Part shown: positions 1 to 64,000 of the stretch, in pieces
How positions within the stretch are numbered: position 1 is the first letter of the stretch
Layout of the letters: every line of letters begins with the position of its first letter
IMG/VR virus record: IMGVR_UViG_3300020051_000004
Reading direction: 5' to 3' (one strand)
Source of the DNA: a virus
Length of the DNA stretch: 64,000 nt
Position numbers and translations under genes: made by a program
The notes under the pieces: generated by a model
Database searches by the model: none
The model's input: the letters and a program-made list of their open reading frames with translations, nothing else
Told to the model about the DNA's origin: nothing

Positions 1-300
1 TGTCACGAAGACGATGAAGGTGTGGAGCCTCTGCCAGCCGCACCCCTCTTTGATTACGGCGCGTGCCGCGATCGTATCCAAGGGTACGCGCCTCCCGCCC
101 CTCGCTCCTACTCGCCATCCTATGACATGGAAGAAGCGCCAGACATTAGCGAAGATGAAGATGAGGAAACCTTGAACGCCCTGCTTACCGCCTTTTGTGT
201 CAGCAAGCAGGGGCACGACTACAGCGGCGACATCTTGCCAAGTATGCGTTCGCGTGGCGCAATCTCCGCTGAATTGCGCTCTATGGGCTGTGAATGGTAA
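1..300 (+). CDS. Hypothetical acidic protein, 5'-truncated by window edge
   Basis: Frame is open from position 1 (CHEDDEGVEP...) to TAA at 298-300. Confidence 0.6.
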   Translation, partial: CHEDDEGVEPLPAAPLFDYGACRDRIQGYAPPAPRSYSPSYDMEEAPDISEDEDEETLNALLTAFCVSKQGHDYSGDILPSMRSRGAISAELRSMGCEW

Positions 301-386
301 GGATTATCAACCTATGCTTACTTTCTTACTTCTCGGCTTAGTTATCGGTCTCTTTTGTTTAGACTAACTTTTTATTTTTTATCGCC

Positions 387-557
387 ATGACTTCTCAAGA
401 ACTCATTCAAAACAAGGCATCGCCAAAAACCGTAATGCGCCAAGCATCGAAAGAAAAGGAGCTTGGCGTCATCAGCAAGGAGGAATATCAGCTTATCAAG
501 AAAGAGGTTTCTTCTCAGGATTATCAGAATTGGCTTGATGAGCGATTTGTTGAGTAA
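387..557 (+). CDS. Small hypothetical protein (56 aa, not in ORF track)
   Basis: ATG 387 to TAA 557, MTSQELIQNK...WLDERFVE; same strand as upstream gene. Confidence 0.55.
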   Translation: MTSQELIQNKASPKTVMRQASKEKELGVISKEEYQLIKKEVSSQDYQNWLDERFVE

Positions 558-1116
558 AGAAAGAAAACCCTTCACCCTAGCAGGTACCGCCCTCCTGCTA
601 AGGTAGCAACTAAGATGGCGCTAGCGCTGGAAGTGAGCGCGTGTCTAGTATGACTCAACGAAGGTACGCACTATTTCAAGATTTAGGTCATCAGCACATG
701 ATCGTAGTGCATGGCCATGACATACAAACGGCCCCTAAATGGGGCGGGTTTATTAGGTGGATAGGAAAACAAAGGCTAGGCCATGGCTCAGAGTATCGCC
801 TAGGTTAAACACCTACGCGCCTGCCCCTCCTCTTTAGGATAGACACCTAACAGGAGAGACTAGGGAAACTACTTACCAATTAGTGAATATTTAGGGATTT
901 TGACTAGGGGAGTTTCGGGGGCGGGGTCGTCTCCAATTACTGCCATTATTTTCACCACTCAAAGGTTCCAACCTTTATCCTCTCTCTATCTTACTCCTCA
1001 TAGTAACCACCTACCCTTTTGTGCAATATTTGGTTTCGCTTTCCCCAAAAAGGAAAAAGGGTTTTCAAAAAAAATGACGGGGCAATAAATTCCACAGATA
1101 TTCTCAAAAATGAGAA

Positions 1117-1635
1117 TCACAGCAGGACCACTTTACCCAAGTCTTCAAATGCTTCTTTAAATCCCTCTTTATCCAATCCCCAATAAACAACACAACAAGC
1201 CATTGGCGCTCCTTTTGGGTCTTCTTTCCCATTTATCCAAAACTTGAGCCGCGAATCTTTTAAGAAACAAATGGCCGTGCTAGTTTCCCATATCTTGTAA
1301 AAGTGCTTTGTGTTAGTAGCCACAGGAATCAGCAATAAAATTTGATTTTTGCGGCACGAAAAAGTTTCAATAGCCTTATTCACCCAATCTAGTAGAGAAG
1401 TCTTGTTGCTAGGATTTCTTCCATAGGGCGGGTTGCAAAATACATTCCCGAACCAATCATTTTTTAAGCCGTCATTTTGTGGCAAAACATATTTTGTCCC
1501 AGCATTGACAAGAGAAAATTCATTGGAACATGGGTCTAAATCAATGCGCCCGAATAATTTTTTTGCGGCGAAAATAATTTTTGGTGGAGTGTTCCAGTGC
1601 TTGGTTGTTGAATTGTTTTTTCGTCCTGCGCTCAT
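1117..1635 (-). CDS. Phage N6-adenine DNA methyltransferase (Dam-like)
   Basis: W-x-TP, DLDPC and VFCNPPYG catalytic motif, followed by LLIP. Confidence 0.85.
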   Translation of the reverse strand: MSAGRKNNSTTKHWNTPPKIIFAAKKLFGRIDLDPCSNEFSLVNAGTKYVLPQNDGLKNDWFGNVFCNPPYGRNPSNKTSLLDWVNKAIETFSCRKNQILLLIPVATNTKHFYKIWETSTAICFLKDSRLKFWINGKEDPKGAPMACCVVYWGLDKEGFKEAFEDLGKVVLL

Positions 1636-1642
1636 ATATTAT

Positions 1643-1670
1643 ACTATACTAAACTACAGGTTAAAGTCAA
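1643..1670 (-). promoter_or_regulatory. Sigma70-type promoter, near-leaderless
   Basis: Minus strand TTGACT-16 nt-TATAGT, 7 nt before ATG 1635. Confidence 0.6.
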
Positions 1671-1918
1671 ACACTTTTATGAGACAAAACTCCAATAAAA
1701 TCTTCGCCCGCACATTTTCTAGAGCAAAACACTGAGCACATTCCTTGTGAATTAACTACCCCGATCCAAGCGTCCGAATCTGAGCTACCTGCAAATCCAC
1801 AAGCGTCACATGATATAACAAACCCATTATCTACAAGATAATCTTGGTACAAACAATCCTTTTCGCACGCGCAAGCTTTATTTACGCATAAACATTCGCA
1901 GTTTGGGAATTCGGGCAT
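1667..1918 (-). CDS. Cys-rich hypothetical protein
   Basis: ORF in tightly packed minus-strand run; several CxxC pairs. Confidence 0.6.
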   Translation of the reverse strand: MPEFPNCECLCVNKACACEKDCLYQDYLVDNGFVISCDACGFAGSSDSDAWIGVVNSQGMCSVFCSRKCAGEDFIGVLSHKSV

Positions 1919-2099
1919 GATTTATTTTGCGGCGATTAAATTTTCTACGAGCATATTATTTCCCAGTCTAAACGTTTCCACCTCACAATTCTCGCAATAA
2001 ATCCACAATTCTATGCCGCCGTTTTGCTCTAAAATCTCGAAAGATGAGCATTCACAATCACAGTCTGGGCACGTAGTATTTAAATCCATAATCAACAAA

Positions 2100-2390
2100 T
2101 TACTTGTCTTTTGCAAGCGACCAAAACACATCCCAAAAACCATAACACCCCAAATCCAAATCCTTCAATCCATACCGATGGGCCATCATGAATCTATGCT
2201 GGGCTTCATCTGTAGCAAGATAAAACCCATTGGAGGCGCAATCATTGCAAGCTTTAGCGATTTTTTCACTAGCTTCATAAAAAACTAAATTATTTGCGGC
2301 GCAAAATATTTTTAGCCGCGCCAATCTTTTTTCTTCGGCGGCAAGCCATTCGTTTAGGGATTTAAACATTGTCATATTTTTCTCGCCCAA
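2100..2390 (-). CDS. Hypothetical protein
   Basis: Packed minus-strand ORF; start may be a downstream Met. Confidence 0.55.
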   Translation of the reverse strand: MGEKNMTMFKSLNEWLAAEEKRLARLKIFCAANNLVFYEASEKIAKACNDCASNGFYLATDEAQHRFMMAHRYGLKDLDLGCYGFWDVFWSLAKDK

Positions 2391-2635
2391 TTAGTTAAAT
2401 CACTCAATCTCTCCGCCTGAGAATACACTTTCAATATTCCAAAAGAGAAACAATCTTCCGTAATTTCTTTCCCAAGATTACTGCGGCCAAATTCGTCTAA
2501 ACTAGCAACTGGTCCATTATAAGGTCTTTCAATGATTGTTGAATGTTTTGGAGAGTGTCGGAAAACTTTTTCGGCGGCAAAATAAATATAATTTTCCCCG
2601 TCAACCTCGCATAGTTTGTTTGTGTCGCTACGCAT
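2372..2635 (-). CDS. Hypothetical protein
   Basis: Start overlaps the stop of the upstream phosphatase gene. Confidence 0.6.
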   Translation of the reverse strand: MRSDTNKLCEVDGENYIYFAAEKVFRHSPKHSTIIERPYNGPVASLDEFGRSNLGKEITEDCFSFGILKVYSQAERLSDLTNWARKI

Positions 2636-3068
2636 AATAATACTCCTCCATCATTCTCAAGAGTAGTTTATTTGGCCGCGCATTTTCTTTGAAGTATGTT
2701 AGCCACTCGTAACCCATGTGTTTTTCCAAGAACGCGCAAACCGCGCCGCTTCTAGAAACTCCAGCGGCACAATTAACTAGAATGTTGCGGCCCTTATTTT
2801 TTACGAGAAAGTCAACTATTGTGGCAGCATCTTTTTCTGTTGGCGGATAGAGAATGGTTCCATATCCGTCTAATAATGGAACAGCCTCAGTCAAATCCCA
2901 AAACTGGATTTTCAAATTAGGCACTCCGTCTAGCCAGTTGTTAATGACAATCGAGCTTTTATCGTCTGGCTCTCCAATGGAAACCCAAGCAACGTCTTTC
3001 TTCTTCCAGTCTTCGCCGCCAATAAATTCTTGGGCAGCGGCTCTTAGTAGGTTGGCGGTTTTAGGCAT
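2628..3068 (-). CDS. Protein tyrosine / dual-specificity phosphatase-like protein
   Basis: CX5R motif VNCAAGVSRS; upstream SIGEP and F-x-D motifs; C-terminal PN motif. Confidence 0.8.
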   Translation of the reverse strand: MPKTANLLRAAAQEFIGGEDWKKKDVAWVSIGEPDDKSSIVINNWLDGVPNLKIQFWDLTEAVPLLDGYGTILYPPTEKDAATIVDFLVKNKGRNILVNCAAGVSRSGAVCAFLEKHMGYEWLTYFKENARPNKLLLRMMEEYYYA

Positions 3069-3090
3069 AAGTTAACTTGCGAGTTTAATT

Positions 3091-3291
3091 TTAAAGTGGC
3101 ACTTTAGTTTGTTGTTTCAAAAGATACTTATCGTTCGGCCAATACCAAGTGCAACCGTTTTTACTACAAAACCCACGATTTTGGTAGTGGTCTTTCATGA
3201 GTTCTCCGCAGTTGCATTTGATTCGGCGGTATTTTTTGTTGAATGCTTCGTCGGCGTCACTTGTTTTAGGCTTGTCAAATGGGTTAACCAT
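3091..3291 (-). CDS. Small Cys/His hypothetical protein
   Basis: CxC...H...C...C pattern; coupled to upstream ORF. Confidence 0.55.
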   Translation of the reverse strand: MVNPFDKPKTSDADEAFNKKYRRIKCNCGELMKDHYQNRGFCSKNGCTWYWPNDKYLLKQQTKVPL

Positions 3292-3736
3292 AATTTGCTA
3301 TTTGCTTAGCTTCTTGCTTTGATATATTTTTGAATTTCAATCCTTCGTTCTTCCTCTCCGCAATGTAGAAAGAGTGGTATCTGCCAAACTCTATTTGGGG
3401 TTTCCACGCTAATTTATCTCCGCTCATTTCGTAGTAGTGATTGCCTTTTTCATCTCTAAGCACTAAAGCCCTTTTTATCAAATGATTAAGCCTTTGAATT
3501 TTTATAGAAGGTGGCGCTTGCGCTGCAAATAGTCTTCTATACTCTTCGTCGCAAGTTTTTCGCTTATTCAACGGGTGATCGTCGCTCCATTCTCCAATAT
3601 CTTTCTCCTCAATAGATTTAATTTGAGGCGAAATGCGGTCATTAGCGTATCTTGCTCTTTTAAATTCTTCGATGACAGAATCTCGACCTATTTCGTCAAG
3701 GTCAATTATTAGGATTTCTAGTCTGTAAGCTTTCAT
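3284..3736 (-). CDS. Hypothetical phage protein
   Basis: ATGA overlap with upstream ORF. Confidence 0.65.
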   Translation of the reverse strand: MKAYRLEILIIDLDEIGRDSVIEEFKRARYANDRISPQIKSIEEKDIGEWSDDHPLNKRKTCDEEYRRLFAAQAPPSIKIQRLNHLIKRALVLRDEKGNHYYEMSGDKLAWKPQIEFGRYHSFYIAERKNEGLKFKNISKQEAKQIANYG

Positions 3737-4095
3737 AGCTCAATTTCCTCTAATTTAGTTAAGAATGCGAATGGCTGTAGAATCGGCGCAGCATGTTCTT
3801 TCGTAGAATACTCTTCAAATGAACATAACGTTTCTACGCAGCGGTCCAATGTTTCTATTGAGTTGTCCTTAAAACTTTTCTCAACTTTGCACCGTAAAGA
3901 TAATTTCGGATTCGCTGGATATGCCATCATCCATTGACATAAAACAAAACCATCTTGAGATACGTCACAGGACAGCATCGTAAATCCAAATGGCTTACAC
4001 CATCTTTCATTCTTAGCTAAGTCGGGCTGGCGATAGCCCATCATTTTTAAAGCCTTGTTGATTAGGGTTTTTAGTTCTGCGTGTTTTTCGTTCAT
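3733..4095 (-). CDS. Hypothetical protein
   Basis: ATGA overlaps on both sides. Confidence 0.65.
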   Translation of the reverse strand: MNEKHAELKTLINKALKMMGYRQPDLAKNERWCKPFGFTMLSCDVSQDGFVLCQWMMAYPANPKLSLRCKVEKSFKDNSIETLDRCVETLCSFEEYSTKEHAAPILQPFAFLTKLEEIEL

Positions 4096-4427
4096 AGGTT
4101 TTCTAATTTTTCAATCAATTGCTCCCAATGTTGTTTGGGCATTTCTGGATCATTTTCTGGGTCGCTCATTGTTAGTTCTTCGCGGCAAATTTCAAGCATT
4201 TTTTGGCGCAAATCTTCACCGTCCCATTCTATTAAAGAAAAGAAAGAATCAAATGGCCCAAACTCTAGACCCGAATGGCAATACCCGTCGTGTTTTAGAT
4301 GCCAATTAATTTCCTCAGTCAAAACATTAAGCTCGCCAAGGAATTGCCAATAGTGGTCGCAACTTTTATGATAGCTAGCGACAATTTGCGGCCAAAGGTC
4401 TAATAGGGTTTTGAGTTTAGGGTTCAT
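4092..4427 (-). CDS. Hypothetical protein
   Basis: Coupled minus-strand ORF. Confidence 0.65.
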   Translation of the reverse strand: MNPKLKTLLDLWPQIVASYHKSCDHYWQFLGELNVLTEEINWHLKHDGYCHSGLEFGPFDSFFSLIEWDGEDLRQKMLEICREELTMSDPENDPEMPKQHWEQLIEKLENL

Positions 4428-4722
4428 TTTTTACAAACAATTCTCCGCGCAGCAGTTCGTCTGCTTTCCCAATATGGAATTTAGCGCTATATCCGTGCTT
4501 GTATCCATGATTATAAGAATTGGCTAACCTTTCTTCAACGCACTCAATAATAAACCTTGGGTCACAGGTTGGGCTGTTGATTTTTCCTCCTGTCACAGAC
4601 GAGTAAACCTCTGGAATATTATCGAGCAAAAATTTGTATTCATAAAGCAACTGTTTAATTTCGTCGTCGCATTTTGGTAGAATTGACTCGATTCTTTCTT
4701 GGAATTGTTGGTTTTTGGTCAT
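4417..4722 (-). CDS. Hypothetical protein
   Basis: Coupled minus-strand ORF. Confidence 0.65.
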   Translation of the reverse strand: MTKNQQFQERIESILPKCDDEIKQLLYEYKFLLDNIPEVYSSVTGGKINSPTCDPRFIIECVEERLANSYNHGYKHGYSAKFHIGKADELLRGELFVKNEP

Positions 4723-4725
4723 GTG

Positions 4726-5019
4726 TTATCGAATAAAATGTCCGTCGTAATTTTGTTGGGCGCTACTTTGTCCATCATCATATCCAGCACTGTATTCCGC
4801 CTCAACCAAGGCGTCAACTTCTTTTTGGTTATAAAGATTAGAGCCGTCTGTCCATTGTTTTTTCAGGCGCAAATTAAAAATCTCAACTTCTGTTTCGGCG
4901 TATTCCATGCGCGAGTAAAGTTCATCTATAAAGTCGCTAGTCTCTTGACTCCATTCGGGCAAAAGTTTGTTTCGCTTGGCGCAGAGTTCTAGTACGGAGG
5001 ATTTTATTGGTTTAGTCAT
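4726..5019 (-). CDS. Hypothetical protein
   Basis: ORF preceded by TTGACA-16 nt-TAAACT on the minus strand (about 5034-5061). Confidence 0.65.
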   Translation of the reverse strand: MTKPIKSSVLELCAKRNKLLPEWSQETSDFIDELYSRMEYAETEVEIFNLRLKKQWTDGSNLYNQKEVDALVEAEYSAGYDDGQSSAQQNYDGHFIR

Positions 5020-5057
5020 AAGTTTGTTTTGCTAGTTTAGCATATACTACGTCTTTG

Positions 5058-5912
5058 TCAAGGCGTTAATTCATTCGCCAGTTCCAATAAGATTCTTCCG
5101 TGGCAATCTTCTCTGGGAAAAGAACACCAGCATCCGACCGTCTTATTTTTTAGTTCATGAATATGGTCAAGAATCCACTGACGGCGCTCTTGTTTTGCGT
5201 TGCCATTCCCGAAATTATTTCCAGTTTTAAGCCATGATTCGTATTTTTCTATAACCTCTTTCCTGTTTCCGTCATATCCAATGGAGAAAGGATTTCCATA
5301 TCCCCATGAATAACCAGTTTTTGGCCTTCCTATATATACGTCAAAAGGAGCTTTTTTGCAGTGAACGATATTTAATTGGTTCATATTGATATTTTCTGAA
5401 TTAGAGGGAGAAATACAAAGTTTGTCTGTCACATGTTTCCATGAAATTCCGAGTCTGATATTAACAACGGATGTTCTGTTTATTCCGAACTTAGCCATCA
5501 AATCACAAGTTCGTTCGGTGGATTGAAAAATTTCTTTAACTTGGTCCTCGGTTAATTTTGATGATAAACATTTTTCGCCTCTGTTTCCAGTTCCGTGAAC
5601 AAATTGATCTTGCTTGTTTTCTTTCTTGGTTCCCCATGCTAAATTATTAATATGGTTGTTATGAGGATTGCCATCTAAATGTCTGCATTCGTGCTGATTC
5701 GTAGGCGGAAATCCTACGTACGCAAACAGAACCAGCCTGTGTAAATTGATGTTTTTAACCTTTTGATCTTGGTAAACTTTAACTTCTACATAGGTTTTCT
5801 TATATGAAAGTTTTCTTTTTCTCCACTCTTTTCCATTGCTATGTCTTTTGGAAAAGAGTTGTCCATCTTCCGTTATGTGGTAGCCAGGAAAACCTGGAAT
5901 ATTATCAGTCAT
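5058..5912 (-). CDS. HNH homing endonuclease fused in frame to a DUF4326-like domain
   Basis: N-half IPGFPGY, LHRLV, CRHLDGNPHNNHINNLAWGT (HNH); C-half VYIGRP, GNPF, GCWC, CHG (DUF4326-like); internal Met at 5384. Confidence 0.75.
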   Translation of the reverse strand: MTDNIPGFPGYHITEDGQLFSKRHSNGKEWRKRKLSYKKTYVEVKVYQDQKVKNINLHRLVLFAYVGFPPTNQHECRHLDGNPHNNHINNLAWGTKKENKQDQFVHGTGNRGEKCLSSKLTEDQVKEIFQSTERTCDLMAKFGINRTSVVNIRLGISWKHVTDKLCISPSNSENINMNQLNIVHCKKAPFDVYIGRPKTGYSWGYGNPFSIGYDGNRKEVIEKYESWLKTGNNFGNGNAKQERRQWILDHIHELKNKTVGCWCSFPREDCHGRILLELANELTP

Positions 5913-6636
5913 TAATTTGAATAGCTAGGGATTTATATATTCTGTCCGCATCTGCCGCGTAAAAACCGCTCGTTTCTAAAAAGTTAATTTCTACTAATCC
6001 ATACGACCCGTCCGAGCGTTGCCCAATATCAATAGTGAGATTATCTTCGGGCGAAAAATAACTATTGGCGCGAATGGTTTTCGCGAAAGTTTTTAATTCC
6101 TCTGTTATATTTCTTTGGCCCGCCTCGTCAAGAATTTCTCCCTCGTACATGTAATCAGAGATTCCAACAAGCTCCTGCCCCACAAACAAACACCTCCACT
6201 CGCGGCCAATCCATTTTGGATCAGCAACAAAAGCCAAAATCTTTTCGCCGTTCTTTTGTTTTAGGTAATTAAATTCTTCGCGCCATTTTTCTTTAGAATA
6301 AACTTGGCCCGCAAAAAGTTTTTTACAAGAGTCGGGGCGAATAAAAAGCGGCCAATTGATTTGCCAATCCAAGATTCTTTCTGGAACGTCCCACCAAAAG
6401 TTTTTGCTAATCATGTGCTTATGTAAGTGAGGAACCCAATTCCTACAATCGAACCGCGATAAATTATGCCCGAGTCTAGTTGCTTTAGCCACAGCGCCGC
6501 GAAAAGCAAATGGAACAGTTGGAGTGCAAATGTCCCACGCATGATCGTATTCAGAAATTTTAAAATATTTACCAGCAATTTCCTTTTCCTCGTCAGGGAA
6601 AATATTTGGTTGCCAGATTAGGAGAGGTTTAGTCAT
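5905..6636 (-). CDS. ATP-grasp domain protein (R2K/DUF4343-like)
   Basis: FIRPDS..K.FAGQV, EWR, TIDIG and LVEIN...SGFY motifs. Confidence 0.75.
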   Translation of the reverse strand: MTKPLLIWQPNIFPDEEKEIAGKYFKISEYDHAWDICTPTVPFAFRGAVAKATRLGHNLSRFDCRNWVPHLHKHMISKNFWWDVPERILDWQINWPLFIRPDSCKKLFAGQVYSKEKWREEFNYLKQKNGEKILAFVADPKWIGREWRCLFVGQELVGISDYMYEGEILDEAGQRNITEELKTFAKTIRANSYFSPEDNLTIDIGQRSDGSYGLVEINFLETSGFYAADADRIYKSLAIQIND

Positions 6637-6637
6637 A

Positions 6638-6817
6638 TTAGTTTAATAAGCCGTGCTCTAATTCAATGATCATGTTTTCTATCTGCTCAAATTTGCCAGA
6701 ATTCAACAAATCAATTGGCCGCGCATCAAAAACTTTGTTGTGCTTATTTAGCCAGTTTTGAGCGGCGGCTGGGTCAAACAATTCGTCGAGGCGTGAGATT
6801 AGCTCTTGTTTAGACAT
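6638..6817 (-). CDS. Stand-alone MbcA/ParS/Xre antitoxin C-terminal (DUF2384-like) domain, 59 aa, not in ORF track
   Basis: MSKQELISRLDELFDPAAAQNWLNKHNKVFDARPIDLLNSGKFEQIENMIIELEHGLLN; fills the gap between neighbours exactly. Confidence 0.7.
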   Translation of the reverse strand: MSKQELISRLDELFDPAAAQNWLNKHNKVFDARPIDLLNSGKFEQIENMIIELEHGLLN

Positions 6818-6827
6818 TAGTAAATTT

Positions 6828-7133
6828 CTACTTTTTTTTGCAGAACTCGATTATTTTGTCCCACGCTTGTTGACTTGAAACATTTGGGTTGATGTCTGAC
6901 TCTAAATCTGGAACTGGCTCTGGTGGTTGAGAAGTTTCTTTTGGCGGCGAAAGTTTTTCTTCTGCTATTAAAGCGCTAAAACTCTCCACGCACGGAACGC
7001 ATATGTGAATATGTTGCCCGCGATTCCTAAAAGAATAGAAGGTGATGATTTTTTCAGTATTGGGCGCGATTTCTTTGTCGCATCCACGGCAAAAGCAGGT
7101 TCTTTGGGCGGGGCGGAATTGTATGTCTCTCAT
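6828..7133 (-). CDS. Zinc-finger hypothetical protein
   Basis: CRGC...HICVPC. Confidence 0.65.
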   Translation of the reverse strand: MRDIQFRPAQRTCFCRGCDKEIAPNTEKIITFYSFRNRGQHIHICVPCVESFSALIAEEKLSPPKETSQPPEPVPDLESDINPNVSSQQAWDKIIEFCKKK

Positions 7134-7339
7134 GGGTTTTTGTCTGAATACATAAGGTTATCGCAAAAATATTCAACTTCAAGATTTAGATTTCCAATGC
7201 AAGAAGATGCGTTTTCGCTCATTAGCTTTGCGTTTTGACAGCAAACTCGTAACTGTTTGCCGCTTTTAGGGTCGGTAAAAACGATTTTAAAATACGAGAG
7301 GTCTTTGTCCAATTGATTTGATAGTGTTTTTAGTGTCAT
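7130..7339 (-). CDS. Hypothetical protein
   Basis: Coupled ORF. Confidence 0.55.
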   Translation of the reverse strand: MTLKTLSNQLDKDLSYFKIVFTDPKSGKQLRVCCQNAKLMSENASSCIGNLNLEVEYFCDNLMYSDKNP

Positions 7340-7482
7340 ATTACTTTAGATTATCTCTTAGTCCTAACTTGTCAAGCACTTGTTTTTGTTCTCCGCGAGT
7401 TAATCCAAAAGATTTTAAGTATTTTCTTGCGGATTTCCAAGATTTAGGGATTTTGTCTTTGATTGAGGGGTGAGGGTTCATT

Positions 7483-7758
7483 CTACCAAAGGCTGTAGTC
7501 AACTGTCCTATCTTTAATGAATTCAAGTGTCTTGTTCTCTTTATCCTCTTTATCCTCTTCCCATTCTTCATAAAAGGCGGGATATGGTCCACAGGTTCCT
7601 ATTTTCGACCTTTCTAGTTCGCACGTTCTAATTCTTTGTTCGCCGTCAACTGGGCTTTGAATTATCCATGGGTTATAGCAGTTGAATTTTACTGTTGATC
7701 CATAACTTCCGTAGGTGTTTGCGCGGGAGTGTTTGCAGTTGATGCAGAAAAGTTTCAT
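7483..7758 (-). CDS. Cys-containing hypothetical protein
   Basis: CINCKH...C...C...CGP pattern. Confidence 0.6.
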   Translation of the reverse strand: MKLFCINCKHSRANTYGSYGSTVKFNCYNPWIIQSPVDGEQRIRTCELERSKIGTCGPYPAFYEEWEEDKEDKENKTLEFIKDRTVDYSLW

Positions 7759-7782
7759 CTTGTTTTTACGATTGTCTATACA

Positions 7783-8202
7783 TTAACTTGCAGTTTTTGC
7801 GATGTTTTGTGTTGTTCTATGTTTATCTTGCCACTTATAATAATTCTCAAACAAAGTCATCATTATTTCAAAATCCTGAAGGACACAGATGTTCACTCCA
7901 TTAGAACAATAATCCGTGAGTGACCTATGAGTATGAATCTCAAGAATATCTTTGCTGCATCTGCTTTGATCGTTGAAGCTCTTGAGAAGAGTGTCGAAAT
8001 GCTCTTGCAGTTGCCAATCCAATCTGACCATTTTGCCGTTTGCACAAAGGTTAGCCTTGCTAGTTTGCTTGAGTAGCATAGCTAGATAATCCAACTGAAC
8101 TTCTGGTCGGTATTTGTGTAGTTGCTTTTTGTCAAAATTTAGAATGCGACAATCGCCGCCTTTGCGATAGCGGATTTTAAATGGTTTTGATTTTTTGGTC
8201 AT
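7783..8202 (-). CDS. Hypothetical protein
   Basis: Packed minus-strand ORF. Confidence 0.6.
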   Translation of the reverse strand: MTKKSKPFKIRYRKGGDCRILNFDKKQLHKYRPEVQLDYLAMLLKQTSKANLCANGKMVRLDWQLQEHFDTLLKSFNDQSRCSKDILEIHTHRSLTDYCSNGVNICVLQDFEIMMTLFENYYKWQDKHRTTQNIAKTAS

Positions 8203-8205
8203 AAA

Positions 8206-8487
8206 TTACTCTCCATAGTATTGCCATAGAACAGCGTTGCATTCGCAATGGACTGCTCCAATGGTTAGTCCAGTATCATGGTTGTGATGCAAGTGAACGG
8301 GCCACTTAAAGAAGTCTTTCGGGAAAAGGGTCTTGTTTATGCGCCTCCCTTTTGCGAAATCTCCAGCAGGACCAGAAAGCGGCGCTTTACATTCGGCGCA
8401 TAGACCGTTTTGAATTTCAATGTATTTATTGCGAACGGCACGTCGTCCATTTGCGTCTAGGTGGTTGTAGTTAACTGGTAGGTCCAT
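8206..8487 (-). CDS. Endonuclease VII-like His-Me finger protein
   Basis: QNGLCAEC...HLHHNHDTG..IGAVHCECN. Confidence 0.7.
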   Translation of the reverse strand: MDLPVNYNHLDANGRRAVRNKYIEIQNGLCAECKAPLSGPAGDFAKGRRINKTLFPKDFFKWPVHLHHNHDTGLTIGAVHCECNAVLWQYYGE

Positions 8488-8489
8488 CG

Positions 8490-8792
8490 TTATCGAGAAA
8501 ATTTACTAGCCAATTCAAGATACTTATTGAAACGAGACTCTTCAACAGCATCCTCGCGAATCTCCATTTGATACCTTAATTCTCTAGCTGCAACTGGGTG
8601 GCATATCATATGGTTTCCGTATAGCAAAAAATCTTTTCGCGGGCGGGTTTTAAAATTGTTTGGCCGTTTCTGCCATTTCTTTTTAATTCTCTTTTTCTTG
8701 CTTCTGGGAAAGCGGAATTGGTAGGTTTCGGTCATTGATTGAGATTCAATGATTTGGAAACCGCCGAAGCTGTTGTAGTCTGTCTCGCTCAT
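8490..8792 (-). CDS. Hypothetical protein with basic patch
   Basis: Likely start ATG 8792 (TAATG overlap with upstream ORF); FRFPRSKKKRIKKKW. Confidence 0.6.
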   Translation of the reverse strand: MSETDYNSFGGFQIIESQSMTETYQFRFPRSKKKRIKKKWQKRPNNFKTRPRKDFLLYGNHMICHPVAARELRYQMEIREDAVEESRFNKYLELASKFSR

Positions 8793-8956
8793 TACATCCA
8801 CTCCTCTGCAAAAGTAAATTTTGTGCCGTCATTAGATAAAACACAGTAATCTATCGACTCAAACTTACCATCGCAGTTTCTAAAGTAAACTGGAAGGTCT
8901 TTTTCTTCGCTCTCGATCATTCGGTCGATGTATTTTTTTAGCTCTGATAGTTTCAT
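8792..8956 (-). CDS. Small hypothetical protein (54 aa, not in ORF track)
   Basis: MKLSELKKYIDRMI...AEEWM; TAATG coupling to next gene. Confidence 0.55.
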   Translation of the reverse strand: MKLSELKKYIDRMIESEEKDLPVYFRNCDGKFESIDYCVLSNDGTKFTFAEEWM

Positions 8957-8958
8957 AT

Positions 8959-9078
8959 TTAATTTTCTTTAATTTCGCGCTTGGAGTTTTGCCTCTCTTT
9001 CTTCCAGAATACTCTTTTCCATTCTCGAAGATGTTTCCACCATTGGGGTGGAGCGGTTAGTTTGCTTTTTGAGGCCAT
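8959..9078 (-). CDS. Small basic Trp-rich protein (39 aa, not in ORF track)
   Basis: MASKSKLTAPPQWWKHLREWKRVFWKKER; fills intergenic gap. Confidence 0.5.
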   Translation of the reverse strand: MASKSKLTAPPQWWKHLREWKRVFWKKERQNSKREIKEN

Positions 9079-9079
9079 A

Positions 9080-9631
9080 TTAGTCTAGATAGGAAAATTT
9101 ACAATCGCCCGCTTGTTTGTTTAAAAGAATTGCGCCGCAAGCAAATCCTCCAGTATTCCATCCTTTTGGCGTATCGGTCAACAATACCTCTCGAATATAA
9201 AAGCCAGCTTCTCTAATTATCCTTAATCTTTTTCGGAGAGCAAGAATATGAGAGACGGTTCCATAAGTTACGATATTATCCGCAATCTGCATCGACTTTT
9301 CCAAGAACGGAACGTATTTACTGAACGGGAAATTTGTAATTAGCCAATCAAACTTTTGGCCGCAAAAATCTTTTTCTAAAAAGTCGCGCCCTTCTGATAG
9401 TTCGCACCAATCTACATTAGTATCCTCTCCAAAAACTTTCATTGCATTATAAAACGCGCCGTTTCCTCTGCATGGCTCAATGAACGCATCATCCGAATAC
9501 ATTGTGTAGTTTCTATAAAAATACTGAACAATTTTCTGCGCCAAATCTGGTGGCGTCATTACAACGTCCTTGTCTGGGGAATTTTTAGGCGGCGCTAGGC
9601 GTCTCTTTTTTTGTTGTTTTGTTTCGCTCAT
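9080..9631 (-). CDS. Amino (probably N6-adenine) DNA methyltransferase
   Basis: VMTP, IEPCRGNGAF SAM-binding motif, ITNFPF (NPPF variant); likely start MSETK at 9631. Confidence 0.75.
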   Translation of the reverse strand: MSETKQQKKRRLAPPKNSPDKDVVMTPPDLAQKIVQYFYRNYTMYSDDAFIEPCRGNGAFYNAMKVFGEDTNVDWCELSEGRDFLEKDFCGQKFDWLITNFPFSKYVPFLEKSMQIADNIVTYGTVSHILALRKRLRIIREAGFYIREVLLTDTPKGWNTGGFACGAILLNKQAGDCKFSYLD

Positions 9632-9632
9632 A

Positions 9633-10217
9633 TTACTTATCTTTTCTTGGGCCGAAATGGGCGCTCGCATAATCGGCGCTATGAAGCAACCACGCTTCTA
9701 GCGTTTGTGGCTCTTTAATGCTCCCCCAATCTTTTCTTCCGTGATGCCCAATAATGCAGTGCTGCACTTTCTGAATCGTTTCGCGGCTAACTCCAGCAGA
9801 AATTGCCGCCGCTGTAAATTCGGCGGTTGATCCTGTTACGTGGTGAATTTTATTTTTGTATTCCAAGTCAGCAACATAGGCTTTTTTATAATATTCTTCG
9901 TCTTTAGACAACACATGGTATTTTGGCAAATCTTGACCATTAAAGTAGGTGATTAGTTTATAATCCCAGATTTTAGCGTAATCATGCCAGAGAGCAGACG
10001 CAATTAAAATATCCAAATCTGTTTGCGGGAAAGCTTTTGACAGAGCAACGGTGTAGTCTAAAACCTCTAATGTATGGACTAGTAAACCTCCAACATACCC
10101 ATGATGAATGCCTGTTGAAGCTGGATGCGTGAAAAAGTCTGGGGTGTCAAGAATTTTTTGACAACTTTTCCTTAGATTTGGTTCTTCTATCAGGTTTATG
10201 TAGTGGTATATATTCAT
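9633..10217 (-). CDS. HD-domain phosphohydrolase (YhaM-like)
   Basis: PAS..HH..GGLLVHT, WHDYAK, GHHG, LHSAD; likely start MNIYHY at 10217. Confidence 0.8.
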   Translation of the reverse strand: MNIYHYINLIEEPNLRKSCQKILDTPDFFTHPASTGIHHGYVGGLLVHTLEVLDYTVALSKAFPQTDLDILIASALWHDYAKIWDYKLITYFNGQDLPKYHVLSKDEEYYKKAYVADLEYKNKIHHVTGSTAEFTAAAISAGVSRETIQKVQHCIIGHHGRKDWGSIKEPQTLEAWLLHSADYASAHFGPRKDK

Positions 10218-10220
10218 GGC

Positions 10221-10226
10221 GTGTAA
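10221..10226 (+). promoter_or_regulatory. GTGTAA putative late promoter
   Basis: Motif shared by upstream regions of structural genes. Confidence 0.6.
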
Positions 10227-10251
10227 TCTATTGTGGACAAAGGAAACTACG

Positions 10252-11151
10252 ATGGCAAACTTTATTTCTTTCACTCAAGCGCCTGTTTATTTAGGAACAG
10301 TTGAGACTCAAGTTCCTCAAACTGGAATCGCAGGCTTGAGTAATTTAATTGCGGCGAACTCTTGTGATTTGTCTTTCGATTCTTCATTGGATGCGTCAAA
10401 GTATCTTGGGAAACAGCCTGTGTCAAATGATTTTTTTGTTACGGGGCCGAAAACTTCTAAAGTGTCGATTTCCTACATTCCTCTTGTGGGCAGCAATTTG
10501 CTAGAAGGAATCCAAGAGGCGGCGCTTCTCCCTTTTTCTCTCACGGGGCAATTTCAATCTGGGCACTGTATTAGAGTGGGCGATTTCTTGTTCAAGCAAT
10601 GTTACTTGGACTCTTTGGGCGTGCAAATTACGCCTAATTCTCCTGTTCGATTAAATGCTCAATTTACGTCTTATGATTCGTCACAAGTTGAAAATGATGT
10701 TTATTCTGGGTTCAGCGACTCTGCTGGTTTTGTGGTTTCTACGAATACTGGAGCAAGTTACAGCGCTGTTCATGCGTTAGCAATGAATGTGTCTGGGTCA
10801 TCTTATTTGCCCGAAAGTAAAACTGACATCACGATAAACTATCAAATGTCACGCACGCCTGTTTACGAAATCGGCTCTTCGCGGCCAAAAACAGTTTTCT
10901 TAAACGCTGTCTCGCGCCAAACAAGCATTTCCGCTGAAAACATTGGCGAGGTCATCACTTTTTCAGGGAAAAGCGCCGTTTTAAATTTAAAGTTTGCGGA
11001 GTTTGGCCGATTGATGGAAGAAAGCTTTGATCCCGCCACGGACTACCGTTTTAGAATAGACGTAACGGGCAAAATTAATTCCCAAAACTTGTCAATGTCC
11101 CCAGGAAGAGTCTTAGAAGGAAAGTTGAGCATCGTAGAGAATATTTTTTGA
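10252..11151 (+). CDS. Tail tube-like virion protein (orphan paralog)
   Basis: CYLDSLGVQITP and YQMSRTPVYEIGS parallel motifs in 33603..34760, 46532..47323 and 49578..51233; AGGA before ATG 10252. Confidence 0.55.
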   Translation: MANFISFTQAPVYLGTVETQVPQTGIAGLSNLIAANSCDLSFDSSLDASKYLGKQPVSNDFFVTGPKTSKVSISYIPLVGSNLLEGIQEAALLPFSLTGQFQSGHCIRVGDFLFKQCYLDSLGVQITPNSPVRLNAQFTSYDSSQVENDVYSGFSDSAGFVVSTNTGASYSAVHALAMNVSGSSYLPESKTDITINYQMSRTPVYEIGSSRPKTVFLNAVSRQTSISAENIGEVITFSGKSAVLNLKFAEFGRLMEESFDPATDYRFRIDVTGKINSQNLSMSPGRVLEGKLSIVENIF

Positions 11152-11179
11152 TTGACACCTTGTTATTCCATGCTAGATT
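11152..11179 (+). promoter_or_regulatory. Sigma70-type promoter, near-leaderless
   Basis: TTGACA-16 nt-TAGATT with extended TG, 8 nt before ATG 11188. Confidence 0.6.
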
Positions 11180-11187
11180 AGAAGTCT

Positions 11188-11913
11188 ATGATACAAAAAT
11201 TAATTCTTGGAGATTGTTTAGAGAAAATGAAGGAGATTCCAGATAAAAGCGTTAGCATGGTGTTATGCGATCTTCCTTATGGAACAACCAAATGTTCGTG
11301 GGATGTTATTTTGCCATTTGAAATTCTCTGGAAGGAGTATAGAAGGGTTATAAAGCCAAATTCTGCCATAGTTCTCCATGGCTCCCAGCCGTTTACGTCT
11401 CTCTTGGTAGCTTCTAACATTAAAGAGTTTAAACATGAGTGGATATGGAAAAAAAGCAGAAGCGGTTCTGCGTTAACCGCCAAATATGCTCCAGTAAAAA
11501 GGCATGAGAACATACTAGTCTTTTGTAAAGGAAGAGTTAATTACTATCCTCAAATGCAAAGCGGGGAACCTTATTCAAGGAAAGGTTATTCTTTGAAAAC
11601 AAATAATCACAGACTTGGTTTAAAGGAAATTAATGTAACAAACACTGGAACAAGATTTCCTATCAGCGTGCAAGATTTTAAACAAAACTGGAGTAAGCAG
11701 CAGCAAATTCATCCCACTCAAAAACCTACCGAATTGTCTGAATGGTTAATCAGAAGTTATTCAAAAGAGGGAGACTTAATTCTCGACAACTGCATGGGCA
11801 GCGGAACAACCTGTCTTGCGGCTAAAAGGTTAAATCGTCAATTCATTGGTATTGAAAAGGACGAAATTTATTTTAAAATAGCAGAGAAAAGAATACATGA
11901 AGCCAAAATTTAA
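11188..11913 (+). CDS. N4-cytosine/N6-adenine DNA methyltransferase, beta class
   Basis: GDCLE, CDLPYG (motif IV), HPTQKP, LDNCMGSGTT (motif I), FIGIE. Confidence 0.9.
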   Translation: MIQKLILGDCLEKMKEIPDKSVSMVLCDLPYGTTKCSWDVILPFEILWKEYRRVIKPNSAIVLHGSQPFTSLLVASNIKEFKHEWIWKKSRSGSALTAKYAPVKRHENILVFCKGRVNYYPQMQSGEPYSRKGYSLKTNNHRLGLKEINVTNTGTRFPISVQDFKQNWSKQQQIHPTQKPTELSEWLIRSYSKEGDLILDNCMGSGTTCLAAKRLNRQFIGIEKDEIYFKIAEKRIHEAKI

Positions 11914-12523
11914 ACAAGGAGAAATAATTAATGACTTAGAAATACTTTCTTATGCAAAAAGCAGAACGTCTCCATCTGGAGCTATTAAAAAATATTACAA
12001 TGTAAAATGCAAAAAATGCGGAAACGAAAAGGAGATGAATACGCAGACTATTCAAAACGCAAAATCCTGTGGTTGCGTTGGTAATAAGGGTAAGCCGAAA
12101 CCGCTGAACTCAGGGAAGAAATCTCCGATTGGGACAATCGTTCAAATCAATACGTTAATATCTATTTACAATTCCAATGCTAAGAAAAGAGGAATAGATT
12201 TTAATCTAAGTTATACTGATTTTGCAAGCTTGATTAAGTCTGACTGTTTCTTTTGTAATGAAAAGCCATCAAATCTACTAAAAAAGAAGGGTTATGAGGA
12301 TTTCTCCTATAATGGAATTGATAGAATTGATAATAATATTGGTTATGTTTTAGACAACTGTGTTAGTTGTTGCAGTTGGTGTAATCAAGCCAAAAACGAT
12401 AAAGAATTCTATTTTTTTATTAAAAAATGTATGAGCATTTCTAAAAATTTTGAAAAAGAAGAAAAGTACTATAATATCGCCCACAAAAGAATTTTCGGAA
12501 TAGATTCTCCTGAAACTGTTTAA
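11897..12523 (+). CDS. Free-standing HNH homing endonuclease
   Basis: CKKCG/SCGC N-terminus, CFFC, NGIDRIDNNIGYVLDNCVSCCSWCNQAK. Confidence 0.85.
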   Translation: MKPKFKQGEIINDLEILSYAKSRTSPSGAIKKYYNVKCKKCGNEKEMNTQTIQNAKSCGCVGNKGKPKPLNSGKKSPIGTIVQINTLISIYNSNAKKRGIDFNLSYTDFASLIKSDCFFCNEKPSNLLKKKGYEDFSYNGIDRIDNNIGYVLDNCVSCCSWCNQAKNDKEFYFFIKKCMSISKNFEKEEKYYNIAHKRIFGIDSPETV

Positions 12524-12534
12524 TATAATACAAC

Positions 12535-13275
12535 ATGGCTAAATCCCCTCCGTCCAAAAAGAAGGCTGCTGACAAATCTCCAAAAGTTTTTCAGCGGGAA
12601 AAAATCTCCTACGACTTGCATATCAGAGAAAGGGATGATTTAACGGAAAAGCAAATTGAAATTTTAAAAGCGGCGCTTGATAAGGATACTCGCGCCATTG
12701 CCGTAGATGGTTTATTCGGAAGCGGAAAGACGTACATCGCAGTTCTAGCTGCGCTAAAGCTTTTACAACAAAAGAAGGTTGATCAGATCATTTATGTGCG
12801 CAACCCTATTGAAAGCACAAAGAGTGGTAAGGTCGGGTTTCTTAAAGGCGAACTCTCTGAGAAGCTAGCTCCATATACCTGTATTGTTTATGATAAACTA
12901 GAAGAGCTTTTGCCTCCTTCTGAAATTGAATTACTGAAAGAAGAAAATAGAGTTGATTCAACAAGTGTTGGATTTGTTCAGGGGAAAAATTGGGCGTGCA
13001 AAGCTGTTATCGTTGACGAAGCATCTTGTATGGACTTTGCCTCAATTCTTCTTTTGCTTACGCGATGTGGGGAATTTACTCGTATTTTCTTTATTGGCGA
13101 TGAAAAAAATCAGGCGGATATTAGGAATCCTGGGCTTGCCAATATGATGGAAAAATTCAACGACGAAATCTCCAGAGAGAATGGTATTCATTGTTTTGAA
13201 CTTTTTGATAAGGCTGATGTCGTCAGAAGTGCATTTGTGAGATTTGTCCTAGAACATCTTGATGTTATTAAATAA
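12535..13275 (+). CDS. phoH: PhoH-family ATPase
   Basis: GLFGSGKT Walker A, GFLKGELSEKLAPY, IVDEA, LTR.G, IGD..QAD, DVVRS. Confidence 0.9.
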   Translation: MAKSPPSKKKAADKSPKVFQREKISYDLHIRERDDLTEKQIEILKAALDKDTRAIAVDGLFGSGKTYIAVLAALKLLQQKKVDQIIYVRNPIESTKSGKVGFLKGELSEKLAPYTCIVYDKLEELLPPSEIELLKEENRVDSTSVGFVQGKNWACKAVIVDEASCMDFASILLLLTRCGEFTRIFFIGDEKNQADIRNPGLANMMEKFNDEISRENGIHCFELFDKADVVRSAFVRFVLEHLDVIK

Positions 13276-13331
13276 TCCTTATCTTAGTTAAGATAAGTTC
13301 GTAGGTATTTAGGTTTGGTGTTATTATAAGT

Positions 13332-14564
13332 ATGACCCCATACTTAATGAAAATTACGGAAATCGCCGAACCTAATAAATATACCAAATGGTATTGTTCT
13401 ATTATTCTTAAAGCGCTCGAAAGACCGCAGGATAGAAAGATTTTAAAGGCAACTATCGGATACGTTGAATCTCATCATATTCTGCCTAAATCCTTTCAGT
13501 TAGGAGGGGAAAAGGATAAGAATAACTTGGTATTTTTAACCGCCAAGGAACATTTTATCGTTCATCTTTGCGCAACGAAAATGTTTAAATCTATTTTTAA
13601 AAATAAAATGGTATTCGCCTTTCAGCAGTTGAGGAGTTCTAATCCATATCAAAAAAATAGATATATAAGTTCTAGATTTTACGAGAAGCTCAAGCCGAAT
13701 TTCAAATCTTTTGTTCGCCTTTACAAAGGTCTCGAAATAAAATATCTTTATGAGACCCAAATAAGTGAAATATCACATCTTGAGGAATCTGGTTGGTCAA
13801 GAAAAATGACTGATGAGCGCAGACAATTGACTTCTGAAAGAGCACCAAGAGGAATAATCCGCTCGGAAGAAACAAGAGCCAAACAAAGTCTAGCTCTCAA
13901 GGGTAAACCAAGACCAGCAACTAGAGGGCGAAAACTTTCTGAAGCGGCCAAAACCAAGGCGGCTGAGACAAGAAAAAAATGGATCGAAGAGAATCCAGAA
14001 TTGTATCAAGAGTATTTAAATCAAATTTCCAAGAGGTCAAGAGAAATGCACGCACAGGGGATAATTAATCTTTCTGGAGAGAACAACGGAATGTTTGGGA
14101 AAAATCACTCTACAGAATCAAAAGAGAGAATGAGCGAAACTAGAAAACAAAATTGGGAAATTTTTAAGGCCGATGATGAGAAATTTGCCCTCTATCTTGA
14201 AGAAAGGAAAAGAATAAATCGAAAAACGTGGGAGAGTCAGGAGCTTCGAGATAAATGCAAGATTATTAGATCAAAGGCTTATCTTCAATATGGAATTCAC
14301 CCTCAAGAATTTTATGAGCAAAAATTAAGACCGCTTTTGCAATTGGGCTTTTTACCGACCGCTATTGTGAAATATCAATTATTAGATATGCACGCTGGTA
14401 GTATTAAATTATGGATTACGAGATACGGAACAGGGGATGACATGAATCTCTTTATTAGAAATAAGAAAAATGGCGCTGGAGCAAACAAAGCCTATATTAA
14501 ATTCCAAGAAGACCAATATAAAAAACACTTCTTTTGCGGCCCTCCTCATCCAAATGACTTATAA
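13332..14564 (+). CDS. HNH homing endonuclease with NUMOD3-type repeats
   Basis: ESHHILPKS...NLVFLTAKEHFIVH; RSEETRAKQS and NGMFGKNHSTESKERMS repeats. Confidence 0.85.
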   Translation: MTPYLMKITEIAEPNKYTKWYCSIILKALERPQDRKILKATIGYVESHHILPKSFQLGGEKDKNNLVFLTAKEHFIVHLCATKMFKSIFKNKMVFAFQQLRSSNPYQKNRYISSRFYEKLKPNFKSFVRLYKGLEIKYLYETQISEISHLEESGWSRKMTDERRQLTSERAPRGIIRSEETRAKQSLALKGKPRPATRGRKLSEAAKTKAAETRKKWIEENPELYQEYLNQISKRSREMHAQGIINLSGENNGMFGKNHSTESKERMSETRKQNWEIFKADDEKFALYLEERKRINRKTWESQELRDKCKIIRSKAYLQYGIHPQEFYEQKLRPLLQLGFLPTAIVKYQLLDMHAGSIKLWITRYGTGDDMNLFIRNKKNGAGANKAYIKFQEDQYKKHFFCGPPHPNDL

Positions 14565-14634
14565 TTTCCATAATTATCTAAGAAATTTCCCTAAACTCGT
14601 CTTTTTGTACCTACTCTGCATGTAAGTACTAGAT

Positions 14635-15303
14635 ATGGACGAACAGTTTATCGTAAAGCACCTTGGGGAATTAATTGCGGGCGGCGGCTCTTTGTTCATG
14701 CTGTTGTTCAAGTATCGAGAGTTAATAACTTTCGCGGCAACAAGTGGTAAGTATTTATGGAAGCCATTTAAGTATCTTTATGAGTTGGGCAAAATGCCGT
14801 TCCACTTGAATGAGCAAGCTAAAAAATCCCAAGAGCGCATTGACAAAATCGAATCAACCCTTGAAGAGCTAAACAAGTTTGTAAAAAAAGAACTAACATA
14901 CAACGGCGGATCAAGTACGAGAGACGCGCTGCGACGAATAGAGTGTTTGATGATTGAGCAGGAGTATGCGCAGAATGCTTTAATGCAAGACTCAAAACAC
15001 GGCGCATTTCGCTGCGATACTCACGGGAAAAACACTTGGGTCAACAGAACATACGCTCGATATTTAGGTTGCGGCGTTCAAGAATTACTTGGGTTAGGTT
15101 GGAAGCGTTTTGTCAAAACAGAAGAGTTGAAAAGATACAATGAAGTGTGGCAAGCAGCCTTCAAAGATGGTTGCGAGTATGAGGATATTGTAGAGTTCGT
15201 TAATACAAATGGACATGCTGTAAGGTTCAAGCTGTTAGTTTCTCCTATTGTAGATAAGCGCGGCGAAACTCTCTCTTACGTTGGGACAGTAATCCCGCTC
15301 TAA
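14635..15303 (+). CDS. Membrane-anchored coiled-coil protein with C-terminal PAS domain
   Basis: Hydrophobic N-terminus, ELTYNGGSSTRDALRRIE, then PAS-like FRCDTHG..TWVN..Y...LG....ELLGLGW...V. Confidence 0.7.
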   Translation: MDEQFIVKHLGELIAGGGSLFMLLFKYRELITFAATSGKYLWKPFKYLYELGKMPFHLNEQAKKSQERIDKIESTLEELNKFVKKELTYNGGSSTRDALRRIECLMIEQEYAQNALMQDSKHGAFRCDTHGKNTWVNRTYARYLGCGVQELLGLGWKRFVKTEELKRYNEVWQAAFKDGCEYEDIVEFVNTNGHAVRFKLLVSPIVDKRGETLSYVGTVIPL

Positions 15304-15366
15304 GAAAATCTTTCAAAAAAGTGTAACTAATTTTTAGGCAATTCGATTTATTGCCTATTATTTAGT

Positions 15367-15687
15367 ATGACGGCAAAATATTGTTTTAATTGCGGCACAA
15401 AAGCTCCTTCTTTGGCGGCGAAATTCTGTTCATCTTGTGGGACATCTCTAAGTCCAACTGAATTTTTAAAGCCCGCCCAAACTCAGGCAAAGGCTTCTGA
15501 GAAAATTGACCCGAGAGACTTTGATGAAAATGGAACTGACGTTTTTGAGGTTCCTGAGATTAGCGAATTAAAAGGTAGCGTGGAATTTGAGGGTTTTGGT
15601 TGGAACGGCTCCTCTGTTGGTGGCTCCTCTTTCACATTTACTGAGCGCGGCGCAATTCCATCTAAATTCAAGGCTCTCTCCAAGTAA
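15367..15687 (+). CDS. Zinc-ribbon protein
   Basis: YCFNCG...AKFCSSCG; GTGTAA upstream at 15321. Confidence 0.75.
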   Translation: MTAKYCFNCGTKAPSLAAKFCSSCGTSLSPTEFLKPAQTQAKASEKIDPRDFDENGTDVFEVPEISELKGSVEFEGFGWNGSSVGGSSFTFTERGAIPSKFKALSK

Positions 15688-16367
15688 TGCCTTATACTTT
15701 TGAGGAAAAATACAATGAAGTGCTAGACGTTGTGCGAAAGTATAACTCTAGGTGGCATTTAGACGCTCTTAGGTGGTTGGACTACGAAGACGTTTCCTCA
15801 GAAATTGTAACGCACGTTTGGAAAAAATGGCACCAATGGAACCAAGAACGCCCGCTAGCTCCTTGGGTTTCAACTATTTGCAAAAACCAGATTTTCAATA
15901 AGCTCCGTAATAATTTTACAAACTATGCGCGGCCATGTATTAAGTGCCCCAATAATTTAGAAGGCACTCATTGCTCAGCAACTTCTAACCACGAACAATG
16001 TTCCGAGTGTCCGATTTACGCTCATTGGATGACGAGCAAAAAGTCTGCGTATGATATTAAGTTGCCGCTTGAACTAGAAAACCACAAGGTTGAGATCAAC
16101 AACATACCATTTGATGAAGTGGATTATGATTTGGTCATGGTTCGTTTAATCAATGAGTTGACTGGTAAGTTGGACGAAAAATCTTTCGCCGTTTTTAAAA
16201 TGGCCAACTTAGACAAAAAGACAGACAAGGAGATCGTCTCTTTTTTGAAGTTGAAGCCAAAACCTGGGTTGGGCGTTATGAAACAACTTACGGATATTAA
16301 AGCTAATATCTTGGCTAGCGTTAAAATTATTATCAAAGAATCAGACATACAGGAGATGTTACAATGA
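15687..16367 (+). CDS. Phage sigma factor (ECF-like regions 2 and 4) with Cys-rich insert
   Basis: EDVSSEI...VWKK...RPLAPWVSTICKNQIFNKLR resembles region 2; LDEKSFAVF...TDKEIV resembles region 4. Confidence 0.65.
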   Translation: MPYTFEEKYNEVLDVVRKYNSRWHLDALRWLDYEDVSSEIVTHVWKKWHQWNQERPLAPWVSTICKNQIFNKLRNNFTNYARPCIKCPNNLEGTHCSATSNHEQCSECPIYAHWMTSKKSAYDIKLPLELENHKVEINNIPFDEVDYDLVMVRLINELTGKLDEKSFAVFKMANLDKKTDKEIVSFLKLKPKPGLGVMKQLTDIKANILASVKIIIKESDIQEMLQ

Positions 16368-17443
16368 CACCAAAAGTCTCATCGCAACACGAACTAACGC
16401 CCGAACAAAAAAAGGAAGTTTTGAGATTATTCAAGACTGACCCAAACATCGAAACGATTACTCAAAAAGTTTTCGATAATAAAAAACTTGATGGCCGCTG
16501 CTGGCAAGGAAAACTTGTTAGCAAATTCTTGGTTGAAGAAAATCTTGAGTACAAGACAACCAAGCCAGATAAAAAAGACACCACAAGAGAACTCACTCCC
16601 GAAGATAAAGAGTACATTATTTCGGCGATTAAAAACGGCGATACAATTATTGATGTTACGCGAGTAATTTTTCGCAACGACTCTTTGCAAAGGCAGTCTT
16701 ACGAGTGGAGAAAAGTTCAGACTTTTGTTTCAGCCAATAACTTAACTCCTACTAATGAGCAAGATGACGTTGCTATTGGCGAATATCAAGCGCCAAAAGA
16801 AATCAAGAGACTAGTTGACCTCGTTAACAACGCTCTAGGTTATGAATTTAGCGCCGAGAAAATTGTTTCGGGCAAGTATAAAACTTGGTTTGACAGATTG
16901 AGAATTAACCTAGACAATTCTCGCGTTCGCCGCATTATTAATGCTTACGAATCAAGAAGAGATAGGACGCTTTTTATTGATGAGTTTATTCGCTTAACTT
17001 TCGAGAAGCCTGATTTGACTCCTGATGAGTTGAACCTTTATATTCAAATCGTTCGCGACAACGTTAGCTTGGAAGTTCTTGAAGCTAAAATCAACAAGCT
17101 CAACGGAATGTTTCTTGACATTGAAGAAGCTCACGAATTAAAGCAGAATTTCTCTGAAAATTTAAAAGCGTGCGTTGATGAGAAGAACCAAATCACCAAG
17201 CGCATTGCTGACACAACTAAAAAGCTCCAAGGCGATAGGTCCGAGCGTTTAAAGAATAACAGCCGCGAAGATTTAAGTATCCTGACTATTGTTAATTTGA
17301 TTCAAGACCAAGAAGAGCGCGAAAAAGCCTTGCAACTTGCCGAAATGCAACGCGCCGCTATTTCTGAAGAGGCTAATAGATTTGAGAACCTTGATTCGTG
17401 GATTTGCCGAGTAATGGGAGTCTCCAAAGAGGAGGTGATTTAA
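16364..17443 (+). CDS. Hypothetical helical protein, possible terminase small subunit
   Basis: HTH-like repeats (ELTPEQK, ELTPEDK) plus coiled coil; position upstream of terminase. Confidence 0.45.
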   Translation: MTPKVSSQHELTPEQKKEVLRLFKTDPNIETITQKVFDNKKLDGRCWQGKLVSKFLVEENLEYKTTKPDKKDTTRELTPEDKEYIISAIKNGDTIIDVTRVIFRNDSLQRQSYEWRKVQTFVSANNLTPTNEQDDVAIGEYQAPKEIKRLVDLVNNALGYEFSAEKIVSGKYKTWFDRLRINLDNSRVRRIINAYESRRDRTLFIDEFIRLTFEKPDLTPDELNLYIQIVRDNVSLEVLEAKINKLNGMFLDIEEAHELKQNFSENLKACVDEKNQITKRIADTTKKLQGDRSERLKNNSREDLSILTIVNLIQDQEEREKALQLAEMQRAAISEEANRFENLDSWICRVMGVSKEEVI

Positions 17444-18354
17444 TGTTCCTTTGTAAAGAATGCGGCGAAAGTTTTTCTTCTGAGAGGTCGCTTCATGCTC
17501 ACTTGAAAATCCACAAGTTGAATGTGGCGAGTTACTACTGCAAACATTTTCCTAGGAAAGATTTGCTCACGGGCGCTCAATTACCCTTTAAACAAAAGGA
17601 CGAATACTTCTCTAGTTATTTTTCTTGCCGCGAAAATCTTTTAACTTGGCTAAAAAAGACGCCTAAGGATAAGAAGTCGCTGATAATTTTGGACATGCTC
17701 GAAAAAAGAGTTCGCACAAAAGAACCACTCTTTTTGCCAAATGAAGTAGAATTGTATTTTGCGGGCCTTCCTCCTATTAAGGAATACAAAGAATGTTTTG
17801 GCTCTTATTCTGCTGTTGCGGAAAAAATTGGGGCGGCGCTTTTATTTTCTGACAAACTTCCGAGTGAATGGAACAATGATTTTTCGCGCAAAAAGATTTA
17901 TGTGGATTCTCGCGAGCAAAAACCTTTGCAATTCGCGAATAGCGAACGCTTGAAAATTGACACGGGCGATTATTCTGTTCTTGGCGATGATTTCTGCAAT
18001 ACTTTTGTTGATAGAAAGTCTTTTGACGACTGGGCATCAACTCTTGTGGGTGATAACTATGCCCGATTCGAGAGAGAGATAATTAGATGCGCCGCTCAGG
18101 ATTGTTTCTTATGGGTTGTTGTTGAGGCTAATTTGGAAGAATCTTTTAGCGCGGGCAAAAAGTCTTATCATAAACACAACTTGTCTTTTGTCTCTCATAA
18201 CATGAGGATTTTGCAGCATAAACACAGGAACCTGCAATTTGTTTTCTCTGGCGGGCGCGAACAGAGTCAAAAAATCATTCCTAAGCTATTATGCTTGGGC
18301 AAAAAACTTTGGAACGTTGATTTGCAATACTTTTTAAACGAAAAAACTTTATGA
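17443..18354 (+). CDS. C2H2 zinc finger plus ERCC4-type nuclease
   Basis: CKECG..F.....L..HLKIH; VDSREQKP, GDYS, VDRKS; start at TAATG overlap 17443. Confidence 0.75.
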   Translation: MFLCKECGESFSSERSLHAHLKIHKLNVASYYCKHFPRKDLLTGAQLPFKQKDEYFSSYFSCRENLLTWLKKTPKDKKSLIILDMLEKRVRTKEPLFLPNEVELYFAGLPPIKEYKECFGSYSAVAEKIGAALLFSDKLPSEWNNDFSRKKIYVDSREQKPLQFANSERLKIDTGDYSVLGDDFCNTFVDRKSFDDWASTLVGDNYARFEREIIRCAAQDCFLWVVVEANLEESFSAGKKSYHKHNLSFVSHNMRILQHKHRNLQFVFSGGREQSQKIIPKLLCLGKKLWNVDLQYFLNEKTL

Positions 18355-20891
18355 GTTGGGAACCTGGATTAAAAGCTGAATACGGACTAAAGGATGTTAA
18401 CAAGGAACTATCCGAAGTCAAGGGATACTTAACAGAGAAAGAGGCGCAAATTTGGCTAGCCAAGTTTTTCCGCGAAAACATGTCTATTTTCTCGAAGTAC
18501 CTCACAGGAGTTGAGCTTCTGAACTTCCAGAGTTTAATGATTAAGACAATGTTTAAGATTGATTACTTCTTGGCTATATGCAGTCGTGGAAGTGGTAAGT
18601 GTGAGAAGTGGGATAACTTGATTTGGACGGATAAAGGGTTAAAGAGGATGATTGATGTTGAGGTTGGTGATTATGTCCAGAGTATCAAAGATAGGAACCT
18701 TGTTTTAGCTAAGACGGTCAACCCTTCTCAAACAACTTACAAACTCACAACGTCTCACGGTTTCACTTCTGAGGGATTGGATTATCATAGAGTCTTGAAA
18801 TTAAACTTGGATACTTTAAAAAGAGAGTGGACGTTCTCAAAAGATGTAAAAGTTGGCGATTATTTAGTTTGTCGTAAGGGTGATAATTTTTGGATTTCAG
18901 AAGAGGCTAGAGAAGAGTCTATTCTTTTCCTAAAAAACATTCCGCGCAAAAATTTTTCTTTGGATGACGTTAAAGAGATTAGGAATATTCTATTAAACCT
19001 GAATATTGTCACTTGTTCTGTTTGTGACGGCGGCAACTACAGTTTAGCCGTTTCTCCTGCAAGTCAAAAGGAGTTCTATAAAATATTTGGACCAAAAACT
19101 CCTTCTTGGGTCGCACAAAAAAGTTTTTCAGGAGAGTCTTTTTTGGAAACGACTCGCGATCCAGTTTTCATTAGTAAAGTCATTGAAACTTCGACTTCGG
19201 AAAACGTCACTGTTGATTTACAAGTTGAGAATGAAAAATGTTACGTCTCTGACGGCATTGTTAGCCACAATACTTTCCTCTCAGCGGTGTTTCTAATCTT
19301 GTATGCGACTCTTAACCAAGGAGTTAAGATTGGCGTTATCGCGAACTCCTTTAGGCAATCACGCCTTTTGATGCAGAAAATACTTGACATTAGATTGGGT
19401 AAGAACGCTGGAATGCTTCGCCAGATTATCAAGGAAAAAGACATTTCTCAACGTAACGACGAACTGATTATTAAAATCGGCGCGAGTCAAATTATTGCCC
19501 TGCCACTAGGAGATGGTAGTCGTCTTCGTGGTTATCGTTTTAAAGTAATGGTAATTGACGAACTTTTGCTGCTGCCGTCAAAAATCATCAACGAGGTTAT
19601 CAAGCCGTTCTTGTCAACAAACACTGATGTTATTGAGCGCAAAAAAGTAACAGAAGCAGAAGACGCTCTCATCGCCCAAGGAAAATTAAAGCCAGAAGAC
19701 AGAATTAAATGGGGGCACAATAAATTTATCGGCCTTTCTTCTGCGTCTTTTACTTTTGAGTATCTTTATGAGATTTACAAGAGATACGAGGAGATTATTT
19801 TAGAGGGTAAAGGCAAGGAAGATGACGACTTATCTGCCCGTCATGGGATTTTTCATGTTTCTTATGATTGTTTGCCGCCAGAACTTTATGACCAAGGCGC
19901 GATTAATGACGCTAAGAAAACATTCAGCGAAGCTCAGTTTGCGCGAGAGTATCTTAGCCGATTCACTGACGATAGCTCTGGCTACTTCAAGATGAGCAAG
20001 ATGGCCGCTTGCACCCACCAAGATGGTGAAGGTCAATGCGTTGAAGCTATCGGAGATAAAGACGGCATTTACATCCTAAGCGGAGACATTTCATGGTCCG
20101 AGAGTGAGTCGTCTGATGACTTTGTTCTTCATGTGTTGAAGTATGTTCCTGAAACTGGCGCTGCTACAGTTGTTCATTCTTACGCTCTCCCAGGGACAGC
20201 GATGAAGGAGCATATCAAGTATTTCCACTTTTTATATACTAATTTTCGCCCGCAATTAATTATTTTTGACTTCATGGGCGGCGTTCAGTTTTTATCCGCC
20301 GTTAATGAAAGTGAATTATTCAAGAAAGACAACATTGAAATCAAAACAATCGACGTTGACATTGAAGACCCAACAAAGTATAACGAAGACATTCGCGCCG
20401 TAAGAAATCTTCATAATGTTTCTGACCACAGGATTTGTATCCAAAGAAAACCTTCTGGAAATTATATTCGCCGCGCAAATGAACTTCTTCAGGCCGCTTT
20501 TGATCATAAAAAAATGTGGTTTGCTTCTCGGGCGATTGATGATGACTTTAATTATCAGATTAATTTGCCGATTCCAGTAGATGATTTGAAATTTTTGCGC
20601 GATAATTTAAATCTTGCGCCGTCAACTGTTGATTTTGTTGAAACTTTGAAAACAAATGTGGATATGATTAAAGTTCAGTGTTCACTCATTGAAGTAACAT
20701 CAACTCCACAAGGAAACCAGACATTTGATTTGCCGCCGAATCTCAGAAAACAACGAGGCGCTTCAAAAGCCCGAAGGGATAGTTACACAGCTCTTGTTTT
20801 AGGTAATTGGGGCGTGTCTGTTTATCGAGACATGCTTTCCGCGCCAAAAGAAGAAGAATACGAAGGCTATATACCTTGCGTGATTTCTTAA
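18351..20891 (+). CDS. terL: Terminase large subunit, intein-containing
   Basis: Walker A SRGSGK|T split by intein, LRGYRF, VIDE Walker B, coupling motif LSSA, FAREY, nuclease SGD...DD, RDSYTA. Confidence 0.9.
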   Translation: MSWEPGLKAEYGLKDVNKELSEVKGYLTEKEAQIWLAKFFRENMSIFSKYLTGVELLNFQSLMIKTMFKIDYFLAICSRGSGKCEKWDNLIWTDKGLKRMIDVEVGDYVQSIKDRNLVLAKTVNPSQTTYKLTTSHGFTSEGLDYHRVLKLNLDTLKREWTFSKDVKVGDYLVCRKGDNFWISEEAREESILFLKNIPRKNFSLDDVKEIRNILLNLNIVTCSVCDGGNYSLAVSPASQKEFYKIFGPKTPSWVAQKSFSGESFLETTRDPVFISKVIETSTSENVTVDLQVENEKCYVSDGIVSHNTFLSAVFLILYATLNQGVKIGVIANSFRQSRLLMQKILDIRLGKNAGMLRQIIKEKDISQRNDELIIKIGASQIIALPLGDGSRLRGYRFKVMVIDELLLLPSKIINEVIKPFLSTNTDVIERKKVTEAEDALIAQGKLKPEDRIKWGHNKFIGLSSASFTFEYLYEIYKRYEEIILEGKGKEDDDLSARHGIFHVSYDCLPPELYDQGAINDAKKTFSEAQFAREYLSRFTDDSSGYFKMSKMAACTHQDGEGQCVEAIGDKDGIYILSGDISWSESESSDDFVLHVLKYVPETGAATVVHSYALPGTAMKEHIKYFHFLYTNFRPQLIIFDFMGGVQFLSAVNESELFKKDNIEIKTIDVDIEDPTKYNEDIRAVRNLHNVSDHRICIQRKPSGNYIRRANELLQAAFDHKKMWFASRAIDDDFNYQINLPIPVDDLKFLRDNLNLAPSTVDFVETLKTNVDMIKVQCSLIEVTSTPQGNQTFDLPPNLRKQRGASKARRDSYTALVLGNWGVSVYRDMLSAPKEEEYEGYIPCVIS
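18600..19271 (+). other. Intein (224 aa) in terminase Walker A
   Basis: Starts CEKWDNLIWTDKG, ends VDLQVENEKCYVSDGIVSHN, +1 residue Thr. Confidence 0.9.
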
Positions 20892-20913
20892 AAGTCACAA
20901 ATTCCGACTTTAA

Positions 20914-20919
20914 GTGTAA
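20914..20919 (+). promoter_or_regulatory. GTGTAA putative late promoter
   Basis: 8 nt before portal ATG. Confidence 0.65.
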
Positions 20920-20927
20920 CTTTTAGC

Positions 20928-22883
20928 ATGGGAAGAAGCTATACAAAGCGCAATCAGGATTACTGGAACAAAGTGTCTCAACCAAGGACTGTGTTCGTTG
21001 AAACGTCTCAGGCGTCTTTTGATTTACCAGAGGCTTTTGAAATGTCCAAAGGTTCTTTTGATAGTCGAGAATTTCCAGAAACTTCTCGAACTTCTAGGCG
21101 CAATCGTTCCGCTGTTTCGGTTAAAGATGATCGGTTTAGCCAGATTCGTAAAATGGAACTGCCTTACAAATACAAAGGTAGTTGCGTTGATATTCGGGAC
21201 ATGGTTATTCTTTGCCAGAAAGCATATGCAAATGTGCCTATTTTCAGGAATGCTATCGACTTGATGAGCGAATTTGCCAATACAGATGTTTATTTAGAAG
21301 GCGGCACCAAAGGTTCTCGGGACTTTTTTACTCGCTGGTTTAAGAAAATTGGCATGGGTAACTTGAAAGATCAGGCTTTCAGAGAATACTACAGAAGTGC
21401 GAATGTGTTTTTGTATCGCATTGATGGAGAGTTTAGCTTGGAAGATTTCGCCAAACTTTCTACAATTTACGCTGCTGATGGAGAATTAAATGGCCGCAAA
21501 ATCCCAATCAAGTATGTCCTTTTGAACCCTTATGATATGGTGGCCAATAACCCTATTTCATTTTACGATAGTGGGTATGATAAAATTCTTAGCGGATCAG
21601 AACTTTCGCGCTTAAAAAATCCTACGAGCCAAGAAGAGGTGGAGATTTTAAATGGATTGCCGCCCGACATTCAGAAACAAATTAAAAGCGGCGCATTCAA
21701 TGAAGACGGCATTTCTATAAATTTAGAGCCGCAAAAACTTCATTACTTCGCTTATAAAAAACAAGCTTACGAACCTTTTGGTATTCCGTTCGGGTATCCA
21801 GTATTAGATGACATTAACGCCAAGATTGAAATGAAGCGTATGGACCAAGCTCTTATGCGAACAGTAGAGTCTGTTATCCTTCATATTAAGCACGGCGAGA
21901 AAAAAGATCAATATGGCGGCGGCATTAACCAGAAAGTTGGCGATGCTCTTAAAACAATTTTCGCAAACGGCTCAACAGGCCGAACGATTGTTACAGATTA
22001 TACTGTTGAAGGCGACTTTTTGATTCCAGACTTAAAAAAAGTTCTTGGCCCCGAAAAATATCAAATTCTCAACCAAGACATTCGCGAAGGTTTGCAGAAT
22101 GTTATTATTGGCGAAGAAAAATACGGCAACACTCAAACAAAGATTCAAGTTTTCCTTGATAAATTGAAAGAAGCGCGAAACGCTTTCTTAGATAACTTCT
22201 TGAATCCAGAAATCAAAAGAATCTCCAAAGAACTTGGCTTTAAAAGTTTCCCGATTGCTCGTTTGAGTGACACTGAAATCAAGAACAACGCTGAAATGAT
22301 GCGCGTCGCAGTTCGTCTTGCGGAGCTTGGTATTCTTGATCCTAAGAGCCTTATCGACACTATCAACCACGGTGAGTTTCCGAACATCGAAGATGTGCAG
22401 CTTCAACAAGAGCAATTTGTTGCTGACAGAAAACAGGGTAAATGGATGCCACTTTCTCCTGTGCCAGTTGTTGCTTCTCCTGCTGATAAACTCCGCGCTC
22501 AACAGCAAAAAACGGGACCAGCCAAGCAAGCCGCGCCAGTGAAAAGTGCTGGCAGGCCACAAGGTTCTAAAGCGTCCATTGATTCGCTAAAAGAAATCGC
22601 TCGCGCCGCCTCTAATTTTCAGAGTAGCCTTGAAATTTCTTTGGCCAAAACTTATGGAGTTGACTCTTTGGATTCTAGCCAAAAGCAAATTGCCCAAGAG
22701 TTGGCCGAAAAAATTATTAGCGCCGTAAGCCCCGAAAATTGGCAATCCCTCGCCGAAGAGTGCTTGGCTAATGACAAGAAAATATTTTCACTTCAACCCA
22801 CAGAGGAAATTTCCACGCTCTCTACTGAAACTGGCTTAGGAGATTTTGAATCGGCGCTTTATGTTTGGGCTTCTGAGAGTTAA
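20928..22883 (+). CDS. Portal protein
   Basis: Follows terminase; AY..VPIFRNAIDLMSEF, FREYY...NVF, PFGIP..YPVL helical portal-like motifs. Confidence 0.8.
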   Translation: MGRSYTKRNQDYWNKVSQPRTVFVETSQASFDLPEAFEMSKGSFDSREFPETSRTSRRNRSAVSVKDDRFSQIRKMELPYKYKGSCVDIRDMVILCQKAYANVPIFRNAIDLMSEFANTDVYLEGGTKGSRDFFTRWFKKIGMGNLKDQAFREYYRSANVFLYRIDGEFSLEDFAKLSTIYAADGELNGRKIPIKYVLLNPYDMVANNPISFYDSGYDKILSGSELSRLKNPTSQEEVEILNGLPPDIQKQIKSGAFNEDGISINLEPQKLHYFAYKKQAYEPFGIPFGYPVLDDINAKIEMKRMDQALMRTVESVILHIKHGEKKDQYGGGINQKVGDALKTIFANGSTGRTIVTDYTVEGDFLIPDLKKVLGPEKYQILNQDIREGLQNVIIGEEKYGNTQTKIQVFLDKLKEARNAFLDNFLNPEIKRISKELGFKSFPIARLSDTEIKNNAEMMRVAVRLAELGILDPKSLIDTINHGEFPNIEDVQLQQEQFVADRKQGKWMPLSPVPVVASPADKLRAQQQKTGPAKQAAPVKSAGRPQGSKASIDSLKEIARAASNFQSSLEISLAKTYGVDSLDSSQKQIAQELAEKIISAVSPENWQSLAEECLANDKKIFSLQPTEEISTLSTETGLGDFESALYVWASES

Positions 22884-22942
22884 TTTCAGAAAATTCTCAG
22901 CATCCCAGAAAACAGAAAAACAAGAGTTGCGGCCATTTAATT

Positions 22943-23203
22943 TTATTCCGCGCCAAAAGAAGAATCGCCGCTTTTGAGGGTGGAATTTTCCTTGTTTTCT
23001 AAGGATTCGATATTGCATTTGTTTTTGCAGTCATTAACAACCCATTTGAGATATTCCGTAGTCATGGATGTGAGTCCACTTTGACGCAGTTTGTGAAGGC
23101 TGAGTTTTGAGCCATTTGTAAATTCTATGTAGGGTTTTTCTTTGGTCTCCGTCAAGAGCTTTAGGTCACTAAGGCTCATTTGGAAATTAATTTGGCCGCT
23201 CAT
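22943..23203 (-). CDS. Hypothetical protein
   Basis: Last gene of the inverted island. Confidence 0.55.
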   Translation of the reverse strand: MSGQINFQMSLSDLKLLTETKEKPYIEFTNGSKLSLHKLRQSGLTSMTTEYLKWVVNDCKNKCNIESLENKENSTLKSGDSSFGAE

Positions 23204-23220
23204 AGTTTATTAACGGTGAC

Positions 23221-24525
23221 GAAAAGAAAACCTCTTCCTTTAGGTAGAGGATGAATTTTCGCATAAAGTTTCTAAATTTTATTAAAGTTTGTAAGATTAA
23301 GTGTAATACTATTTGAGATGACGCATCGCGCCTACAAGTTTCGCATATACCCTACGCTTTGTCAAGAGGAAATCTTGCGCAAGACAATTGGATCGTGCAG
23401 ATTTGTGTATAATTGGGCGCTCGCCCAAAAGCGTGAGGCTTGGGTAACGCAAAAGAAAAGTGTTTCGTATAACGCCACGTCAAAAGGCTTGACGGAGTTG
23501 AAGGATTCTCCAGAAAAGACGTGGCTTAACGAGGTGTCAAGCGTTTGCTTGCAGCAGAGTTTGCGTAATCTTGATTCTGCGTTTAACAACTTCTTCAAAA
23601 AGCGTGGCGGTTATCCATCGTTTAAGAGTCGCAAAAACGGTGGGTCTGCCCGATTTATGGATAACGCTTTTCGTGTTAGTGGCGACTCATTGTTTCTCGC
23701 AAAAATTAAAACGCCAATCAAAGTTGTTTGGTCGCGAACGCTTTCTGGCGAACCAACTTCTTGCACGGTTTCTCAAAATGCTTGTGGTCAATGGTTTGCA
23801 AGTTTCCTTTGCGAAGAGGAAATAGTCAAACTTCCGCCTTCCGACAAAAAGATTGGCATTGACGTTGGAATTGAGAGTTTTGCGACTCTCAGCGATGGCT
23901 GTTCGTTTTCACAGCCGAAAAAGATTCGTGGTTTGCGCAAAAAGTTGGCGCGTCTTCAGCGTTTACACGCACGCAAACAGAAGGGTTCTAAAAACCGTGA
24001 ACGTGCTCGCAAAAAGGTTGCCCGCATTCATCAGCACATTGCAGATGTGCGCAGAGATTTTCTCCACAAACTAAGCACTAAACTCGTTCGCGAAAACCAA
24101 GCGATTGCAGTTGAAGACTTAGCTGTTCGCAACATGGTTAAGAACCGCAAACTTTCTCGCTGTATAAGCGAGCAGGGTTGGCGTGACTTCCGAGCTATGT
24201 TAGAGTACAAGTGCGAATGGAGTGGCCGCGAACTACTAATCGTAGATCGTTGGTTTCCAAGTAGCAAAACGTGCTCATGCTGTGGAGCAAAGGCTAGCTT
24301 TGGCTTAGAAACAAGGCAATGGACGTGTGATAGCTGCGGCGCTAATCACTTGAGAGACGTTAATGCCGCGAAAAACATTTTGGCCGCTGGACAAGCGGTG
24401 TCAGCGTGCGGAGTGGACGGAAGACCAACGAAGAACTACGTTCTTCGGGGCAGGACACAACGAAGCACGAAACCCAAGGCGCGAGCCGAGGAATCCTCGC
24501 CTCTTTAGGACGGGGAGGATGTCAA
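23221..24525 (+). mobile_element. IS200/IS605-family TnpB-only (IS1341-like) element
   Basis: Left-end hairpin CCTCTTCCT-TT-AGGTAGAGG; right end GAATCCTCGCCTCTTTAGGACGGGGAGGATGTCAA; no target duplication; removal restores a TAG stop in the flanking gene. Confidence 0.85.
23318..24508 (+). CDS. tnpB: RNA-guided endonuclease TnpB
   Basis: AYKFRIYP, RFVYN, RuvC GIDVG / VEDL / RDVNAA intact, Zn ribbon CSCC...CDSC. Confidence 0.95.
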   Translation: MTHRAYKFRIYPTLCQEEILRKTIGSCRFVYNWALAQKREAWVTQKKSVSYNATSKGLTELKDSPEKTWLNEVSSVCLQQSLRNLDSAFNNFFKKRGGYPSFKSRKNGGSARFMDNAFRVSGDSLFLAKIKTPIKVVWSRTLSGEPTSCTVSQNACGQWFASFLCEEEIVKLPPSDKKIGIDVGIESFATLSDGCSFSQPKKIRGLRKKLARLQRLHARKQKGSKNRERARKKVARIHQHIADVRRDFLHKLSTKLVRENQAIAVEDLAVRNMVKNRKLSRCISEQGWRDFRAMLEYKCEWSGRELLIVDRWFPSSKTCSCCGAKASFGLETRQWTCDSCGANHLRDVNAAKNILAAGQAVSACGVDGRPTKNYVLRGRTQRSTKPKARAEESSPL

Positions 24526-24711
24526 TAATTTTGTAGGGCTGCTCGCATCCAGTTACGTTTGTCCTCTTTTAGCCTTTTATTCTCTTCCTCTAACTCTTGA
24601 ATTCGAGCCCAAAATTCTAGTTCTGGTTCATTTGGCTCTCCAAGGGAGACTTCATATCCCTCGCTAAAAAGCATTAGGTTTCCTTGGTGGTTTTTTTCGA
24701 TTGAGTATTTC
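24522..24711 (-). CDS. Hypothetical protein whose stop codon is supplied by the IS right end
   Basis: Likely start MKYSIEK near 24713 (ATGA overlap); TGA is the complement of TCA in the terminal TCAA. Confidence 0.55.
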
Positions 24712-24928
24712 ATGGGATTTCTGGTTCTGGAATGTATTGCCAATATTCTTCTTCGATTTCTTCGCTATTATGAATGAGCGGCCTTACCTCAAAATTATAT
24801 TCGCCGCCAGAAGCGTATAGCTTGTTCTTATATTCAGTGATTTTTAGAATTTCCTTAGTAGAAACGCTTCCGTCGTATTTTGAAACCCACCAGTAGTAGC
24901 CTTGTTTTGTTGGGAGTTCTGTTGTCAT
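24710..24928 (-). CDS. Hypothetical protein
   Basis: PTKQGYYW...W..IPEP, common small phage protein pattern. Confidence 0.65.
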   Translation of the reverse strand: MTTELPTKQGYYWWVSKYDGSVSTKEILKITEYKNKLYASGGEYNFEVRPLIHNSEEIEEEYWQYIPEPEIP

Positions 24929-24936
24929 GTTTATTT

Positions 24937-25179
24937 CTATTCTTCGTTATTAAAGTATTTCGCGCTTAAATCTCTCAACTCTTGTAGGCGGAGGATAAAA
25001 TCGTCTAGGTCGCAAATATGAATTTGATCGCAGTCTTCCTTTTCGCCGTTAAAATATTTGATTAGCTCAATGCATCCGTCCCACTTTACATAGGTTTCGT
25101 AAGTGTTTTCAACATCAAAGCTTTCCGCTTTAAAAGAGAATTTTTTGCTGTCGGGCCGAATTTTCCAGTATTTGTTCAT
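24937..25179 (-). CDS. Hypothetical protein
   Basis: Coupled ORF; VKWDGC and HICDLDDFI. Confidence 0.65.
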   Translation of the reverse strand: MNKYWKIRPDSKKFSFKAESFDVENTYETYVKWDGCIELIKYFNGEKEDCDQIHICDLDDFILRLQELRDLSAKYFNNEE

Positions 25180-25577
25180 GCATTAACTTTAGCCCAAGTT
25201 CTTTGAATTGTCAAGACTTCTTTTTCTTCGCAGGTTAAATAGTAGGCATTTTCAATGCTAGTATCGTACCAAGCGTAACTATCAAAATGTTTGCCTCCTC
25301 CATAGTACTTGGTGAACCCAATGAAATTTCCAGCATTATCTTTTACGGCGACGGATTTAGTTTCGCAATAACGCGAATAGTCTGCTTGAATATCTGTTTC
25401 CCAGTCTCCTTGCATAATTTCTTGTTCGGAGTCACAACCAATTTGATCATGCATGAGAACCATAGCTTCGTCAAGTTGATCTTCGGTTTCTAATGGGCCA
25501 TTGTAATCCCAACCGTGTTCGTTGGCATATTCAATGATATATCTTTTAAGGGCAAGTGGGGCGGGTAGTTTAGTCAT
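25176..25577 (-). CDS. Hypothetical protein
   Basis: Coupled ORF; YYGGGKH. Confidence 0.65.
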   Translation of the reverse strand: MTKLPAPLALKRYIIEYANEHGWDYNGPLETEDQLDEAMVLMHDQIGCDSEQEIMQGDWETDIQADYSRYCETKSVAVKDNAGNFIGFTKYYGGGKHFDSYAWYDTSIENAYYLTCEEKEVLTIQRTWAKVNA

Positions 25578-25887
25578 ATGTTATTTTTGGGATTGAATTT
25601 CTAAGGTCGGCGAAAAGTTTGTCAACCTTATGATAGTCAACTTCGCGCATCATTAGAATTTCGTTTTGGGCTTTTGCCAGTTCATAGAGATAATCTCCGT
25701 AAAAATGGTTGTGGATACTTGCGGCGATTTGTTTTTTCATTTGCGGTTTCCACTTGAAATAATCATAGGTGTGACAAGTTCTGCATGAGGAAACAGAAAT
25801 TTCTCCCGTCAACTCCGTAAGAATCTTTTTGGGGCGATGCGGGCTAGGAACTTCTTGGTCTTTGAATTTTACAATTAGGTCGGTCAT
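25570..25887 (-). CDS. Hypothetical protein
   Basis: Likely start MTDLIVK at 25887 (ATGA overlap). Confidence 0.6.
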   Translation of the reverse strand: MTDLIVKFKDQEVPSPHRPKKILTELTGEISVSSCRTCHTYDYFKWKPQMKKQIAASIHNHFYGDYLYELAKAQNEILMMREVDYHKVDKLFADLRNSIPKITYD

Positions 25888-26057
25888 ACTGCCAAGAAAA
25901 TTTGTTTCGCCGCCAAGAAGTTTTTTACATTTTCGATATATTCTGGCCAATTTTCGGGCCATCCGTCCAAGGGATTTCCATCTTGACTAAATAGGTAGAG
26001 TGATCCATCGCCGTCTAGGTAGGCAGATTTAATTAGGGATTCGGGGTATGTGGTCAT
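25884..26057 (-). CDS. Small hypothetical protein (57 aa, not in ORF track)
   Basis: MTTYPESLIK...IFLAV; first gene after TTGACG-16 nt-TAGAAT promoter. Confidence 0.6.
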   Translation of the reverse strand: MTTYPESLIKSAYLDGDGSLYLFSQDGNPLDGWPENWPEYIENVKNFLAAKQIFLAV

Positions 26058-26063
26058 ATCTAA

Positions 26064-26091
26064 ATTCTACCACTCTAAACTCACCCGTCAA
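26064..26091 (-). promoter_or_regulatory. Sigma70-type promoter, leaderless
   Basis: TTGACG-16 nt-TAGAAT with extended TG, 6 nt before ATG 26057. Confidence 0.65.
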
Positions 26092-26108
26092 CCTTTTCTT
26101 TCAAAAAA

Positions 26109-26114
26109 GTGTAA
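26109..26114 (+). promoter_or_regulatory. GTGTAA putative late promoter
   Basis: 8 nt before ATG 26123. Confidence 0.65.
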
Positions 26115-26122
26115 CCCATTGA

Positions 26123-27673
26123 ATGGAAAAGCCTCTCATCTACAGGGCGATTTTCGGAAGTTCAGAGCTTTCAGTTTCTTCTTGGAAAGATTCAGAAATA
26201 TCTGCCGCCTCTTTAGAAAATCTTCGCCCTCTCATTCCTCAAGACGTTGATTTAAAACGAAACGTGGATTTGATGAGCGTAGCTTTCAACGGCGCAACTC
26301 CTAATCTCGTCAACAAAAATGACGATGTTATAGACTCAGCAACGGCGGTCAAAATTTTAGACTTGGCAAAAAACAAGCCAATCAACATAGAACACCAGAG
26401 TAAGAAAATTGTTGGCCACATTTTAAATGTTGGGTTTTCAAAGTTTGGCAGTTCTGAAATGATGACTCGCGAAGAAGCCTTGGAAACAAAAGACGTTTTC
26501 AACATGAGTTTCGGCGGCGTGATTTATTCCAAGATTCATCCCGAACTCGCTAATCTCTTAGAGCAAAGTCAAGACGAGAAAAGCAAGCTCTATCACTCTG
26601 CAAGCACTTCATGGGAGATTATGTTTGACAAGTATGAACTTGTTGTGGGCAGCAAAAATTTAAAAGACGCCGAATTAATTTCCGACCCAAAGAAAATCTC
26701 CGAACTAAAGAAACACCTTAGAAAGTACGGCGGCAGCGGCTTTTTAGACGCAAAGAAGACTGTTCCTGTTTATCGAAAAGTTGTTGGCGACAATGTATTG
26801 CCTGTTGGTTGGGCAGTTGTTTTAAACCCAGCCGCGCAAGTAAAAGGAATGCTTGTTGAGTCTGGAAAAGAGAAGAAATCAACGGCCAAAATATTTCTGC
26901 CCGCAAAAAGTGTAATTACAAGTAATTCCAAAAAAATCATGGACCTAGAAACACTCCTCGAACAAATGAACGCTTCCATCCAGAAATTGGTGGAAGGAAA
27001 AGAAGCGGAAGAAGCGAAAGCCTCTCTTGCTAAAGACCTCGCACCAAAGCTCAAAGAATTGAGCGCCGAATGGTCTGCGAATCGCGACAAGGCTCTGAAA
27101 GACAAAGACGCTGCTGAAGCTAAAATGTCTGAACTGTATGCTCAAGTTGAGAAAATGGGCAAACAGCTTAACGAAGCTCAGACTAAGCTCTGGGAAATGG
27201 AAGAAAATTCCCGCGCCACAAAAACTCTTGTTCGTTACAGCGAGCGCATGGCCGCAATGGAAGACGAGTTTGAAATGGACGACGACGACAAGTGCGTGAT
27301 CGCTTCTAAGCTCAAAACTCTCGAAGTGAAAGACGACGAAAGCGGCAACGACTCTGCCTTTGCTTCTTTCAAAGAAGAAATCAGCAAGCTCTGGAAGCAC
27401 AAGAACAAAGACGCTATCGCTAAAGCCAAGCAAGAGTTTGATGCTAAGCTCAACACTGAACTTGAAAAGAAAATGGCCGAAATCTCCAAAGCCAGCGAAG
27501 TGAAAGCTGGTGACGAAGGCAAAACCGTTGAAGACGCTTTGGACAAAGCTAAAGCCAGCGAAGAAAAAAGTGTAAGCAATAATAACGAAACATCTAGCAC
27601 TGCTGGAGAAAGCTTCCTTGATCGCTTCAAGAAAAGTTTCTCCAAAGACTCGATCAAAATCGAAATCAAGTAA
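26123..27673 (+). CDS. Prohead protease fused to scaffold
   Basis: NKNDD, KPINIEH..K.IVGHI, STSWE and VLNPAA protease-like motifs; E/K/A-rich coiled-coil C-half; position before capsid genes. Confidence 0.75.
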   Translation: MEKPLIYRAIFGSSELSVSSWKDSEISAASLENLRPLIPQDVDLKRNVDLMSVAFNGATPNLVNKNDDVIDSATAVKILDLAKNKPINIEHQSKKIVGHILNVGFSKFGSSEMMTREEALETKDVFNMSFGGVIYSKIHPELANLLEQSQDEKSKLYHSASTSWEIMFDKYELVVGSKNLKDAELISDPKKISELKKHLRKYGGSGFLDAKKTVPVYRKVVGDNVLPVGWAVVLNPAAQVKGMLVESGKEKKSTAKIFLPAKSVITSNSKKIMDLETLLEQMNASIQKLVEGKEAEEAKASLAKDLAPKLKELSAEWSANRDKALKDKDAAEAKMSELYAQVEKMGKQLNEAQTKLWEMEENSRATKTLVRYSERMAAMEDEFEMDDDDKCVIASKLKTLEVKDDESGNDSAFASFKEEISKLWKHKNKDAIAKAKQEFDAKLNTELEKKMAEISKASEVKAGDEGKTVEDALDKAKASEEKSVSNNNETSSTAGESFLDRFKKSFSKDSIKIEIK

Positions 27674-27695
27674 TCACCCTACATAAAACACTACA

Positions 27696-28316
27696 ATGGC
27701 ACAACGACTCCATCCATTCCGTAACGTTGATCCTCATGATGAAATCACTGATTTCAGCTTGGGCAACGCTTATGTCAACTCGAACATCACTGGCAGCGGC
27801 TTCGGCGATGCTGGCGTTTTCGTCACGGTCCTTTCGGGCGACCTCAACCTTGACCCTGTAACTTTCGTCTCGAATGGTTATCTTGGCAAGACTGATTTCC
27901 CGAACGTGGGCTACAACATGTATCCAGAAATTTCGCTCAAGGTTCGTCCTGCTGCTTCTGGTGACATTGCTCCTCTTGGTATTACTCTGAATCAGACTGC
28001 TGAGTATGATGAGAACGGCCAAAAGCTACTCTACTATCGCGAAAAGGCAGAAGCTATTCAGGCTGTGGTTCCTGGTGAAACTGTGAAAATCGCTACTCGC
28101 GGAACATTCACTCTTTTCCAGAGCGCAGTTGATGGCACTCTCACTCCTGGTGCTGGCTTTAAGCTCTCTGCTACAAGCGGCAAAATCACTGGTTGCGCAA
28201 ACAGCGACTCTGCAAACCTTGGTATGGTGCTTGGCACTGGTACTCGCGGTGCAAACGGCGCTCCAATGGTTGACGTTTACTCTGGCGCATTCTACAAGAT
28301 TAAGCTTGGCAAGTAA
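27696..28316 (+). CDS. Head decoration / capsid cement protein
   Basis: Between scaffold and capsid; G/S/T-rich beta protein with strongly biased codons. Confidence 0.65.
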   Translation: MAQRLHPFRNVDPHDEITDFSLGNAYVNSNITGSGFGDAGVFVTVLSGDLNLDPVTFVSNGYLGKTDFPNVGYNMYPEISLKVRPAASGDIAPLGITLNQTAEYDENGQKLLYYREKAEAIQAVVPGETVKIATRGTFTLFQSAVDGTLTPGAGFKLSATSGKITGCANSDSANLGMVLGTGTRGANGAPMVDVYSGAFYKIKLGK

Positions 28317-28355
28317 TTTTCATTAACTAAAAACAACTAACAAAAGAAAAACAAA

Positions 28356-29492
28356 ATGAAAGTAACTTTACAAGAAAACGCTGACAACTTTGAGATCGTG
28401 AAGGCTATGGCCTCCAAGGATCGCGAAACTGCTATCGCTGCTCAAGAAGCTCTTGCTGGCCTCGTTGGTCCTATGCTCAACGAAGTTATCAATCAGGCTC
28501 CTGTGCTTGCAAACTTCTATACTCGCCAGAGCTATGACATGGGTACTGTGCCTATGATCCCGATGGACACGTTCTACGACATTTCGGATTATAAGTATAT
28601 GACCGTTTGGTCGCAGACTAGCCAAGGTGGTCTTGGAACTAATGAAGTGGTTCCTACCGTTGGTGAAATGACTGTGAAAACCTATAACCTGAACAGCGCT
28701 CATTCCTTCGACAAGAAGTATGCCGCTAATCCTCGTATGGGTCTTAACGTTGTGAGCAAAACAATGGCTAAACTGTTGCAGGAAATTCTCTATATTCAGG
28801 AGAACTACTCTATGGGGCCGATTGCTGCTGCTCTCGCTGGCGCAACCACTGGCGCTCGCAAGCATGTTCAGCGTGTGACAAGCGCTGGTCGCTTGATTCC
28901 TGCCGACTTCAACGAACTGCTTACTCTTGCAACTCGCATCAGCGTTTCTCAGTATGGTGGCACTCCTGTTGGCGGCGCTCGTAACATCACGGACCTCATT
29001 ATGAGCCCTGAGATGATGGAACAGCTTCGTGCAATGAGCTACAACCCAATCAACACGGCTGAAGCTCCTTACACCTCTGCGGCGAAAGATTCTATCGCGG
29101 CTCCTGACTCAGTTCGTTCCGCAATGTTTGAAGGCGGCGACCTCGCATCCTTCTACGGTAAAACGCTTCATGTGTTCCATGAGTTCGGCAAAGGCAAGAA
29201 ATTCAACAGTATCTTCGACCGCGCTGCTGGTTCTACGACCTTCGCTCGTCCAGATGGCTCTACTGGCTCTGCCACCTTTGACGGCGCAAATGAAGAAATC
29301 ATCCTTGGCCTTGACCGTGGCCGCGAAGGCTTGCTTCGCCTCTCTGCTGTCGATGGCGACGGTTCTGAGTTCCGCGTTGAAAGCGACGATCAGTTCTACA
29401 GCAAACGCGCTTCTAAGATTGGTTTCTACGGCTCCCTTGAAGAAGGTCGCTTGATTCCAGACGCTCGCGTCCTGACTGGTCTTATCAGCTAA
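28356..29492 (+). CDS. Major capsid protein
   Basis: 378 aa, position, high-expression codon bias, DLIMSPE motif, strong terminator downstream. Confidence 0.8.
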   Translation: MKVTLQENADNFEIVKAMASKDRETAIAAQEALAGLVGPMLNEVINQAPVLANFYTRQSYDMGTVPMIPMDTFYDISDYKYMTVWSQTSQGGLGTNEVVPTVGEMTVKTYNLNSAHSFDKKYAANPRMGLNVVSKTMAKLLQEILYIQENYSMGPIAAALAGATTGARKHVQRVTSAGRLIPADFNELLTLATRISVSQYGGTPVGGARNITDLIMSPEMMEQLRAMSYNPINTAEAPYTSAAKDSIAAPDSVRSAMFEGGDLASFYGKTLHVFHEFGKGKKFNSIFDRAAGSTTFARPDGSTGSATFDGANEEIILGLDRGREGLLRLSAVDGDGSEFRVESDDQFYSKRASKIGFYGSLEEGRLIPDARVLTGLIS

Positions 29493-29509
29493 CCAAACCC
29501 TAACAAAGA

Positions 29510-29542
29510 GCCCCGTGCCCGAAAAGGTGCGGGGTTTTTTTT
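29510..29542 (+). terminator. Rho-independent terminator
   Basis: GCCCCGTGCC-CGAAAA-GGTGCGGGGT followed by T-run. Confidence 0.85.
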
Positions 29543-29563
29543 GTTTCTATGCTACTATAATAT

Positions 29564-29920
29564 ATGCAAAACATGGAACTAGCAAACGGACGAATCGAAA
29601 ACCTTGAAGAAACAGAGAGTATTGAAAAACTCTTTGGTATTGACAAAACAAATCCTTACGGCACAAACGATCCTAAGATTTTCTCACAAAGAGTCGCGGC
29701 CCTAACTCATTCTCAACTTCAAGAAATGGCCCAAAAACTTGGCCTTAATCCATATGTCGGGCGGCAAAAACTTATTGAGGGGCTCGAAAAATCTTTCGCC
29801 ATGGAAAACCGTCATCGTTCTTACGGATACGAAGAAGCGCCGAAACTTCCTAACTTGACGCTTGACTCAAACAATCCAAAAGATCGGGAATTAATGATTC
29901 AGCTTGGCATGAGGTTTTAG
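29564..29920 (+). CDS. Hypothetical protein with Rho-N/HeH-like helix pair
   Basis: LTHSQLQEMAQKLGL...RQKLIEGL. Confidence 0.6.
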   Translation: MQNMELANGRIENLEETESIEKLFGIDKTNPYGTNDPKIFSQRVAALTHSQLQEMAQKLGLNPYVGRQKLIEGLEKSFAMENRHRSYGYEEAPKLPNLTLDSNNPKDRELMIQLGMRF

Positions 29921-29935
29921 TGTGTAATCTCTTGT

Positions 29936-30412
29936 ATGCCCAATACATTTTCAGGTTTAGCAACAGAGATTTTTGAGACCGAATTTCTCTCTAACACAGG
30001 AATCGCTTCGTTTTCTCAAATTAGTGGGTGGTTGTCGGTTAATTTGGGCGGCCTAAATAATTTGCTAAACACAAGTTTCTCTGGCGCTGATCCAATTATT
30101 GATCAAGAAGCGGCGGCTATTTTTAAAAACCAATACATGGCCTCTTATTATGGGCGGCAAGCATCTAATGCGGCTGTTGGCGTTTTAACAAGTTCTGCGG
30201 GCGAAAATATTCTCTCTGTTTCAGACGGCGACAATAAAATCAGCTTTGTGAATAGAAATGAAGTGGCCAAAAATTTCCGCTCAATTAAGAAAGATATTGA
30301 GGAACAAATTGACAAAGCGGCGGCAAAATATTGTTTGTTTTTGAGTGGGCCGCAATCAGTTGATTCTTTTGATGGAGGAGAGTGTTTGCCAGTTAGCGAA
30401 GAAAGATATTGA
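29936..30412 (+). CDS. Putative head-tail adaptor
   Basis: GTGTAA 8 nt upstream; helical body with SVSDGDNKISF beta hairpin; position after capsid. Confidence 0.55.
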   Translation: MPNTFSGLATEIFETEFLSNTGIASFSQISGWLSVNLGGLNNLLNTSFSGADPIIDQEAAAIFKNQYMASYYGRQASNAAVGVLTSSAGENILSVSDGDNKISFVNRNEVAKNFRSIKKDIEEQIDKAAAKYCLFLSGPQSVDSFDGGECLPVSEERY

Positions 30413-30445
30413 CAGATTTAGTATTTTTTGCGTATAGTATGTGCC

Positions 30446-32527
30446 ATGACAAAAACTCCCATTAATGTACTATCACTCTTTGACGGAATCTCTTGCGGTC
30501 AACTTGCTCTTCAACGAGCAGGTATTCCAGTAAATCAATACTTTGCTAGCGAAATTGACAAACATGCTATCAAAGTCACCCAACACAACTTCCCCAATAC
30601 TATTCAATTGGGCAGTGTGGTTGATGTAAAAGCGGAATATTTACCAAAGATTGACCTAATCTGTGCAGGTTCACCTTGTTTTGTGGCGGGGACGCCCGTT
30701 TTGACCAATAAGGGATACAAAAGCATTGAAGATGTTAAAGTTAGTGATGAGGTGCTATCTCACAAGGGAAATTGGAAAAACGTTCTAAAAATTGGCGGCA
30801 AATTAAATTGCCCCATCATCTCCTTGTGCGCCAAAGGTTCGCTTCCCATACAGACAACCAAGGAGCATCCGTTTTTTACCAGGGCGAAATCCGTGGTATG
30901 GGAAAATAATGTGCGGCGATACAAAATCTCTTTCGCCGCTCCAGAATGGACAGAAGCAGCGAATATAAAAAAGGGAGATTTGATCGGTTTCCCTCGAATG
31001 AAGGATTCGCACAACGAACTATACGAACTGTCCGATGACGAACTATTTGTACTGGGTAGATATATTGCTGACGGTCACACACGAAAGGATTATAGAGTTT
31101 CCGAAGGTCGCCCAAACGACAGAAATTGGCAGCTTATTCTTTCCATTGGGAAAGGCAAGGAATTTGCCACGTCTTGCAATCATTCCTTTTATCCTCATAC
31201 CAAAAGTGTTAGTCGCATGGTTTTTTCTAGTAAAAAATTAGTTAAATTAGCCGAGAATTATTGTGGTCGCGGTGCTGAAAACAAACATATCGGGCCATCT
31301 TTTCTCGCTCTTCCCAAGGATAAATTGATAATTGTCTTAGATGGATTGATGAGCGGAGATGGTTCGGCACGGAAAAACGAATTTCGCTTAACAACAGTAA
31401 GTTACAAACTACTCCTTTCTATGCAGATGGCCGTTGTAAAATGTTATGGCACATCTGGATGTTTAATGAAAACGATCCGCCCTAAGACAACTATTATTGA
31501 AGGTAGAACTGTAAATCAAAAGGATACGTATTCTATTAGTTTTAGGAAGGCCGATTCCTTTGATTTGTGTGATGACAACTACGTTTGGTCGTATGTCAAG
31601 AGCGTGGCGGAAGATTTTTCCAAGCAGGACGTTTTTAATCTTGAAATTCAGGATGATAATTCATACACCGTTCAAAATATCTCTGTTCATAATTGTCAGG
31701 GATTTAGTCTGGCAGGGAAACAATTAAATTTTGAAGACCCGCGTTCAAAACTATTTTTTGAGTTTGTTCGCCTATTAAAAGAATGTGCGCCAAAATATTT
31801 TCTTCTTGAGAATGTCAAGATGAAGAAAGAGTATGAGAATGTGATTACCGAAACATTAGGAGTCGCGCCCATCAAAATTAATTCGGCCCTTGTGTCCGCC
31901 CAGAATAGAGAAAGGTTATATTGGACAAATATTCCAGATGTTAAACAACCAGAAGACAAAGGAATCTTGCTAAAAGACATTCTTGAATTTTCAGTTGGAG
32001 AAAATTCGGTTAAGAACTCTCCCGACCAGATTTCAACAGCTGGTAACAGAGGGAAAGGGAATAGGGTTTATGTTTATCCTCGCGGCACTAATGATGGAGG
32101 TCTGAAACATTACAATGGTAAATCTCCATGTATCACTACATCAAATTGGGAGCATAATATTTTCGCTGCCCAAAGAATTGAATCTAATCTTGAAAAACTT
32201 CTTGAAACTAGCAAATATAAAGACTCCTTCCAATGGAGATATGATAAGAAGGGGCGTGTTTTGGTTATGCGTCCAGATGGCTTGAAAATTCAAAGAATCG
32301 GAAGGGTCGCAAACGAAAATACAAAGACGGAAATCATCACCTGTCTAACTCAGCCCCACCTAGATAATGGGTTACTCATTCGCAAAATTACCCCTGTTGA
32401 GGCGGAGCGCCTTCAAACGGTTCCAGATAACTACACATCTTGTATCTCCGACAACAAACGCTATCATGCTTTGGGCAATGGTTGGACAGTTGATGTTATT
32501 GCTCATATTTTGAGTGGAATTCAGTAG
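30446..32527 (+). CDS. C5-cytosine DNA methyltransferase, intein-containing
   Basis: LSLFDGISCG, GSP|CQGFS, LLENV, QNRERLYW, ERLQT, LGNGW; start ATG 30446 after TTGACA-18 nt-TATAGT. Confidence 0.92.
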   Translation: MTKTPINVLSLFDGISCGQLALQRAGIPVNQYFASEIDKHAIKVTQHNFPNTIQLGSVVDVKAEYLPKIDLICAGSPCFVAGTPVLTNKGYKSIEDVKVSDEVLSHKGNWKNVLKIGGKLNCPIISLCAKGSLPIQTTKEHPFFTRAKSVVWENNVRRYKISFAAPEWTEAANIKKGDLIGFPRMKDSHNELYELSDDELFVLGRYIADGHTRKDYRVSEGRPNDRNWQLILSIGKGKEFATSCNHSFYPHTKSVSRMVFSSKKLVKLAENYCGRGAENKHIGPSFLALPKDKLIIVLDGLMSGDGSARKNEFRLTTVSYKLLLSMQMAVVKCYGTSGCLMKTIRPKTTIIEGRTVNQKDTYSISFRKADSFDLCDDNYVWSYVKSVAEDFSKQDVFNLEIQDDNSYTVQNISVHNCQGFSLAGKQLNFEDPRSKLFFEFVRLLKECAPKYFLLENVKMKKEYENVITETLGVAPIKINSALVSAQNRERLYWTNIPDVKQPEDKGILLKDILEFSVGENSVKNSPDQISTAGNRGKGNRVYVYPRGTNDGGLKHYNGKSPCITTSNWEHNIFAAQRIESNLEKLLETSKYKDSFQWRYDKKGRVLVMRPDGLKIQRIGRVANENTKTEIITCLTQPHLDNGLLIRKITPVEAERLQTVPDNYTSCISDNKRYHALGNGWTVDVIAHILSGIQ
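30677..31693 (+). other. Intein (339 aa) with LAGLIDADG endonuclease
   Basis: CFVAGT start, TKEHPF block B, LGRYIADG and LDGLMSGDG, ends VFNLEI...SVHN, +1 Cys. Confidence 0.92.
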
Positions 32528-32544
32528 TTCCCATGACAACAAGC

Positions 32545-32579
32545 GGCCCGCGTCAACTAAGACGCGGGCCTATTTATTT
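32545..32579 (+). terminator. Rho-independent terminator
   Basis: Perfect 10-bp stem GGCCCGCGTC/GACGCGGGCC followed by TATTTATTT. Confidence 0.75.
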
Positions 32580-32714
32580 ACTTTTTTGGCGCGACAATTC
32601 AAAGGAAAGCCATGCGCCCTGTTAAACTTATTTACACTTGGAAGTGGGGGAATTTAATTTGCGGCGAAAGATTTTATTTGACTTTAGAGTAGAGAATGTT
32701 AGAGTTATAGGTAT

Positions 32715-33545
32715 ATGGCAACAACAAAACCACCTCAAACGAAAGTCGGAAGAAAATTTGGAATCTTAACTCCTACCACTGGATTTCACGCAAAAAATAG
32801 TCGCGGCAAAAATAAATTGTATTATAAATGTGATTGCGAATGCGGAACTAAGGATCATGTAGTTTTATCCTCTAATTTAAGAAATGAAGGTGGTAGCAAT
32901 TCCTGTGGATGCAATTGGCATACTGGAAACCGCGCAAAAGATATTACTGGAGAAAGATTTGGAAAATTAACTGCCATCAAACCAACTGAAAAACGTTGGA
33001 GAAAAAATATTATTTGGGTATTCTCCTGTGATTGCGGAAGGGAGGCGGAGCTTCCTTTGGGAGAAGTTGTCTCTTTGAAGCGCCAATCTTGTGGATGTAA
33101 AAAGAAATATACAGATAGAGAAGAAGCTGTATGGACTAAAACTAAAGCTAAAGCCCTTCGTCGTTCAAAAGAATATGGAGATGATAGCGACTTAGATTTA
33201 AAGTCATATATCGACATTACGACTCGGGACTGTTTTTATTGCGGAGCTAAACCAAGGATACCAGTTGTTGATAAGGCGTCAGACCTCAGATTGTTTAGAA
33301 ACACTCTTGATCGAATTAATCCTCAATTTGGATACCTTAAAAGAAACGTTCTTCCATGCTGCTTAGCGTGCAATAGCGCAAAATCAGATAAAAGTTACGT
33401 GGAATGGGCTCACTTCCTCAAGAGTCGCTACGAACACTTTATCGCCACGGAAAAATACTTAAGTCTCATTTTTAACGAAAAGGCTATGAAATCGTCCGAA
33501 GCTTTATTTGTTTTTAAAGACTCTATTACTCTGAATAAGCAGTAG
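32715..33545 (+). CDS. Free-standing HNH homing endonuclease
   Basis: Two G.RFG.L...CDCG...SCGC repeats, CFYCG, LDRINP..GY...NVLPCCLACNSAKSD; own TTGACT-16 nt-TAGAGT promoter. Confidence 0.85.
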   Translation: MATTKPPQTKVGRKFGILTPTTGFHAKNSRGKNKLYYKCDCECGTKDHVVLSSNLRNEGGSNSCGCNWHTGNRAKDITGERFGKLTAIKPTEKRWRKNIIWVFSCDCGREAELPLGEVVSLKRQSCGCKKKYTDREEAVWTKTKAKALRRSKEYGDDSDLDLKSYIDITTRDCFYCGAKPRIPVVDKASDLRLFRNTLDRINPQFGYLKRNVLPCCLACNSAKSDKSYVEWAHFLKSRYEHFIATEKYLSLIFNEKAMKSSEALFVFKDSITLNKQ

Positions 33546-33557
33546 AAGGTTGACAAT

Positions 33558-33590
33558 AAAAAAGGCGCTCTTTTGGAGCGCCTTTTTCTT
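33558..33590. terminator. Bidirectional terminator
   Basis: AAAAAGGCGCTC-TTTTG-GAGCGCCTTTTT between convergent genes. Confidence 0.85.
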
Positions 33591-33602
33591 TATTGGTTTA
33601 AT

Positions 33603-34760
33603 TTATGAATCAAACGGATTAACCGTGTTTTGGCCGCTCATGAAAACTCCACGCGACTGATCAGCAACGCCGCCCACATCTGCCGAGAAAACTAAATCGC
33701 ATGTTTGATTGTCTCCGATGGAGAGGGAGCTTGAACTCGAATCAAATTGAGCCCCTTTCAGTGTGTAAGAAATGTTAGGAGTCCCATTTGAGTTTCTAAT
33801 CGTCAACGTAATGTCGTGAGTAGATTCATCATCAAGGGCAGCGCTAAGATTTCTAGAAACAACCTCATTAACAAGAGCGCTCACGGAAAGCGTTGCTGTA
33901 ATTGGAAGAGTGGTTGGACGAGCATACGCAAAGCGAGAGCCAAGCTGGCGAATTGGATCGCGAGAAAGTGGCACGGAAAGCGTTGCGCTCTGAACTCTAA
34001 TGCCGTTTGAACCAGCAGTGTCAAGATTGAACACTGGAGATGCAATACCAGAAGATGTACCAGTCAGCGAACCGAACGTTAGCGTCGCATCCGCAGGTCT
34101 TAAGGCCATAGGAATACCAATACCAGTATAAGATGTTGGAGACGGAAATTTAACGGCAAACGCTGTATTAATCATCTGACCATTAGAAGGGTCAACAGCG
34201 GGAGAAACACAACCAGTAGTCGCTCCACTAACGGTATATGTTGAAGTAATAGCATTGGCAGCTTCAAAACCAATGCTTACAGTAGGAATTTCTCCCACGC
34301 CAATAGAAAGTTCGTAAGAGGAAACGTAAACGTTGCCGAATGAGTAAACTGGAAGACCACTGTAAGCAGCAGACCCACCAGCCATAAAGTTGAGGTCCAC
34401 GCCTTCTGGTGAAACAGAGACATGTAAACAGTTTCCAGATGTAGTTACGATCTGGCCCGAAACAAAGTTTGCTAAGCCTGTAAAACCAGAAGCATCTTGA
34501 ACATAAAAACCCAAAGCTCTTTCTTGGTATCCATCAGTAAGATAATACGAGAAATTGCCGCCAACAGTTGGCTCTTCAGTGACGATTTTTTGAATCGCGG
34601 CCACTTGCCCCATCTGATTTAAGGGCGTACGCGTGATTTCTGTATTTGTGTCGAAGGATTGGAAACGCCCGAATTGAGCGTGCTGCCCTGAAGATAACCC
34701 AGTCAGATTTTTCGAGCAGAATAATCCGAAGGAGGGGTAATTAGTTCTATTTTTAGCCAT
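33603..34760 (-). CDS. Major tail tube protein
   Basis: S/T/G-rich beta protein downstream of completion genes; GTGTAA upstream (34787-34792) and terminator downstream. Confidence 0.65.
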   Translation of the reverse strand: MAKNRTNYPSFGLFCSKNLTGLSSGQHAQFGRFQSFDTNTEITRTPLNQMGQVAAIQKIVTEEPTVGGNFSYYLTDGYQERALGFYVQDASGFTGLANFVSGQIVTTSGNCLHVSVSPEGVDLNFMAGGSAAYSGLPVYSFGNVYVSSYELSIGVGEIPTVSIGFEAANAITSTYTVSGATTGCVSPAVDPSNGQMINTAFAVKFPSPTSYTGIGIPMALRPADATLTFGSLTGTSSGIASPVFNLDTAGSNGIRVQSATLSVPLSRDPIRQLGSRFAYARPTTLPITATLSVSALVNEVVSRNLSAALDDESTHDITLTIRNSNGTPNISYTLKGAQFDSSSSSLSIGDNQTCDLVFSADVGGVADQSRGVFMSGQNTVNPFDS

Positions 34761-34796
34761 AGTGTTTTAGAGAGGTGTATTACTCTTTACACTTTT

Positions 34797-35648
34797 TTAG
34801 ACCCTAGGATACCTCTGCTGCGTCACCTTAAAGTCAATTAGGCCAATGAACATTTCATTTTGCACGCTTTTTCTTAATTGGTCGGTGATTTTTGACGTTT
34901 TTACTTCTTCAATTTGAAGCGGCAAATTAGTGGCAAAACTTTCTCTGGCCAAGGTTTCATAGTTGTAGTAGCCTGTTTTCAAGTCTCCAAACTCATTATA
35001 CGGCGAAAACTGGAAAGGAATTTGCGCGAAAATTTCTTGTTTAGAGTCGGCGAATAAAGACATAACGCCGTCCAGTTGATAAGCATTTTCACAAAAAACT
35101 GTTGCGCCGAATCTAATTTCTGTTGTGTCCATGCCGCCAAAAGCGAATGGTTTGTTGTTCACGGTTTGTTGAGCTACAAAAATCGCAGGCACAACTGGCT
35201 GATAGGGCGGAATACCAGAAACAGAGATGGCGGTGCCAACTTTTGGTGCGGCCAAATATTTTTTCTCAACAATCAAGTCTTCTACCGAATCTTGCGTCAT
35301 GTAAACGTTAAACTCTTTTTGGCAAAAAGTTCCTGTTGGTTGAACACCAGTGTTTAAGCCGCTGGCTAAGACTCGTCCATTATTATAATCAATGAAAAGA
35401 TTATTTGAGCGGCCCGAAAAAGAGTTTCCCACCCAAACGCCAGAATTTATTGCGGCCCCACTAATTGAAGAGTCGGATACCCACTGCTTATAATTACTAG
35501 AAAAACCCTTATACGTTGGAATTTTAGAGTCGGGCAAATAGTAGAGTTTCCCTGTTTTGTTAGAGAAAGCGCGACCTTTACTTAGGAGATGATGATCCAT
35601 CCATAAGAGAAAAGACGACTGAACTTCGTGAGAATACTGGGGAACCAT
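34797..35648 (-). CDS. Putative tail terminator / neck protein
   Basis: Position before tail tube; PAIFV...PFAFGG; GTGTAA 8 nt upstream. Confidence 0.55.
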   Translation of the reverse strand: MVPQYSHEVQSSFLLWMDHHLLSKGRAFSNKTGKLYYLPDSKIPTYKGFSSNYKQWVSDSSISGAAINSGVWVGNSFSGRSNNLFIDYNNGRVLASGLNTGVQPTGTFCQKEFNVYMTQDSVEDLIVEKKYLAAPKVGTAISVSGIPPYQPVVPAIFVAQQTVNNKPFAFGGMDTTEIRFGATVFCENAYQLDGVMSLFADSKQEIFAQIPFQFSPYNEFGDLKTGYYNYETLARESFATNLPLQIEEVKTSKITDQLRKSVQNEMFIGLIDFKVTQQRYPRV

Positions 35649-35656
35649 AAGTGTAT

Positions 35657-36307
35657 TTACACAGACCTAGCGATTTCAAACCCCATTTCGTTAAACTTCT
35701 GAAACCATTGATCTAAGAACGGGCGAATCCAATTCACAGGTCTAGATGCTGAATTTGAGCCCTGCTGCTTTTGAAGACCAAAGTGAGAGCGCGATTGGCC
35801 GACTCCCATTTCTCCAAACGGCGCATTAACATACCTACCCAACCCTGGAACGCCCCTTTCTAATCCAGTAACCCAACTATATCCATCGACCCACTCTAAT
35901 TGGTCCGCCGTTGCTTCTTCAAAAGATTCCACAGAAGGAAAATCTACTACCTGCCATTTTAAAAACTTGCCGCCGAAAATGTTTAGGCTGCGGGTTATTT
36001 TCATTTTTTTGATTACAGCGTATAGGGCATTAGTTGGTTTAACTTTTCGCCTAAAACCTAAGAAGGAAAACAAATCACCCTTCCCGCCAAGAATATCTGC
36101 GAAATCATTACTTCCAAACCCTGGCCCATATTCAAGAGCTTCAATCACTGGCAAGTTTCTAAACTCTGCGAGCATTTCATTCTTTCTCATTTGGAAAACT
36201 TTTTGAGTGGGGCGCTCTAAAAATTCCCCGACTGTTTTTTTAACAAGCGGGAGGTCTATTTGGTTTTTTAGTTGGGAAATTAAATTCCCTATGCGCGATT
36301 TGCCCAT
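35657..36307 (-). CDS. Putative tail completion protein
   Basis: Position; LERG and IRPFL reminiscent of neck/completion proteins. Confidence 0.45.
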   Translation of the reverse strand: MGKSRIGNLISQLKNQIDLPLVKKTVGEFLERPTQKVFQMRKNEMLAEFRNLPVIEALEYGPGFGSNDFADILGGKGDLFSFLGFRRKVKPTNALYAVIKKMKITRSLNIFGGKFLKWQVVDFPSVESFEEATADQLEWVDGYSWVTGLERGVPGLGRYVNAPFGEMGVGQSRSHFGLQKQQGSNSASRPVNWIRPFLDQWFQKFNEMGFEIARSV

Positions 36308-36308
36308 G

Positions 36309-36773
36309 TTACTCGTCCGTTGGCGTTAAAAGATACTCGTAATATGGAGAATATTCGGGGCCAAACATTGCAATTTGCCGAGCATTTGAAACGATAGCGA
36401 ATCTTTTGCCGTCTAGCTCTATTCTGCGGGCATCTTTTAAAAATTCATTGGCCGCACTATCTACTTTGATTTTTACTGAGCCTGCTGGTAGGGCAACTTT
36501 GTTTTGTCCGCCCGTAGAAGATGAGCCGTCACTAAAAGAGAATAGTTCTTCGTCTCCTTTTAGGTATCTGATGCGGGCCTTGAAAGTTAGCGATACTGGG
36601 GTGTATTCAAGATTTGTTTGGCCGTAAAAAGAATTGTAGCCCGAATCTGTAGAGATAGAAACCATTTCGCCGTCTTTATAAGCAACAACTTCGCGGGCGA
36701 ATGTTTCGTGGATGTTATTAATCACGTCGCTGATGCTGGTTTTTTGGGCGCTACTTAAATAGGAAATGGCCAT
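36309..36773 (-). CDS. Putative head closure protein
   Basis: FKARI and RIELDGKRFAI typical of head-closure beta barrels; GTGTAA 8 nt upstream. Confidence 0.6.
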   Translation of the reverse strand: MAISYLSSAQKTSISDVINNIHETFAREVVAYKDGEMVSISTDSGYNSFYGQTNLEYTPVSLTFKARIRYLKGDEELFSFSDGSSSTGGQNKVALPAGSVKIKVDSAANEFLKDARRIELDGKRFAIVSNARQIAMFGPEYSPYYEYLLTPTDE

Positions 36774-36776
36774 ACT

Positions 36777-37184
36777 TTAATTTACACGCCTTGCTTTTCT
36801 GGCGGATAAATCTGCGGCTGAATTATTTTTTCGCGGCACCCATTTAAATACAACTTGGTTGTGATTATTTTTCGCGGCCAAAAGTTTTTCCCATAAGTCT
36901 TGGTTTTTTACGGGTTTATTATTGTAGTTTTTCCACCCGTTCTTTAACCATTTATGAATATACTTAGTGGCTCCACTTACTACATACTGGGAATCCGACA
37001 GGATAATTATCTCTTGAGGGTCTAAGAAGTGAGACAAGGCTTTAATCGCGGCAGTCAATTCCATTCTATTCGATGTTGTTTCCGAGAACTCCATTCCAGA
37101 GAAGCTTTTCCCATTTATTACATAAGACCATCCTCCTTGTCCAGAGGAAAGATCATAAGAACCATCTGTATTTATGTAAACCAT
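36777..37184 (-). CDS. rnhA: Ribonuclease HI
   Basis: TDGS, TSNRMELTA, SDSQYV, KNQDLW, KWVPR..N..AD. Confidence 0.92.
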   Translation of the reverse strand: MVYINTDGSYDLSSGQGGWSYVINGKSFSGMEFSETTSNRMELTAAIKALSHFLDPQEIIILSDSQYVVSGATKYIHKWLKNGWKNYNNKPVKNQDLWEKLLAAKNNHNQVVFKWVPRKNNSAADLSARKARRVN

Positions 37185-37239
37185 CTAGTTATAATAGCAT
37201 AACTCTATATTCTAAGTACTCTTTACTCTCTAAGTTTCT

Positions 37240-37660
37240 TACCCTTTAGGGCAGTCGGGCAGTTTTTTGTCTGCCTTTGTGAGGAGATACTATTTCAGCC
37301 ATTGAAGGTTTAGAATGCTTTGTCGGTATAGTTCGGCTTGCGCCTATCTGTCTTCCTCGCCTTAATTCTATGCTAGGTTAAACTCATAGAACACTTGGGC
37401 ACTGTTGAAACCGCTGGGTTAGCTGACGAATCGAACAGACGTTGTGCCTCAAGTTGGTTTCTCGCCCCTTCGGATTTCTCCTAATGCGATACGATGGAAT
37501 CTTAACTGGGTTCTCCCCACGGCAAACACTTAACTCTGATTTTACCCATCATGTTAAATGTCGGCAACTGCTGAAAACTGCCCTAAAAACAGCGTTGCGG
37601 TTGCATTCATCCTTGTCAACTGGTCGTAAAAAAGCCTACGACTGGCCTTTGGTTATGTCT
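37240..37660 (-). ncRNA. Candidate large structured non-coding RNA, family unknown
   Basis: 11-bp closing helix, at least six internal stems, GNRA loops and G-U pairs favouring the minus strand, GTGTAA motif at 37668-37673 pointing into it. Confidence 0.6.
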
Positions 37661-37667
37661 CTATATA

Positions 37668-37693
37668 TTACACTTATTCGCGCTTTCGTGTAA
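37668..37693. promoter_or_regulatory. Back-to-back divergent GTGTAA motifs
   Basis: TTACAC at 37668-37673 and GTGTAA at 37688-37693. Confidence 0.65.
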
Positions 37694-37715
37694 AGAAAAA
37701 CAAGGAACAGGAAAA

Positions 37716-38006
37716 ATGACAGCAAAGGACCAACTTTTGGCGGCTCAACACGCCCAAATCAAAACTCTATACAAGAGCCTACTCAGAGAAATCGAAGACT
37801 TGAAAGAAGAGTTTGACGAGCGTTTTCGACTTTTTCAAGATCAACTGCCGCCAGAATATTTAAAAATGTTAATTGCGGCGAATCCTTTTACTGAGGACCG
37901 ATTTTTTCGTTTGCGCAAAAGAATTTTAGATTCAGGCAACGATGTTGAACGTGCGCTGGTTGGCGAGTCTGAAAGGTATAGCGTTTCTTTTGTTTTTAAA
38001 AATTAG
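37716..38006 (+). CDS. Hypothetical late protein
   Basis: AGGA-rich leader after GTGTAA; LRKRILD. Confidence 0.65.
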   Translation: MTAKDQLLAAQHAQIKTLYKSLLREIEDLKEEFDERFRLFQDQLPPEYLKMLIAANPFTEDRFFRLRKRILDSGNDVERALVGESERYSVSFVFKN

Positions 38007-38025
38007 TTTTTCGTTAATATAAATT

Positions 38026-38784
38026 ATGACCAACCCCGACAAAACTCTCTACTCCTTCTTCGTTAATCGCAAAGTGGAGAAGTCAAAGAAAGAAGTCTCA
38101 ACAGACGAATCTGGCGCTGAAATTGTTAAAACAATCAAAGAAATTGTTGACGAACCTGTAAAAGTTGTCACTTATCGCCCAAATCGCCGCCAAGATGATT
38201 TGGCTGAAGAAGAATACGCTGTACAGTTTTCAAAGTTTCTAAAAAAAGGTTTGATGACCAAAGCTATGCTTTCCAACAAGTATAGCGACAACGGCGGATT
38301 AATGAGTGAAACAGATTCAAAAGAATACGCCCGACTTCTCAAAGAGCTTGAAGGCTTAAAAGATGAGCATGTTAAAAAGTCTGCTTTCGCTAAGGATGGA
38401 AAGAAAAAAAACAAAGAACTAGACGAACTCGGCGAAAAAATTATTGAATTGAGCCAAACTCTTCTCAGAATTGAGAATCGCTACCAAAATCTCTTTTCTC
38501 TCACTGCCGAAACAAAGGCTGAAACAAAGAGGCTCGAATGGTATTTGATGAACCTATCTTTCATGGAGGAAGACGGCAAACTAATTCCAGTTTTTAATGG
38601 GGCCGACATTGAAGAAAAGCGCGAAGACTATTACAAAAAAGAAGAGAGCGCCGACGAAGTTTACTCCCAAATCATTCGCAAACTCTGGTTTGTTTTTGCA
38701 ATTTGGCAGAACAATCGCGCAATCTCCACTGAAGACCTCGAAAATTTCCTGAAAATGCTTGAGGAAAAAGATGGAGAACAGTGA
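38026..38784 (+). CDS. Putative tail assembly chaperone
   Basis: Charged helical protein upstream of tape measure. Confidence 0.5.
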   Translation: MTNPDKTLYSFFVNRKVEKSKKEVSTDESGAEIVKTIKEIVDEPVKVVTYRPNRRQDDLAEEEYAVQFSKFLKKGLMTKAMLSNKYSDNGGLMSETDSKEYARLLKELEGLKDEHVKKSAFAKDGKKKNKELDELGEKIIELSQTLLRIENRYQNLFSLTAETKAETKRLEWYLMNLSFMEEDGKLIPVFNGADIEEKREDYYKKEESADEVYSQIIRKLWFVFAIWQNNRAISTEDLENFLKMLEEKDGEQ

Positions 38785-39757
38785 TTACATTGAGCTAGTC
38801 TCTGAAATTTTTCAAGGTTACACCGAGTTGATTGTAAAAGGTCGCTCGGTTTTCTTGCGTCATGTCTCGCTCCAAGATCAAGCGAAGCTCTCTGCCTTAA
38901 TTGAAAAACTCACTGAAGAGAAAATCGCACTAGGAATGTCTTCCGAAAAGGACCGACTAGAGTTTCTAAAGAAAGAAAAACTTTGGGGCGAAAATGATGA
39001 TTTGGAGATTGTTGAAAAGGAAAACTATGTTTCAAACCTGTCTCAGACAAAGAAAAAAGTCGCGCTTCCTTCTCAGCAAAAAGCTATTCAAAAGGAAATA
39101 GACGAAGAAACGGCCAAATTAAATCTTTTGCGGGCAAAAAAAAGAGAATTAATCGGCCCAATGACAGCAGAAGATTTTGCGGCCAAAGAGGCTAACGAGA
39201 AATTTATTCGCAGCGTTTTATATACTTCCCCATCTTTCAGTGAGTTAGCTTTTTCGCAAAATGATTTTGATGAGCTTAGCGATGAAGAACTTTTCGATGT
39301 TTATAATCAATATCAGCGAACAATGGAGCGTTTGAGTGACGAAAACATTCAAAAGGCCGTTCTTCAGGATTTCTTTAGTTCTTATATTGGTTTTTGCGAT
39401 AAGTCAATGGATTTTTTTGGTAAGCCGATAATTAATTGTTCTTCGGCCCAAAGAAGTTTGTTGATTTGGGGTCGCTGTTTCTTGAATATTTTCCAGAATG
39501 TAGAAAAAATTCCTGACTCTATCCGAAAAGACCCTAAAGCCTTGCTTGATTTTGCCGACAATTCTCGAAACAGAGAAAAAGTTAAAAATAATTCCAAGGG
39601 CAAAGAAGGCTCAACATCATTTGTGATGGGAACAAAAGAAGACGCCGAAGCTCTTTCTGACGGCGCAACTATTGGTAATTTAGCCGACGAATTAAAAAGT
39701 TCGGGCGGATTCTTATCTCAGAATGATCTTCTAAAAAGAGCTGGCGTGCGCGTGTAA
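38771..39757 (+). CDS. Putative tail assembly chaperone
   Basis: Likely start MENSD at 38771; immediately upstream of tape measure. Confidence 0.5.
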   Translation: MENSDYIELVSEIFQGYTELIVKGRSVFLRHVSLQDQAKLSALIEKLTEEKIALGMSSEKDRLEFLKKEKLWGENDDLEIVEKENYVSNLSQTKKKVALPSQQKAIQKEIDEETAKLNLLRAKKRELIGPMTAEDFAAKEANEKFIRSVLYTSPSFSELAFSQNDFDELSDEELFDVYNQYQRTMERLSDENIQKAVLQDFFSSYIGFCDKSMDFFGKPIINCSSAQRSLLIWGRCFLNIFQNVEKIPDSIRKDPKALLDFADNSRNREKVKNNSKGKEGSTSFVMGTKEDAEALSDGATIGNLADELKSSGGFLSQNDLLKRAGVRV

Positions 39758-39776
39758 TTCCTTAGAAGGAAAAGGA

Positions 39777-42700
39777 ATGGCGAACATACCCACAGTAGAA
39801 ATCGGTTTTACACCTAGCGAAAGAAGCGCTATTAACGCTCTTTCGAGAGTTCAGAGCATTGCGGACAAGCGTCCAATTAAAGTTGCCTTTTCTACTGACA
39901 CGAAATCCCTTAAAGAGCTTGACTCTGGACTTGGAAAACTTTCGGGCCGCGCAGATGAATTTACAAAGAGCTTAGAAGCATCCAACGCTCGCGTGCTAGC
40001 TTTCGGCGCTTCTGTTTCTATTATTGCGGCGATTCAGAGAAGTTTCTCGAATTTAATTAAATCTACCATTGATGTAGAAGCGGCATTCAAGAAAATTTCT
40101 GTTGTCGGCGATCAATTTGCAAAAACTTCTGGCGATTTAGAGAGATTTGGCCGTGGTATTTTTGATATTGCCCGTCAAACAGGTCAGGCTTTTGATGTGA
40201 CTTCTGAGGCTGCTCTTGAATTTGCTCGTCAAGGTTTGAGCGCTTCCGAAACTCTTACTAGAGTAAAAGATGCTCTTGTTTTGACTCGATTGTCTGGAAT
40301 TGATGCTGCTAGTTCAGTTGAAGGTTTAACTGCTACTGTTAATGCTTTCAAAAAGGAAGGCGTCACAACAACAGACGTTCTCAATAAGCTGATTGCTGTT
40401 GATAATAAGTTTGCTGTTTCCAGCGCCGACTTGATCGAGTCTCTCAAAAGAAGCGCCTCTGTTGCTCAGTCTTCTAATGTTAGTCTTGACGAGCTTATTG
40501 CAACAACTACGGCGCTCCAAGAAGTCACGGCTCGCGGTGGTCCCGTTATCGGTAACGCCATCAAAAGTATTTTAGCCCGCTCTGGTAGAAGCGAAACAAT
40601 TCAGGCGTTTAGAAATTTAAAGGTTGAGGTTCAAGATATTAATGGCAACTTGCGCCCATCTATTGAACTGCTTACAGACTTCTCTTCTAAGATAAAGAAT
40701 CTTCCGCAGCTTCAAAAGAATCAGGCTATTAGCGATTTGGCTGGCGTTTACCAGTTGAATACTGGCACTGCTCTTATTGATATTCTTGCTGAACTTGAAA
40801 CTGGCGCAAGTCGCTATAGAGATGCTTTATCGACAACAAAAGAAGCTACCAATGAAGCTGATGTAGCAAACAGAAAACTTAACGAATCCCTTGACTCTCA
40901 ATTAAAAGCTCTTCTCGCTACTGGAACTGAGCTTGGGTCTTTAATTGGAAATATTTCCATTGCGCCGCTTCTTTCCGAAGGGTTATCTAAGGTTTCTGGC
41001 GTAGGAGATTTTTTAATCAAGGAACTCAGGGCTTCTGGTCCAAATTTAACAAAGGCCGCTTTTGAGGTTCTTCAGGACGCTTTTCTTGTTGCTGGAACTG
41101 CTGGTGCGGCGGCGATTGTTCTTTTTGTTAAAAAGTTTGCGATTTTTGCAAAGGATAGCATCTCTACAGTTTTGGGTTTAAATGCCGCCCAAAAAAACCA
41201 AGAGAACATTCAGCTAAGCATCTTAAATGTTCTTCGCTCTAGGCAAGATATTGCGCAGCAGATTTATAATCTTTCTGGCAATGAAGTTGCTCAGACTCAA
41301 GTGTTAGCGAATCTTTACAAGAGAATTGCTGATGAGAACGCTCGCAACTTGTCGATTTCCAATGCTGTTGCCAAAAACATGTCTGGCGCTTTTGTTGTTG
41401 GATCAAGCGGCGTTCCAGTCCAAAAGGGCAAGGCGAGAGGCGCTTCAAGGGGCTTTGTTCCTGACCTTGTTCAAGCTGAATTTAATGATGTAAAAAGAGG
41501 TGTTGGCGGCGCGAAAAGTAATTCGGGAATTATTGTCCTAGATGATTTTCCAATGGGCGGAGGCAAAAAAGGCCCAATGGTAATGAACTCCTCAGAGGCT
41601 ATCATGCCAATGGGAAGCAAAGGCGCGGCTGTTCTTAATCAAGATATGCTTGATCGGATGGGCTATGGAAAAAGGGCGGCAAGGGGCGATGTTCCGTACT
41701 TATCAAAAGCGGAGAACTCTGTTCGAGCAGAGTTACAGAAAAAACGTCAAGACGAGCTAAAAAAACTTGAAAAAGAAGCTAGTGATGCCCTTAAAGCCAA
41801 ACAGAAAGCCGAACTTGATGCCGCAAAAGCTGCCGAAAAGCAGGCTAAAGCCGCGCAGAGAGAGCAAGAAAAGCTCGCTAATCAAGAAATTGCTGAAGCT
41901 AAAAAGCGCCAAAAAGCTCTTGAAAAAGCAAATAAAGAAAGGGAGCGGGCTGATAAAATTGCTCAAGAGACTGCTCGTAAATCCGCTGAGGCAGAACTAA
42001 AAGCAGCAAAAGCCAAGGAGGAGGATTTCAAAAAGAAATTCCCAGTAACCGCCCAACTTCAGCGCGATCAACAACTTCGTGTGAGCGGAAAATTGTTGCC
42101 GCCAATTTCTGGCGGATTTGGAGCATTTGGAAGATCAACCCAAGAAGATGTTTCTAGATTAATTTCTAGCGCTCAGCTTGAGAAAGCTAGGAAATCTCTT
42201 GGGGGGCAGTTTATTGATTTATTTGGATCATCGCTTTATCCGCAGAACAAAACTCAGTTTTCAGGATTAGCTCAAGCTCCAACTGTTCTTAGTGGCGAAT
42301 CTTTCAGAAAAAGACAAGAACTTGTAGCTGGAATAGAAGCGTCTCAAAATCCGCCTATCTCAGAAAGGTTAAGGCAACAGAGAGAAAGGATAGCCGCTGG
42401 TCCTCGCTTTTTAGCTGGCCCTGCTGAAGGAAAACTTTCTCTGACAGATAGACTTGGAGAAAAGAGTATCCAAAGCATAAACGATGTTTCTCGCGCTCTT
42501 TCTGATTTAGCTCCAGAATTTATTCGGGCAAAAAAAACATTCAGCGAAGCGAGTATCGAACTTGGCGCTCAAGTTTCTGGTGTATTTTTCGGCGCAAGCG
42601 TTGTTGAAAACGGCTTAAAAGGACTAGGCTACGAAGTTGGCAACATGGTTAATGTTGTTCGCGATGCGACTATTGCTTTCTTGGCGATTAAGAAACTTGG

Positions 42701-45700
42701 CGAATTAAAAAGCGGCGGCGGACTTGTTTCGTCTTCTTCTGGTTTTCTTGATAAAGTTTTAGGCGAAGATTTTAAAAGAGGCCGCAAACTTGGAAAAAGG
42801 TCTGGACCTCTTTCTGGCGTCGAAATGGATTTTCTCTCTCAAAGCAAAGGAGCTTCTCGCGGATTTAAAGTTCAAGGGGCGCTTCAAAGTGTTTCCGCTT
42901 TTGGATCAAAGGTTGTGGGACTTTTGCCTGTTGTAGGCCAATTCGCCGCTGGACTGGTTGCGACTGTTAGTATTCTTGATTCTTTTGGTATAGATGTTGT
43001 TGGTAATTTGAGAAAATCTTTTGGCGGCGTTTCTGAAGAAACTGAAAAATTACAAGAGAATTTTAAAGAACTATCTCAGAGCGCTTTTAAAGGTAGCGAG
43101 TTTATTGGTATTGGAGCGGCAGACTTTTCAAGAAGTTTGAAGAATCAACTTTCCGAGATTAAGGAGAGAATTGAGGCGGAAAGACTTGGAGTAGTCACCA
43201 AAGGAAAGACTCAGCCAGAAATCAGAAAAGAAGCCCTTTCAAAAGAGATTGAAAATGTTCTTAATCCGCTAAAAACTGGCAGAACATCTAAACAGAGAGA
43301 ACTTCAAGGCGGATTTATTGGGAGATTTGCAGAAGTAACGAGAGAGGAGTCTTTCTCTAATCTTGACAATAACACTAAGCAAGCTATTCAAAAAACGCTT
43401 GGGCAAATCGCGTTGCAGCCATTTAAAGACCTTAGTAAGGTTGCTGAGTCTCAGTTGGGTCTAACTCCTCAAAAAATCAATGAGCTTGGTTTAACTGGGA
43501 TTAGAAAGCTACTTTTAGAAAAAGCTGCGGCAGATGTTTTTGCCGCCATTAAAGACATTCCGATTGGAAGGGATATTCCAGTTGATTCGGAAAGCAGTCT
43601 TAATTTCTTAACTCAAACTGTCGCAAAATTTTCTCCAAGCGGGGTGAAAGCCGCATTACCCGAAGAAAAAAAAGGAAAGTTAAGACCAACCTCCGACCTT
43701 CAACAAGCTCAGGCACAAGTTAAAGCCGCTCTTGAATTAAGGAAGCTTCAGTTGGACTTCTCTTCGGAGGAAGAGAGAATTCTTCAAACTAGACTTCGTA
43801 CGTCTGAAATTGATGATGTTTCCAAGGCTAATCTTCAGGCTCAACTTGATCTTCTTGCTAAACAGAGAGAGATTCGCTCATCTATTCTTTCCGAAGCCGA
43901 AAGCGGGTTAAATGAACTTCTTTCTCTTGACACAATCAAGGATTCTGACCTATTAACGACGGATATTCAGAAAATTTTAACTGAAATCAAAACTCTTGGC
44001 GGTTCTGCTGATGATGCAAAAGCTAAGATTCAGCAATTATTTTCAGCAGAAAGTTTTGTTAGCAGCACTGAAACTGACAATTTAAAGACTCGCATTTTTG
44101 AGAGACTAGACGGATTAAAACAAATTTCTGCCGAACAGCTTAGACAAGTTGATATTTCTGGAAAGCAAGCGGAGGCCGAAGCGAAAATTCTAACGCAGAT
44201 TCGTGAGCGTCAGCAGTTAATGGATTTAACCTTCTCTTTAAGAAGAATTGGAATCGAAACACAAAAAACTAACCTTGAGGGCCAGATAGGATTAATTGGT
44301 GCTCAAAGTTCTAACCCAAATCTTACTACTCGTCAACAAGATTCTTCTAAAATCAAGGAGTCCGAATTAAGACTTTCCGTTCTTCAGCTTAGCTTGGAAG
44401 ATGAGAGGCTTAAAAAGGAAGAGCAATTAATAAACCTTCAAGATCAATTCGCAAAAGGTCGGATAACAAGCATAGACGTTCTTGAAGAAGAAATTAAAAA
44501 AGTCAATGCTGAGTATAACAATACAACCAAGTCTCTTAACGATCAAATCGCCGCTCTTGAAATTCAGAAGGGGTTAATTGGTGCGATTGTTGGCGAATCA
44601 ACTGCCTATGCAGACTCTATTGATCAAATCACTCGCGGGTTGGGCCAGCGTTCGGCAGACAATAGAGTTGGTCGCTTGCAGGCTAATGACTTGTCTTCAT
44701 TAATGAACAACCTTTCTGAAAGGGCTGCTTTAGATGATTTATCTCAATCTGGATTGTCTGGCGAAGAGGCAATCGCTTTCTTGAGCGAAAGAATAGCTTT
44801 ACGCGAAAAAGAGTCGGAAATTTCTTCGGCCCAAACAGAAGTCCAAAAAGTCCAACTTTCCCAAGAGATGGCCTTGTTGAAGGATATTTTCAGAATCAGA
44901 AAAGAAGGCGGCTCAACTGAAAAACAAATCTCCAAACTAATTGAAGCTCAAAACGCCCGACTAAAAGAGCAGCGCTCAATTAGCGGCGGAGTAGCGAATG
45001 CTCGGGCTCAAATGCAGGACGAAATGAATCAGTTTGGCTCTACTTTCGGAGAAACGGCCACAACAGGTTTTAGAGATGCTCTTTCTGATGCTATGAAAGC
45101 GGCGGCAGACAATACTGGAAATCTTCGCGATGCTCTTCTTGACGTAGCTTTAACTTTTGCCAATAAACTTCGCGATGCGGCTCTTGATAATCTTGCGAAC
45201 ATCTTGACAACTGGCACAACAGGAGAAGGTGGAGCTGTTTCTGGCGCTTTGAAATTCCTTAGTGGGTTATTCAGTGGCGGAGTTCAAGCTAAGGCTGCTG
45301 GCGGCAAAGTAACAGGCGGCACAGGAACAAAGGACGACGTTCCCACTCTTTTGATGGGCGGCGAATACATCATTAACAAAAAATCCGTCCAAAAATACGG
45401 CCCGCAATTCTTTGAAGCGTTGAATAATGGCTCTATTCGTGGAATGGCTACAGGTGGTCAATTCATTCCTGGGACTCGCGGCCAAGGAAAGATCAAGGGC
45501 AATAAAAATCTTCGTAATTTTGCTGGCCAAGCCTATACAAACGGAAACACAGATTTAATTGGAAACTTTGGAAGTGCCGCTGGCGCGTTTTTAGAACCCG
45601 AAAGCCTTCGTTTGTCAACGTTTGCTCGTCAAGCGGATAATCCAATGAATGCGGCGATTTCCGAAACAAAGGACCAAGCGCTCGCTCTTATTTTTGAAGA

Positions 45701-46535
45701 TCAGAATCTAAGAAAACAATATAAAGAACAGCTCAAAGCTATAGCTGAAGCTGAGAAGGCGCAGGACGAAGCTCGTAAAGCTCAGTTGACTCAGTTGTTG
45801 ATTTCGTCTGCGATTAGTGTTGCTGGCGCGGGGTTGAGTTATTACACAGGCGGTTCTGGAGCATCTACTTTAGGAAGTACGGATATGACTGGCGGAAATC
45901 CAGTTAGCCAATTACCTTCCGAATTGGCATATCTTCGTCAATCACCAACTGTTTATACAGGTTCTAGAAGCGTTATCAGGTCTTCATCGTCGGCGGCTAA
46001 TGTTTCTCCGTGGAGAGCAAATACAATGCCTTTGCCTACTGTTGATAACGCTAAACCATTGTACAACACAATTTTTCCAACCGAACTTCTTCCATTAAAC
46101 CCATATCACAACAAGATAGACCTTAATCAAGAATTTTATAGAAATGCTGGTGGAGTTGTCCCAGGAAATGGCTACAAAGACGAGACAAAAATCCTAGCCA
46201 CTGGCGGAGAAGGTGTTGTTCAGCGTCGCGCTATGAAATATCTTGGCGCGGATAATTTAAATAAAATTAATTCGGGCGCAACCATCGGCGTTTCCGAAGA
46301 GAAGTCCGAGGAACTTAACGAAAGGCTTGTCGCGAAGCTTGATGAACTCTCTCAGAAAATGGGTTCTCAAAGCAGTGTCGTTGTTAATGTGTCTATGGAT
46401 AAACAAGGCAATACCAAATCTTCAACTGAAGGCGACCAGTCTAATGACTCTAAGCGCTTAAACAGAATGATCGAAGAAGCTGTTGTTGGAATCTTGAAAA
46501 AGGAGCAAAGACTTGGGGGAGTTCTTAGAAAATGA
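39777..46535 (+). CDS. Tail tape measure protein
   Basis: 2252 aa; TP901-like N-domain (AALEFARQG, IGNAIKSI), long coiled coils, C-terminal AAGG.V.GG.GTKDDVP.LL.GGEY motif. Confidence 0.92.
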   Translation: MANIPTVEIGFTPSERSAINALSRVQSIADKRPIKVAFSTDTKSLKELDSGLGKLSGRADEFTKSLEASNARVLAFGASVSIIAAIQRSFSNLIKSTIDVEAAFKKISVVGDQFAKTSGDLERFGRGIFDIARQTGQAFDVTSEAALEFARQGLSASETLTRVKDALVLTRLSGIDAASSVEGLTATVNAFKKEGVTTTDVLNKLIAVDNKFAVSSADLIESLKRSASVAQSSNVSLDELIATTTALQEVTARGGPVIGNAIKSILARSGRSETIQAFRNLKVEVQDINGNLRPSIELLTDFSSKIKNLPQLQKNQAISDLAGVYQLNTGTALIDILAELETGASRYRDALSTTKEATNEADVANRKLNESLDSQLKALLATGTELGSLIGNISIAPLLSEGLSKVSGVGDFLIKELRASGPNLTKAAFEVLQDAFLVAGTAGAAAIVLFVKKFAIFAKDSISTVLGLNAAQKNQENIQLSILNVLRSRQDIAQQIYNLSGNEVAQTQVLANLYKRIADENARNLSISNAVAKNMSGAFVVGSSGVPVQKGKARGASRGFVPDLVQAEFNDVKRGVGGAKSNSGIIVLDDFPMGGGKKGPMVMNSSEAIMPMGSKGAAVLNQDMLDRMGYGKRAARGDVPYLSKAENSVRAELQKKRQDELKKLEKEASDALKAKQKAELDAAKAAEKQAKAAQREQEKLANQEIAEAKKRQKALEKANKERERADKIAQETARKSAEAELKAAKAKEEDFKKKFPVTAQLQRDQQLRVSGKLLPPISGGFGAFGRSTQEDVSRLISSAQLEKARKSLGGQFIDLFGSSLYPQNKTQFSGLAQAPTVLSGESFRKRQELVAGIEASQNPPISERLRQQRERIAAGPRFLAGPAEGKLSLTDRLGEKSIQSINDVSRALSDLAPEFIRAKKTFSEASIELGAQVSGVFFGASVVENGLKGLGYEVGNMVNVVRDATIAFLAIKKLGELKSGGGLVSSSSGFLDKVLGEDFKRGRKLGKRSGPLSGVEMDFLSQSKGASRGFKVQGALQSVSAFGSKVVGLLPVVGQFAAGLVATVSILDSFGIDVVGNLRKSFGGVSEETEKLQENFKELSQSAFKGSEFIGIGAADFSRSLKNQLSEIKERIEAERLGVVTKGKTQPEIRKEALSKEIENVLNPLKTGRTSKQRELQGGFIGRFAEVTREESFSNLDNNTKQAIQKTLGQIALQPFKDLSKVAESQLGLTPQKINELGLTGIRKLLLEKAAADVFAAIKDIPIGRDIPVDSESSLNFLTQTVAKFSPSGVKAALPEEKKGKLRPTSDLQQAQAQVKAALELRKLQLDFSSEEERILQTRLRTSEIDDVSKANLQAQLDLLAKQREIRSSILSEAESGLNELLSLDTIKDSDLLTTDIQKILTEIKTLGGSADDAKAKIQQLFSAESFVSSTETDNLKTRIFERLDGLKQISAEQLRQVDISGKQAEAEAKILTQIRERQQLMDLTFSLRRIGIETQKTNLEGQIGLIGAQSSNPNLTTRQQDSSKIKESELRLSVLQLSLEDERLKKEEQLINLQDQFAKGRITSIDVLEEEIKKVNAEYNNTTKSLNDQIAALEIQKGLIGAIVGESTAYADSIDQITRGLGQRSADNRVGRLQANDLSSLMNNLSERAALDDLSQSGLSGEEAIAFLSERIALREKESEISSAQTEVQKVQLSQEMALLKDIFRIRKEGGSTEKQISKLIEAQNARLKEQRSISGGVANARAQMQDEMNQFGSTFGETATTGFRDALSDAMKAAADNTGNLRDALLDVALTFANKLRDAALDNLANILTTGTTGEGGAVSGALKFLSGLFSGGVQAKAAGGKVTGGTGTKDDVPTLLMGGEYIINKKSVQKYGPQFFEALNNGSIRGMATGGQFIPGTRGQGKIKGNKNLRNFAGQAYTNGNTDLIGNFGSAAGAFLEPESLRLSTFARQADNPMNAAISETKDQALALIFEDQNLRKQYKEQLKAIAEAEKAQDEARKAQLTQLLISSAISVAGAGLSYYTGGSGASTLGSTDMTGGNPVSQLPSELAYLRQSPTVYTGSRSVIRSSSSAANVSPWRANTMPLPTVDNAKPLYNTIFPTELLPLNPYHNKIDLNQEFYRNAGGVVPGNGYKDETKILATGGEGVVQRRAMKYLGADNLNKINSGATIGVSEEKSEELNERLVAKLDELSQKMGSQSSVVVNVSMDKQGNTKSSTEGDQSNDSKRLNRMIEEAVVGILKKEQRLGGVLRK

Positions 46536-47323
46536 CCCAGTTACTAAACCAAGACAACATTTTTTACCTGAACGGCCAAAAACTTTCGGGCGTTTCTAAT
46601 TTATCTCTTGGGTACACTAACCCACTTGAGAATTATTTAACTTTGGGCGCAAAGAATTTTGGTTATTTTTTGAATGGGCCTATCGAGTCATCCTTAGAGA
46701 TTAGTCGTTCGTTGATTTATTCTGACCCGTTGTTAGCTTTTACGGGCGATTCTTTTTTCTCTGGGAACTTTTCTTATGGAGGCAAAAGCTATTCTTTTCA
46801 AAGCGGCTATTTGACCAATTATTCCGTGAGTTGTTCTGTAGGAGAAATTCCGCAAGTTTCTTCAAGAATTTCTATTTTAGGGGAATTTAAAAGCGGCGAA
46901 AACTTTTTGTCGGAACAAGTTAATGATGGTTTGTTTATCCCATCCCCAAGAACAATCTCTGTTTCTGGATTGGATTTCTCGTCAAACAGAGTTCGCTCGT
47001 TCAACTATTCTTTAGAAGTTCAGAAGCAGCCAATCTTCTCTTTAGAAGGTGGCAGAACGGCCCAATCAGTTAATTTTATTTCGCCCATTAATGTTTCTTT
47101 GTCCGTGGAAATTGAAATGGCCAATTCAGCTATCAGGGATTCTTTCTCTTACTGCGAAAAGAAGGCTGATGATTCTGTTATTATAACTATAAATGATCGA
47201 ACGCTTAACAATTCTATATCTTCGTTTGAAGTTCCAAACTCTACTCTTCTTGGTGAAAGCGTCCAAGTTTCTAGCGATGGTCAACCTGTAAAATCCTTAA
47301 CTTTTGGAGGATTTTTAGAGTGA
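46532..47323 (+). CDS. Tail tube-like / tail tip protein
   Basis: GYLTNYSVSCSVGEIP parallels major tail tube YVSSYELSIGVGEIP. Confidence 0.6.
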   Translation: MTQLLNQDNIFYLNGQKLSGVSNLSLGYTNPLENYLTLGAKNFGYFLNGPIESSLEISRSLIYSDPLLAFTGDSFFSGNFSYGGKSYSFQSGYLTNYSVSCSVGEIPQVSSRISILGEFKSGENFLSEQVNDGLFIPSPRTISVSGLDFSSNRVRSFNYSLEVQKQPIFSLEGGRTAQSVNFISPINVSLSVEIEMANSAIRDSFSYCEKKADDSVIITINDRTLNNSISSFEVPNSTLLGESVQVSSDGQPVKSLTFGGFLE

Positions 47324-49581
47324 GCGACTTATTTTACGATAGGGATAGAAACATTTCAGGCATCTCTGATTTAGAGACTATTGAATATCAGCCAATTTTT
47401 GGATCAAGCGTCACGTTTTCTACGAGAGCTAATTCTCTGACTTATCCAAACAGAGTCAACAGAAGAATGGGCCAATCCTTAAACTCTGTAATCGCAGAGT
47501 ATGATTTATCTTTTCAGCTTAATGACGCTAACGCTCAAAAGTTAATCAACTACTTAGAATCTAGAAGCGGCGTTTTGCCCGTTTCTCTTTCTGACTCTTC
47601 TAGCATCTATAAGCCCATCACAGGTTTTGCTGATGAATTTTCTTGGGCCACAAAAGGAAATCTTGAAAACGACATATCCTTAAAAGCAGTTGTTGACAAT
47701 CGTTCGCCGCAATTAAATTGGAGTGGATTAGCTTTTGTCGATAACACTTTTAAAATTTGGAAAACTGGGGAACTTGTTCAGCCTTATGAGATTAGATATT
47801 TTGACTATGACGGCCAAAATAAATTCAACAATTACTTTTATTGCACGGGCGAACATTTTTCAACTTACGAAAACGGCCCATTCTCCTCTGGAAGTTTGTG
47901 GACGCAAAATCTTTTCTTAAACGAGTCTCTTGATTATTCAATTTCATCAAAGCCTGATGTTTCAAAGATGGAGTTCAACAACTCTTTCTATTCTCGAATA
48001 AAGACAAAGAAAAACATTCACTCTATTGAAAACTTAACGCTGAAATTTGAAGGTCTTAGCGACGTTCAAACAAAAGCTATTCTTCATTTTGCGGAAAGTA
48101 AATTCGGCGAATTAAAATTTCAATATCAGATTCCAAAAATCTACAATCGCCCGAAAGTTTTTTATTGCCCAACGTGGAGGCATACATGGATTTTTCAAAA
48201 CTCGAACACTGTTGAGTTGGATTTAGTGGAAGATTCGCTAGGCATTTTGCCCAAGAATAATTCTCCAAGCGTTTCTTTTTCTCAAAGAGATTCCACTGAC
48301 CATTTAGAGTTCTCTCTCGAAAGCCAGAACGGCGCAACGGTTATCAAGTCAGGAGATATTCAAAATGTTTTCAGTGACGGGGAAATTAAAATTAATTGGC
48401 AAAACTCGCCCCAAACAGTTTCAATTTTCGGCGCTCCAGAGAAAATTGAGGCGCACAATCAGTTTTTGTGGTCGTTCAATGTTGCAGAATCTAGCTCGTT
48501 GAGAGAACTGGATTTAAGTTCTTGCAATCTTGAGACAATTAATTTCTCCAATAACAAGAAACTTTCTTACGTCGATTTATCAAATAACTCATTAAAGGAG
48601 CTTGACTTAGGCTTAATGAAATCTTTGAAGAGTTTGAACATTTCCAACAACAGAATCTCATCCTTGGATTTAACAAGGTGTTCTGGAATCACTGGGATTA
48701 AATGCGGCGGAAATAAGATTAGCGGCGCTTCTTTTTCTTCGGCCCTTGATGCTTTAGTGAACTACGAGAACTTTTCTGGGGAATTTTTAGCGGCAGATTC
48801 TAATTATGTGGATTTTGCCTCTAATTCTCCTCTGCCAGCCAGTTCATTAAATGATTTCGCCGTTCTTGGATGGAGAGGATGGAATCTTTCTTTCGATAAC
48901 GCGAAAACGCCGCTAGATGTTTCTGGTTACGGTAAGCCAGTTTTGTATTTTAATCAAGACTCGCTAAAAGACAAGCAAAATGGAGAACATATATTCACTT
49001 GGGATGATTCTATTAGAAATTTTGATGCTTCTAGGATCGTTGTATCTGATAGCCTTAAGCCAGAAATTATAAAAGATGAATTTGCTGGCGGCAGAAGTGC
49101 TTTGAGATTTAATGGGGAATCTTGCTTGGCGCAGGTTAATTCTTTAAATTCGCCGATTCATTATTCTATTTTTGCCGTGGTAAAGCCAGCGAGTAGTGGA
49201 ATGATGTGTGTGTTTTCAGATTACTGGAATCGTGGCATGTACGTTTCTGGCAACAAGCTCTTGTCAAAAACAAACATGGGAAGCACTCAGCTTGGGGAAC
49301 TTTCTACTGGCTATAATGTTGTTGGTATTTATACGAGCGGCGTTGTTGTTTCTGGTTCAATTAACTCTCAAACACCAATTACTGGCGCTCCAAGACTTGG
49401 AACATCGAATATTGTTTTGCCAGGGTCGATTGGTCTTCCAAGATACGGCGCTAGCGGAATTTTAAGCGGGCAAAATGGTTTTGTTGGAGAGATTTCTGAG
49501 ATTGCTTTGTTCACTGGCGACGTGAACTTTGGTAAAGTAATGAGAGACTTGGGCGCAAAACACGGATTGGAGATTTTATGA
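47320..49581 (+). CDS. Tail tip protein: two lambda gpM/Dit-like repeats, leucine-rich repeats, LamG-like C-terminus
   Basis: LINYLESRSG and ILHFAESKFG repeats; LRELDLSSC / LSYVDLSNN / LKSLNISNN LRRs; FVGEISEIALF. Confidence 0.6.
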   Translation: MSDLFYDRDRNISGISDLETIEYQPIFGSSVTFSTRANSLTYPNRVNRRMGQSLNSVIAEYDLSFQLNDANAQKLINYLESRSGVLPVSLSDSSSIYKPITGFADEFSWATKGNLENDISLKAVVDNRSPQLNWSGLAFVDNTFKIWKTGELVQPYEIRYFDYDGQNKFNNYFYCTGEHFSTYENGPFSSGSLWTQNLFLNESLDYSISSKPDVSKMEFNNSFYSRIKTKKNIHSIENLTLKFEGLSDVQTKAILHFAESKFGELKFQYQIPKIYNRPKVFYCPTWRHTWIFQNSNTVELDLVEDSLGILPKNNSPSVSFSQRDSTDHLEFSLESQNGATVIKSGDIQNVFSDGEIKINWQNSPQTVSIFGAPEKIEAHNQFLWSFNVAESSSLRELDLSSCNLETINFSNNKKLSYVDLSNNSLKELDLGLMKSLKSLNISNNRISSLDLTRCSGITGIKCGGNKISGASFSSALDALVNYENFSGEFLAADSNYVDFASNSPLPASSLNDFAVLGWRGWNLSFDNAKTPLDVSGYGKPVLYFNQDSLKDKQNGEHIFTWDDSIRNFDASRIVVSDSLKPEIIKDEFAGGRSALRFNGESCLAQVNSLNSPIHYSIFAVVKPASSGMMCVFSDYWNRGMYVSGNKLLSKTNMGSTQLGELSTGYNVVGIYTSGVVVSGSINSQTPITGAPRLGTSNIVLPGSIGLPRYGASGILSGQNGFVGEISEIALFTGDVNFGKVMRDLGAKHGLEIL

Positions 49582-51233
49582 GCAGACATTACATTAAAAG
49601 CAACTCTATTCTTGTCGCTGTAGATTCTTACGATTCAGGCAACGGCGATCAAAGAGGCTTGTCGTTCTTGGGTCTTCAAGATTCTTTTGGCTTTAGCGTG
49701 GAGATTCCGAAAGTTTCAGCGGGTCAAGTTGGTTCACAAAAACTAGCTTACGAAGAACCTAGTTTTGCGCCAGAGATTTCTTTTGACTTGTCTTTCATTC
49801 CTACTCGGACTTTTGCTAATGAAAATGTTTTAGGGCTCAATTTTGGATACAATAATGAGTTTCTTAGTGTTTTAAATGGCCGCTCTGAGTCTAGCTTTAA
49901 TGTTTATTTGTTTACCTCTGAAAAACAGTCGTATGACTTCATTAATCAAATTAGAAACGCCGAAAGTTTAAATGGCGTTGAGTGCTTGGCCTTGGGAAAT
50001 TGTTTTATCACTCAGTATGGATTCTCTATGCGCGTGAGTGATTTGGCAAGAGCTACAGCATCTTTTGTTTCGTCAAACATTGAGGCAAGCATAGTTTCTG
50101 GCGACAGGGTAAAAATGCCCAACGTAGATTTAAACTCAGGAGATTCGCCGCTTCATTATTTATCTCTTGATTGGCCGCAAATTAGAGTAGCGCTTGACGA
50201 ACTAACCAAAGAGGCTCAACCGATTTTGCCCACAACTGAGGTAAAATTCTATATGGGCGCGGAAAATTTAGAAACGCCGTCTGCAATTATTTCGCCGCTA
50301 AAAGATGCCAAGATTCAGTCATTAGACTTTGGACTTTCTATTCCTCGCGAAACGAGTTATCGTTTTGGCAGTAATTTTCCTTGCGGGCGCAAAATTAAAT
50401 ATCCTGTTCAAGGGCAACTCAATGTTTCGTCCATCGTTTCTCAGTATTCAACTGGAAGTTTTTCTGGAATCATGGGCGGAATGCAAAAACAAAATGTGGT
50501 TTTGAACTTTTTAGACCCCCAAGAAGTTTATTTATCGGGCAAAAGTTTTGCTGAATTATCTGGATTCTTGACTACTGGAACGCTCGGGCCAACTGGATTT
50601 TTCACGGAAAGCAGAAGTTTAAAATTAGAAGCGGCTAAATTAAATTCTTACTCCCAGAGTTTTCCGATTAATGAGTTGGTAACTTCTGAGTTTTCCTTTT
50701 CCTTCCAATGCAGCGAAAGCGGCGGACTGATGCAGAAATTTGGAGTCTTATCTGACGGCGCTCAACCTCCTCATTTATACTCATCTGATTCTAGAAAAAT
50801 CTACGACCCAAGTGGAAATTTGCTGACTATTGACCCATTCTTGTATATTTACGACGAAAACTGTGAGAAAAATTACTTACTTGATGGCGAAAATAATTTA
50901 ATTCTTGCTGATAACTGGACAGAAGAGGATATGAATGCTTGCTTATATGTTTCCCCTCCAAGTCCAGCGCCAGATATTTTGTCTGCTGCTTATCAAGGAG
51001 TGAACGAATCTGTTATTGTCGAGTGGCAACTTTCTGACGTTTTCGATTACCACGCACTAGAAAGATCAACTGACGGAACTAATTATCAAGAATTGCAGAG
51101 AATTTATACTTCAGATACCCAGTATTTCGATGAAAATCTTCCAGCTTTCGGAATTACTCTTTGGTATAGGGTGAAGGCTCATTATTTTGGCAACGTGACA
51201 ATTGGAGCGCCGTTATCAGTATATATTCCCTAA
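49578..51233 (+). CDS. Tail protein with tube-like N-domain and FN3-like C-domain
   Basis: GNCFITQYGFS, IQSLDFGLSIPRE...FGS.FP..R; C-terminal VEW...LERSTDG....WYRVKA. Confidence 0.6.
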   Translation: MSRHYIKSNSILVAVDSYDSGNGDQRGLSFLGLQDSFGFSVEIPKVSAGQVGSQKLAYEEPSFAPEISFDLSFIPTRTFANENVLGLNFGYNNEFLSVLNGRSESSFNVYLFTSEKQSYDFINQIRNAESLNGVECLALGNCFITQYGFSMRVSDLARATASFVSSNIEASIVSGDRVKMPNVDLNSGDSPLHYLSLDWPQIRVALDELTKEAQPILPTTEVKFYMGAENLETPSAIISPLKDAKIQSLDFGLSIPRETSYRFGSNFPCGRKIKYPVQGQLNVSSIVSQYSTGSFSGIMGGMQKQNVVLNFLDPQEVYLSGKSFAELSGFLTTGTLGPTGFFTESRSLKLEAAKLNSYSQSFPINELVTSEFSFSFQCSESGGLMQKFGVLSDGAQPPHLYSSDSRKIYDPSGNLLTIDPFLYIYDENCEKNYLLDGENNLILADNWTEEDMNACLYVSPPSPAPDILSAAYQGVNESVIVEWQLSDVFDYHALERSTDGTNYQELQRIYTSDTQYFDENLPAFGITLWYRVKAHYFGNVTIGAPLSVYIP

Positions 51234-51254
51234 GTGTAAATCTATCTAAGGAAT

Positions 51255-52646
51255 ATGGCTGGCGTTTTTTCACTTACAAACTCTTCTGCAAGACTTGATC
51301 AAGCGATCAATGCAGTTCACAGCGGACTTTTCCCCAACTCTTCTGGAGTTATTTACTCTACAGGAAATCAAACCGTCACTGGAAACAAGACTTTTGCTAG
51401 CCAATTAGTAGCAGATGGTCTTTTCAAGGCTTCTGGCAGCGTTTCTGGCGAGCTTTCGCCGCATTCTAATGGGTTGGTTCCTCTTGGCTCCCCAACGAAG
51501 CGTTTCGGCATGGCTTATGCGACGGGGTTTTCTGGTGACAACGCCCATTTCAATGGCAATGTTACGATTCTTGGTTCGCTAAACGCTAACATTAACATTG
51601 CCGCTACTGGTTTATCAGCCATAACTGTTACAGGAACAGGGTTCTTTGAAAACATTAGAGTAACTGGCGAAAGCTCTTTTGGCGGTACATCAACTTTTTC
51701 GGGCGCTAGCAATTTTTCTGGGAACAATAATTTTAGCGGCCAAAATGTTTTCGGGTCAACTGTTTCATTCAAATCTTCTGTATTTTTTGAAGCGGGCCAA
51801 AATGTTTCTGGCGCAGCTAATTTTAGAGGTGGCTTAATCGCTCATTCTGGAGTTACAGCTACAGGAGCTTTTTCTCACGAAGGTCGGGCAACTCTTACGG
51901 GTGATTTCTTTCACGACGGAACAATTCGTCAAACAGGAAATTCTTTTTTAATTGGGAATCTTAGTGTTGGTGGAAGCACTAATCTTACTGGCGATTTTAC
52001 AGTAAATGGCGGCGCAGTTTTAGTTAAAGGTTCTACTTTTTTCACGACTGGTTCCAGCCCTGCTGACCGTCTCGGAATTAACCAGAACGTTGATCAAACT
52101 GGCGACTACAATTTAACAGGCTCTCTTAGAGTTTCCAGTCAAGCATATTTTACTGGCGGTGCGACTTTCAAAGGAACATCTTTCTTTGAAACCCAGAGAA
52201 TTTCGGGCGATTTATTTCAAAGTGGTTCATCCACATTTACAGGAACTCAAACTGTCACTGGAAACTCTACTGTCGTTGGTAATGCTAATATTAGTGGCTC
52301 CACTAGAATCAGTGGCAACCTAACTGTTGTTGGCAATACTGGAAATTCTGTATCTTTTGAAACTTTTGTTAAGCCTTATGTTGTTGCTAGCGGTATTGGA
52401 ACCTCTAGAATCGACACCTTGACAATGAGTAATTTTTGGAATGGCGGAATCGCTGTTGCTCCAGGAACAGGTATTTGGATCACGGCTTATTCTGGAAGAA
52501 TAGGAGAGCAGGCTTTACTTTTGACTGGCTGTAGCACAAGCGCTGCTCATAACAATGACTTACCAACTGGCACGTACGGAAGAGTTATTACTCTTACCTG
52601 CGCTGGAATGAGAAACGGTTCTGGCGTTTGGCATCCACGTCTTTAA
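51255..52646 (+). CDS. Tail fiber/spike protein, beta-helix-like repeats
   Basis: GNQTVTGNKTF motif, ~6-residue FxG/VxG periodicity; GTGTAA at 51234. Confidence 0.7.
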   Translation: MAGVFSLTNSSARLDQAINAVHSGLFPNSSGVIYSTGNQTVTGNKTFASQLVADGLFKASGSVSGELSPHSNGLVPLGSPTKRFGMAYATGFSGDNAHFNGNVTILGSLNANINIAATGLSAITVTGTGFFENIRVTGESSFGGTSTFSGASNFSGNNNFSGQNVFGSTVSFKSSVFFEAGQNVSGAANFRGGLIAHSGVTATGAFSHEGRATLTGDFFHDGTIRQTGNSFLIGNLSVGGSTNLTGDFTVNGGAVLVKGSTFFTTGSSPADRLGINQNVDQTGDYNLTGSLRVSSQAYFTGGATFKGTSFFETQRISGDLFQSGSSTFTGTQTVTGNSTVVGNANISGSTRISGNLTVVGNTGNSVSFETFVKPYVVASGIGTSRIDTLTMSNFWNGGIAVAPGTGIWITAYSGRIGEQALLLTGCSTSAAHNNDLPTGTYGRVITLTCAGMRNGSGVWHPRL

Positions 52647-53683
52647 ATGACACTGTGGCTGAATAGTTCACCAATCTTGTCTCTATGTCGCTCAAAAGGT
52701 GGAAATCCATAAAAATATCCAAACGAGCGGCTCATTTTTTCAGTAAGCTCTAGCAGTTTTCTCTGGCGCAATCCTTTATAAAGATAAACTTGTTTGATAA
52801 GCTCCTCGATTAACGCCAAAAACTTCATGGCGCGAACTATTTGAGAACATTTCTGAAATTCAGCGGGCGAAAAGTTGTTGGTTTTCTTGTATTCTTGAAG
52901 CAAGTGGTTTTCCATTTGCTCACTTAGAAAGAACTCGTATTTGAGAGAAAGAATGTCCAACAACCGATTGCCGCGAAAAGAATTTTCAAAATTAATCATG
53001 GAAAAACTTCCTTCGTGAAAAAGTAACCTTGAAGGAGAGATTTCGCCGTGACAAAAATTAGAGCCCTCCATTGAAGCGTCGTATAGGTTTTTGATGATGT
53101 TTTTGGTTTCCCCTGTTTCCTTGAAACATAAATCAATGATTTCCTGATCTTCGCCGAAATCTGCTTTGCGCAACTCTGAGTATAAAAAACTTTCGGCCCC
53201 AAAATAATTATCTGCTAGTTTTTCGCTGAACGAAGGAAGACTTTGACAATTTTCTTGCAGAGAGTTTAAGAACGACAAAAAACCCTGTTCGTTTTGAGAT
53301 AGCGTTGATTTCCCAAAAGACGCGCAGTTGTCCTTGTTGATCCAAGTGGACAAAGAATAATTTGCGCCATAATCTTTAATTTCTCCAAGGCGAATTGGAA
53401 TTGGAAATCCGCCGCCAAATTTTAATTCTTCCAGAGCCGCGAAATCTTTTTGCAAGGATTTATTTAAAGCGTCCAAAGATATTTTTGCCAAGAATTGGCC
53501 TTTATTTGAGACTATCCTGTAGGAATCGTAGTCATCGTTATTGTCAACAACAAAAGTTTGAGAAATTTCACCAAGATTATTTTTGGCCGCGATAGTTTTT
53601 AAGATGTTTTTTTCTGTGTCAGTTGTTTGAGGAGAACTGGCAAAAATGTAAACTTTATCTCGGAGAATGTTTTCGATTCGCAT
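52643..53683 (-). CDS. APH/choline-kinase-like protein with degenerate catalytic motifs
   Basis: FLAKI, FCHGEISPSR, INFE..RGNRLLD. Confidence 0.65.
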   Translation of the reverse strand: MRIENILRDKVYIFASSPQTTDTEKNILKTIAAKNNLGEISQTFVVDNNDDYDSYRIVSNKGQFLAKISLDALNKSLQKDFAALEELKFGGGFPIPIRLGEIKDYGANYSLSTWINKDNCASFGKSTLSQNEQGFLSFLNSLQENCQSLPSFSEKLADNYFGAESFLYSELRKADFGEDQEIIDLCFKETGETKNIIKNLYDASMEGSNFCHGEISPSRLLFHEGSFSMINFENSFRGNRLLDILSLKYEFFLSEQMENHLLQEYKKTNNFSPAEFQKCSQIVRAMKFLALIEELIKQVYLYKGLRQRKLLELTEKMSRSFGYFYGFPPFERHRDKIGELFSHSVI

Positions 53684-53696
53684 GTTTATATTAACG

Positions 53697-53733
53697 GAAA
53701 ACCCCGAACCACCTTTCGATAGTTCAGGGTTTC
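53697..53733 (-). terminator. Rho-independent terminator
   Basis: Minus strand AACCCTGAACTATC-GAAA-GGTGGTTCGGGGTTTT. Confidence 0.7.
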
Positions 53734-53759
53734 AGAACATCTCGTTCTAAGGCATTTGA

Positions 53760-53942
53760 TTAGTTGACACCAATTACGCTAGTCTTAGCTAGCTTGCGAA
53801 GGCGATTTTTGTTTCGATCAAAGACCGTGAGATAACAGCGTGTCATGCTGCGAGCTTGAGCGTTAAACCGCTCTCCTTGCTTAGTAGAAAGAGTGAAGAA
53901 GCGGCCTTTGGTTAGCTTTAGAGTATGTTCGATGTTTTCCAT
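53760..53942 (-). CDS. Small basic hypothetical protein
   Basis: ORF with its own downstream terminator. Confidence 0.65.
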   Translation of the reverse strand: MENIEHTLKLTKGRFFTLSTKQGERFNAQARSMTRCYLTVFDRNKNRLRKLAKTSVIGVN

Positions 53943-53997
53943 GTGTTTTAGGGGTGTGATATATTAACGGTTAAATTAGCGAGGTCTGTCGTTTATT

Positions 53998-54240
53998 TTA
54001 TACTTTTTTAAGAGTCGCTCCTTTTGCGAATGAAAGGATAACGGCCTTGTTTTTGAGGGTAGTATAAGTTCCTCTAATAATAACTCCATCTTCAATTTCA
54101 AACCCTTCTGTTTTAATTGCGTGTCCATTTTCATCTGCACTTGTTTCAAGGATTAATTTGAAATTATTTTCATTTTGGCTCGCGACAATTTCTTGTTCTG
54201 GAGTTAGTTTTATAGATTTAACGGCTAGTGTGTGGCTCAT
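53998..54240 (-). CDS. Hypothetical protein
   Basis: Minus-strand ORF. Confidence 0.6.
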   Translation of the reverse strand: MSHTLAVKSIKLTPEQEIVASQNENNFKLILETSADENGHAIKTEGFEIEDGVIIRGTYTTLKNKAVILSFAKGATLKKV

Positions 54241-54292
54241 GTTTTTACTTTGGTATGTGGTGAATTAACGTGTTAGGCGGAGAGTTTTATCT

Positions 54293-54616
54293 CTAAATCT
54301 GATTGTTTTCTGGATTTTCGTAGTCGATTGTTTCGTTGAATTTTTCCATTTCAGCATCACAATCGTTCTTGATTTTTTTAACAGCCAAAAAAGCGGCGCT
54401 ACCAAAGTCTTCATTTGATCTAAGTGCTGCGTTAATTAGCGTCATATGTTCGCAGGCAATAGAAAAAAGATGAACCCTTTTTAAAAGGTATCCTAGTGGC
54501 AAAGGGTCTTTTAAGCCTCCTTCGCTTCCTCTTTGTAATGACTTTTGCAATAGTTGTCTAAATTTCTTTTCAGTAAATCGTGGTTTTTTCTTGGGCATAT
54601 TATTTTGGGTTTTCAA
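54293..54616 (-). CDS. Hypothetical protein
   Basis: Minus-strand ORF; start uncertain. Confidence 0.55.
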   Translation of the reverse strand: MKTQNNMPKKKPRFTEKKFRQLLQKSLQRGSEGGLKDPLPLGYLLKRVHLFSIACEHMTLINAALRSNEDFGSAAFLAVKKIKNDCDAEMEKFNETIDYENPENNQI

Positions 54617-54812
54617 TTAATTTTGGGTCTTTTTTGCCAGCCTTCTTAAAAATTGTCTCTCTAAAATCATCACACATTTTCGATAACTCTTCTGCGTCAA
54701 CTTCTGACAGTGGGAATCCGCTCTCAAACGAGATCCCTTGCTGTCTTGCAACAGGTGGAAGAATTGGTATTACGAAGTTAGGAGCCTGAAATGGTTTTAG
54801 TTGTAGGTTCAT
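54600..54812 (-). CDS. Hypothetical protein
   Basis: LKPFQAPNFV...LCDDFR-type small phage protein. Confidence 0.6.
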   Translation of the reverse strand: MNLQLKPFQAPNFVIPILPPVARQQGISFESGFPLSEVDAEELSKMCDDFRETIFKKAGKKDPKLIENPK

Positions 54813-54817
54813 GTTGT

Positions 54818-55075
54818 TTAATAAGATAGTTCTTTTATGACTCGCCTGTACAGCTTAGCTTTTCCCTTGCAGTCATCTGAAATTGTAACGCAGTTTCCCC
54901 ATGCGTCGTATTTTTCTGAAAACGAAACGGTATTGACTGTCAATCTAGCGTATTCCTCCAGTTTCTCAGCTTCTTCAGTCAAGAGTCGCGCCAAAAATTT
55001 TGGCTTTTCAATGATCGTTTTAATATGTTCTCTTGCGTTCTCTGGGATTTTCATTAATGGGCTATTTTTATTCAC
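54818..55075 (-). CDS. Hypothetical protein
   Basis: Coupled to Clp gene. Confidence 0.55.
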   Translation of the reverse strand: MNKNSPLMKIPENAREHIKTIIEKPKFLARLLTEEAEKLEEYARLTVNTVSFSEKYDAWGNCVTISDDCKGKAKLYRRVIKELSY

Positions 55076-57396
55076 GACAGTTCGATTTTATTATTTTCAG
55101 CCTTTACATTAATGGTTTTTGGCCTCTTGTCAAGAATAAACTTTGCCAGCGGCACATCTAATTTTCGCCGCACTGTTGTTTGAATTTCTCGCGAGTGGGA
55201 GTTTTGGGCTTTAATTTCTTTTAGGAGCATCGGGGCCACACTAGAGTCAATAACCACTGACACGCCAGAGTCTCTTAGTTTTTCAACTGTTTGGTTAATG
55301 AACTTGTTTAGGATATTAGTCATCATTTCGTCACTCATATCCTTAAACACAACAATCTCATCTACTCGGGCTCGAAATTCGGGCGCGAAATCTTTTTGCG
55401 CCGCTTTTTCGTGATGATCTGTTGAAGGCTGAACGTTAAACCCAAGACTTTTTGGCGGCTCGCTTCCACTGTTTGTCGTGAGGATAACGATTGTGTTGGT
55501 GAAATCAACCCTGAACCCTTGACCATCAGTGAGATAACCGTCATCCATGATTTGGAGTAGGAGGTTGTGAATGCTTCTGTCTGCTTTTTCAATTTCATCG
55601 AATAGGACGACGCACGATGGATTATGCTTTACAAACTCAGTTAATCGCCCGCCATTTTCATATCCCACGTATCCAGCCGTTGTTCCAATGAGTGAAGAGC
55701 TAGAAAAACGCTCTGAGAACTCGCTCATGTCTAGTTTTAGGATAGCTTTTTCGTCTCCAAAATAATGAGCGGCCAAATCTTTTGAGAGTTGTGTTTTGCC
55801 GAGGCCAGTTCCTCCAACAAACATAAACTTTCCGAGTGGTTTGTTCTTATCTCTGAGTCCCACTTTTGAACATAGCAATACATCGCATACTTTGTCAATC
55901 GCGTGATCTTGACCAAAGATTGCGACCTTTAGTTTATCCGCCAACCCATCAATTCCAGACGTTTGCAGTTGTTTTAGTTGGTTTTCAGTGATTTTGTGTT
56001 TTTCGGCGAAAGTTGCTAAGGCTTTTTGAGGAGTAATCAGAGGAACGTTTTGTTCGATTTGTTCCATCCATTTGTTGAGTTTTTTGGCCCACTTTTCTAG
56101 CTTGCGATTAAATTTCTCAAACTCAGGAGAGTTTTCCTTCATGTTTGGGCTGACTTTATCTATAATGTTTTGCCACTCTTCGTGTAGTTTCGGCGGATGA
56201 GTAAAATGCTCATTTTTTGAACGCGCCCCAAGAAAATCTAGAGTGTCAAATGCCTTTTCTGGAAAACGGCGATATGGAACGAACTTTTCGCAAAGGTCTA
56301 AAACCATGTCGATTGTTTCGGGCGGGAACTCTGCAAAGTGACATTCTTCTAGTTCGTGAATGGAATTGATTAGAATTTGCCGCGTTTCTTCTTTTGTTGG
56401 CTCTTTGACTCTAATGATCTCAAAAAGGTTTGCCATTGACTGGTCTTTTTCAATGCTCTTTTTATAATCAGCCTGAGTAACCGTCGCAAGGCAAGAAACA
56501 TTTGGGCGGGCCAAAATACTTTTCAAAAAGTTGGACACATCACTTGGACCTTCTTTAAATCCGCTACCAGACACTACTTGGAAATCTGGGATAACCAATA
56601 CAGCATTACCATGGCTCGCTAATTCTTCTGACAAGTTTCGGAATCGACTTTCGATAGAGCCCATCATTGCTGTGCCAGCTACAACAGCCGTAACATCTAG
56701 TTCAAAAAATGTTTTGGCCCGCAATACTTCTGAGCTTTTGCCGCTGTTAATTTTTTCAATAACGCCGCGAATAATACTCTTACGGCCAACGCCCGCATCA
56801 CCAATCAAAACAGCGTTGCCCTTTTTATGTCGGCAAAGAATATCTAGGATATTGGAAATTTCTTCGGCGCGGCCATAAATTTTCTGAGGCTCAGTTCCGT
56901 ATTCAAATGATAAGTTTTTGCAGAATCTTTCGATTGTTGGAAAAGTTTCTTTGCCGCTTTCTTCGTCGTCACTTTCTGAGTTTCCTTTGAGGGTAAGCAT
57001 GTCAGATGTTTTCTCTAAGATACTTTCGATAGGATAATCGTAAATCCCGAAATAACTCCTAATAGTTGGCGAAGAATTAAGAATTTCGTGAAAAACATGC
57101 TCTGTATCAAAGAACCCAAAACCAAGAGTTTCGGCGGAATCTTGGGCTTCTTTTAGGACTGAATTATATTCTTCTTCGCAATCTTCAAAAATCTTTGGAA
57201 ACACTTCTGGCAACTTGTCGAGTAAACTGGCGCTAACAGCATCAGCGTCAATTCCAAATGTGGCCAATAAAAATTTAAACTTACTCTCCTTTAAGAGTTG
57301 CGCGAACAAATCGACAACATTGTTTGGGCGGCTATTCTTTTTTGCTGATTTTTCGGATTGTTCAAGATGGTAAAGAAGGCTGGGGGTTTTTTGCAT
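55072..57396 (-). CDS. ClpA/ClpC-like AAA+ ATPase
   Basis: Clp-N (DTEHV), NBD1 scaffold, NBD2 GGTGLGKT, LDMSEF, GYVGY, LFDEIEKA, SLGF loop. Confidence 0.9.
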   Translation of the reverse strand: MQKTPSLLYHLEQSEKSAKKNSRPNNVVDLFAQLLKESKFKFLLATFGIDADAVSASLLDKLPEVFPKIFEDCEEEYNSVLKEAQDSAETLGFGFFDTEHVFHEILNSSPTIRSYFGIYDYPIESILEKTSDMLTLKGNSESDDEESGKETFPTIERFCKNLSFEYGTEPQKIYGRAEEISNILDILCRHKKGNAVLIGDAGVGRKSIIRGVIEKINSGKSSEVLRAKTFFELDVTAVVAGTAMMGSIESRFRNLSEELASHGNAVLVIPDFQVVSGSGFKEGPSDVSNFLKSILARPNVSCLATVTQADYKKSIEKDQSMANLFEIIRVKEPTKEETRQILINSIHELEECHFAEFPPETIDMVLDLCEKFVPYRRFPEKAFDTLDFLGARSKNEHFTHPPKLHEEWQNIIDKVSPNMKENSPEFEKFNRKLEKWAKKLNKWMEQIEQNVPLITPQKALATFAEKHKITENQLKQLQTSGIDGLADKLKVAIFGQDHAIDKVCDVLLCSKVGLRDKNKPLGKFMFVGGTGLGKTQLSKDLAAHYFGDEKAILKLDMSEFSERFSSSSLIGTTAGYVGYENGGRLTEFVKHNPSCVVLFDEIEKADRSIHNLLLQIMDDGYLTDGQGFRVDFTNTIVILTTNSGSEPPKSLGFNVQPSTDHHEKAAQKDFAPEFRARVDEIVVFKDMSDEMMTNILNKFINQTVEKLRDSGVSVVIDSSVAPMLLKEIKAQNSHSREIQTTVRRKLDVPLAKFILDKRPKTINVKAENNKIELS

Positions 57397-57405
57397 ATGA
57401 GAAGG

Positions 57406-57669
57406 TTAATCTGGGATAGTGATTTCGTCAATTACTTTATGGTAGATAGATTTAATAGACTTTTCGTGCCGAGACTTTTTTTCATGAGCCTCCTTGATGG
57501 TGCTAATGAGTTGTTCTTTTGAGTCAAAACGTTTCGGCGTACCGTTTATATCGTAAGGTTTTCTTAACTCTTCTAGTGATGGCGTAAGATAAATACATCC
57601 AAACCTTTGTTTTGCATAAAACCATTTGCCAGTGTCGTTGCCTGTTTCGTAGATTCTGTATGTTGTCAT
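57406..57669 (-). CDS. Hypothetical protein
   Basis: Minus-strand ORF. Confidence 0.6.
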   Translation of the reverse strand: MTTYRIYETGNDTGKWFYAKQRFGCIYLTPSLEELRKPYDINGTPKRFDSKEQLISTIKEAHEKKSRHEKSIKSIYHKVIDEITIPD

Positions 57670-57677
57670 ATTTTTAA

Positions 57678-58859
57678 TTACTTCACTTGTGAAAGGCGGG
57701 TATAAATAGTTTCTTCGACAATTGAGAACTTGTCAATCATCAAAAGATCGCCAAACTTCTTCCCTACCACCGTTACCACAGAATCTTCTTCTGGCACTGG
57801 TAGTTTTTCTTCAAGGTGGCGGGACCATTTGTTGTCTTTGGCATTATCACCAAACATTCCAGATAGTTTGCCACTTTCATCAGAGATAGAAAGCATCATG
57901 TATTTATTGCCTTTTTTGGAGGTTGTCTTTTTTACTTCAGTCACTACTCCAACAATACGCACAGTTTCATTATCGTCAAGAGAATTAAACTCTAGAATGG
58001 GGGTAAAAGAGTGTTTTGACTCTTCAAACACTTCTCGTAAGGTATAACTGTATGAATACCCAAGCATTTCGCGCTCGAAATACCAGTTGCAGAATTTTTG
58101 GTGGCGAATGTTCTGGTCATAAATGGCTTTGTATTTACCATGCTCATCTCTCAACTTTTGAATACGCTTTTCAGTGAACGCGCTTTTGTTTTTTGCATTA
58201 ATGATTTTTCCTTCCGCGCCATCTTTTAGAGCGGCGAAAACGTCGTAATTATGATGCTCACCAAGCTCAAGAACAGCGAATTTTTCGTTCTCTGTGAGCT
58301 TATTAAACATCTGAGCTTCTAAGACCGTTTTGCAGCGATTTTCCCCAAAGGAATCCAAACATCCAGCCTGAATAAGAGTACAGAGAACGCCAATATTAAG
58401 CCCGCAGTCTTTGGCGGTTTGAAATACTTCGTACTTGTTTTTAAATTCGTGGCCGCGAAATGTTAGGAGGTTTTGGATGCTCTTTTCTGAGATTCCTTTG
58501 ATTGCATCCATGCCAAATCTTAAGTTGTTCCCCTCAATAGAGAAGCTTTCCTTTGATTTTGATAGGTCGGGCGGGAGAAGTTTAATATTAAACAGACCTA
58601 GCTCTTGGGTGATTTTAAACACTTCGGCGAGAGAATCTGGCTCATATTTAGACATTATGAGCAGTGATAGGAAAAACTCTTTAGGGTAATTGAATTTAAG
58701 ATACGTGCAAATTTCGGCAGTTGAGGCATAGGCGACGGCATGAGAATTACTGACGCAAATATCATTGCAGAAGAAATTATGATCTGGGTCGTCAATTTCT
58801 AAATCAATGGTGTTTTTAATTCCGATAGGTGTGATTTTTTTTATTTTGAATGCCTTCAT
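57678..58859 (-). CDS. dnaE: DNA polymerase III alpha C-terminal part preceded by C-intein
   Basis: 38-aa C-intein then SHAVAY, YLK.NYP.EF, LLPPD, LRFG..AIKGI, EREMLG, OB fold SKKGNKY. Confidence 0.93.
   Translation of the reverse strand: MKAFKIKKITPIGIKNTIDLEIDDPDHNFFCNDICVSNSHAVAYASTAEICTYLKFNYPKEFFLSLLIMSKYEPDSLAEVFKITQELGLFNIKLLPPDLSKSKESFSIEGNNLRFGMDAIKGISEKSIQNLLTFRGHEFKNKYEVFQTAKDCGLNIGVLCTLIQAGCLDSFGENRCKTVLEAQMFNKLTENEKFAVLELGEHHNYDVFAALKDGAEGKIINAKNKSAFTEKRIQKLRDEHGKYKAIYDQNIRHQKFCNWYFEREMLGYSYSYTLREVFEESKHSFTPILEFNSLDDNETVRIVGVVTEVKKTTSKKGNKYMMLSISDESGKLSGMFGDNAKDNKWSRHLEEKLPVPEEDSVVTVVGKKFGDLLMIDKFSIVEETIYTRLSQVK
58746..58859 (-). other. Split intein, C-fragment (38 aa)
   Basis: MKAFKIKKITPIGIKNTIDLEIDDPDHNFFCNDICVSN, +1 Ser. 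Confidence 0.92.
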
Positions 58860-59813
58860 TTGATATTATACTGCGTGCAAATTACCTTATACGATTTTCT
58901 AAAGAATGAATCTAAATCCTTTTCTTCTTTTAAAGAAGCTGCCAAAGCTATTGGTTTCTCCCCATCAAGGATAAAAAATCTATTTGAACGTAAATTTAGT
59001 CATATTGATAGTCGATTTGTTATTGACGGTAGAGATGAAATCTTAACCGTATTAAAGGATTTGTCAACTGGAAAAATTTACAAAACACTTAATTCTAAAA
59101 CATTGGGCATTTCTGCTGGGTTCAAGCCAACAAGAAAAGATATGCTTGCGTTTTGCACTTTAAAAAATAATCGTGCTTATATGGCGACAATAGGAGGAAT
59201 AAAATTTAAAAATCTTAATACCAATCCAGTTAAAGTTCAATCTTATTTAGATAAATACAACACAGAGAGTCGAAGGGCAAATCAAAAGGAAAACCGCGCA
59301 AAAAATATTGAAAGAGATAAAAAGAAAATGCAGGAATGGAAAGATCGGAATCGCGCTCATATGAGGAAGTATAATAATACCTATACTCTTTCCCGACGAG
59401 AGAAAGATATTTCTTTCAGAGTGAGGATGAACCTTCGTGCTCGATTAAGGATGGCTTTGATTGGAGAAACGAAGAGCGGTTCCATACTTGATTTAATGGG
59501 ATGTTCGATGGATTTTTTAAGAAATCATATCGAAAGTCAATTTATAGATGGTATGTCTTGGAATAACTACGCTAAAGTTTGGACCATTGATCATATTATC
59601 CCCTGTTCGTTTTTCGATTTGTCTATTGAAGACCATCAGAGAATGTGTTGTTATTATAAAAATTTGAGGCCGCTTTGTAAAATTGAAAATAGCAAAAAAT
59701 TCAATCATTTACCAGACAACTACCGAAGCTTTATCTCGGATAACCTCATTGAAGCATCGCTTTATCCCGTCACTGCATACAAACTTATGCTCGCTGGACA
59801 CGCGAATCTTTGA
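58860..59813 (+). CDS. Free-standing HNH homing endonuclease, antisense between dnaE halves
   Basis: MGCS...HIESQFIDGMSWNNY..WTIDHIIP...NLRPL...ENSKK; start may be GTG 58875. Confidence 0.85.
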   Translation: MILYCVQITLYDFLKNESKSFSSFKEAAKAIGFSPSRIKNLFERKFSHIDSRFVIDGRDEILTVLKDLSTGKIYKTLNSKTLGISAGFKPTRKDMLAFCTLKNNRAYMATIGGIKFKNLNTNPVKVQSYLDKYNTESRRANQKENRAKNIERDKKKMQEWKDRNRAHMRKYNNTYTLSRREKDISFRVRMNLRARLRMALIGETKSGSILDLMGCSMDFLRNHIESQFIDGMSWNNYAKVWTIDHIIPCSFFDLSIEDHQRMCCYYKNLRPLCKIENSKKFNHLPDNYRSFISDNLIEASLYPVTAYKLMLAGHANL

Positions 59814-61484
59814 TCCATTTTCCAGTTCGACCTCAAAGATTTCTACCTTATTTTGATAAGTGTTTTTTACGGTAGTTTTTTTGCGTCTTTGAGCTTCAAT
59901 GTCCCATGAATATACGGAATCTCCAGAGAGTATGTCTTTAATCATTTTAGGGCCATCCTTCGTATTTACGATTTCGTCTTCAAAAATGCAGCGATTAAAT
60001 GAATAATCGGCAGAAGCAATCATGGCGTCCCAGAAAAATTTTGCCACCTCCTCGGGAATACCTTTTGCTTTTGCATTGTCAAAAATGACGGGTTTCCAGA
60101 CCTCCATTTCTTCTTTCTTTTTTTTGCCCGTTGCACGGCGCACGCTTTCTGCGTCCAGCAAAGACAGTCCGAATACTTCATGGCAGACCCTCATGATAGT
60201 TTCTTGGAAGAGAATTGTTCCTTTCGTCTCATCTAGGATTTTATCAAGTGATGGCCATCTTTTTTCTGAGTCCTTTAAGTGGTTTTTGACCTTAACGTAC
60301 TCATCCACAAAACTTAAACTGCCAGGACGACTTAGTGACAGGACATCGCTAAGCTCGTCTAGGTTTTTCGGCTGAACTTTCTGACAAACTTTGAAGCCAA
60401 CATCCGTCTCAATTTGAAAGATTCCTTGCGGAGCCAATAAATTTTGCAAGTGAATATATGTTTTCTCTTTTGGGATTTCAAAATCCTTAAAGTTAATTCC
60501 AACCATCTTAGCGGTTCTCTCAATTACCGATAATGTCCGAAGGCCAAGAATATCAAACTTTACCATTAATGAGCCAACATCACCCATTTCAAATCCAGAG
60601 ATTATCTCTCCATCTTTTGTTGATTGGAGCGGCATCATATCATCAATTTTTTGAGCGCAAATCGCTAATCCCGAAGGATGAACTCCCGTATTCTTTACCA
60701 AGCCTTCAAGTTTGCACGCTACGCGATAGGATTTTGGGTATTGCTTTACATATTTTTCAAACGCAGGGCTTTCCTCTATAGCCTTTTCAAAATCAAGTAC
60801 TTTGCCGAATTTTTTAGGAATTGTGGCGCTGACATGATTAGCTTCGTCTTCCGTAGTTCCATCAACAATTTTTAAACACTCGCGCATACACGCCTTGCCA
60901 CTCAATGTATTTAGAGTCAGAATTTTACTGGTTTGACCAGCAAATTCATCATTGATAAACTTTATCACTTTTTCGCGACTTTGAAATTCAATGTCGTGGT
61001 CGCAATCTGGAAGAAGCGAGCCGTCTAAATAGGTTTTGCCGTCGCTGCCAGCGATTTTTTTTGCGCGGTTTTTGGATACAAACCTTTCAAAATAGAGTTT
61101 ATTTGGAATTGGATCAACATGCGTAACCTTAAGCATGTACAGTACAGCGGAACCGACACAGCTTCCGCGCCCCTTGCCCGTCACAATCCCCTGCTCATCG
61201 CAGAAATTTAGAATTTTCCAATTTAAAAGAATGTATGGGCAAAAACCAAGTTCCTCAAATGTGGAAAGCTCATATTTGATGCGGTCATAATATTCTTGAG
61301 CATTGTCAAGTTTATCAATGCCCTTTTCCTTTACTCCTTCCCAGCATAGTTTCCGAAGGAAGTTAAAGTCGGAAATATTTGGCGAAACACCAAGTTTTTC
61401 GTAAAATCTTGGCTCAATTGATACGGAGGGCAGAATAACGCCCTCTGCCAATGGCTTGTTTAGTGGTTGGAAGTCTTCAAACAT
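59709..61484 (-). CDS. dnaE: DNA polymerase III alpha catalytic part followed by N-intein
   Basis: GRGSCVGS, FERF, PDCDHD, GVHPSG, KFDILGL, GIFQIE, RPG, ADYSFNR; likely start MFEDF at 61484. Confidence 0.93.
   Translation of the reverse strand: MFEDFQPLNKPLAEGVILPSVSIEPRFYEKLGVSPNISDFNFLRKLCWEGVKEKGIDKLDNAQEYYDRIKYELSTFEELGFCPYILLNWKILNFCDEQGIVTGKGRGSCVGSAVLYMLKVTHVDPIPNKLYFERFVSKNRAKKIAGSDGKTYLDGSLLPDCDHDIEFQSREKVIKFINDEFAGQTSKILTLNTLSGKACMRECLKIVDGTTEDEANHVSATIPKKFGKVLDFEKAIEESPAFEKYVKQYPKSYRVACKLEGLVKNTGVHPSGLAICAQKIDDMMPLQSTKDGEIISGFEMGDVGSLMVKFDILGLRTLSVIERTAKMVGINFKDFEIPKEKTYIHLQNLLAPQGIFQIETDVGFKVCQKVQPKNLDELSDVLSLSRPGSLSFVDEYVKVKNHLKDSEKRWPSLDKILDETKGTILFQETIMRVCHEVFGLSLLDAESVRRATGKKKKEEMEVWKPVIFDNAKAKGIPEEVAKFFWDAMIASADYSFNRCIFEDEIVNTKDGPKMIKDILSGDSVYSWDIEAQRRKKTTVKNTYQNKVEIFEVELENGSKIRVSSEHKFVCSDGIKRCFNEVIRDKASVVVW
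59712..59990 (-). other. Split intein, N-fragment (93 aa)
   Basis: CIFEDEIVNTKDG...IKDI..GDSVYS...VELENGSKIRVSSEHKF, then stop. Confidence 0.92.
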
Positions 61485-61713
61485 ATTTGTTATCTTTTTC
61501 TGAAATCCAAACAGCAAGGCAGTAACGCTGCTTTTCGGATAAAAATTTGTGGGTTTGGTAGTGGTTTCTAATTGATTTTAATTTTTCGCTTCTAGCTCCA
61601 GATGAAGCGACGAAAAGTTTTTCATCACTCATGTCAAGGTAATCTTCTGGACGAGAGAAGTCATCATTAAAAAGACCACTCCAAAAATTAGGAATCCAAT
61701 CTTCTGCTGCCAT
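61477..61713 (-). CDS. Hypothetical protein
   Basis: Coupled ORF; LSEKQ motif. Confidence 0.6.
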   Translation of the reverse strand: MAAEDWIPNFWSGLFNDDFSRPEDYLDMSDEKLFVASSGARSEKLKSIRNHYQTHKFLSEKQRYCLAVWISEKDNKYV

Positions 61714-61718
61714 ATAAA

Positions 61719-62150
61719 TTATTCTTTAAAATTATTTTTGTTTGGCCGCTCTATTTCTTTGGTTCCATCTGGACTTCTGCTGAATAGCTTGTCTAGCTTT
61801 GGCCCCATTCTACTTGACCAGCGTATTTTGCCATAACCAATGTCATCTTTCAAGCTGATTTTTGCTGTCTTGTAGTCGAATACTAGAGAATACCACATGA
61901 GTCTTTCTGTAACATATTCAAGAAATGAAGTCTTTTCTCCATGAGTGATGATTACATTTTTCTTGTAAATTTCGGCGAATTGTTCAAATGTATCTTCGCC
62001 CTCAATTAAAAGATGATGGTTTCGCCACTTTTTATAAGTTGACGGTTTAGAACTTAAGATTTCTTCAATTTGCGGCCTAAAATATTCTGAGATTTCGTGA
62101 TACTTTTCAGAGTACTCTGGCGGGGCTGGGTAGAGGCATTTAGGATGCAT
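61719..62150 (-). CDS. Hypothetical protein
   Basis: Minus-strand ORF. Confidence 0.6.
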   Translation of the reverse strand: MHPKCLYPAPPEYSEKYHEISEYFRPQIEEILSSKPSTYKKWRNHHLLIEGEDTFEQFAEIYKKNVIITHGEKTSFLEYVTERLMWYSLVFDYKTAKISLKDDIGYGKIRWSSRMGPKLDKLFSRSPDGTKEIERPNKNNFKE

Positions 62151-62152
62151 TT

Positions 62153-62785
62153 TTAAATATTTTCTCCGTCGTCGTATCGACTTGGGTTAGTTTTGGGGTA
62201 CGATTTTACTACAGGGTAGGATAGTTTGTCAAGCATTATTTTCTTGCTTCTTTTGTCGCCGCAGAGAAAAAAGTATCGGTGTTTAGGCTCAGGTTTCAGG
62301 GTTTGGATTTTGTTTTGTTTTGCCCACTGTTTTAAATTTGTAACGCCGAATCTGTCTCTCACCGTCATGGGATGAAGTCGCTCGCCATTTACCAAGTAAG
62401 AGTGGTCGTGAGATTTTGTAGCGCCTGTGTAGAGCCAATTTGTAGCTTGATACACGAACCCGCAGTGATTCCATTCGCTATCAGCGTAAGATACAACGGC
62501 GCACGGTTTTTCGAGCATTTTAAGAGAGTTGCCGATTAAAAAGCTTGCGGCGTTCTTTTCTTTTGTTTGAATGACTAAGCGGCTCAACTCAAATAGGCGA
62601 AAATCTCTATCTTTGAATGCGTGTTTTTGAATTGGTGGCGAAGGTTGCCCATAAACAACGACACCTTCGAGTTTGCTGTTAATCTCTAAACCAAAACCCG
62701 CCCAAAAAATGGACGGGCGGCGCGAATAATGTTTTTTAGAAACCCAAAGGTCGGCGGTTTGTTTGGTGACTGGTACTACCTTCAT
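62153..62785 (-). CDS. Mom-like DNA modification protein (GNAT fold)
   Basis: KHYS, ELSRL, VVSYAD...H.G.VYQATNWLYTG, KHRY. Confidence 0.75.
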   Translation of the reverse strand: MKVVPVTKQTADLWVSKKHYSRRPSIFWAGFGLEINSKLEGVVVYGQPSPPIQKHAFKDRDFRLFELSRLVIQTKEKNAASFLIGNSLKMLEKPCAVVSYADSEWNHCGFVYQATNWLYTGATKSHDHSYLVNGERLHPMTVRDRFGVTNLKQWAKQNKIQTLKPEPKHRYFFLCGDKRSKKIMLDKLSYPVVKSYPKTNPSRYDDGENI

Positions 62786-62794
62786 ATTTTTACT

Positions 62795-63148
62795 CTAGGC
62801 CATCCACAACCCATCGTCAACAGTTAAAACTAAATTCAAACCTAGAAACTCCTTCCGCCGATACGAATCTCCGCCCAAATACAAGGCAGTAGTTTCAGTT
62901 GTTAAGCGGCTGTCTAAAGATATAATATCTTGAATCTTTTTACTAGCTCTTGGGCCAGCAAATAGAGTTGTTGGTTGATAAAAGTTTTTAAGGAGAGAGC
63001 TTTTTGCGTTAATGGTTAAGTCGATGATTGATTTGTCTTCGTATCCTTCTTCCCAATATCCAAATGGAAAAGACAAGTATTTATAGCGGCGAAAATAAAT
63101 TTGCGGCCAAGGTTGGTTAGGTTCTAGGATAGTCATGTCAAATCTCAA
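62795..63148 (-). CDS. Hypothetical protein
   Basis: Minus-strand ORF. Confidence 0.55.
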   Translation of the reverse strand: MRFDMTILEPNQPWPQIYFRRYKYLSFPFGYWEEGYEDKSIIDLTINAKSSLLKNFYQPTTLFAGPRASKKIQDIISLDSRLTTETTALYLGGDSYRRKEFLGLNLVLTVDDGLWMA

Positions 63149-63788
63149 TCTCGTAAATCATTTTTTGAAACACATCTCTTGTGTACCGACAGTCATTTAA
63201 CGAATCATGATGGAGGTTTCTATCATATGGAAAGCCGTAATGCTTAACCATGGATTCCAGCGTAGCTTTTAAACCCCTCTCCCTATGATGCATAAACCTC
63301 ATTTGCCAACAAAGCAGGTCATTATGGTCAACGGTTTTATTTCCCTTTTGAATAGCAACAGACAATGCTCTAGTGTCGATCACTCGATTAATGAATGACC
63401 AGTCTGTAGGCAATCCTATATTGCGTCGCCAGTTGTTGAGGATGTAGTTGTCGAAGTTTAAAATATTTTGCCCAACAATCAATACTGACGGATCATAAAA
63501 ATACTGCGCGAATTCATCCCAAACTTCTTTAGGGTCGCGGGCATTTTGTTCATAGTTATAACGGTCAAAGCGGGTTATTTTGGCCGCTTCTTCGGAGATA
63601 TTTAAGTCAGGCCACCAGATCTCGCGCTGTTTTTCTAGCAGAGTGTTCTTGCCTTGACAAAGGATAAATCCGCTTTGCCATGGTCTATTTTTGTGGATAG
63701 AAGAATCGCCTAATGAGAGATTTTCGGTCTCGCAGTCCCAGAAGAGAATCTTCTGATCAAGTTTGAATCTCAGTAAATTATTGTTCAT
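63138..63788 (-). CDS. DEDDh 3'-5' exonuclease (Pol III epsilon-like)
   Basis: WDCETE, VGQNILNFD, IDT, HDSLND. Confidence 0.85.
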   Translation of the reverse strand: MNNNLLRFKLDQKILFWDCETENLSLGDSSIHKNRPWQSGFILCQGKNTLLEKQREIWWPDLNISEEAAKITRFDRYNYEQNARDPKEVWDEFAQYFYDPSVLIVGQNILNFDNYILNNWRRNIGLPTDWSFINRVIDTRALSVAIQKGNKTVDHNDLLCWQMRFMHHRERGLKATLESMVKHYGFPYDRNLHHDSLNDCRYTRDVFQKMIYEIEI

Positions 63789-64000
63789 AGATAGAAGCTA
63801 TTTTTTCAAACTTTCTGCTCAAAAAGTGTGTTGATTTAAACCCTCCAAGATAGAAAAAGTTTATAAAATCTTGATTATTTGTTGGCGAAAGCCACATGGA
63901 GATATAATAAGTCTGTTTTGTCCTTTTGTCAAGACGTGGATTTGAAACTTTCAATCCCGCTTCGACCAAAATTTCCCTGTACTTGTTTAGAAAACTGAGA
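63778..64000 (-). CDS. Probable C-terminus of a free-standing LAGLIDADG-type endonuclease, truncated by window edge
   Basis: Frame open to window end; FL......L, Y.I, F..FFY and FLSRK ending. Confidence 0.4.
   Translation of the reverse strand, partial: LSFLNKYREILVEAGLKVSNPRLDKRTKQTYYISMWLSPTNNQDFINFFYLGGFKSTHFLSRKFEKIASIYEQ

Follow-up and report, generated by a model that had tools for sequence, protein, structure and literature searches.

Genomic setting of the locus

The window (the whole 64,000-nt stretch of DNA analysed here) stems from a large, very divergent and uncultured tailed phage. The contigs of its relatives span 118–164 kb, and few genes have matches in PHROGs. The gap of about 530 bp that the original prediction had noted in the coding region is real: it covers 531 bp (37185–37715) and is flanked by two divergent genes, the RNase HI gene rnh on the minus strand and an ORF of 96 aa on the plus strand (Table 1). 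The 96-aa ORF heads a block that ends with a tape measure protein of 2252 aa. Gene orientation diverges at the RNA locus. The element within the gap has a GC content of 0.47, compared to 0.38–0.42 in its flanks. We found no second copy of the element and no significant complementarity to it elsewhere in the window, and ARAGORN detected neither tRNA nor tmRNA genes in the 64 kb. The cumulative GC skew of the window has its minimum at about 6.6–10 kb, where gene orientation flips as well (10216); this region is a better candidate for the replication origin than the RNA locus.

The protein encoded by rnh belongs to the RNase HI family (PF00075) by its fold and by its D-E-D-D residues. Its PDB match is E. 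coli RNase HI (E=2e-26), with D10, E48 and D70 aligned. This alignment begins at residue 2, the whole Pfam domain is covered and the ORF is complete. Four RNase HI homologues share the catalytic residues D7, E42, D64 and D125 without exception, and the basic protrusion is present. The segment that matches the His-124 loop of the E. coli enzyme is shorter in all four homologues.

Table 1. Position of the RNA, its helices, the neighbouring genes and the GTGTAA sites in the window
Feature	Position	Strand	Remarks
154-aa ORF	36309–36773	minus	no assigned function; head of the minus-strand gene block
RNase HI gene (rnh)	36777–37184	minus	135 aa; Pfam PF00075, E=1e-31
Spacer to rnh	37185–37239	minus	poorly conserved; 54–58 nt across lineages; 64% purine in the window
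Conservation island	37240–37659	minus	nucleotide identity across six lineages
3' extension	37240–37274	minus	H16 (37259–37274) and H17 (37240–37253)
RNA core	37284–37659	minus	376 nt; conservation, structure and covariation
Stalk (H1, H2, H4, H5)	37659–37603 with 37318–37284	minus	5' and 3' ends paired; carries H3
GNRA hairpin H15	37335–37344	minus	GGC-GNAA-GCC; return strand; loop GCAA, GAAA or GUAA in three lineages
Inner domain, with H8 as closing helix	37357–37525	minus	source of covariance model R1
H14	37365–37392	minus	invariant
Long arm H12/H13	37393–37454	minus	H12: one compensatory pair, two G.U switches
GNRA hairpin	37472–37481	minus	GGA-GNRA-UCC; loop GAAA or GCAA across lineages
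Hairpin H7	37526–37561	minus	13 bp; two compensatory pairs, two G.U switches
Hairpin H6	37564–37598	minus	16-nt loop with invariant UAGGGCAGU
H5, 5' strand	37603–37608	minus	pairs with 37313–37318, about 290 nt away
Hairpin H3	37623–37642	minus	C-G to U-A compensation in L177 and L311; loop varies freely
Promoter-like site TTTACA-N18-TAATAT	37665–37694	minus	contains GTGTAA (37668–37673)
Divergent GTGTAA copy	37688–37693	plus	22 nt upstream of the 96-aa gene start (ATG); SD-like AGGAA between
96-aa ORF	37716–38006	plus	first gene of the tail block
GTGTAA sites	15321, 20914, 23301, 26109, 29922, 37688, 39752, 51234	plus	often after an A-run
GTGTAA sites	34792, 35662, 36787, 37673	minus	often after an A-run

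The element is conserved among related phages

Homologous gaps were found first in two IMG/VR contigs (L001 and L002), and further ones (L177, L178, L179, L261, L262 and L311) were found in short contigs from metagenomes and Logan via the neighbouring proteins. When comparing pairs of lineages, we find 87–96% nucleotide identity in the RNA core, compared to 64–76% in the rnh DNA and 63–75% in the RNase HI protein (ranges across six lineages, leaving out pairs with L261 and the L001/L002 pair). The window and L177 are one example, with an RNA core that is 95.7% identical and only 63% identical residues in RNase HI. The same picture emerges from a 3.9-kb alignment to L001 in bins of 100 nt, where identity is 0.48–0.81 in the coding flank and rises to 0.83–0.93 between 37250 and 37650. 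The high identity of the element across diverged phages could partly result from recent exchange; however, rnh belongs to the same cassette and has diverged much further, so that a simple recent transfer is not a likely explanation.

Searches beyond these loci detected no further member. Scans of IMG/VR with exact and gapped motifs, checked with nhmmer, returned only the two contigs already identified, and a motif scan of 185,579 species genomes gave chance matches only. Similarly, blastn of the region against 50,697 phage GenBank records found no match, and 80 cellular rnhA loci from a metagenome scan with generic RNase HI patterns all lack the RNA. The covariance model R1 found no relative in 127 other loci. 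The search set was made up of 98 sources, one of them the window, and of 29 additional loci with relatives of the 96-aa gene, and it also covered RNase HI loci of distant phages.

The element differs between lineages by indels of 1 nt, its substitutions show no codon periodicity, and its longest ORF, which is antisense and has 77 aa in the window compared to 47 aa in L001, is not conserved. We thus conclude that the element does not encode a protein.

Conserved structure of the minus-strand RNA

To describe the structure, we used a nested RNAalifold model of the minus strand, transferred it to an alignment of seven sequences (A6) and scored it there. The model contains 107 base pairs in 17 helices, and 98.8% of the cells are paired across the seven sequences. 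The six close lineages are at least 87% identical, so that the majority of pairs are without variation and the statistical power is limited. Changes on both sides compensate each other in six pairs, compared to 0–1 in six slid controls. None of 500 shuffles reached the observed covariation score. The compensated pairs are spread over H3, H5, H7 (two pairs), H12 and H13. They include a long-range pair in H5 that changes from U-A to C-G in L001, L002 and L262. Seven further pairs alternate between Watson-Crick and G.U pairing. On the plus strand these alternations would be A.C mismatches, and no switch to A.C was seen on the minus strand. In addition, both GNRA tetraloops vary at the N position only. 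The compensated pairs, the G.U switches and the restricted variation of the GNRA loops together identify the minus strand as the functional one.

The RNA core is organised around a stalk that joins its two ends and closes a multi-branched junction, from which H6, H7 and the inner domain emerge. The inner domain in turn contains H9, H10, one of the GNRA hairpins (37472–37481), H11, the long arm H12/H13 and H14. Long unpaired stretches in the junctions are invariant, which points to tertiary structure or putative ligand contacts. The loop of H6 could pair with the invariant ACUGCCC at 37259–37265, and would then form a candidate pseudoknot that competes with H16. Conservation ends at 37240, and no U-tract follows. 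In the spacer behind it, L002 carries four tandem copies of GGGTAAGAG (L002:3923–3990), directly 3' of H17 and in purine-rich sequence; the other lineages have no such expansion.

Several helices had been predicted from the window before, and the comparison between lineages allows us to revisit them. The stem 37525–37534/37553–37562 is kept as H7 in all lineages with two compensatory pairs, the stem 37393–37402/37444–37454 returns as H12 with one compensatory pair and two G.U switches, and the stem 37366–37372/37385–37391 is part of H14 and invariant. The proposed 5' hairpin (37623–37642) is kept as H3 with one compensatory pair. The two GNRA hairpins (37472–37481 and 37335–37344) occur in all lineages. 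The choice of the minus strand was likewise correct, as G.U pairs and GNRA loops read correctly there only. Two proposals find no support in the other lineages. The outer helix 37577–37587/37245–37255 can be formed in the window, but its 3' arm, the second of two tandem ACTGCCC copies, is changed in every other lineage. The T-loop-like sequence (37428–37436) forms one of the two strands of H13, and in L262 it is mutated. Of the tandem copies, for which two pairing registers had been proposed, the first is invariant and could pair with the loop of H6 instead.

The folding energy does not distinguish the element from shuffled sequences. Its z-score for the whole gap is −1.1 on the minus strand and −0.7 on the plus strand, and across the tested segments it ranges from −0.9 to −1.9 on the minus strand (core) and from −0.6 to −1.3 on the plus strand, which is not significant and differs little between strands. 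The original prediction had considered a folding energy no better than that of shuffles as speaking against the element, and the energy taken alone does so. It is the comparative data that reverse this verdict, and the evidence that the element exceeds chance comes from the comparison of lineages and not from energy.

A promoter-like site and the GTGTAA motif

Upstream of the RNA we found a promoter-like site that occurs only once in the window and never in shuffled sequences. Its two hexamers, TTTACA and TAATAT, are invariant in all lineages, whereas the sequence of the spacer between them is free. The GTGTAA motif that had been predicted to point into the element (37668–37673) lies inside this site and is invariant too. 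A second copy points in the opposite direction, towards the 96-aa gene, and is the reverse complement of the TTTACAC box in the RNA promoter (Table 1).

The motif as such is not over-represented, with 26 copies in the window compared to about 31 expected. It is the position of the copies that is unusual: 11 of them are located at most 40 nt upstream of a gene start on the same strand, compared to about 0.5 expected, and all 11 lie within 15.3–51.3 kb, where packaging, head and tail functions are encoded. In five cases the distance to the ATG is exactly 8 nt and a Shine-Dalgarno sequence is absent, and copies at 15–22 nt from the start have an SD-like AGGA in between. The arrangement GTGTAA-N8/11-ATG is also found ahead of the 150-aa gene in distant relatives, with motif and spacing present in L159, L325 and L330. 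GTGTAA is thus probably a −10-like phage promoter element that yields leaderless or short-leader mRNAs. The phage genome also contains a TnpB-like transposase (23318–24508, plus strand; phrog_506, E=9e-136), with GTGTAATA 11 nt before its ATG; judging from this sequence, the TnpB-like element appears to be wired to the promoter motif of the phage.

Eight nucleotides past the GTGTAA of the RNA lies G37659, the first paired base of H1. We infer that transcription starts near this position and that it takes place late. GTGTAA precedes packaging, head and tail genes, and this pattern supports the late-promoter motif of the original prediction; the late timing itself is presumed. No minus-strand terminator was found between 37659 and 37184, so the transcript probably continues into the RNase HI gene. 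The rnh gene itself has no GTGTAA motif of its own, and a conserved TATTATA-like box is located 5–6 nt upstream of its ATG. Based on this box, rnh could perhaps be expressed from its own start, in which case its functional link to the RNA would be weaker, or it may be read from both the RNA promoter and its own.

RNA and RNase HI form an accessory cassette

RNase HI is present wherever the DNA downstream of the RNA is visible (the window, L001, L002, L177, L261 and L262), and the 530-bp element is retained in L178 too. Each of the four RNase HI clusters (63–84% identity) accompanies the RNA, and the RNA was found only with RNase HI. By comparison, more distant phage RNase HI genes have no gap upstream, and cellular ones belong to unrelated operons. 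The RNA and RNase HI are thus one accessory cassette, which is located between the 154-aa ORF and the first gene of the tail block. Relatives that do not carry the cassette have the 150-aa and 96-aa genes only 45–62 bp apart (24 of 29 further IMG/VR relatives, and L159–L166).

Other phages carry different cargo in the same slot, namely an HNH endonuclease gene in L170 and L171, a 265-aa ORF in L167 and L168, and a block with peptidase M23, DFP and flavoprotein genes in L173 and L174. In the sister contig L180 (525–626, minus strand), the same conserved promoter stands before a distinct RNA of about 100 nt, which has two strong hairpins, a minimum free energy of −40.6 kcal/mol and a z-score of −6.4. 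Its second hairpin is a U-tailed terminator. This RNA has no Rfam match and precedes a 98-aa ORF that lacks a Pfam match; with an alternative pairing between its hairpins, it looks like an attenuator.

The cassette in the window is bracketed by GTGTAA copies at 37673 and 36787. This arrangement suggests that cassettes may be exchanged by recombination at the promoter repeats.

The RNA matches no described family

We compared the element to the 4227 models of Rfam 15, using the gathering threshold for the window, E-values up to 10 for 37000–37900 and E-values up to 1 for related loci. At the gathering threshold there was no match in the whole window, and at E-values up to 10 the region 37000–37900 gave only three chance matches of about 15 bits. 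Nothing was found at E-values up to 1 in L001, L177, L262 and L180 (the last of which lacks the RNA). The RNA is thus a new family that matches no described RNA family, whose function could still be of a known kind. In the literature that we searched, no RNA is described upstream of a phage RNase HI gene. A large survey of phage csRNAs makes no mention of RNase H, and its candidates have an average length of 67 nt (PMC10690425).

Individual classes were rejected for further reasons. A group I intron would require an interrupted gene, and there is neither such a gene nor an upstream exon, and the RNase HI ORF downstream is complete; the Rfam intron models have no match in 37000–37900. The helix model covers nested helices, and a P3-P7 pseudoknot core with a G-binding site would lie outside its scope. 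A tmRNA is rejected because ARAGORN is negative in the window and no T-arm precedes the 3' strand of H1. For RNase P RNA there is no Rfam match at E-values up to 10, and the fully nested order H1-H2-H3-H4-H5 is unlike the P2/P4 arrangement. The models of GOLLD and ROOL do not match either, and there are no tRNA genes in the 64 kb. The original prediction had been unable to match the element to RNase P, tmRNA or group I and II cores. No expression platform of a riboswitch or attenuator leader, such as a terminator/antiterminator or a pairing that covers the ribosome-binding site, was seen: there is no terminator between 37659 and 37184, the conserved fold stops 54–58 nt ahead of the ATG, and conservation does not extend to the spacer.

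A folded RNA that may act together with RNase HI

We conclude that 37240–37659 on the minus strand is the gene of an undescribed structured non-coding RNA of about 420 nt, which forms a cassette with RNase HI, and we assign a probability of roughly 0.75 to this reading. The core of the original prediction, a structured minus-strand RNA of this size that is linked to RNase HI and lies outside Rfam, thereby stands. It further appears that the folded RNA itself is the product and not a mere leader. We weakly prefer the reading that it is a stand-alone folded RNA working with RNase HI.

Such a system might operate as follows. Transcription would begin near G37659 from the promoter at 37665–37694 and read on into rnh. 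The resulting RNA would comprise the 376-nt core with its paired ends and the two 3' hairpins, about 420 nt in total. This compact RNA may then act jointly with the RNase HI of the cassette: its exposed loops, which are invariant, would anneal to single-stranded DNA, and the RNA strand of this hybrid would then be cleaved by RNase HI. Cleavage might mature a primer, or it might remove or exploit the hybrid, possibly against host defence. We consider this last step tentative, with the odds clearly against it. A broader idea, which we regard as somewhat more speculative still, is that the RNA belongs to a new ribozyme-sized class that serves as dedicated partner of RNase HI, in a portable cassette that would prime DNA synthesis or disarm a host system that depends on hybrids.

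Alternative explanations

The alternative that survives best is that the RNA serves as an extended, structured 5' leader and regulates rnh in cis, as a sensor similar to a riboswitch or as a stability or standby element. The element is indeed directly upstream of rnh on the same strand, no terminator separates the two, and rnh lacks a GTGTAA motif of its own. In L180, moreover, the same promoter precedes an attenuator-like RNA whose hairpins include a terminator and which is followed by another cargo gene. However, the conserved structure ends 54–58 nt before the start codon, and both the spacer and the region of ribosome binding show little conservation and lie outside the conserved pairing. 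There is also no pair of terminator and antiterminator, and the TATTATA box 5–6 nt before the ATG suggests that rnh may have its own start. A closed multi-branched RNA of 376 nt with two GNRA loops that is conserved far beyond the gene that it precedes would furthermore be an unusual leader. We thus consider a leader unlikely.

The original prediction had also proposed an R-loop primer processed by RNase HI. In its full form, this explanation describes the element as a pre-primer like ColE1 RNA II, whose folded transcript would stay hybridised to the DNA downstream. RNase HI would cut this persistent RNA-DNA hybrid and thereby prime DNA synthesis, and the cassette would amount to an accessory origin of replication that is portable. 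The co-inheritance of RNase HI with a promoter, a structured RNA of about 400 nt and a tract rich in purine (37185–37250, 64% purine) would fit, as would the position of the site at a divergence of gene orientation. Nevertheless, the cumulative GC skew turns near 6.6–10 kb and not at the RNA locus, the purine content falls within the range that upstream regions of other genes show, and no antisense regulator was seen. The cassette also lies in the structural module, far from the replication genes, and most relatives lack it and hence replicate without it. A pre-primer of this type is therefore improbable.

Less probable again, and in our view very unlikely, is that the element acts as DNA, e.g. 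as a platform for protein binding, a packaging site or an origin, or that it is recently exchanged DNA without an RNA function. The divergent intergenic position with two back-to-back promoter motifs and the weak z-scores of the folding energy are consistent with this. Duplex DNA is, however, not expected to show long-range compensation, strand-specific G.U switches and loop variation that is restricted by the GNRA pattern. We saw no repeats or iterons by eye in the alignments, and the stronger divergence of rnh in the same cassette speaks against simple recent transfer.

Finally, it is hardly credible that a group I intron, RNase P RNA, tmRNA, GOLLD, ROOL or phi29-type pRNA has diverged or degenerated into this element. 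In size, paired ends, GNRA loops and the conservation of its junctions it does recall RNAs of ribozyme size, but Rfam has no match at E-values up to 10, ARAGORN is negative, flanking exons and tRNA genes are missing from the window, the RNase HI ORF is complete, and most relatives lack the element, unlike an essential pRNA.

Comparison to known systems

The stand-alone folded RNA that we prefer would join a small group, as to our knowledge few bacterial or phage RNA classes of 350–800 nt adopt a complex conserved fold. Each of these has opened up new biochemistry, as seen for RNase P, tmRNA, group I and II introns, OLE, GOLLD, ROOL and the omega-RNA of IscB. The RNA presented here is new at the family level and is better conserved than the surrounding proteins, and its link to an enzyme that acts on RNA-DNA hybrids leads to a concrete hypothesis. 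In addition, it demonstrates that an accessory slot in the structural module of a phage can carry RNA as cargo, and it defines, for a group of uncultured phages, a promoter motif whose mRNAs appear to be leaderless.

The pRNA of phage phi29 is an essential packaging RNA of about 170 nt. Like this pRNA, the present RNA is phage-encoded and structured, and it is located amid structural genes with their promoter motif. In contrast to the pRNA, most relatives lack it although they have the same head and tail genes, and it has no match to the Rfam pRNA model. A role of the phi29 type is unlikely as the element is dispensable, and a virion or packaging role, as the original prediction had considered, would hardly be an essential one, given that most relatives have no such cassette.

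A second comparison, which like those to ColE1, GOLLD and ROOL is no more than an analogy, is to the omega-RNA of IscB (HEARO) and to the msr-msd RNA of retrons. These share with our cassette the arrangement of a promoter, a structured RNA and a nucleic-acid enzyme on the same strand that are inherited as a unit. The protein, however, is a plain RNase HI of the E. coli type with 135 aa and not an IscB, TnpB or reverse transcriptase, and the RNA has no Rfam match to HEARO and no evident guide or template segment.

A parallel for pairing a structured RNA with RNase HI is offered by ColE1. RNA II of ColE1 is a replication primer, whose function needs RNase HI to cut the RNA-DNA hybrid. Both RNAs are structured, have their own promoter and are similar in size (about 400–550 nt). 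In ColE1 the host provides RNase HI, whereas here the gene is inside the same cassette. The present RNA further differs from RNA II: the two are not homologous, the locus shows neither an origin signature nor a turn of the skew, and relatives can dispense with the cassette; an equivalent of the antisense RNA I was not seen.

GOLLD and ROOL resemble the present RNA in that they are large, elaborately folded, phage-borne non-coding RNAs without a known protein partner or function. They are longer, with about 580 and more than 800 nt compared to about 400 nt (PMC12286853). The expression of GOLLD rises late in infection (PMC12286853). Whereas GOLLD and ROOL in phages are usually located by tRNA islands, the present RNA is tied to RNase HI and confined to one phage clade. 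Like GOLLD and ROOL, it has been recognised by its conservation and covariation.

Follow-up and report, generated by a model that had tools for sequence, protein, structure and literature searches.

Dassa et al. in 2009 (PMC2677866) described three fractured dnaE loci (DnaE-1, -2, and -3) at non-cyanobacterial sites in GOS metagenomes, and an intein hot spot has been located in the fingers domain of Pol III alpha (Novikova 2016; PMC4760082). The locus examined here lies in the window, that is, the whole 64,000-nucleotide stretch of viral DNA that was analyzed (IMG/VR record IMGVR_UViG_3300020051_000004). Like the Dassa loci, it has a phage-type DnaE with a split intein inserted at a point other than the cyanobacterial one, and a free-standing endonuclease gene separates the two halves. 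The Dassa loci have an N-intein (IntN) of ~88-105 amino acids, a C-intein (IntC) of 33-54 amino acids, and complementary charges on the pairing strands, and the window locus is alike in these respects. Whereas their three genes lie on one strand with a spacer of 27-51 nt and their endonucleases are GIY-YIG or Vsr-like, the predicted endonuclease of the window is HNH-like and its gene is antisense, overlapping IntN by 105 nt and almost touching the start of IntC.

As judged from its sequence, the dnaE gene of the window is confirmed to be interrupted at FNK/SH (a slash marks the insertion point) by a naturally split class-1 intein. The features of the locus are as follows.

57678..58859, minus strand: DnaE-C open reading frame (ORF), with the C-intein first and then the DnaE-C extein
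57678..58745, minus strand: DnaE-C extein, 355 amino acids, with SHAVAY at its N terminus; end of the fingers, HhH, and OB fold
58746..58859, minus strand: IntC, 38 amino acids, with its own ATG at 58859 and ICVSN at its C terminus, followed by SHAVAY
58875..59813, plus strand: predicted free-standing homing-endonuclease gene, 312 amino acids, starting at GTG 58875 (alternative TTG 58860), antisense to dnaE and filling the gap between the halves
59709..59813, both strands: dual-coding overlap of 105 nt, in which the last 35 endonuclease codons are antisense to the last 34 IntN codons plus the stop
59709..61517, minus strand: DnaE-N ORF (likely start ATG 61484), ending in ADYSFNR and then CIFEDE...SSEHKF...VVVW and the stop
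59712..59990, minus strand: IntN, 93 amino acids, with Cys1 at residue 510 of the 602-amino-acid ORF; stop codon at 59709..59711
59991..61484, minus strand: DnaE-N extein, Pol III alpha palm/NTPase and most of the fingers, without PHP, with ADYSFNR at its C terminus

The cyanobacterial Ssp and Npu DnaE inteins (Pol III alpha site a) share with this locus the host protein, the fingers motif, and a class 1 intein with Cys1 and no penultimate His. However, they are inserted at Y/CFNK with Cys at +1, whereas the junction in the window, FNR/SH, is located four residues downstream and has Ser at +1; their halves are encoded at distant loci, and those of the window are neighbors with the endonuclease gene between them, in a phage whose DnaE is without PHP. 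The gp41-1, NrdJ-1, and IMPDH-1 inteins are likewise compact phage split inteins with +1 Ser in fractured genes, but they occupy other host genes and their sequence similarity is weak (for gp41-1, E values of 1.3 with IntN and 0.26 with IntC). These three inteins end in HN, and the intein family of the window ends in SN. Actinophage inteins (Gosselin, Arsenault and Gogarten, bioRxiv 10.1101/2025.01.02.630785) also have antisense or out-of-frame endonucleases that came from free-standing phage endonucleases, one of them EndoVII-like. Those inteins are described as contiguous, with antisense genes of LAGLIDADG or Vsr-like type or an out-of-frame EndoVII-like gene, whereas the intein of the window is divided between two ORFs that start and stop independently. 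In phage Aeh1, the HNH free-standing endonuclease gene mobE lies between the halves of nrdA, which similarly encodes an essential phage enzyme; there, mobE is on the same strand, no intein is present, and the halves associate unspliced, in contrast to the split intein and antisense endonuclease gene seen here.

The exteins carry recognizable polymerase domains. DnaE-N matched PF07733 (5e-56) and PF17657 (2e-31), with relatives of 587-597 amino acids that are consistent with a start at ATG 61484, and the DnaE-C extein matched PF14579 (HHH_6; 3.6e-19) together with a weak OB-fold match. On the PHROG 405 profile DnaE-N covers positions 334-793 and DnaE-C positions 793-1089, and on NCBIfam NF004226 they cover positions 284-751 and 751-1023, such that the exteins meet at a single position in each profile, far more exactly than expected by chance. 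A detached PHP gene is present in three related contigs (L001, L002, and L004). No matches to GenBank phages were obtained by blastn with positions 57000..62000. Mobile elements are abundant in the window, which holds a second intein, another homing endonuclease, and a transposase, and tRNA genes were not found in it.

IntN scored 30.2 bits against TIGR01445 (intein_Nterm; cut-off, 24.5) over residues 510-580, and 27-31 bits (2.4e-7) against PF14890, which is under the gathering score of 35.8. The best PDB sequence matches of IntN were cyanobacterial DnaE inteins (4.5e-7 to 2e-3, ~30% identity). IntC, which at 38 amino acids is too short for an HMM search, gave no match there, and its PDB matches, to DnaB and gp41-1 inteins, were weak. 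With a stop after IntN and an ATG of its own for IntC, the two halves are separate polypeptides by sequence. Block B of IntN reads S574-S-E-H577 (SxxH), with C510, S574, and H577 invariant among 16 N-halves. Block F of IntC reads D19..H27-N28-F29 and its C terminus is S37-N38, the penultimate residue being Ser; D19, H27, N28, F29, S37, N38, S39, and H40 were invariant among 4 C-halves, and the SN/SH ending was observed in all 14 contiguous relatives.

These observations confirm what an initial annotation of the locus had described and support its interpretation in part; its further proposal was that the pair may be orthogonal and that phage replication may depend on it. The proposed N-intein, 93 amino acids after ADYSFNR with SSEHKF and a terminal VVVW, was found in full in the minus-strand ORF that matched TIGR01445, and the proposed 38-amino-acid C-intein ending in VSN/SHAVAY begins the second ORF. 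The junction four residues from the cyanobacterial site, the +1 Ser, and the SxxH of block B are all present, and splicing would restore the conserved motif; the exteins adjoin at PHROG 405 position 793 and NF004226 position 751. The penultimate His is missing as stated, with Ser in its place, but this does not contrast with Ssp/Npu, since the Ssp DnaE chain likewise has no His at that position. The separation of the ORFs, given as ~850 bp, measured 849 nt; the antisense gene within it had been overlooked.

When IntN (residues 500-602) was modeled in complex with IntC (residues 1-60), the score was 0.74, versus 0.01 for the best control; among solved complexes 58 of 80 reached this mark, and among mismatched pairs 2 of 110 did. 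Because split-intein complexes have already been solved, the pass may reflect likeness, not binding. The runs had at least 89% of contacts in common, with a partner pLDDT of at least 67. Modeled contacts joined the acidic IntN residues 558-566 with IntC residues 4-14, and the first 19 residues of IntC have a net charge of +4. The model supports a predicted pairing of IntN with IntC. It gives tight pairing, not chemistry, and would also suit halves that assemble unspliced, the intein pieces serving as a non-covalent dimerization module as in phage Aeh1 NrdA; a functional fragmented phage enzyme without splicing provides the precedent (Dassa 2009; PMC3045599). We consider such assembly improbable, since Cys1, S/TxxH, the block F Asp/His, the terminal Asn, and Ser+1 are all invariant across divergent relatives, and the break falls within the conserved fingers motif FNKSH, where 131 additional residues would be hard to tolerate.

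The antisense homing-endonuclease gene is probably the key to the breakage of dnaE. In its 312-amino-acid product, to which P0019 is identical, NUMOD-like modules for DNA binding at the N terminus are followed by a long helical linker and, toward the C terminus, by an HNH-like motif (DH..P...NL.PL....N..K), with D239, H240, P243, N263, L264, P266, L267, and N272 invariant among 10 homologs. The protein matched phrog_1035 (endonuclease VII; 3e-6) and NUMOD1 (E value of 0.019), and residues 1-52 of its model resembled residues 121-170 of I-HmuI (Z 6.1, rmsd 1.8 over 50 residues). HNH_4 was matched in a single family member (E value of 0.012), and a score of 0.88 was obtained for an Atlas cluster of which 52% of the members carry PF01844. 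The nuclease domain fell under every Pfam threshold and the NCBIfam search returned nothing. Neither the full model nor its C-terminal 150 residues, when searched with Foldseek and VIA, yielded a match to the nuclease part, where the model pLDDT was ~50-88, and hhalign of the C-domain against the HNH_3 region of L004 gave a probability of 0.05%. From this architecture we predict a NUMOD/HNH-like homing endonuclease.

The same 105-nt overlap of this gene with IntN recurs in L001 (7663..7767); when the DNA of the window locus is compared with that of this contig, the overlap is the best-conserved segment (80-88%, against ~45-75% elsewhere). At the other end of the gene, its start codon and that of DnaE-C face each other at a distance of ~15 nt, which would place both promoters within coding sequence. 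Upstream of the DnaE-C start no Shine-Dalgarno sequence can be seen, and promoter and terminator scans gave consensus matches only, the best being a minus-strand site at 59681..59653 (11 of 12 positions). RNA-library contigs (X15) spanned parts of all three genes; they derive from one metatranscriptome library, possibly with DNA, are unstranded and without transcript ends, and the gaps in their cover are meaningless.

The best explanation, and in our view a probable one, is that this locus is a phage 'fractured gene', a PHP-less Pol III alpha gene with a class-1 intein at FNK/SH that was split by a free-standing homing-endonuclease gene. The split would have occurred at the usual endonuclease-insertion point. 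DnaE-N/IntN and IntC/DnaE-C would then be translated separately, probably off one minus-strand transcript running antisense through the endonuclease gene, and a HINT fold would form through pairing of the acidic IntN strand with the first strand of IntC, which is rich in lysine. Trans-splicing by Cys1, S-x-x-H, the terminal Asn, and Ser+1 would yield an 864-amino-acid polymerase with Y-S-F-N-R-S-H-A restored. The plus-strand NUMOD/HNH-like enzyme would cleave intein-free dnaE alleles of co-infecting relatives, and the cleaved allele would, on repair, receive a copy of the intein and the endonuclease gene together with flanking extein. Splicing, the activity and target of the endonuclease, and the steps of this mechanism are what we infer from the anatomy of the locus and from knowledge of the families.

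Related inteins occupy the same site in 69 of the 148 best database clusters (53 split, 13 contiguous, and 2 endonuclease-fused), with Cys as the first intein residue in 64 of the 69 and Ser in 5. Given these 53 split clusters and the three fractured dnaE loci of Dassa 2009 (PMC2677866), the arrangement is not unusual, although the initial annotation had spoken of a distinct pair. That the intein 'slid' here from the cyanobacterial site is unsupported; cyanobacterial DnaE inteins top the PDB list, yet no cyanobacterial-site inteins were found among the 150 best clusters.

A virus contig, L001, has the same three-gene layout, overlap included, and the split layout is kept in other contigs at 52-77% protein identity. 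Endonuclease homologs and matching N-halves have longest contigs of equal size (24,897 and 95,469 nt), and it is only through such equal sizes that P0009, P0001, and P0003 are linked to endonuclease homologs. Such persistence, together with the number of split clusters, speaks against a decaying gene, in which insertion of the endonuclease gene killed both the intein and dnaE and the phage uses another polymerase. The detached PHP domain and the wealth of mobile elements in the window (second intein, other homing endonuclease, transposase) would fit decay, but both ORFs are intact, the polymerase domains are conserved, and conservation across the locus is highest in the dual-coding overlap, all of which makes this reading very unlikely. 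A misjoin during assembly, whether of a contiguous intein or of an uninterrupted gene, has a probability close to nil. The stretch's sampled words were recovered at 97-100% in 8 separately assembled salt-marsh runs (the source sample may be among them), a single contig of 53.8 kb matches the entire locus without a difference, and the halves of the divergent contigs L001, L002, and L004 are split at the same residue. Because independent assemblies agree, misassembly is excluded, and the contiguous-intein misjoin for which the initial annotation had advised a check was not found.

Population-level mosaicism is evident at the site. The closest relative, L003, has an empty site and an uninterrupted 850-amino-acid DnaE, to which the DnaE of the window is 82-86% identical past residue 550 and 24-58% identical at residues 100-550; immediately before the junction, the window is 88-90% identical to the intein-bearing L001 and L002. 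A wastewater contig encodes a 100% identical N-extein (498 amino acids, with 8 nt differences over 59992..61487) followed by an IntN that is just 29% identical, and its homology to the window is bounded by the start codon and the extein/intein junction. L002 has, on the same strand as dnaE, a 330-amino-acid NUMOD3 and Vsr/REase-like gene, resembling Dassa DnaE-2. FNK/SH holds three cassettes: the antisense NUMOD/HNH-like gene, the same-strand Vsr-like gene, and an in-frame fusion of a NUMOD4/HNH_3 endonuclease with the N-intein. What is new is that the HNH-like gene is antisense and overlapping, that a single site is used by no fewer than three unrelated endonuclease cassettes, and that, in another sample, an identical N-extein is followed by a different intein.

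More tentatively, FNK/SH of phage dnaE might be a contested landing pad at which unrelated endonuclease cassettes swap within near-identical exteins, with the antisense gene and N-intein of the window locked together by their overlap; we regard this as possible rather than likely. If the two are locked by the 105-nt overlap, loss of either the endonuclease gene or the N-intein would be prevented. If the landing-pad reading is true, antisense RNA could couple endonuclease expression to dnaE transcription, and the HNH_3-fused split form would be the 'missing link', predicted by the model of Dassa, from free-standing endonuclease genes to bifunctional inteins.

The general picture drawn by Dassa et al. 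2009 (PMC2677866) is unchanged, and the arrangement is not new in kind. Naturally split inteins are protein-ligation tools, and this large uncharacterized family, with its +1 Ser and FNK/SHA junction, could yield pairs free of cross-reaction with Npu or gp41-1. Among this locus and its relatives, a single residue of one gene is seen at several points of the intein/endonuclease life cycle, namely, empty, contiguous, split with three endonuclease arrangements, and recently exchanged cassettes. Such a set of stages is rare, and with it competition among intein alleles and co-conversion of exteins become directly testable.

The dnaE locus of the window consists of two polymerase gene fragments, and the 849-nt gap between them is occupied by a plus-strand ORF that was absent from the initial annotation:

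59709..61517, minus strand, DNA polymerase III (Pol III) alpha N-half ORF (DnaE-N), likely starting at ATG 61484, with an N-intein at its end
57678..58859, minus strand, Pol III alpha C-half ORF (DnaE-C), whose first 38 residues are the C-intein
58860 (TTG) or 58875 (GTG; 312 aa) to 59813, plus strand, putative endonuclease ORF, antisense to dnaE

The ATG at 61484 agrees with the lengths of related N-halves (587-597 aa). DnaE-N carries the NTPase and fingers domains of Pol III alpha (PF07733, 5e-56; PF17657, 2e-31), and its extein ends in ADYSFNR, followed by 93 residues that begin with CIFEDE, contain SSEHKF, and run to a stop after VVVW. The 38 opening residues of DnaE-C end in ICVSN, with SHAVAY next, leading into HhH and OB-fold domains. 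In two independent profiles the exteins abut at a single position (PHROG 405, 334-793 then 793-1089; NF004226, 284-751 then 751-1023), and the anatomy of the split gene that had been read from the sequence was thus right in every detail, as was the offset of the junction by four residues from the cyanobacterial Y/CFNK site (slashes mark splice junctions). Close DnaE relatives were found on four IMG/VR virus contigs (L001-L004). In L001 (3634..4395; PF02811, 1e-7), L002 (3703..4566), and L004 (3796..4536), the Pol III alpha PHP domain has a small ORF to itself, located a few genes upstream of dnaE-N, so that the polymerase is encoded in at least three pieces. A DnaQ-like exonuclease gene (63138..63788 in the window) sits between the PHP ORF and dnaE-N.

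The locus is a genuine split intein in a fractured phage dnaE. When compared with intein HMMs and known split pairs, as the initial annotation had proposed, the N-intein exceeded the curated TIGR01445 threshold (30.2 bits versus 24.5) and scored under the gathering threshold of Pfam PF14890, and the C-intein gave weak matches only, to DnaB and gp41-1 inteins. The best solved relatives of the N-intein were cyanobacterial DnaE inteins at ~30% identity (7qil, 4.5e-7; Ssp, 2.5e-5; Npu, 2e-3), with gp41-1 a far weaker match in the same search of solved-structure sequences. Cys1 and the block B Ser and His are invariant among 16 aligned N-halves; four C-halves likewise share an invariant Asp and HNF in block F, a Ser-Asn terminus, and Ser at +1. 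The penultimate His is indeed absent, but this absence is common to cyanobacterial inteins, the Ssp chain reading IAAA before CFN. A model of the complex (N-half residues 500-602 with C-half residues 1-60) scored 0.74 versus 0.01 for the best control, a mark that 58 of 80 solved complexes attained, as did 2 of 110 mismatched pairs; at least 89% of contacts recurred between runs, and the partner pLDDT was at least 67. Because the PDB already holds split-intein complexes, this pass speaks for likeness, not binding. In the model, the nearest contacts are between an acidic strand (558-566) and the opening, lysine-rich part of the C-intein (+4 over the first 19 residues), a charge pattern given for split inteins by Dassa et al. 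2009 (PMC2677866). The split intein is probably competent for trans-splicing.

Misassembly of the locus, the objection named beforehand, is excluded by separate assemblies and divergent contigs. Eight separately assembled salt-marsh runs, some of them possibly the source sample, held 97-100% of the sampled words of the window, one 53.8-kb salt-marsh contig was identical throughout, and the divergent contigs L001, L002, and L004, with halves split at the same residue, are independent. In a salt-marsh RNA library, each of the three genes was covered by identical short contigs, which do not show strand and could be of DNA origin.

The antisense ORF starts ~15 nt from the C-half start codon, head to head, and at its other end it shares 105 nt, encompassing its last 35 codons, with the end of the N-intein ORF. 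The 312-aa version from GTG 58875 is identical to database protein P0019; the protein is present on contigs of up to 164 kb, and only ten homologs were detectable, none with a Pfam domain. DH..P, NL.PL, and N..K are invariant in their alignment, an HNH signature; PHROGs assigned the protein to endonuclease VII (3e-6), and its N-terminus matched NUMOD1 weakly. In a structural model (mean pLDDT 74.5), residues 1-52 resemble the part of I-HmuI, an HNH homing endonuclease, that binds DNA (Z 6.1, rmsd 1.8 over 50 residues), and no fold match was found for the nuclease part. By motif, we name the product a putative NUMOD/HNH-like homing endonuclease. When the window is compared with L001, no DNA is better conserved than the dual-coding overlap (80-88%), which fits selection on both reading frames.

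A search of 1.8 billion cluster representatives with the 93-aa N-intein (E up to 1e-3) matched 297 proteins, and 69 of the 148 best placeable matches among these follow Y-x-F-x-x in a DnaE. 53 of the 69 clusters are split, ending at most 20 residues past the N-intein, 13 are contiguous mini-inteins, two are endonuclease-fused and then stop, and one has another form. Contiguous relatives with a readable C-junction measure 131-150 aa (one has 214 aa), and all end in SN/SH. Two Anaerolineae MAGs (L006 and L007, ~6300..7580) carry a contiguous ~350-aa intein at the FNK/SH site, ending VHN/SH. Together with the same-site clusters, they indicate that FNK/SH (FNR/SH in the window) is widely used as an intein landing point, in agreement with the hot spot that Novikova et al. 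2016 (PMC4760082) describe in the fingers domain; Dassa et al. 2009 (PMC2677866) had already reported three loci in which dnaE is fractured at non-cyanobacterial points. Other Chloroflexota loci examined were mostly empty at this site. The nearest non-DnaE relatives of the N-intein (e.g., P0031, P0104, and P0162) start CIFKDEPV after PxxDHNQ in long proteins, which from the motif alone we take to be RNA-polymerase-like.

L001 has exactly the layout of the window, with an antisense 314-aa homolog between the N-half and C-half and the same 105-nt overlap. L002, broken at that residue too, has instead a same-strand gene of 330 aa (NUMOD3 plus REase/Vsr-like), the arrangement drawn by Dassa et al. 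for their own loci. In L004 and database proteins P0004, P0011, and P0015, the N-intein continues in frame into NUMOD4 and HNH_3, after which the ORF terminates at a conserved position; the L004-type C-intein begins a separate ORF that overlaps the fused one (L004 5971..8319 and 8304..9500). This form resembles a transitional stage linking free-standing endonuclease genes with bifunctional inteins. L003, the closest genome overall (e.g., its 216-aa exonuclease ORF and that of the window start alike), encodes an uninterrupted DnaE of 850 aa. Directly upstream of dnaE-N in L001, an N-terminal C5 methylase fragment (5351..5617) and an ORF weakly matching LAGLIDADG (5568..6008) may represent another broken or invaded gene.

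Compared with intein-free L003, the spliced DnaE of the window is 82-86% identical from ~residue 550 to the end and 24-58% identical over residues 100-550; compared with intein-bearing L001 and L002, identity reaches its maximum (88-90%) just before the junction. Such a mosaic would be expected if the cassette came together with flanking extein. In the wastewater protein P0009, the N-extein is 100% identical to that of the window over 498 residues, the N-intein only 29%. Its 7.9-kb contig (run X10) shows 8 nt differences from window DNA 59992..61487, and the homology is bounded precisely by the start codon on one side and the extein/intein junction on the other, the upstream neighbour also being different. 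This N-extein gene fragment thus behaves as an independent unit of exchange, and the pairing of the same extein with a different intein implies that intein and extein histories are uncoupled and that the exchange was recent. A second X10 contig aligns with the C-extein at 92%, the match reaching as far as the last two codons of the intein. The X10 relative is also longer by 690 letters in the interval from dnaE-C to the next ORF (window 57669..57710), an indel just downstream of the locus.

Besides dnaE, the window has genes for a large terminase and several mobile elements, as well as for a DnaQ-like exonuclease, a ClpB-like ATPase, and a Mom-family protein:

13332..14564, plus strand, NUMOD3 homing endonuclease (phrog_655)
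23318..24508, plus strand, transposase (phrog_506, 9e-136)
30428..32527, plus strand, C5 cytosine DNA methylase with a contiguous intein (PF00145, residues 423-698)
55072..57396, minus strand, ClpB-like double-AAA ATPase, adjoining dnaE-C
62153..62785, minus strand, Mom-family DNA-modification protein (PF25680, 1.7e-33)

The methylase intein (~340 aa, residues ~83-422; Hint_2, Hom_end_hint, and Intein_splicing) is the second in the window.

Splicing, cleavage, homing, orthogonality of the pair, and the dependence of replication on splicing are all inferences. The locus belongs, as initially proposed, to the known class of phage fractured genes with split inteins, and its intein is part of a large undescribed sequence family. 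Three points set it apart from the systems of Dassa et al. 2009 and Gosselin et al. 2025: a truly split intein contains an antisense, overlapping HNH-like gene; one residue is the site of at least three coexisting endonuclease arrangements; and these arrangements have recently been exchanged between near-identical exteins.
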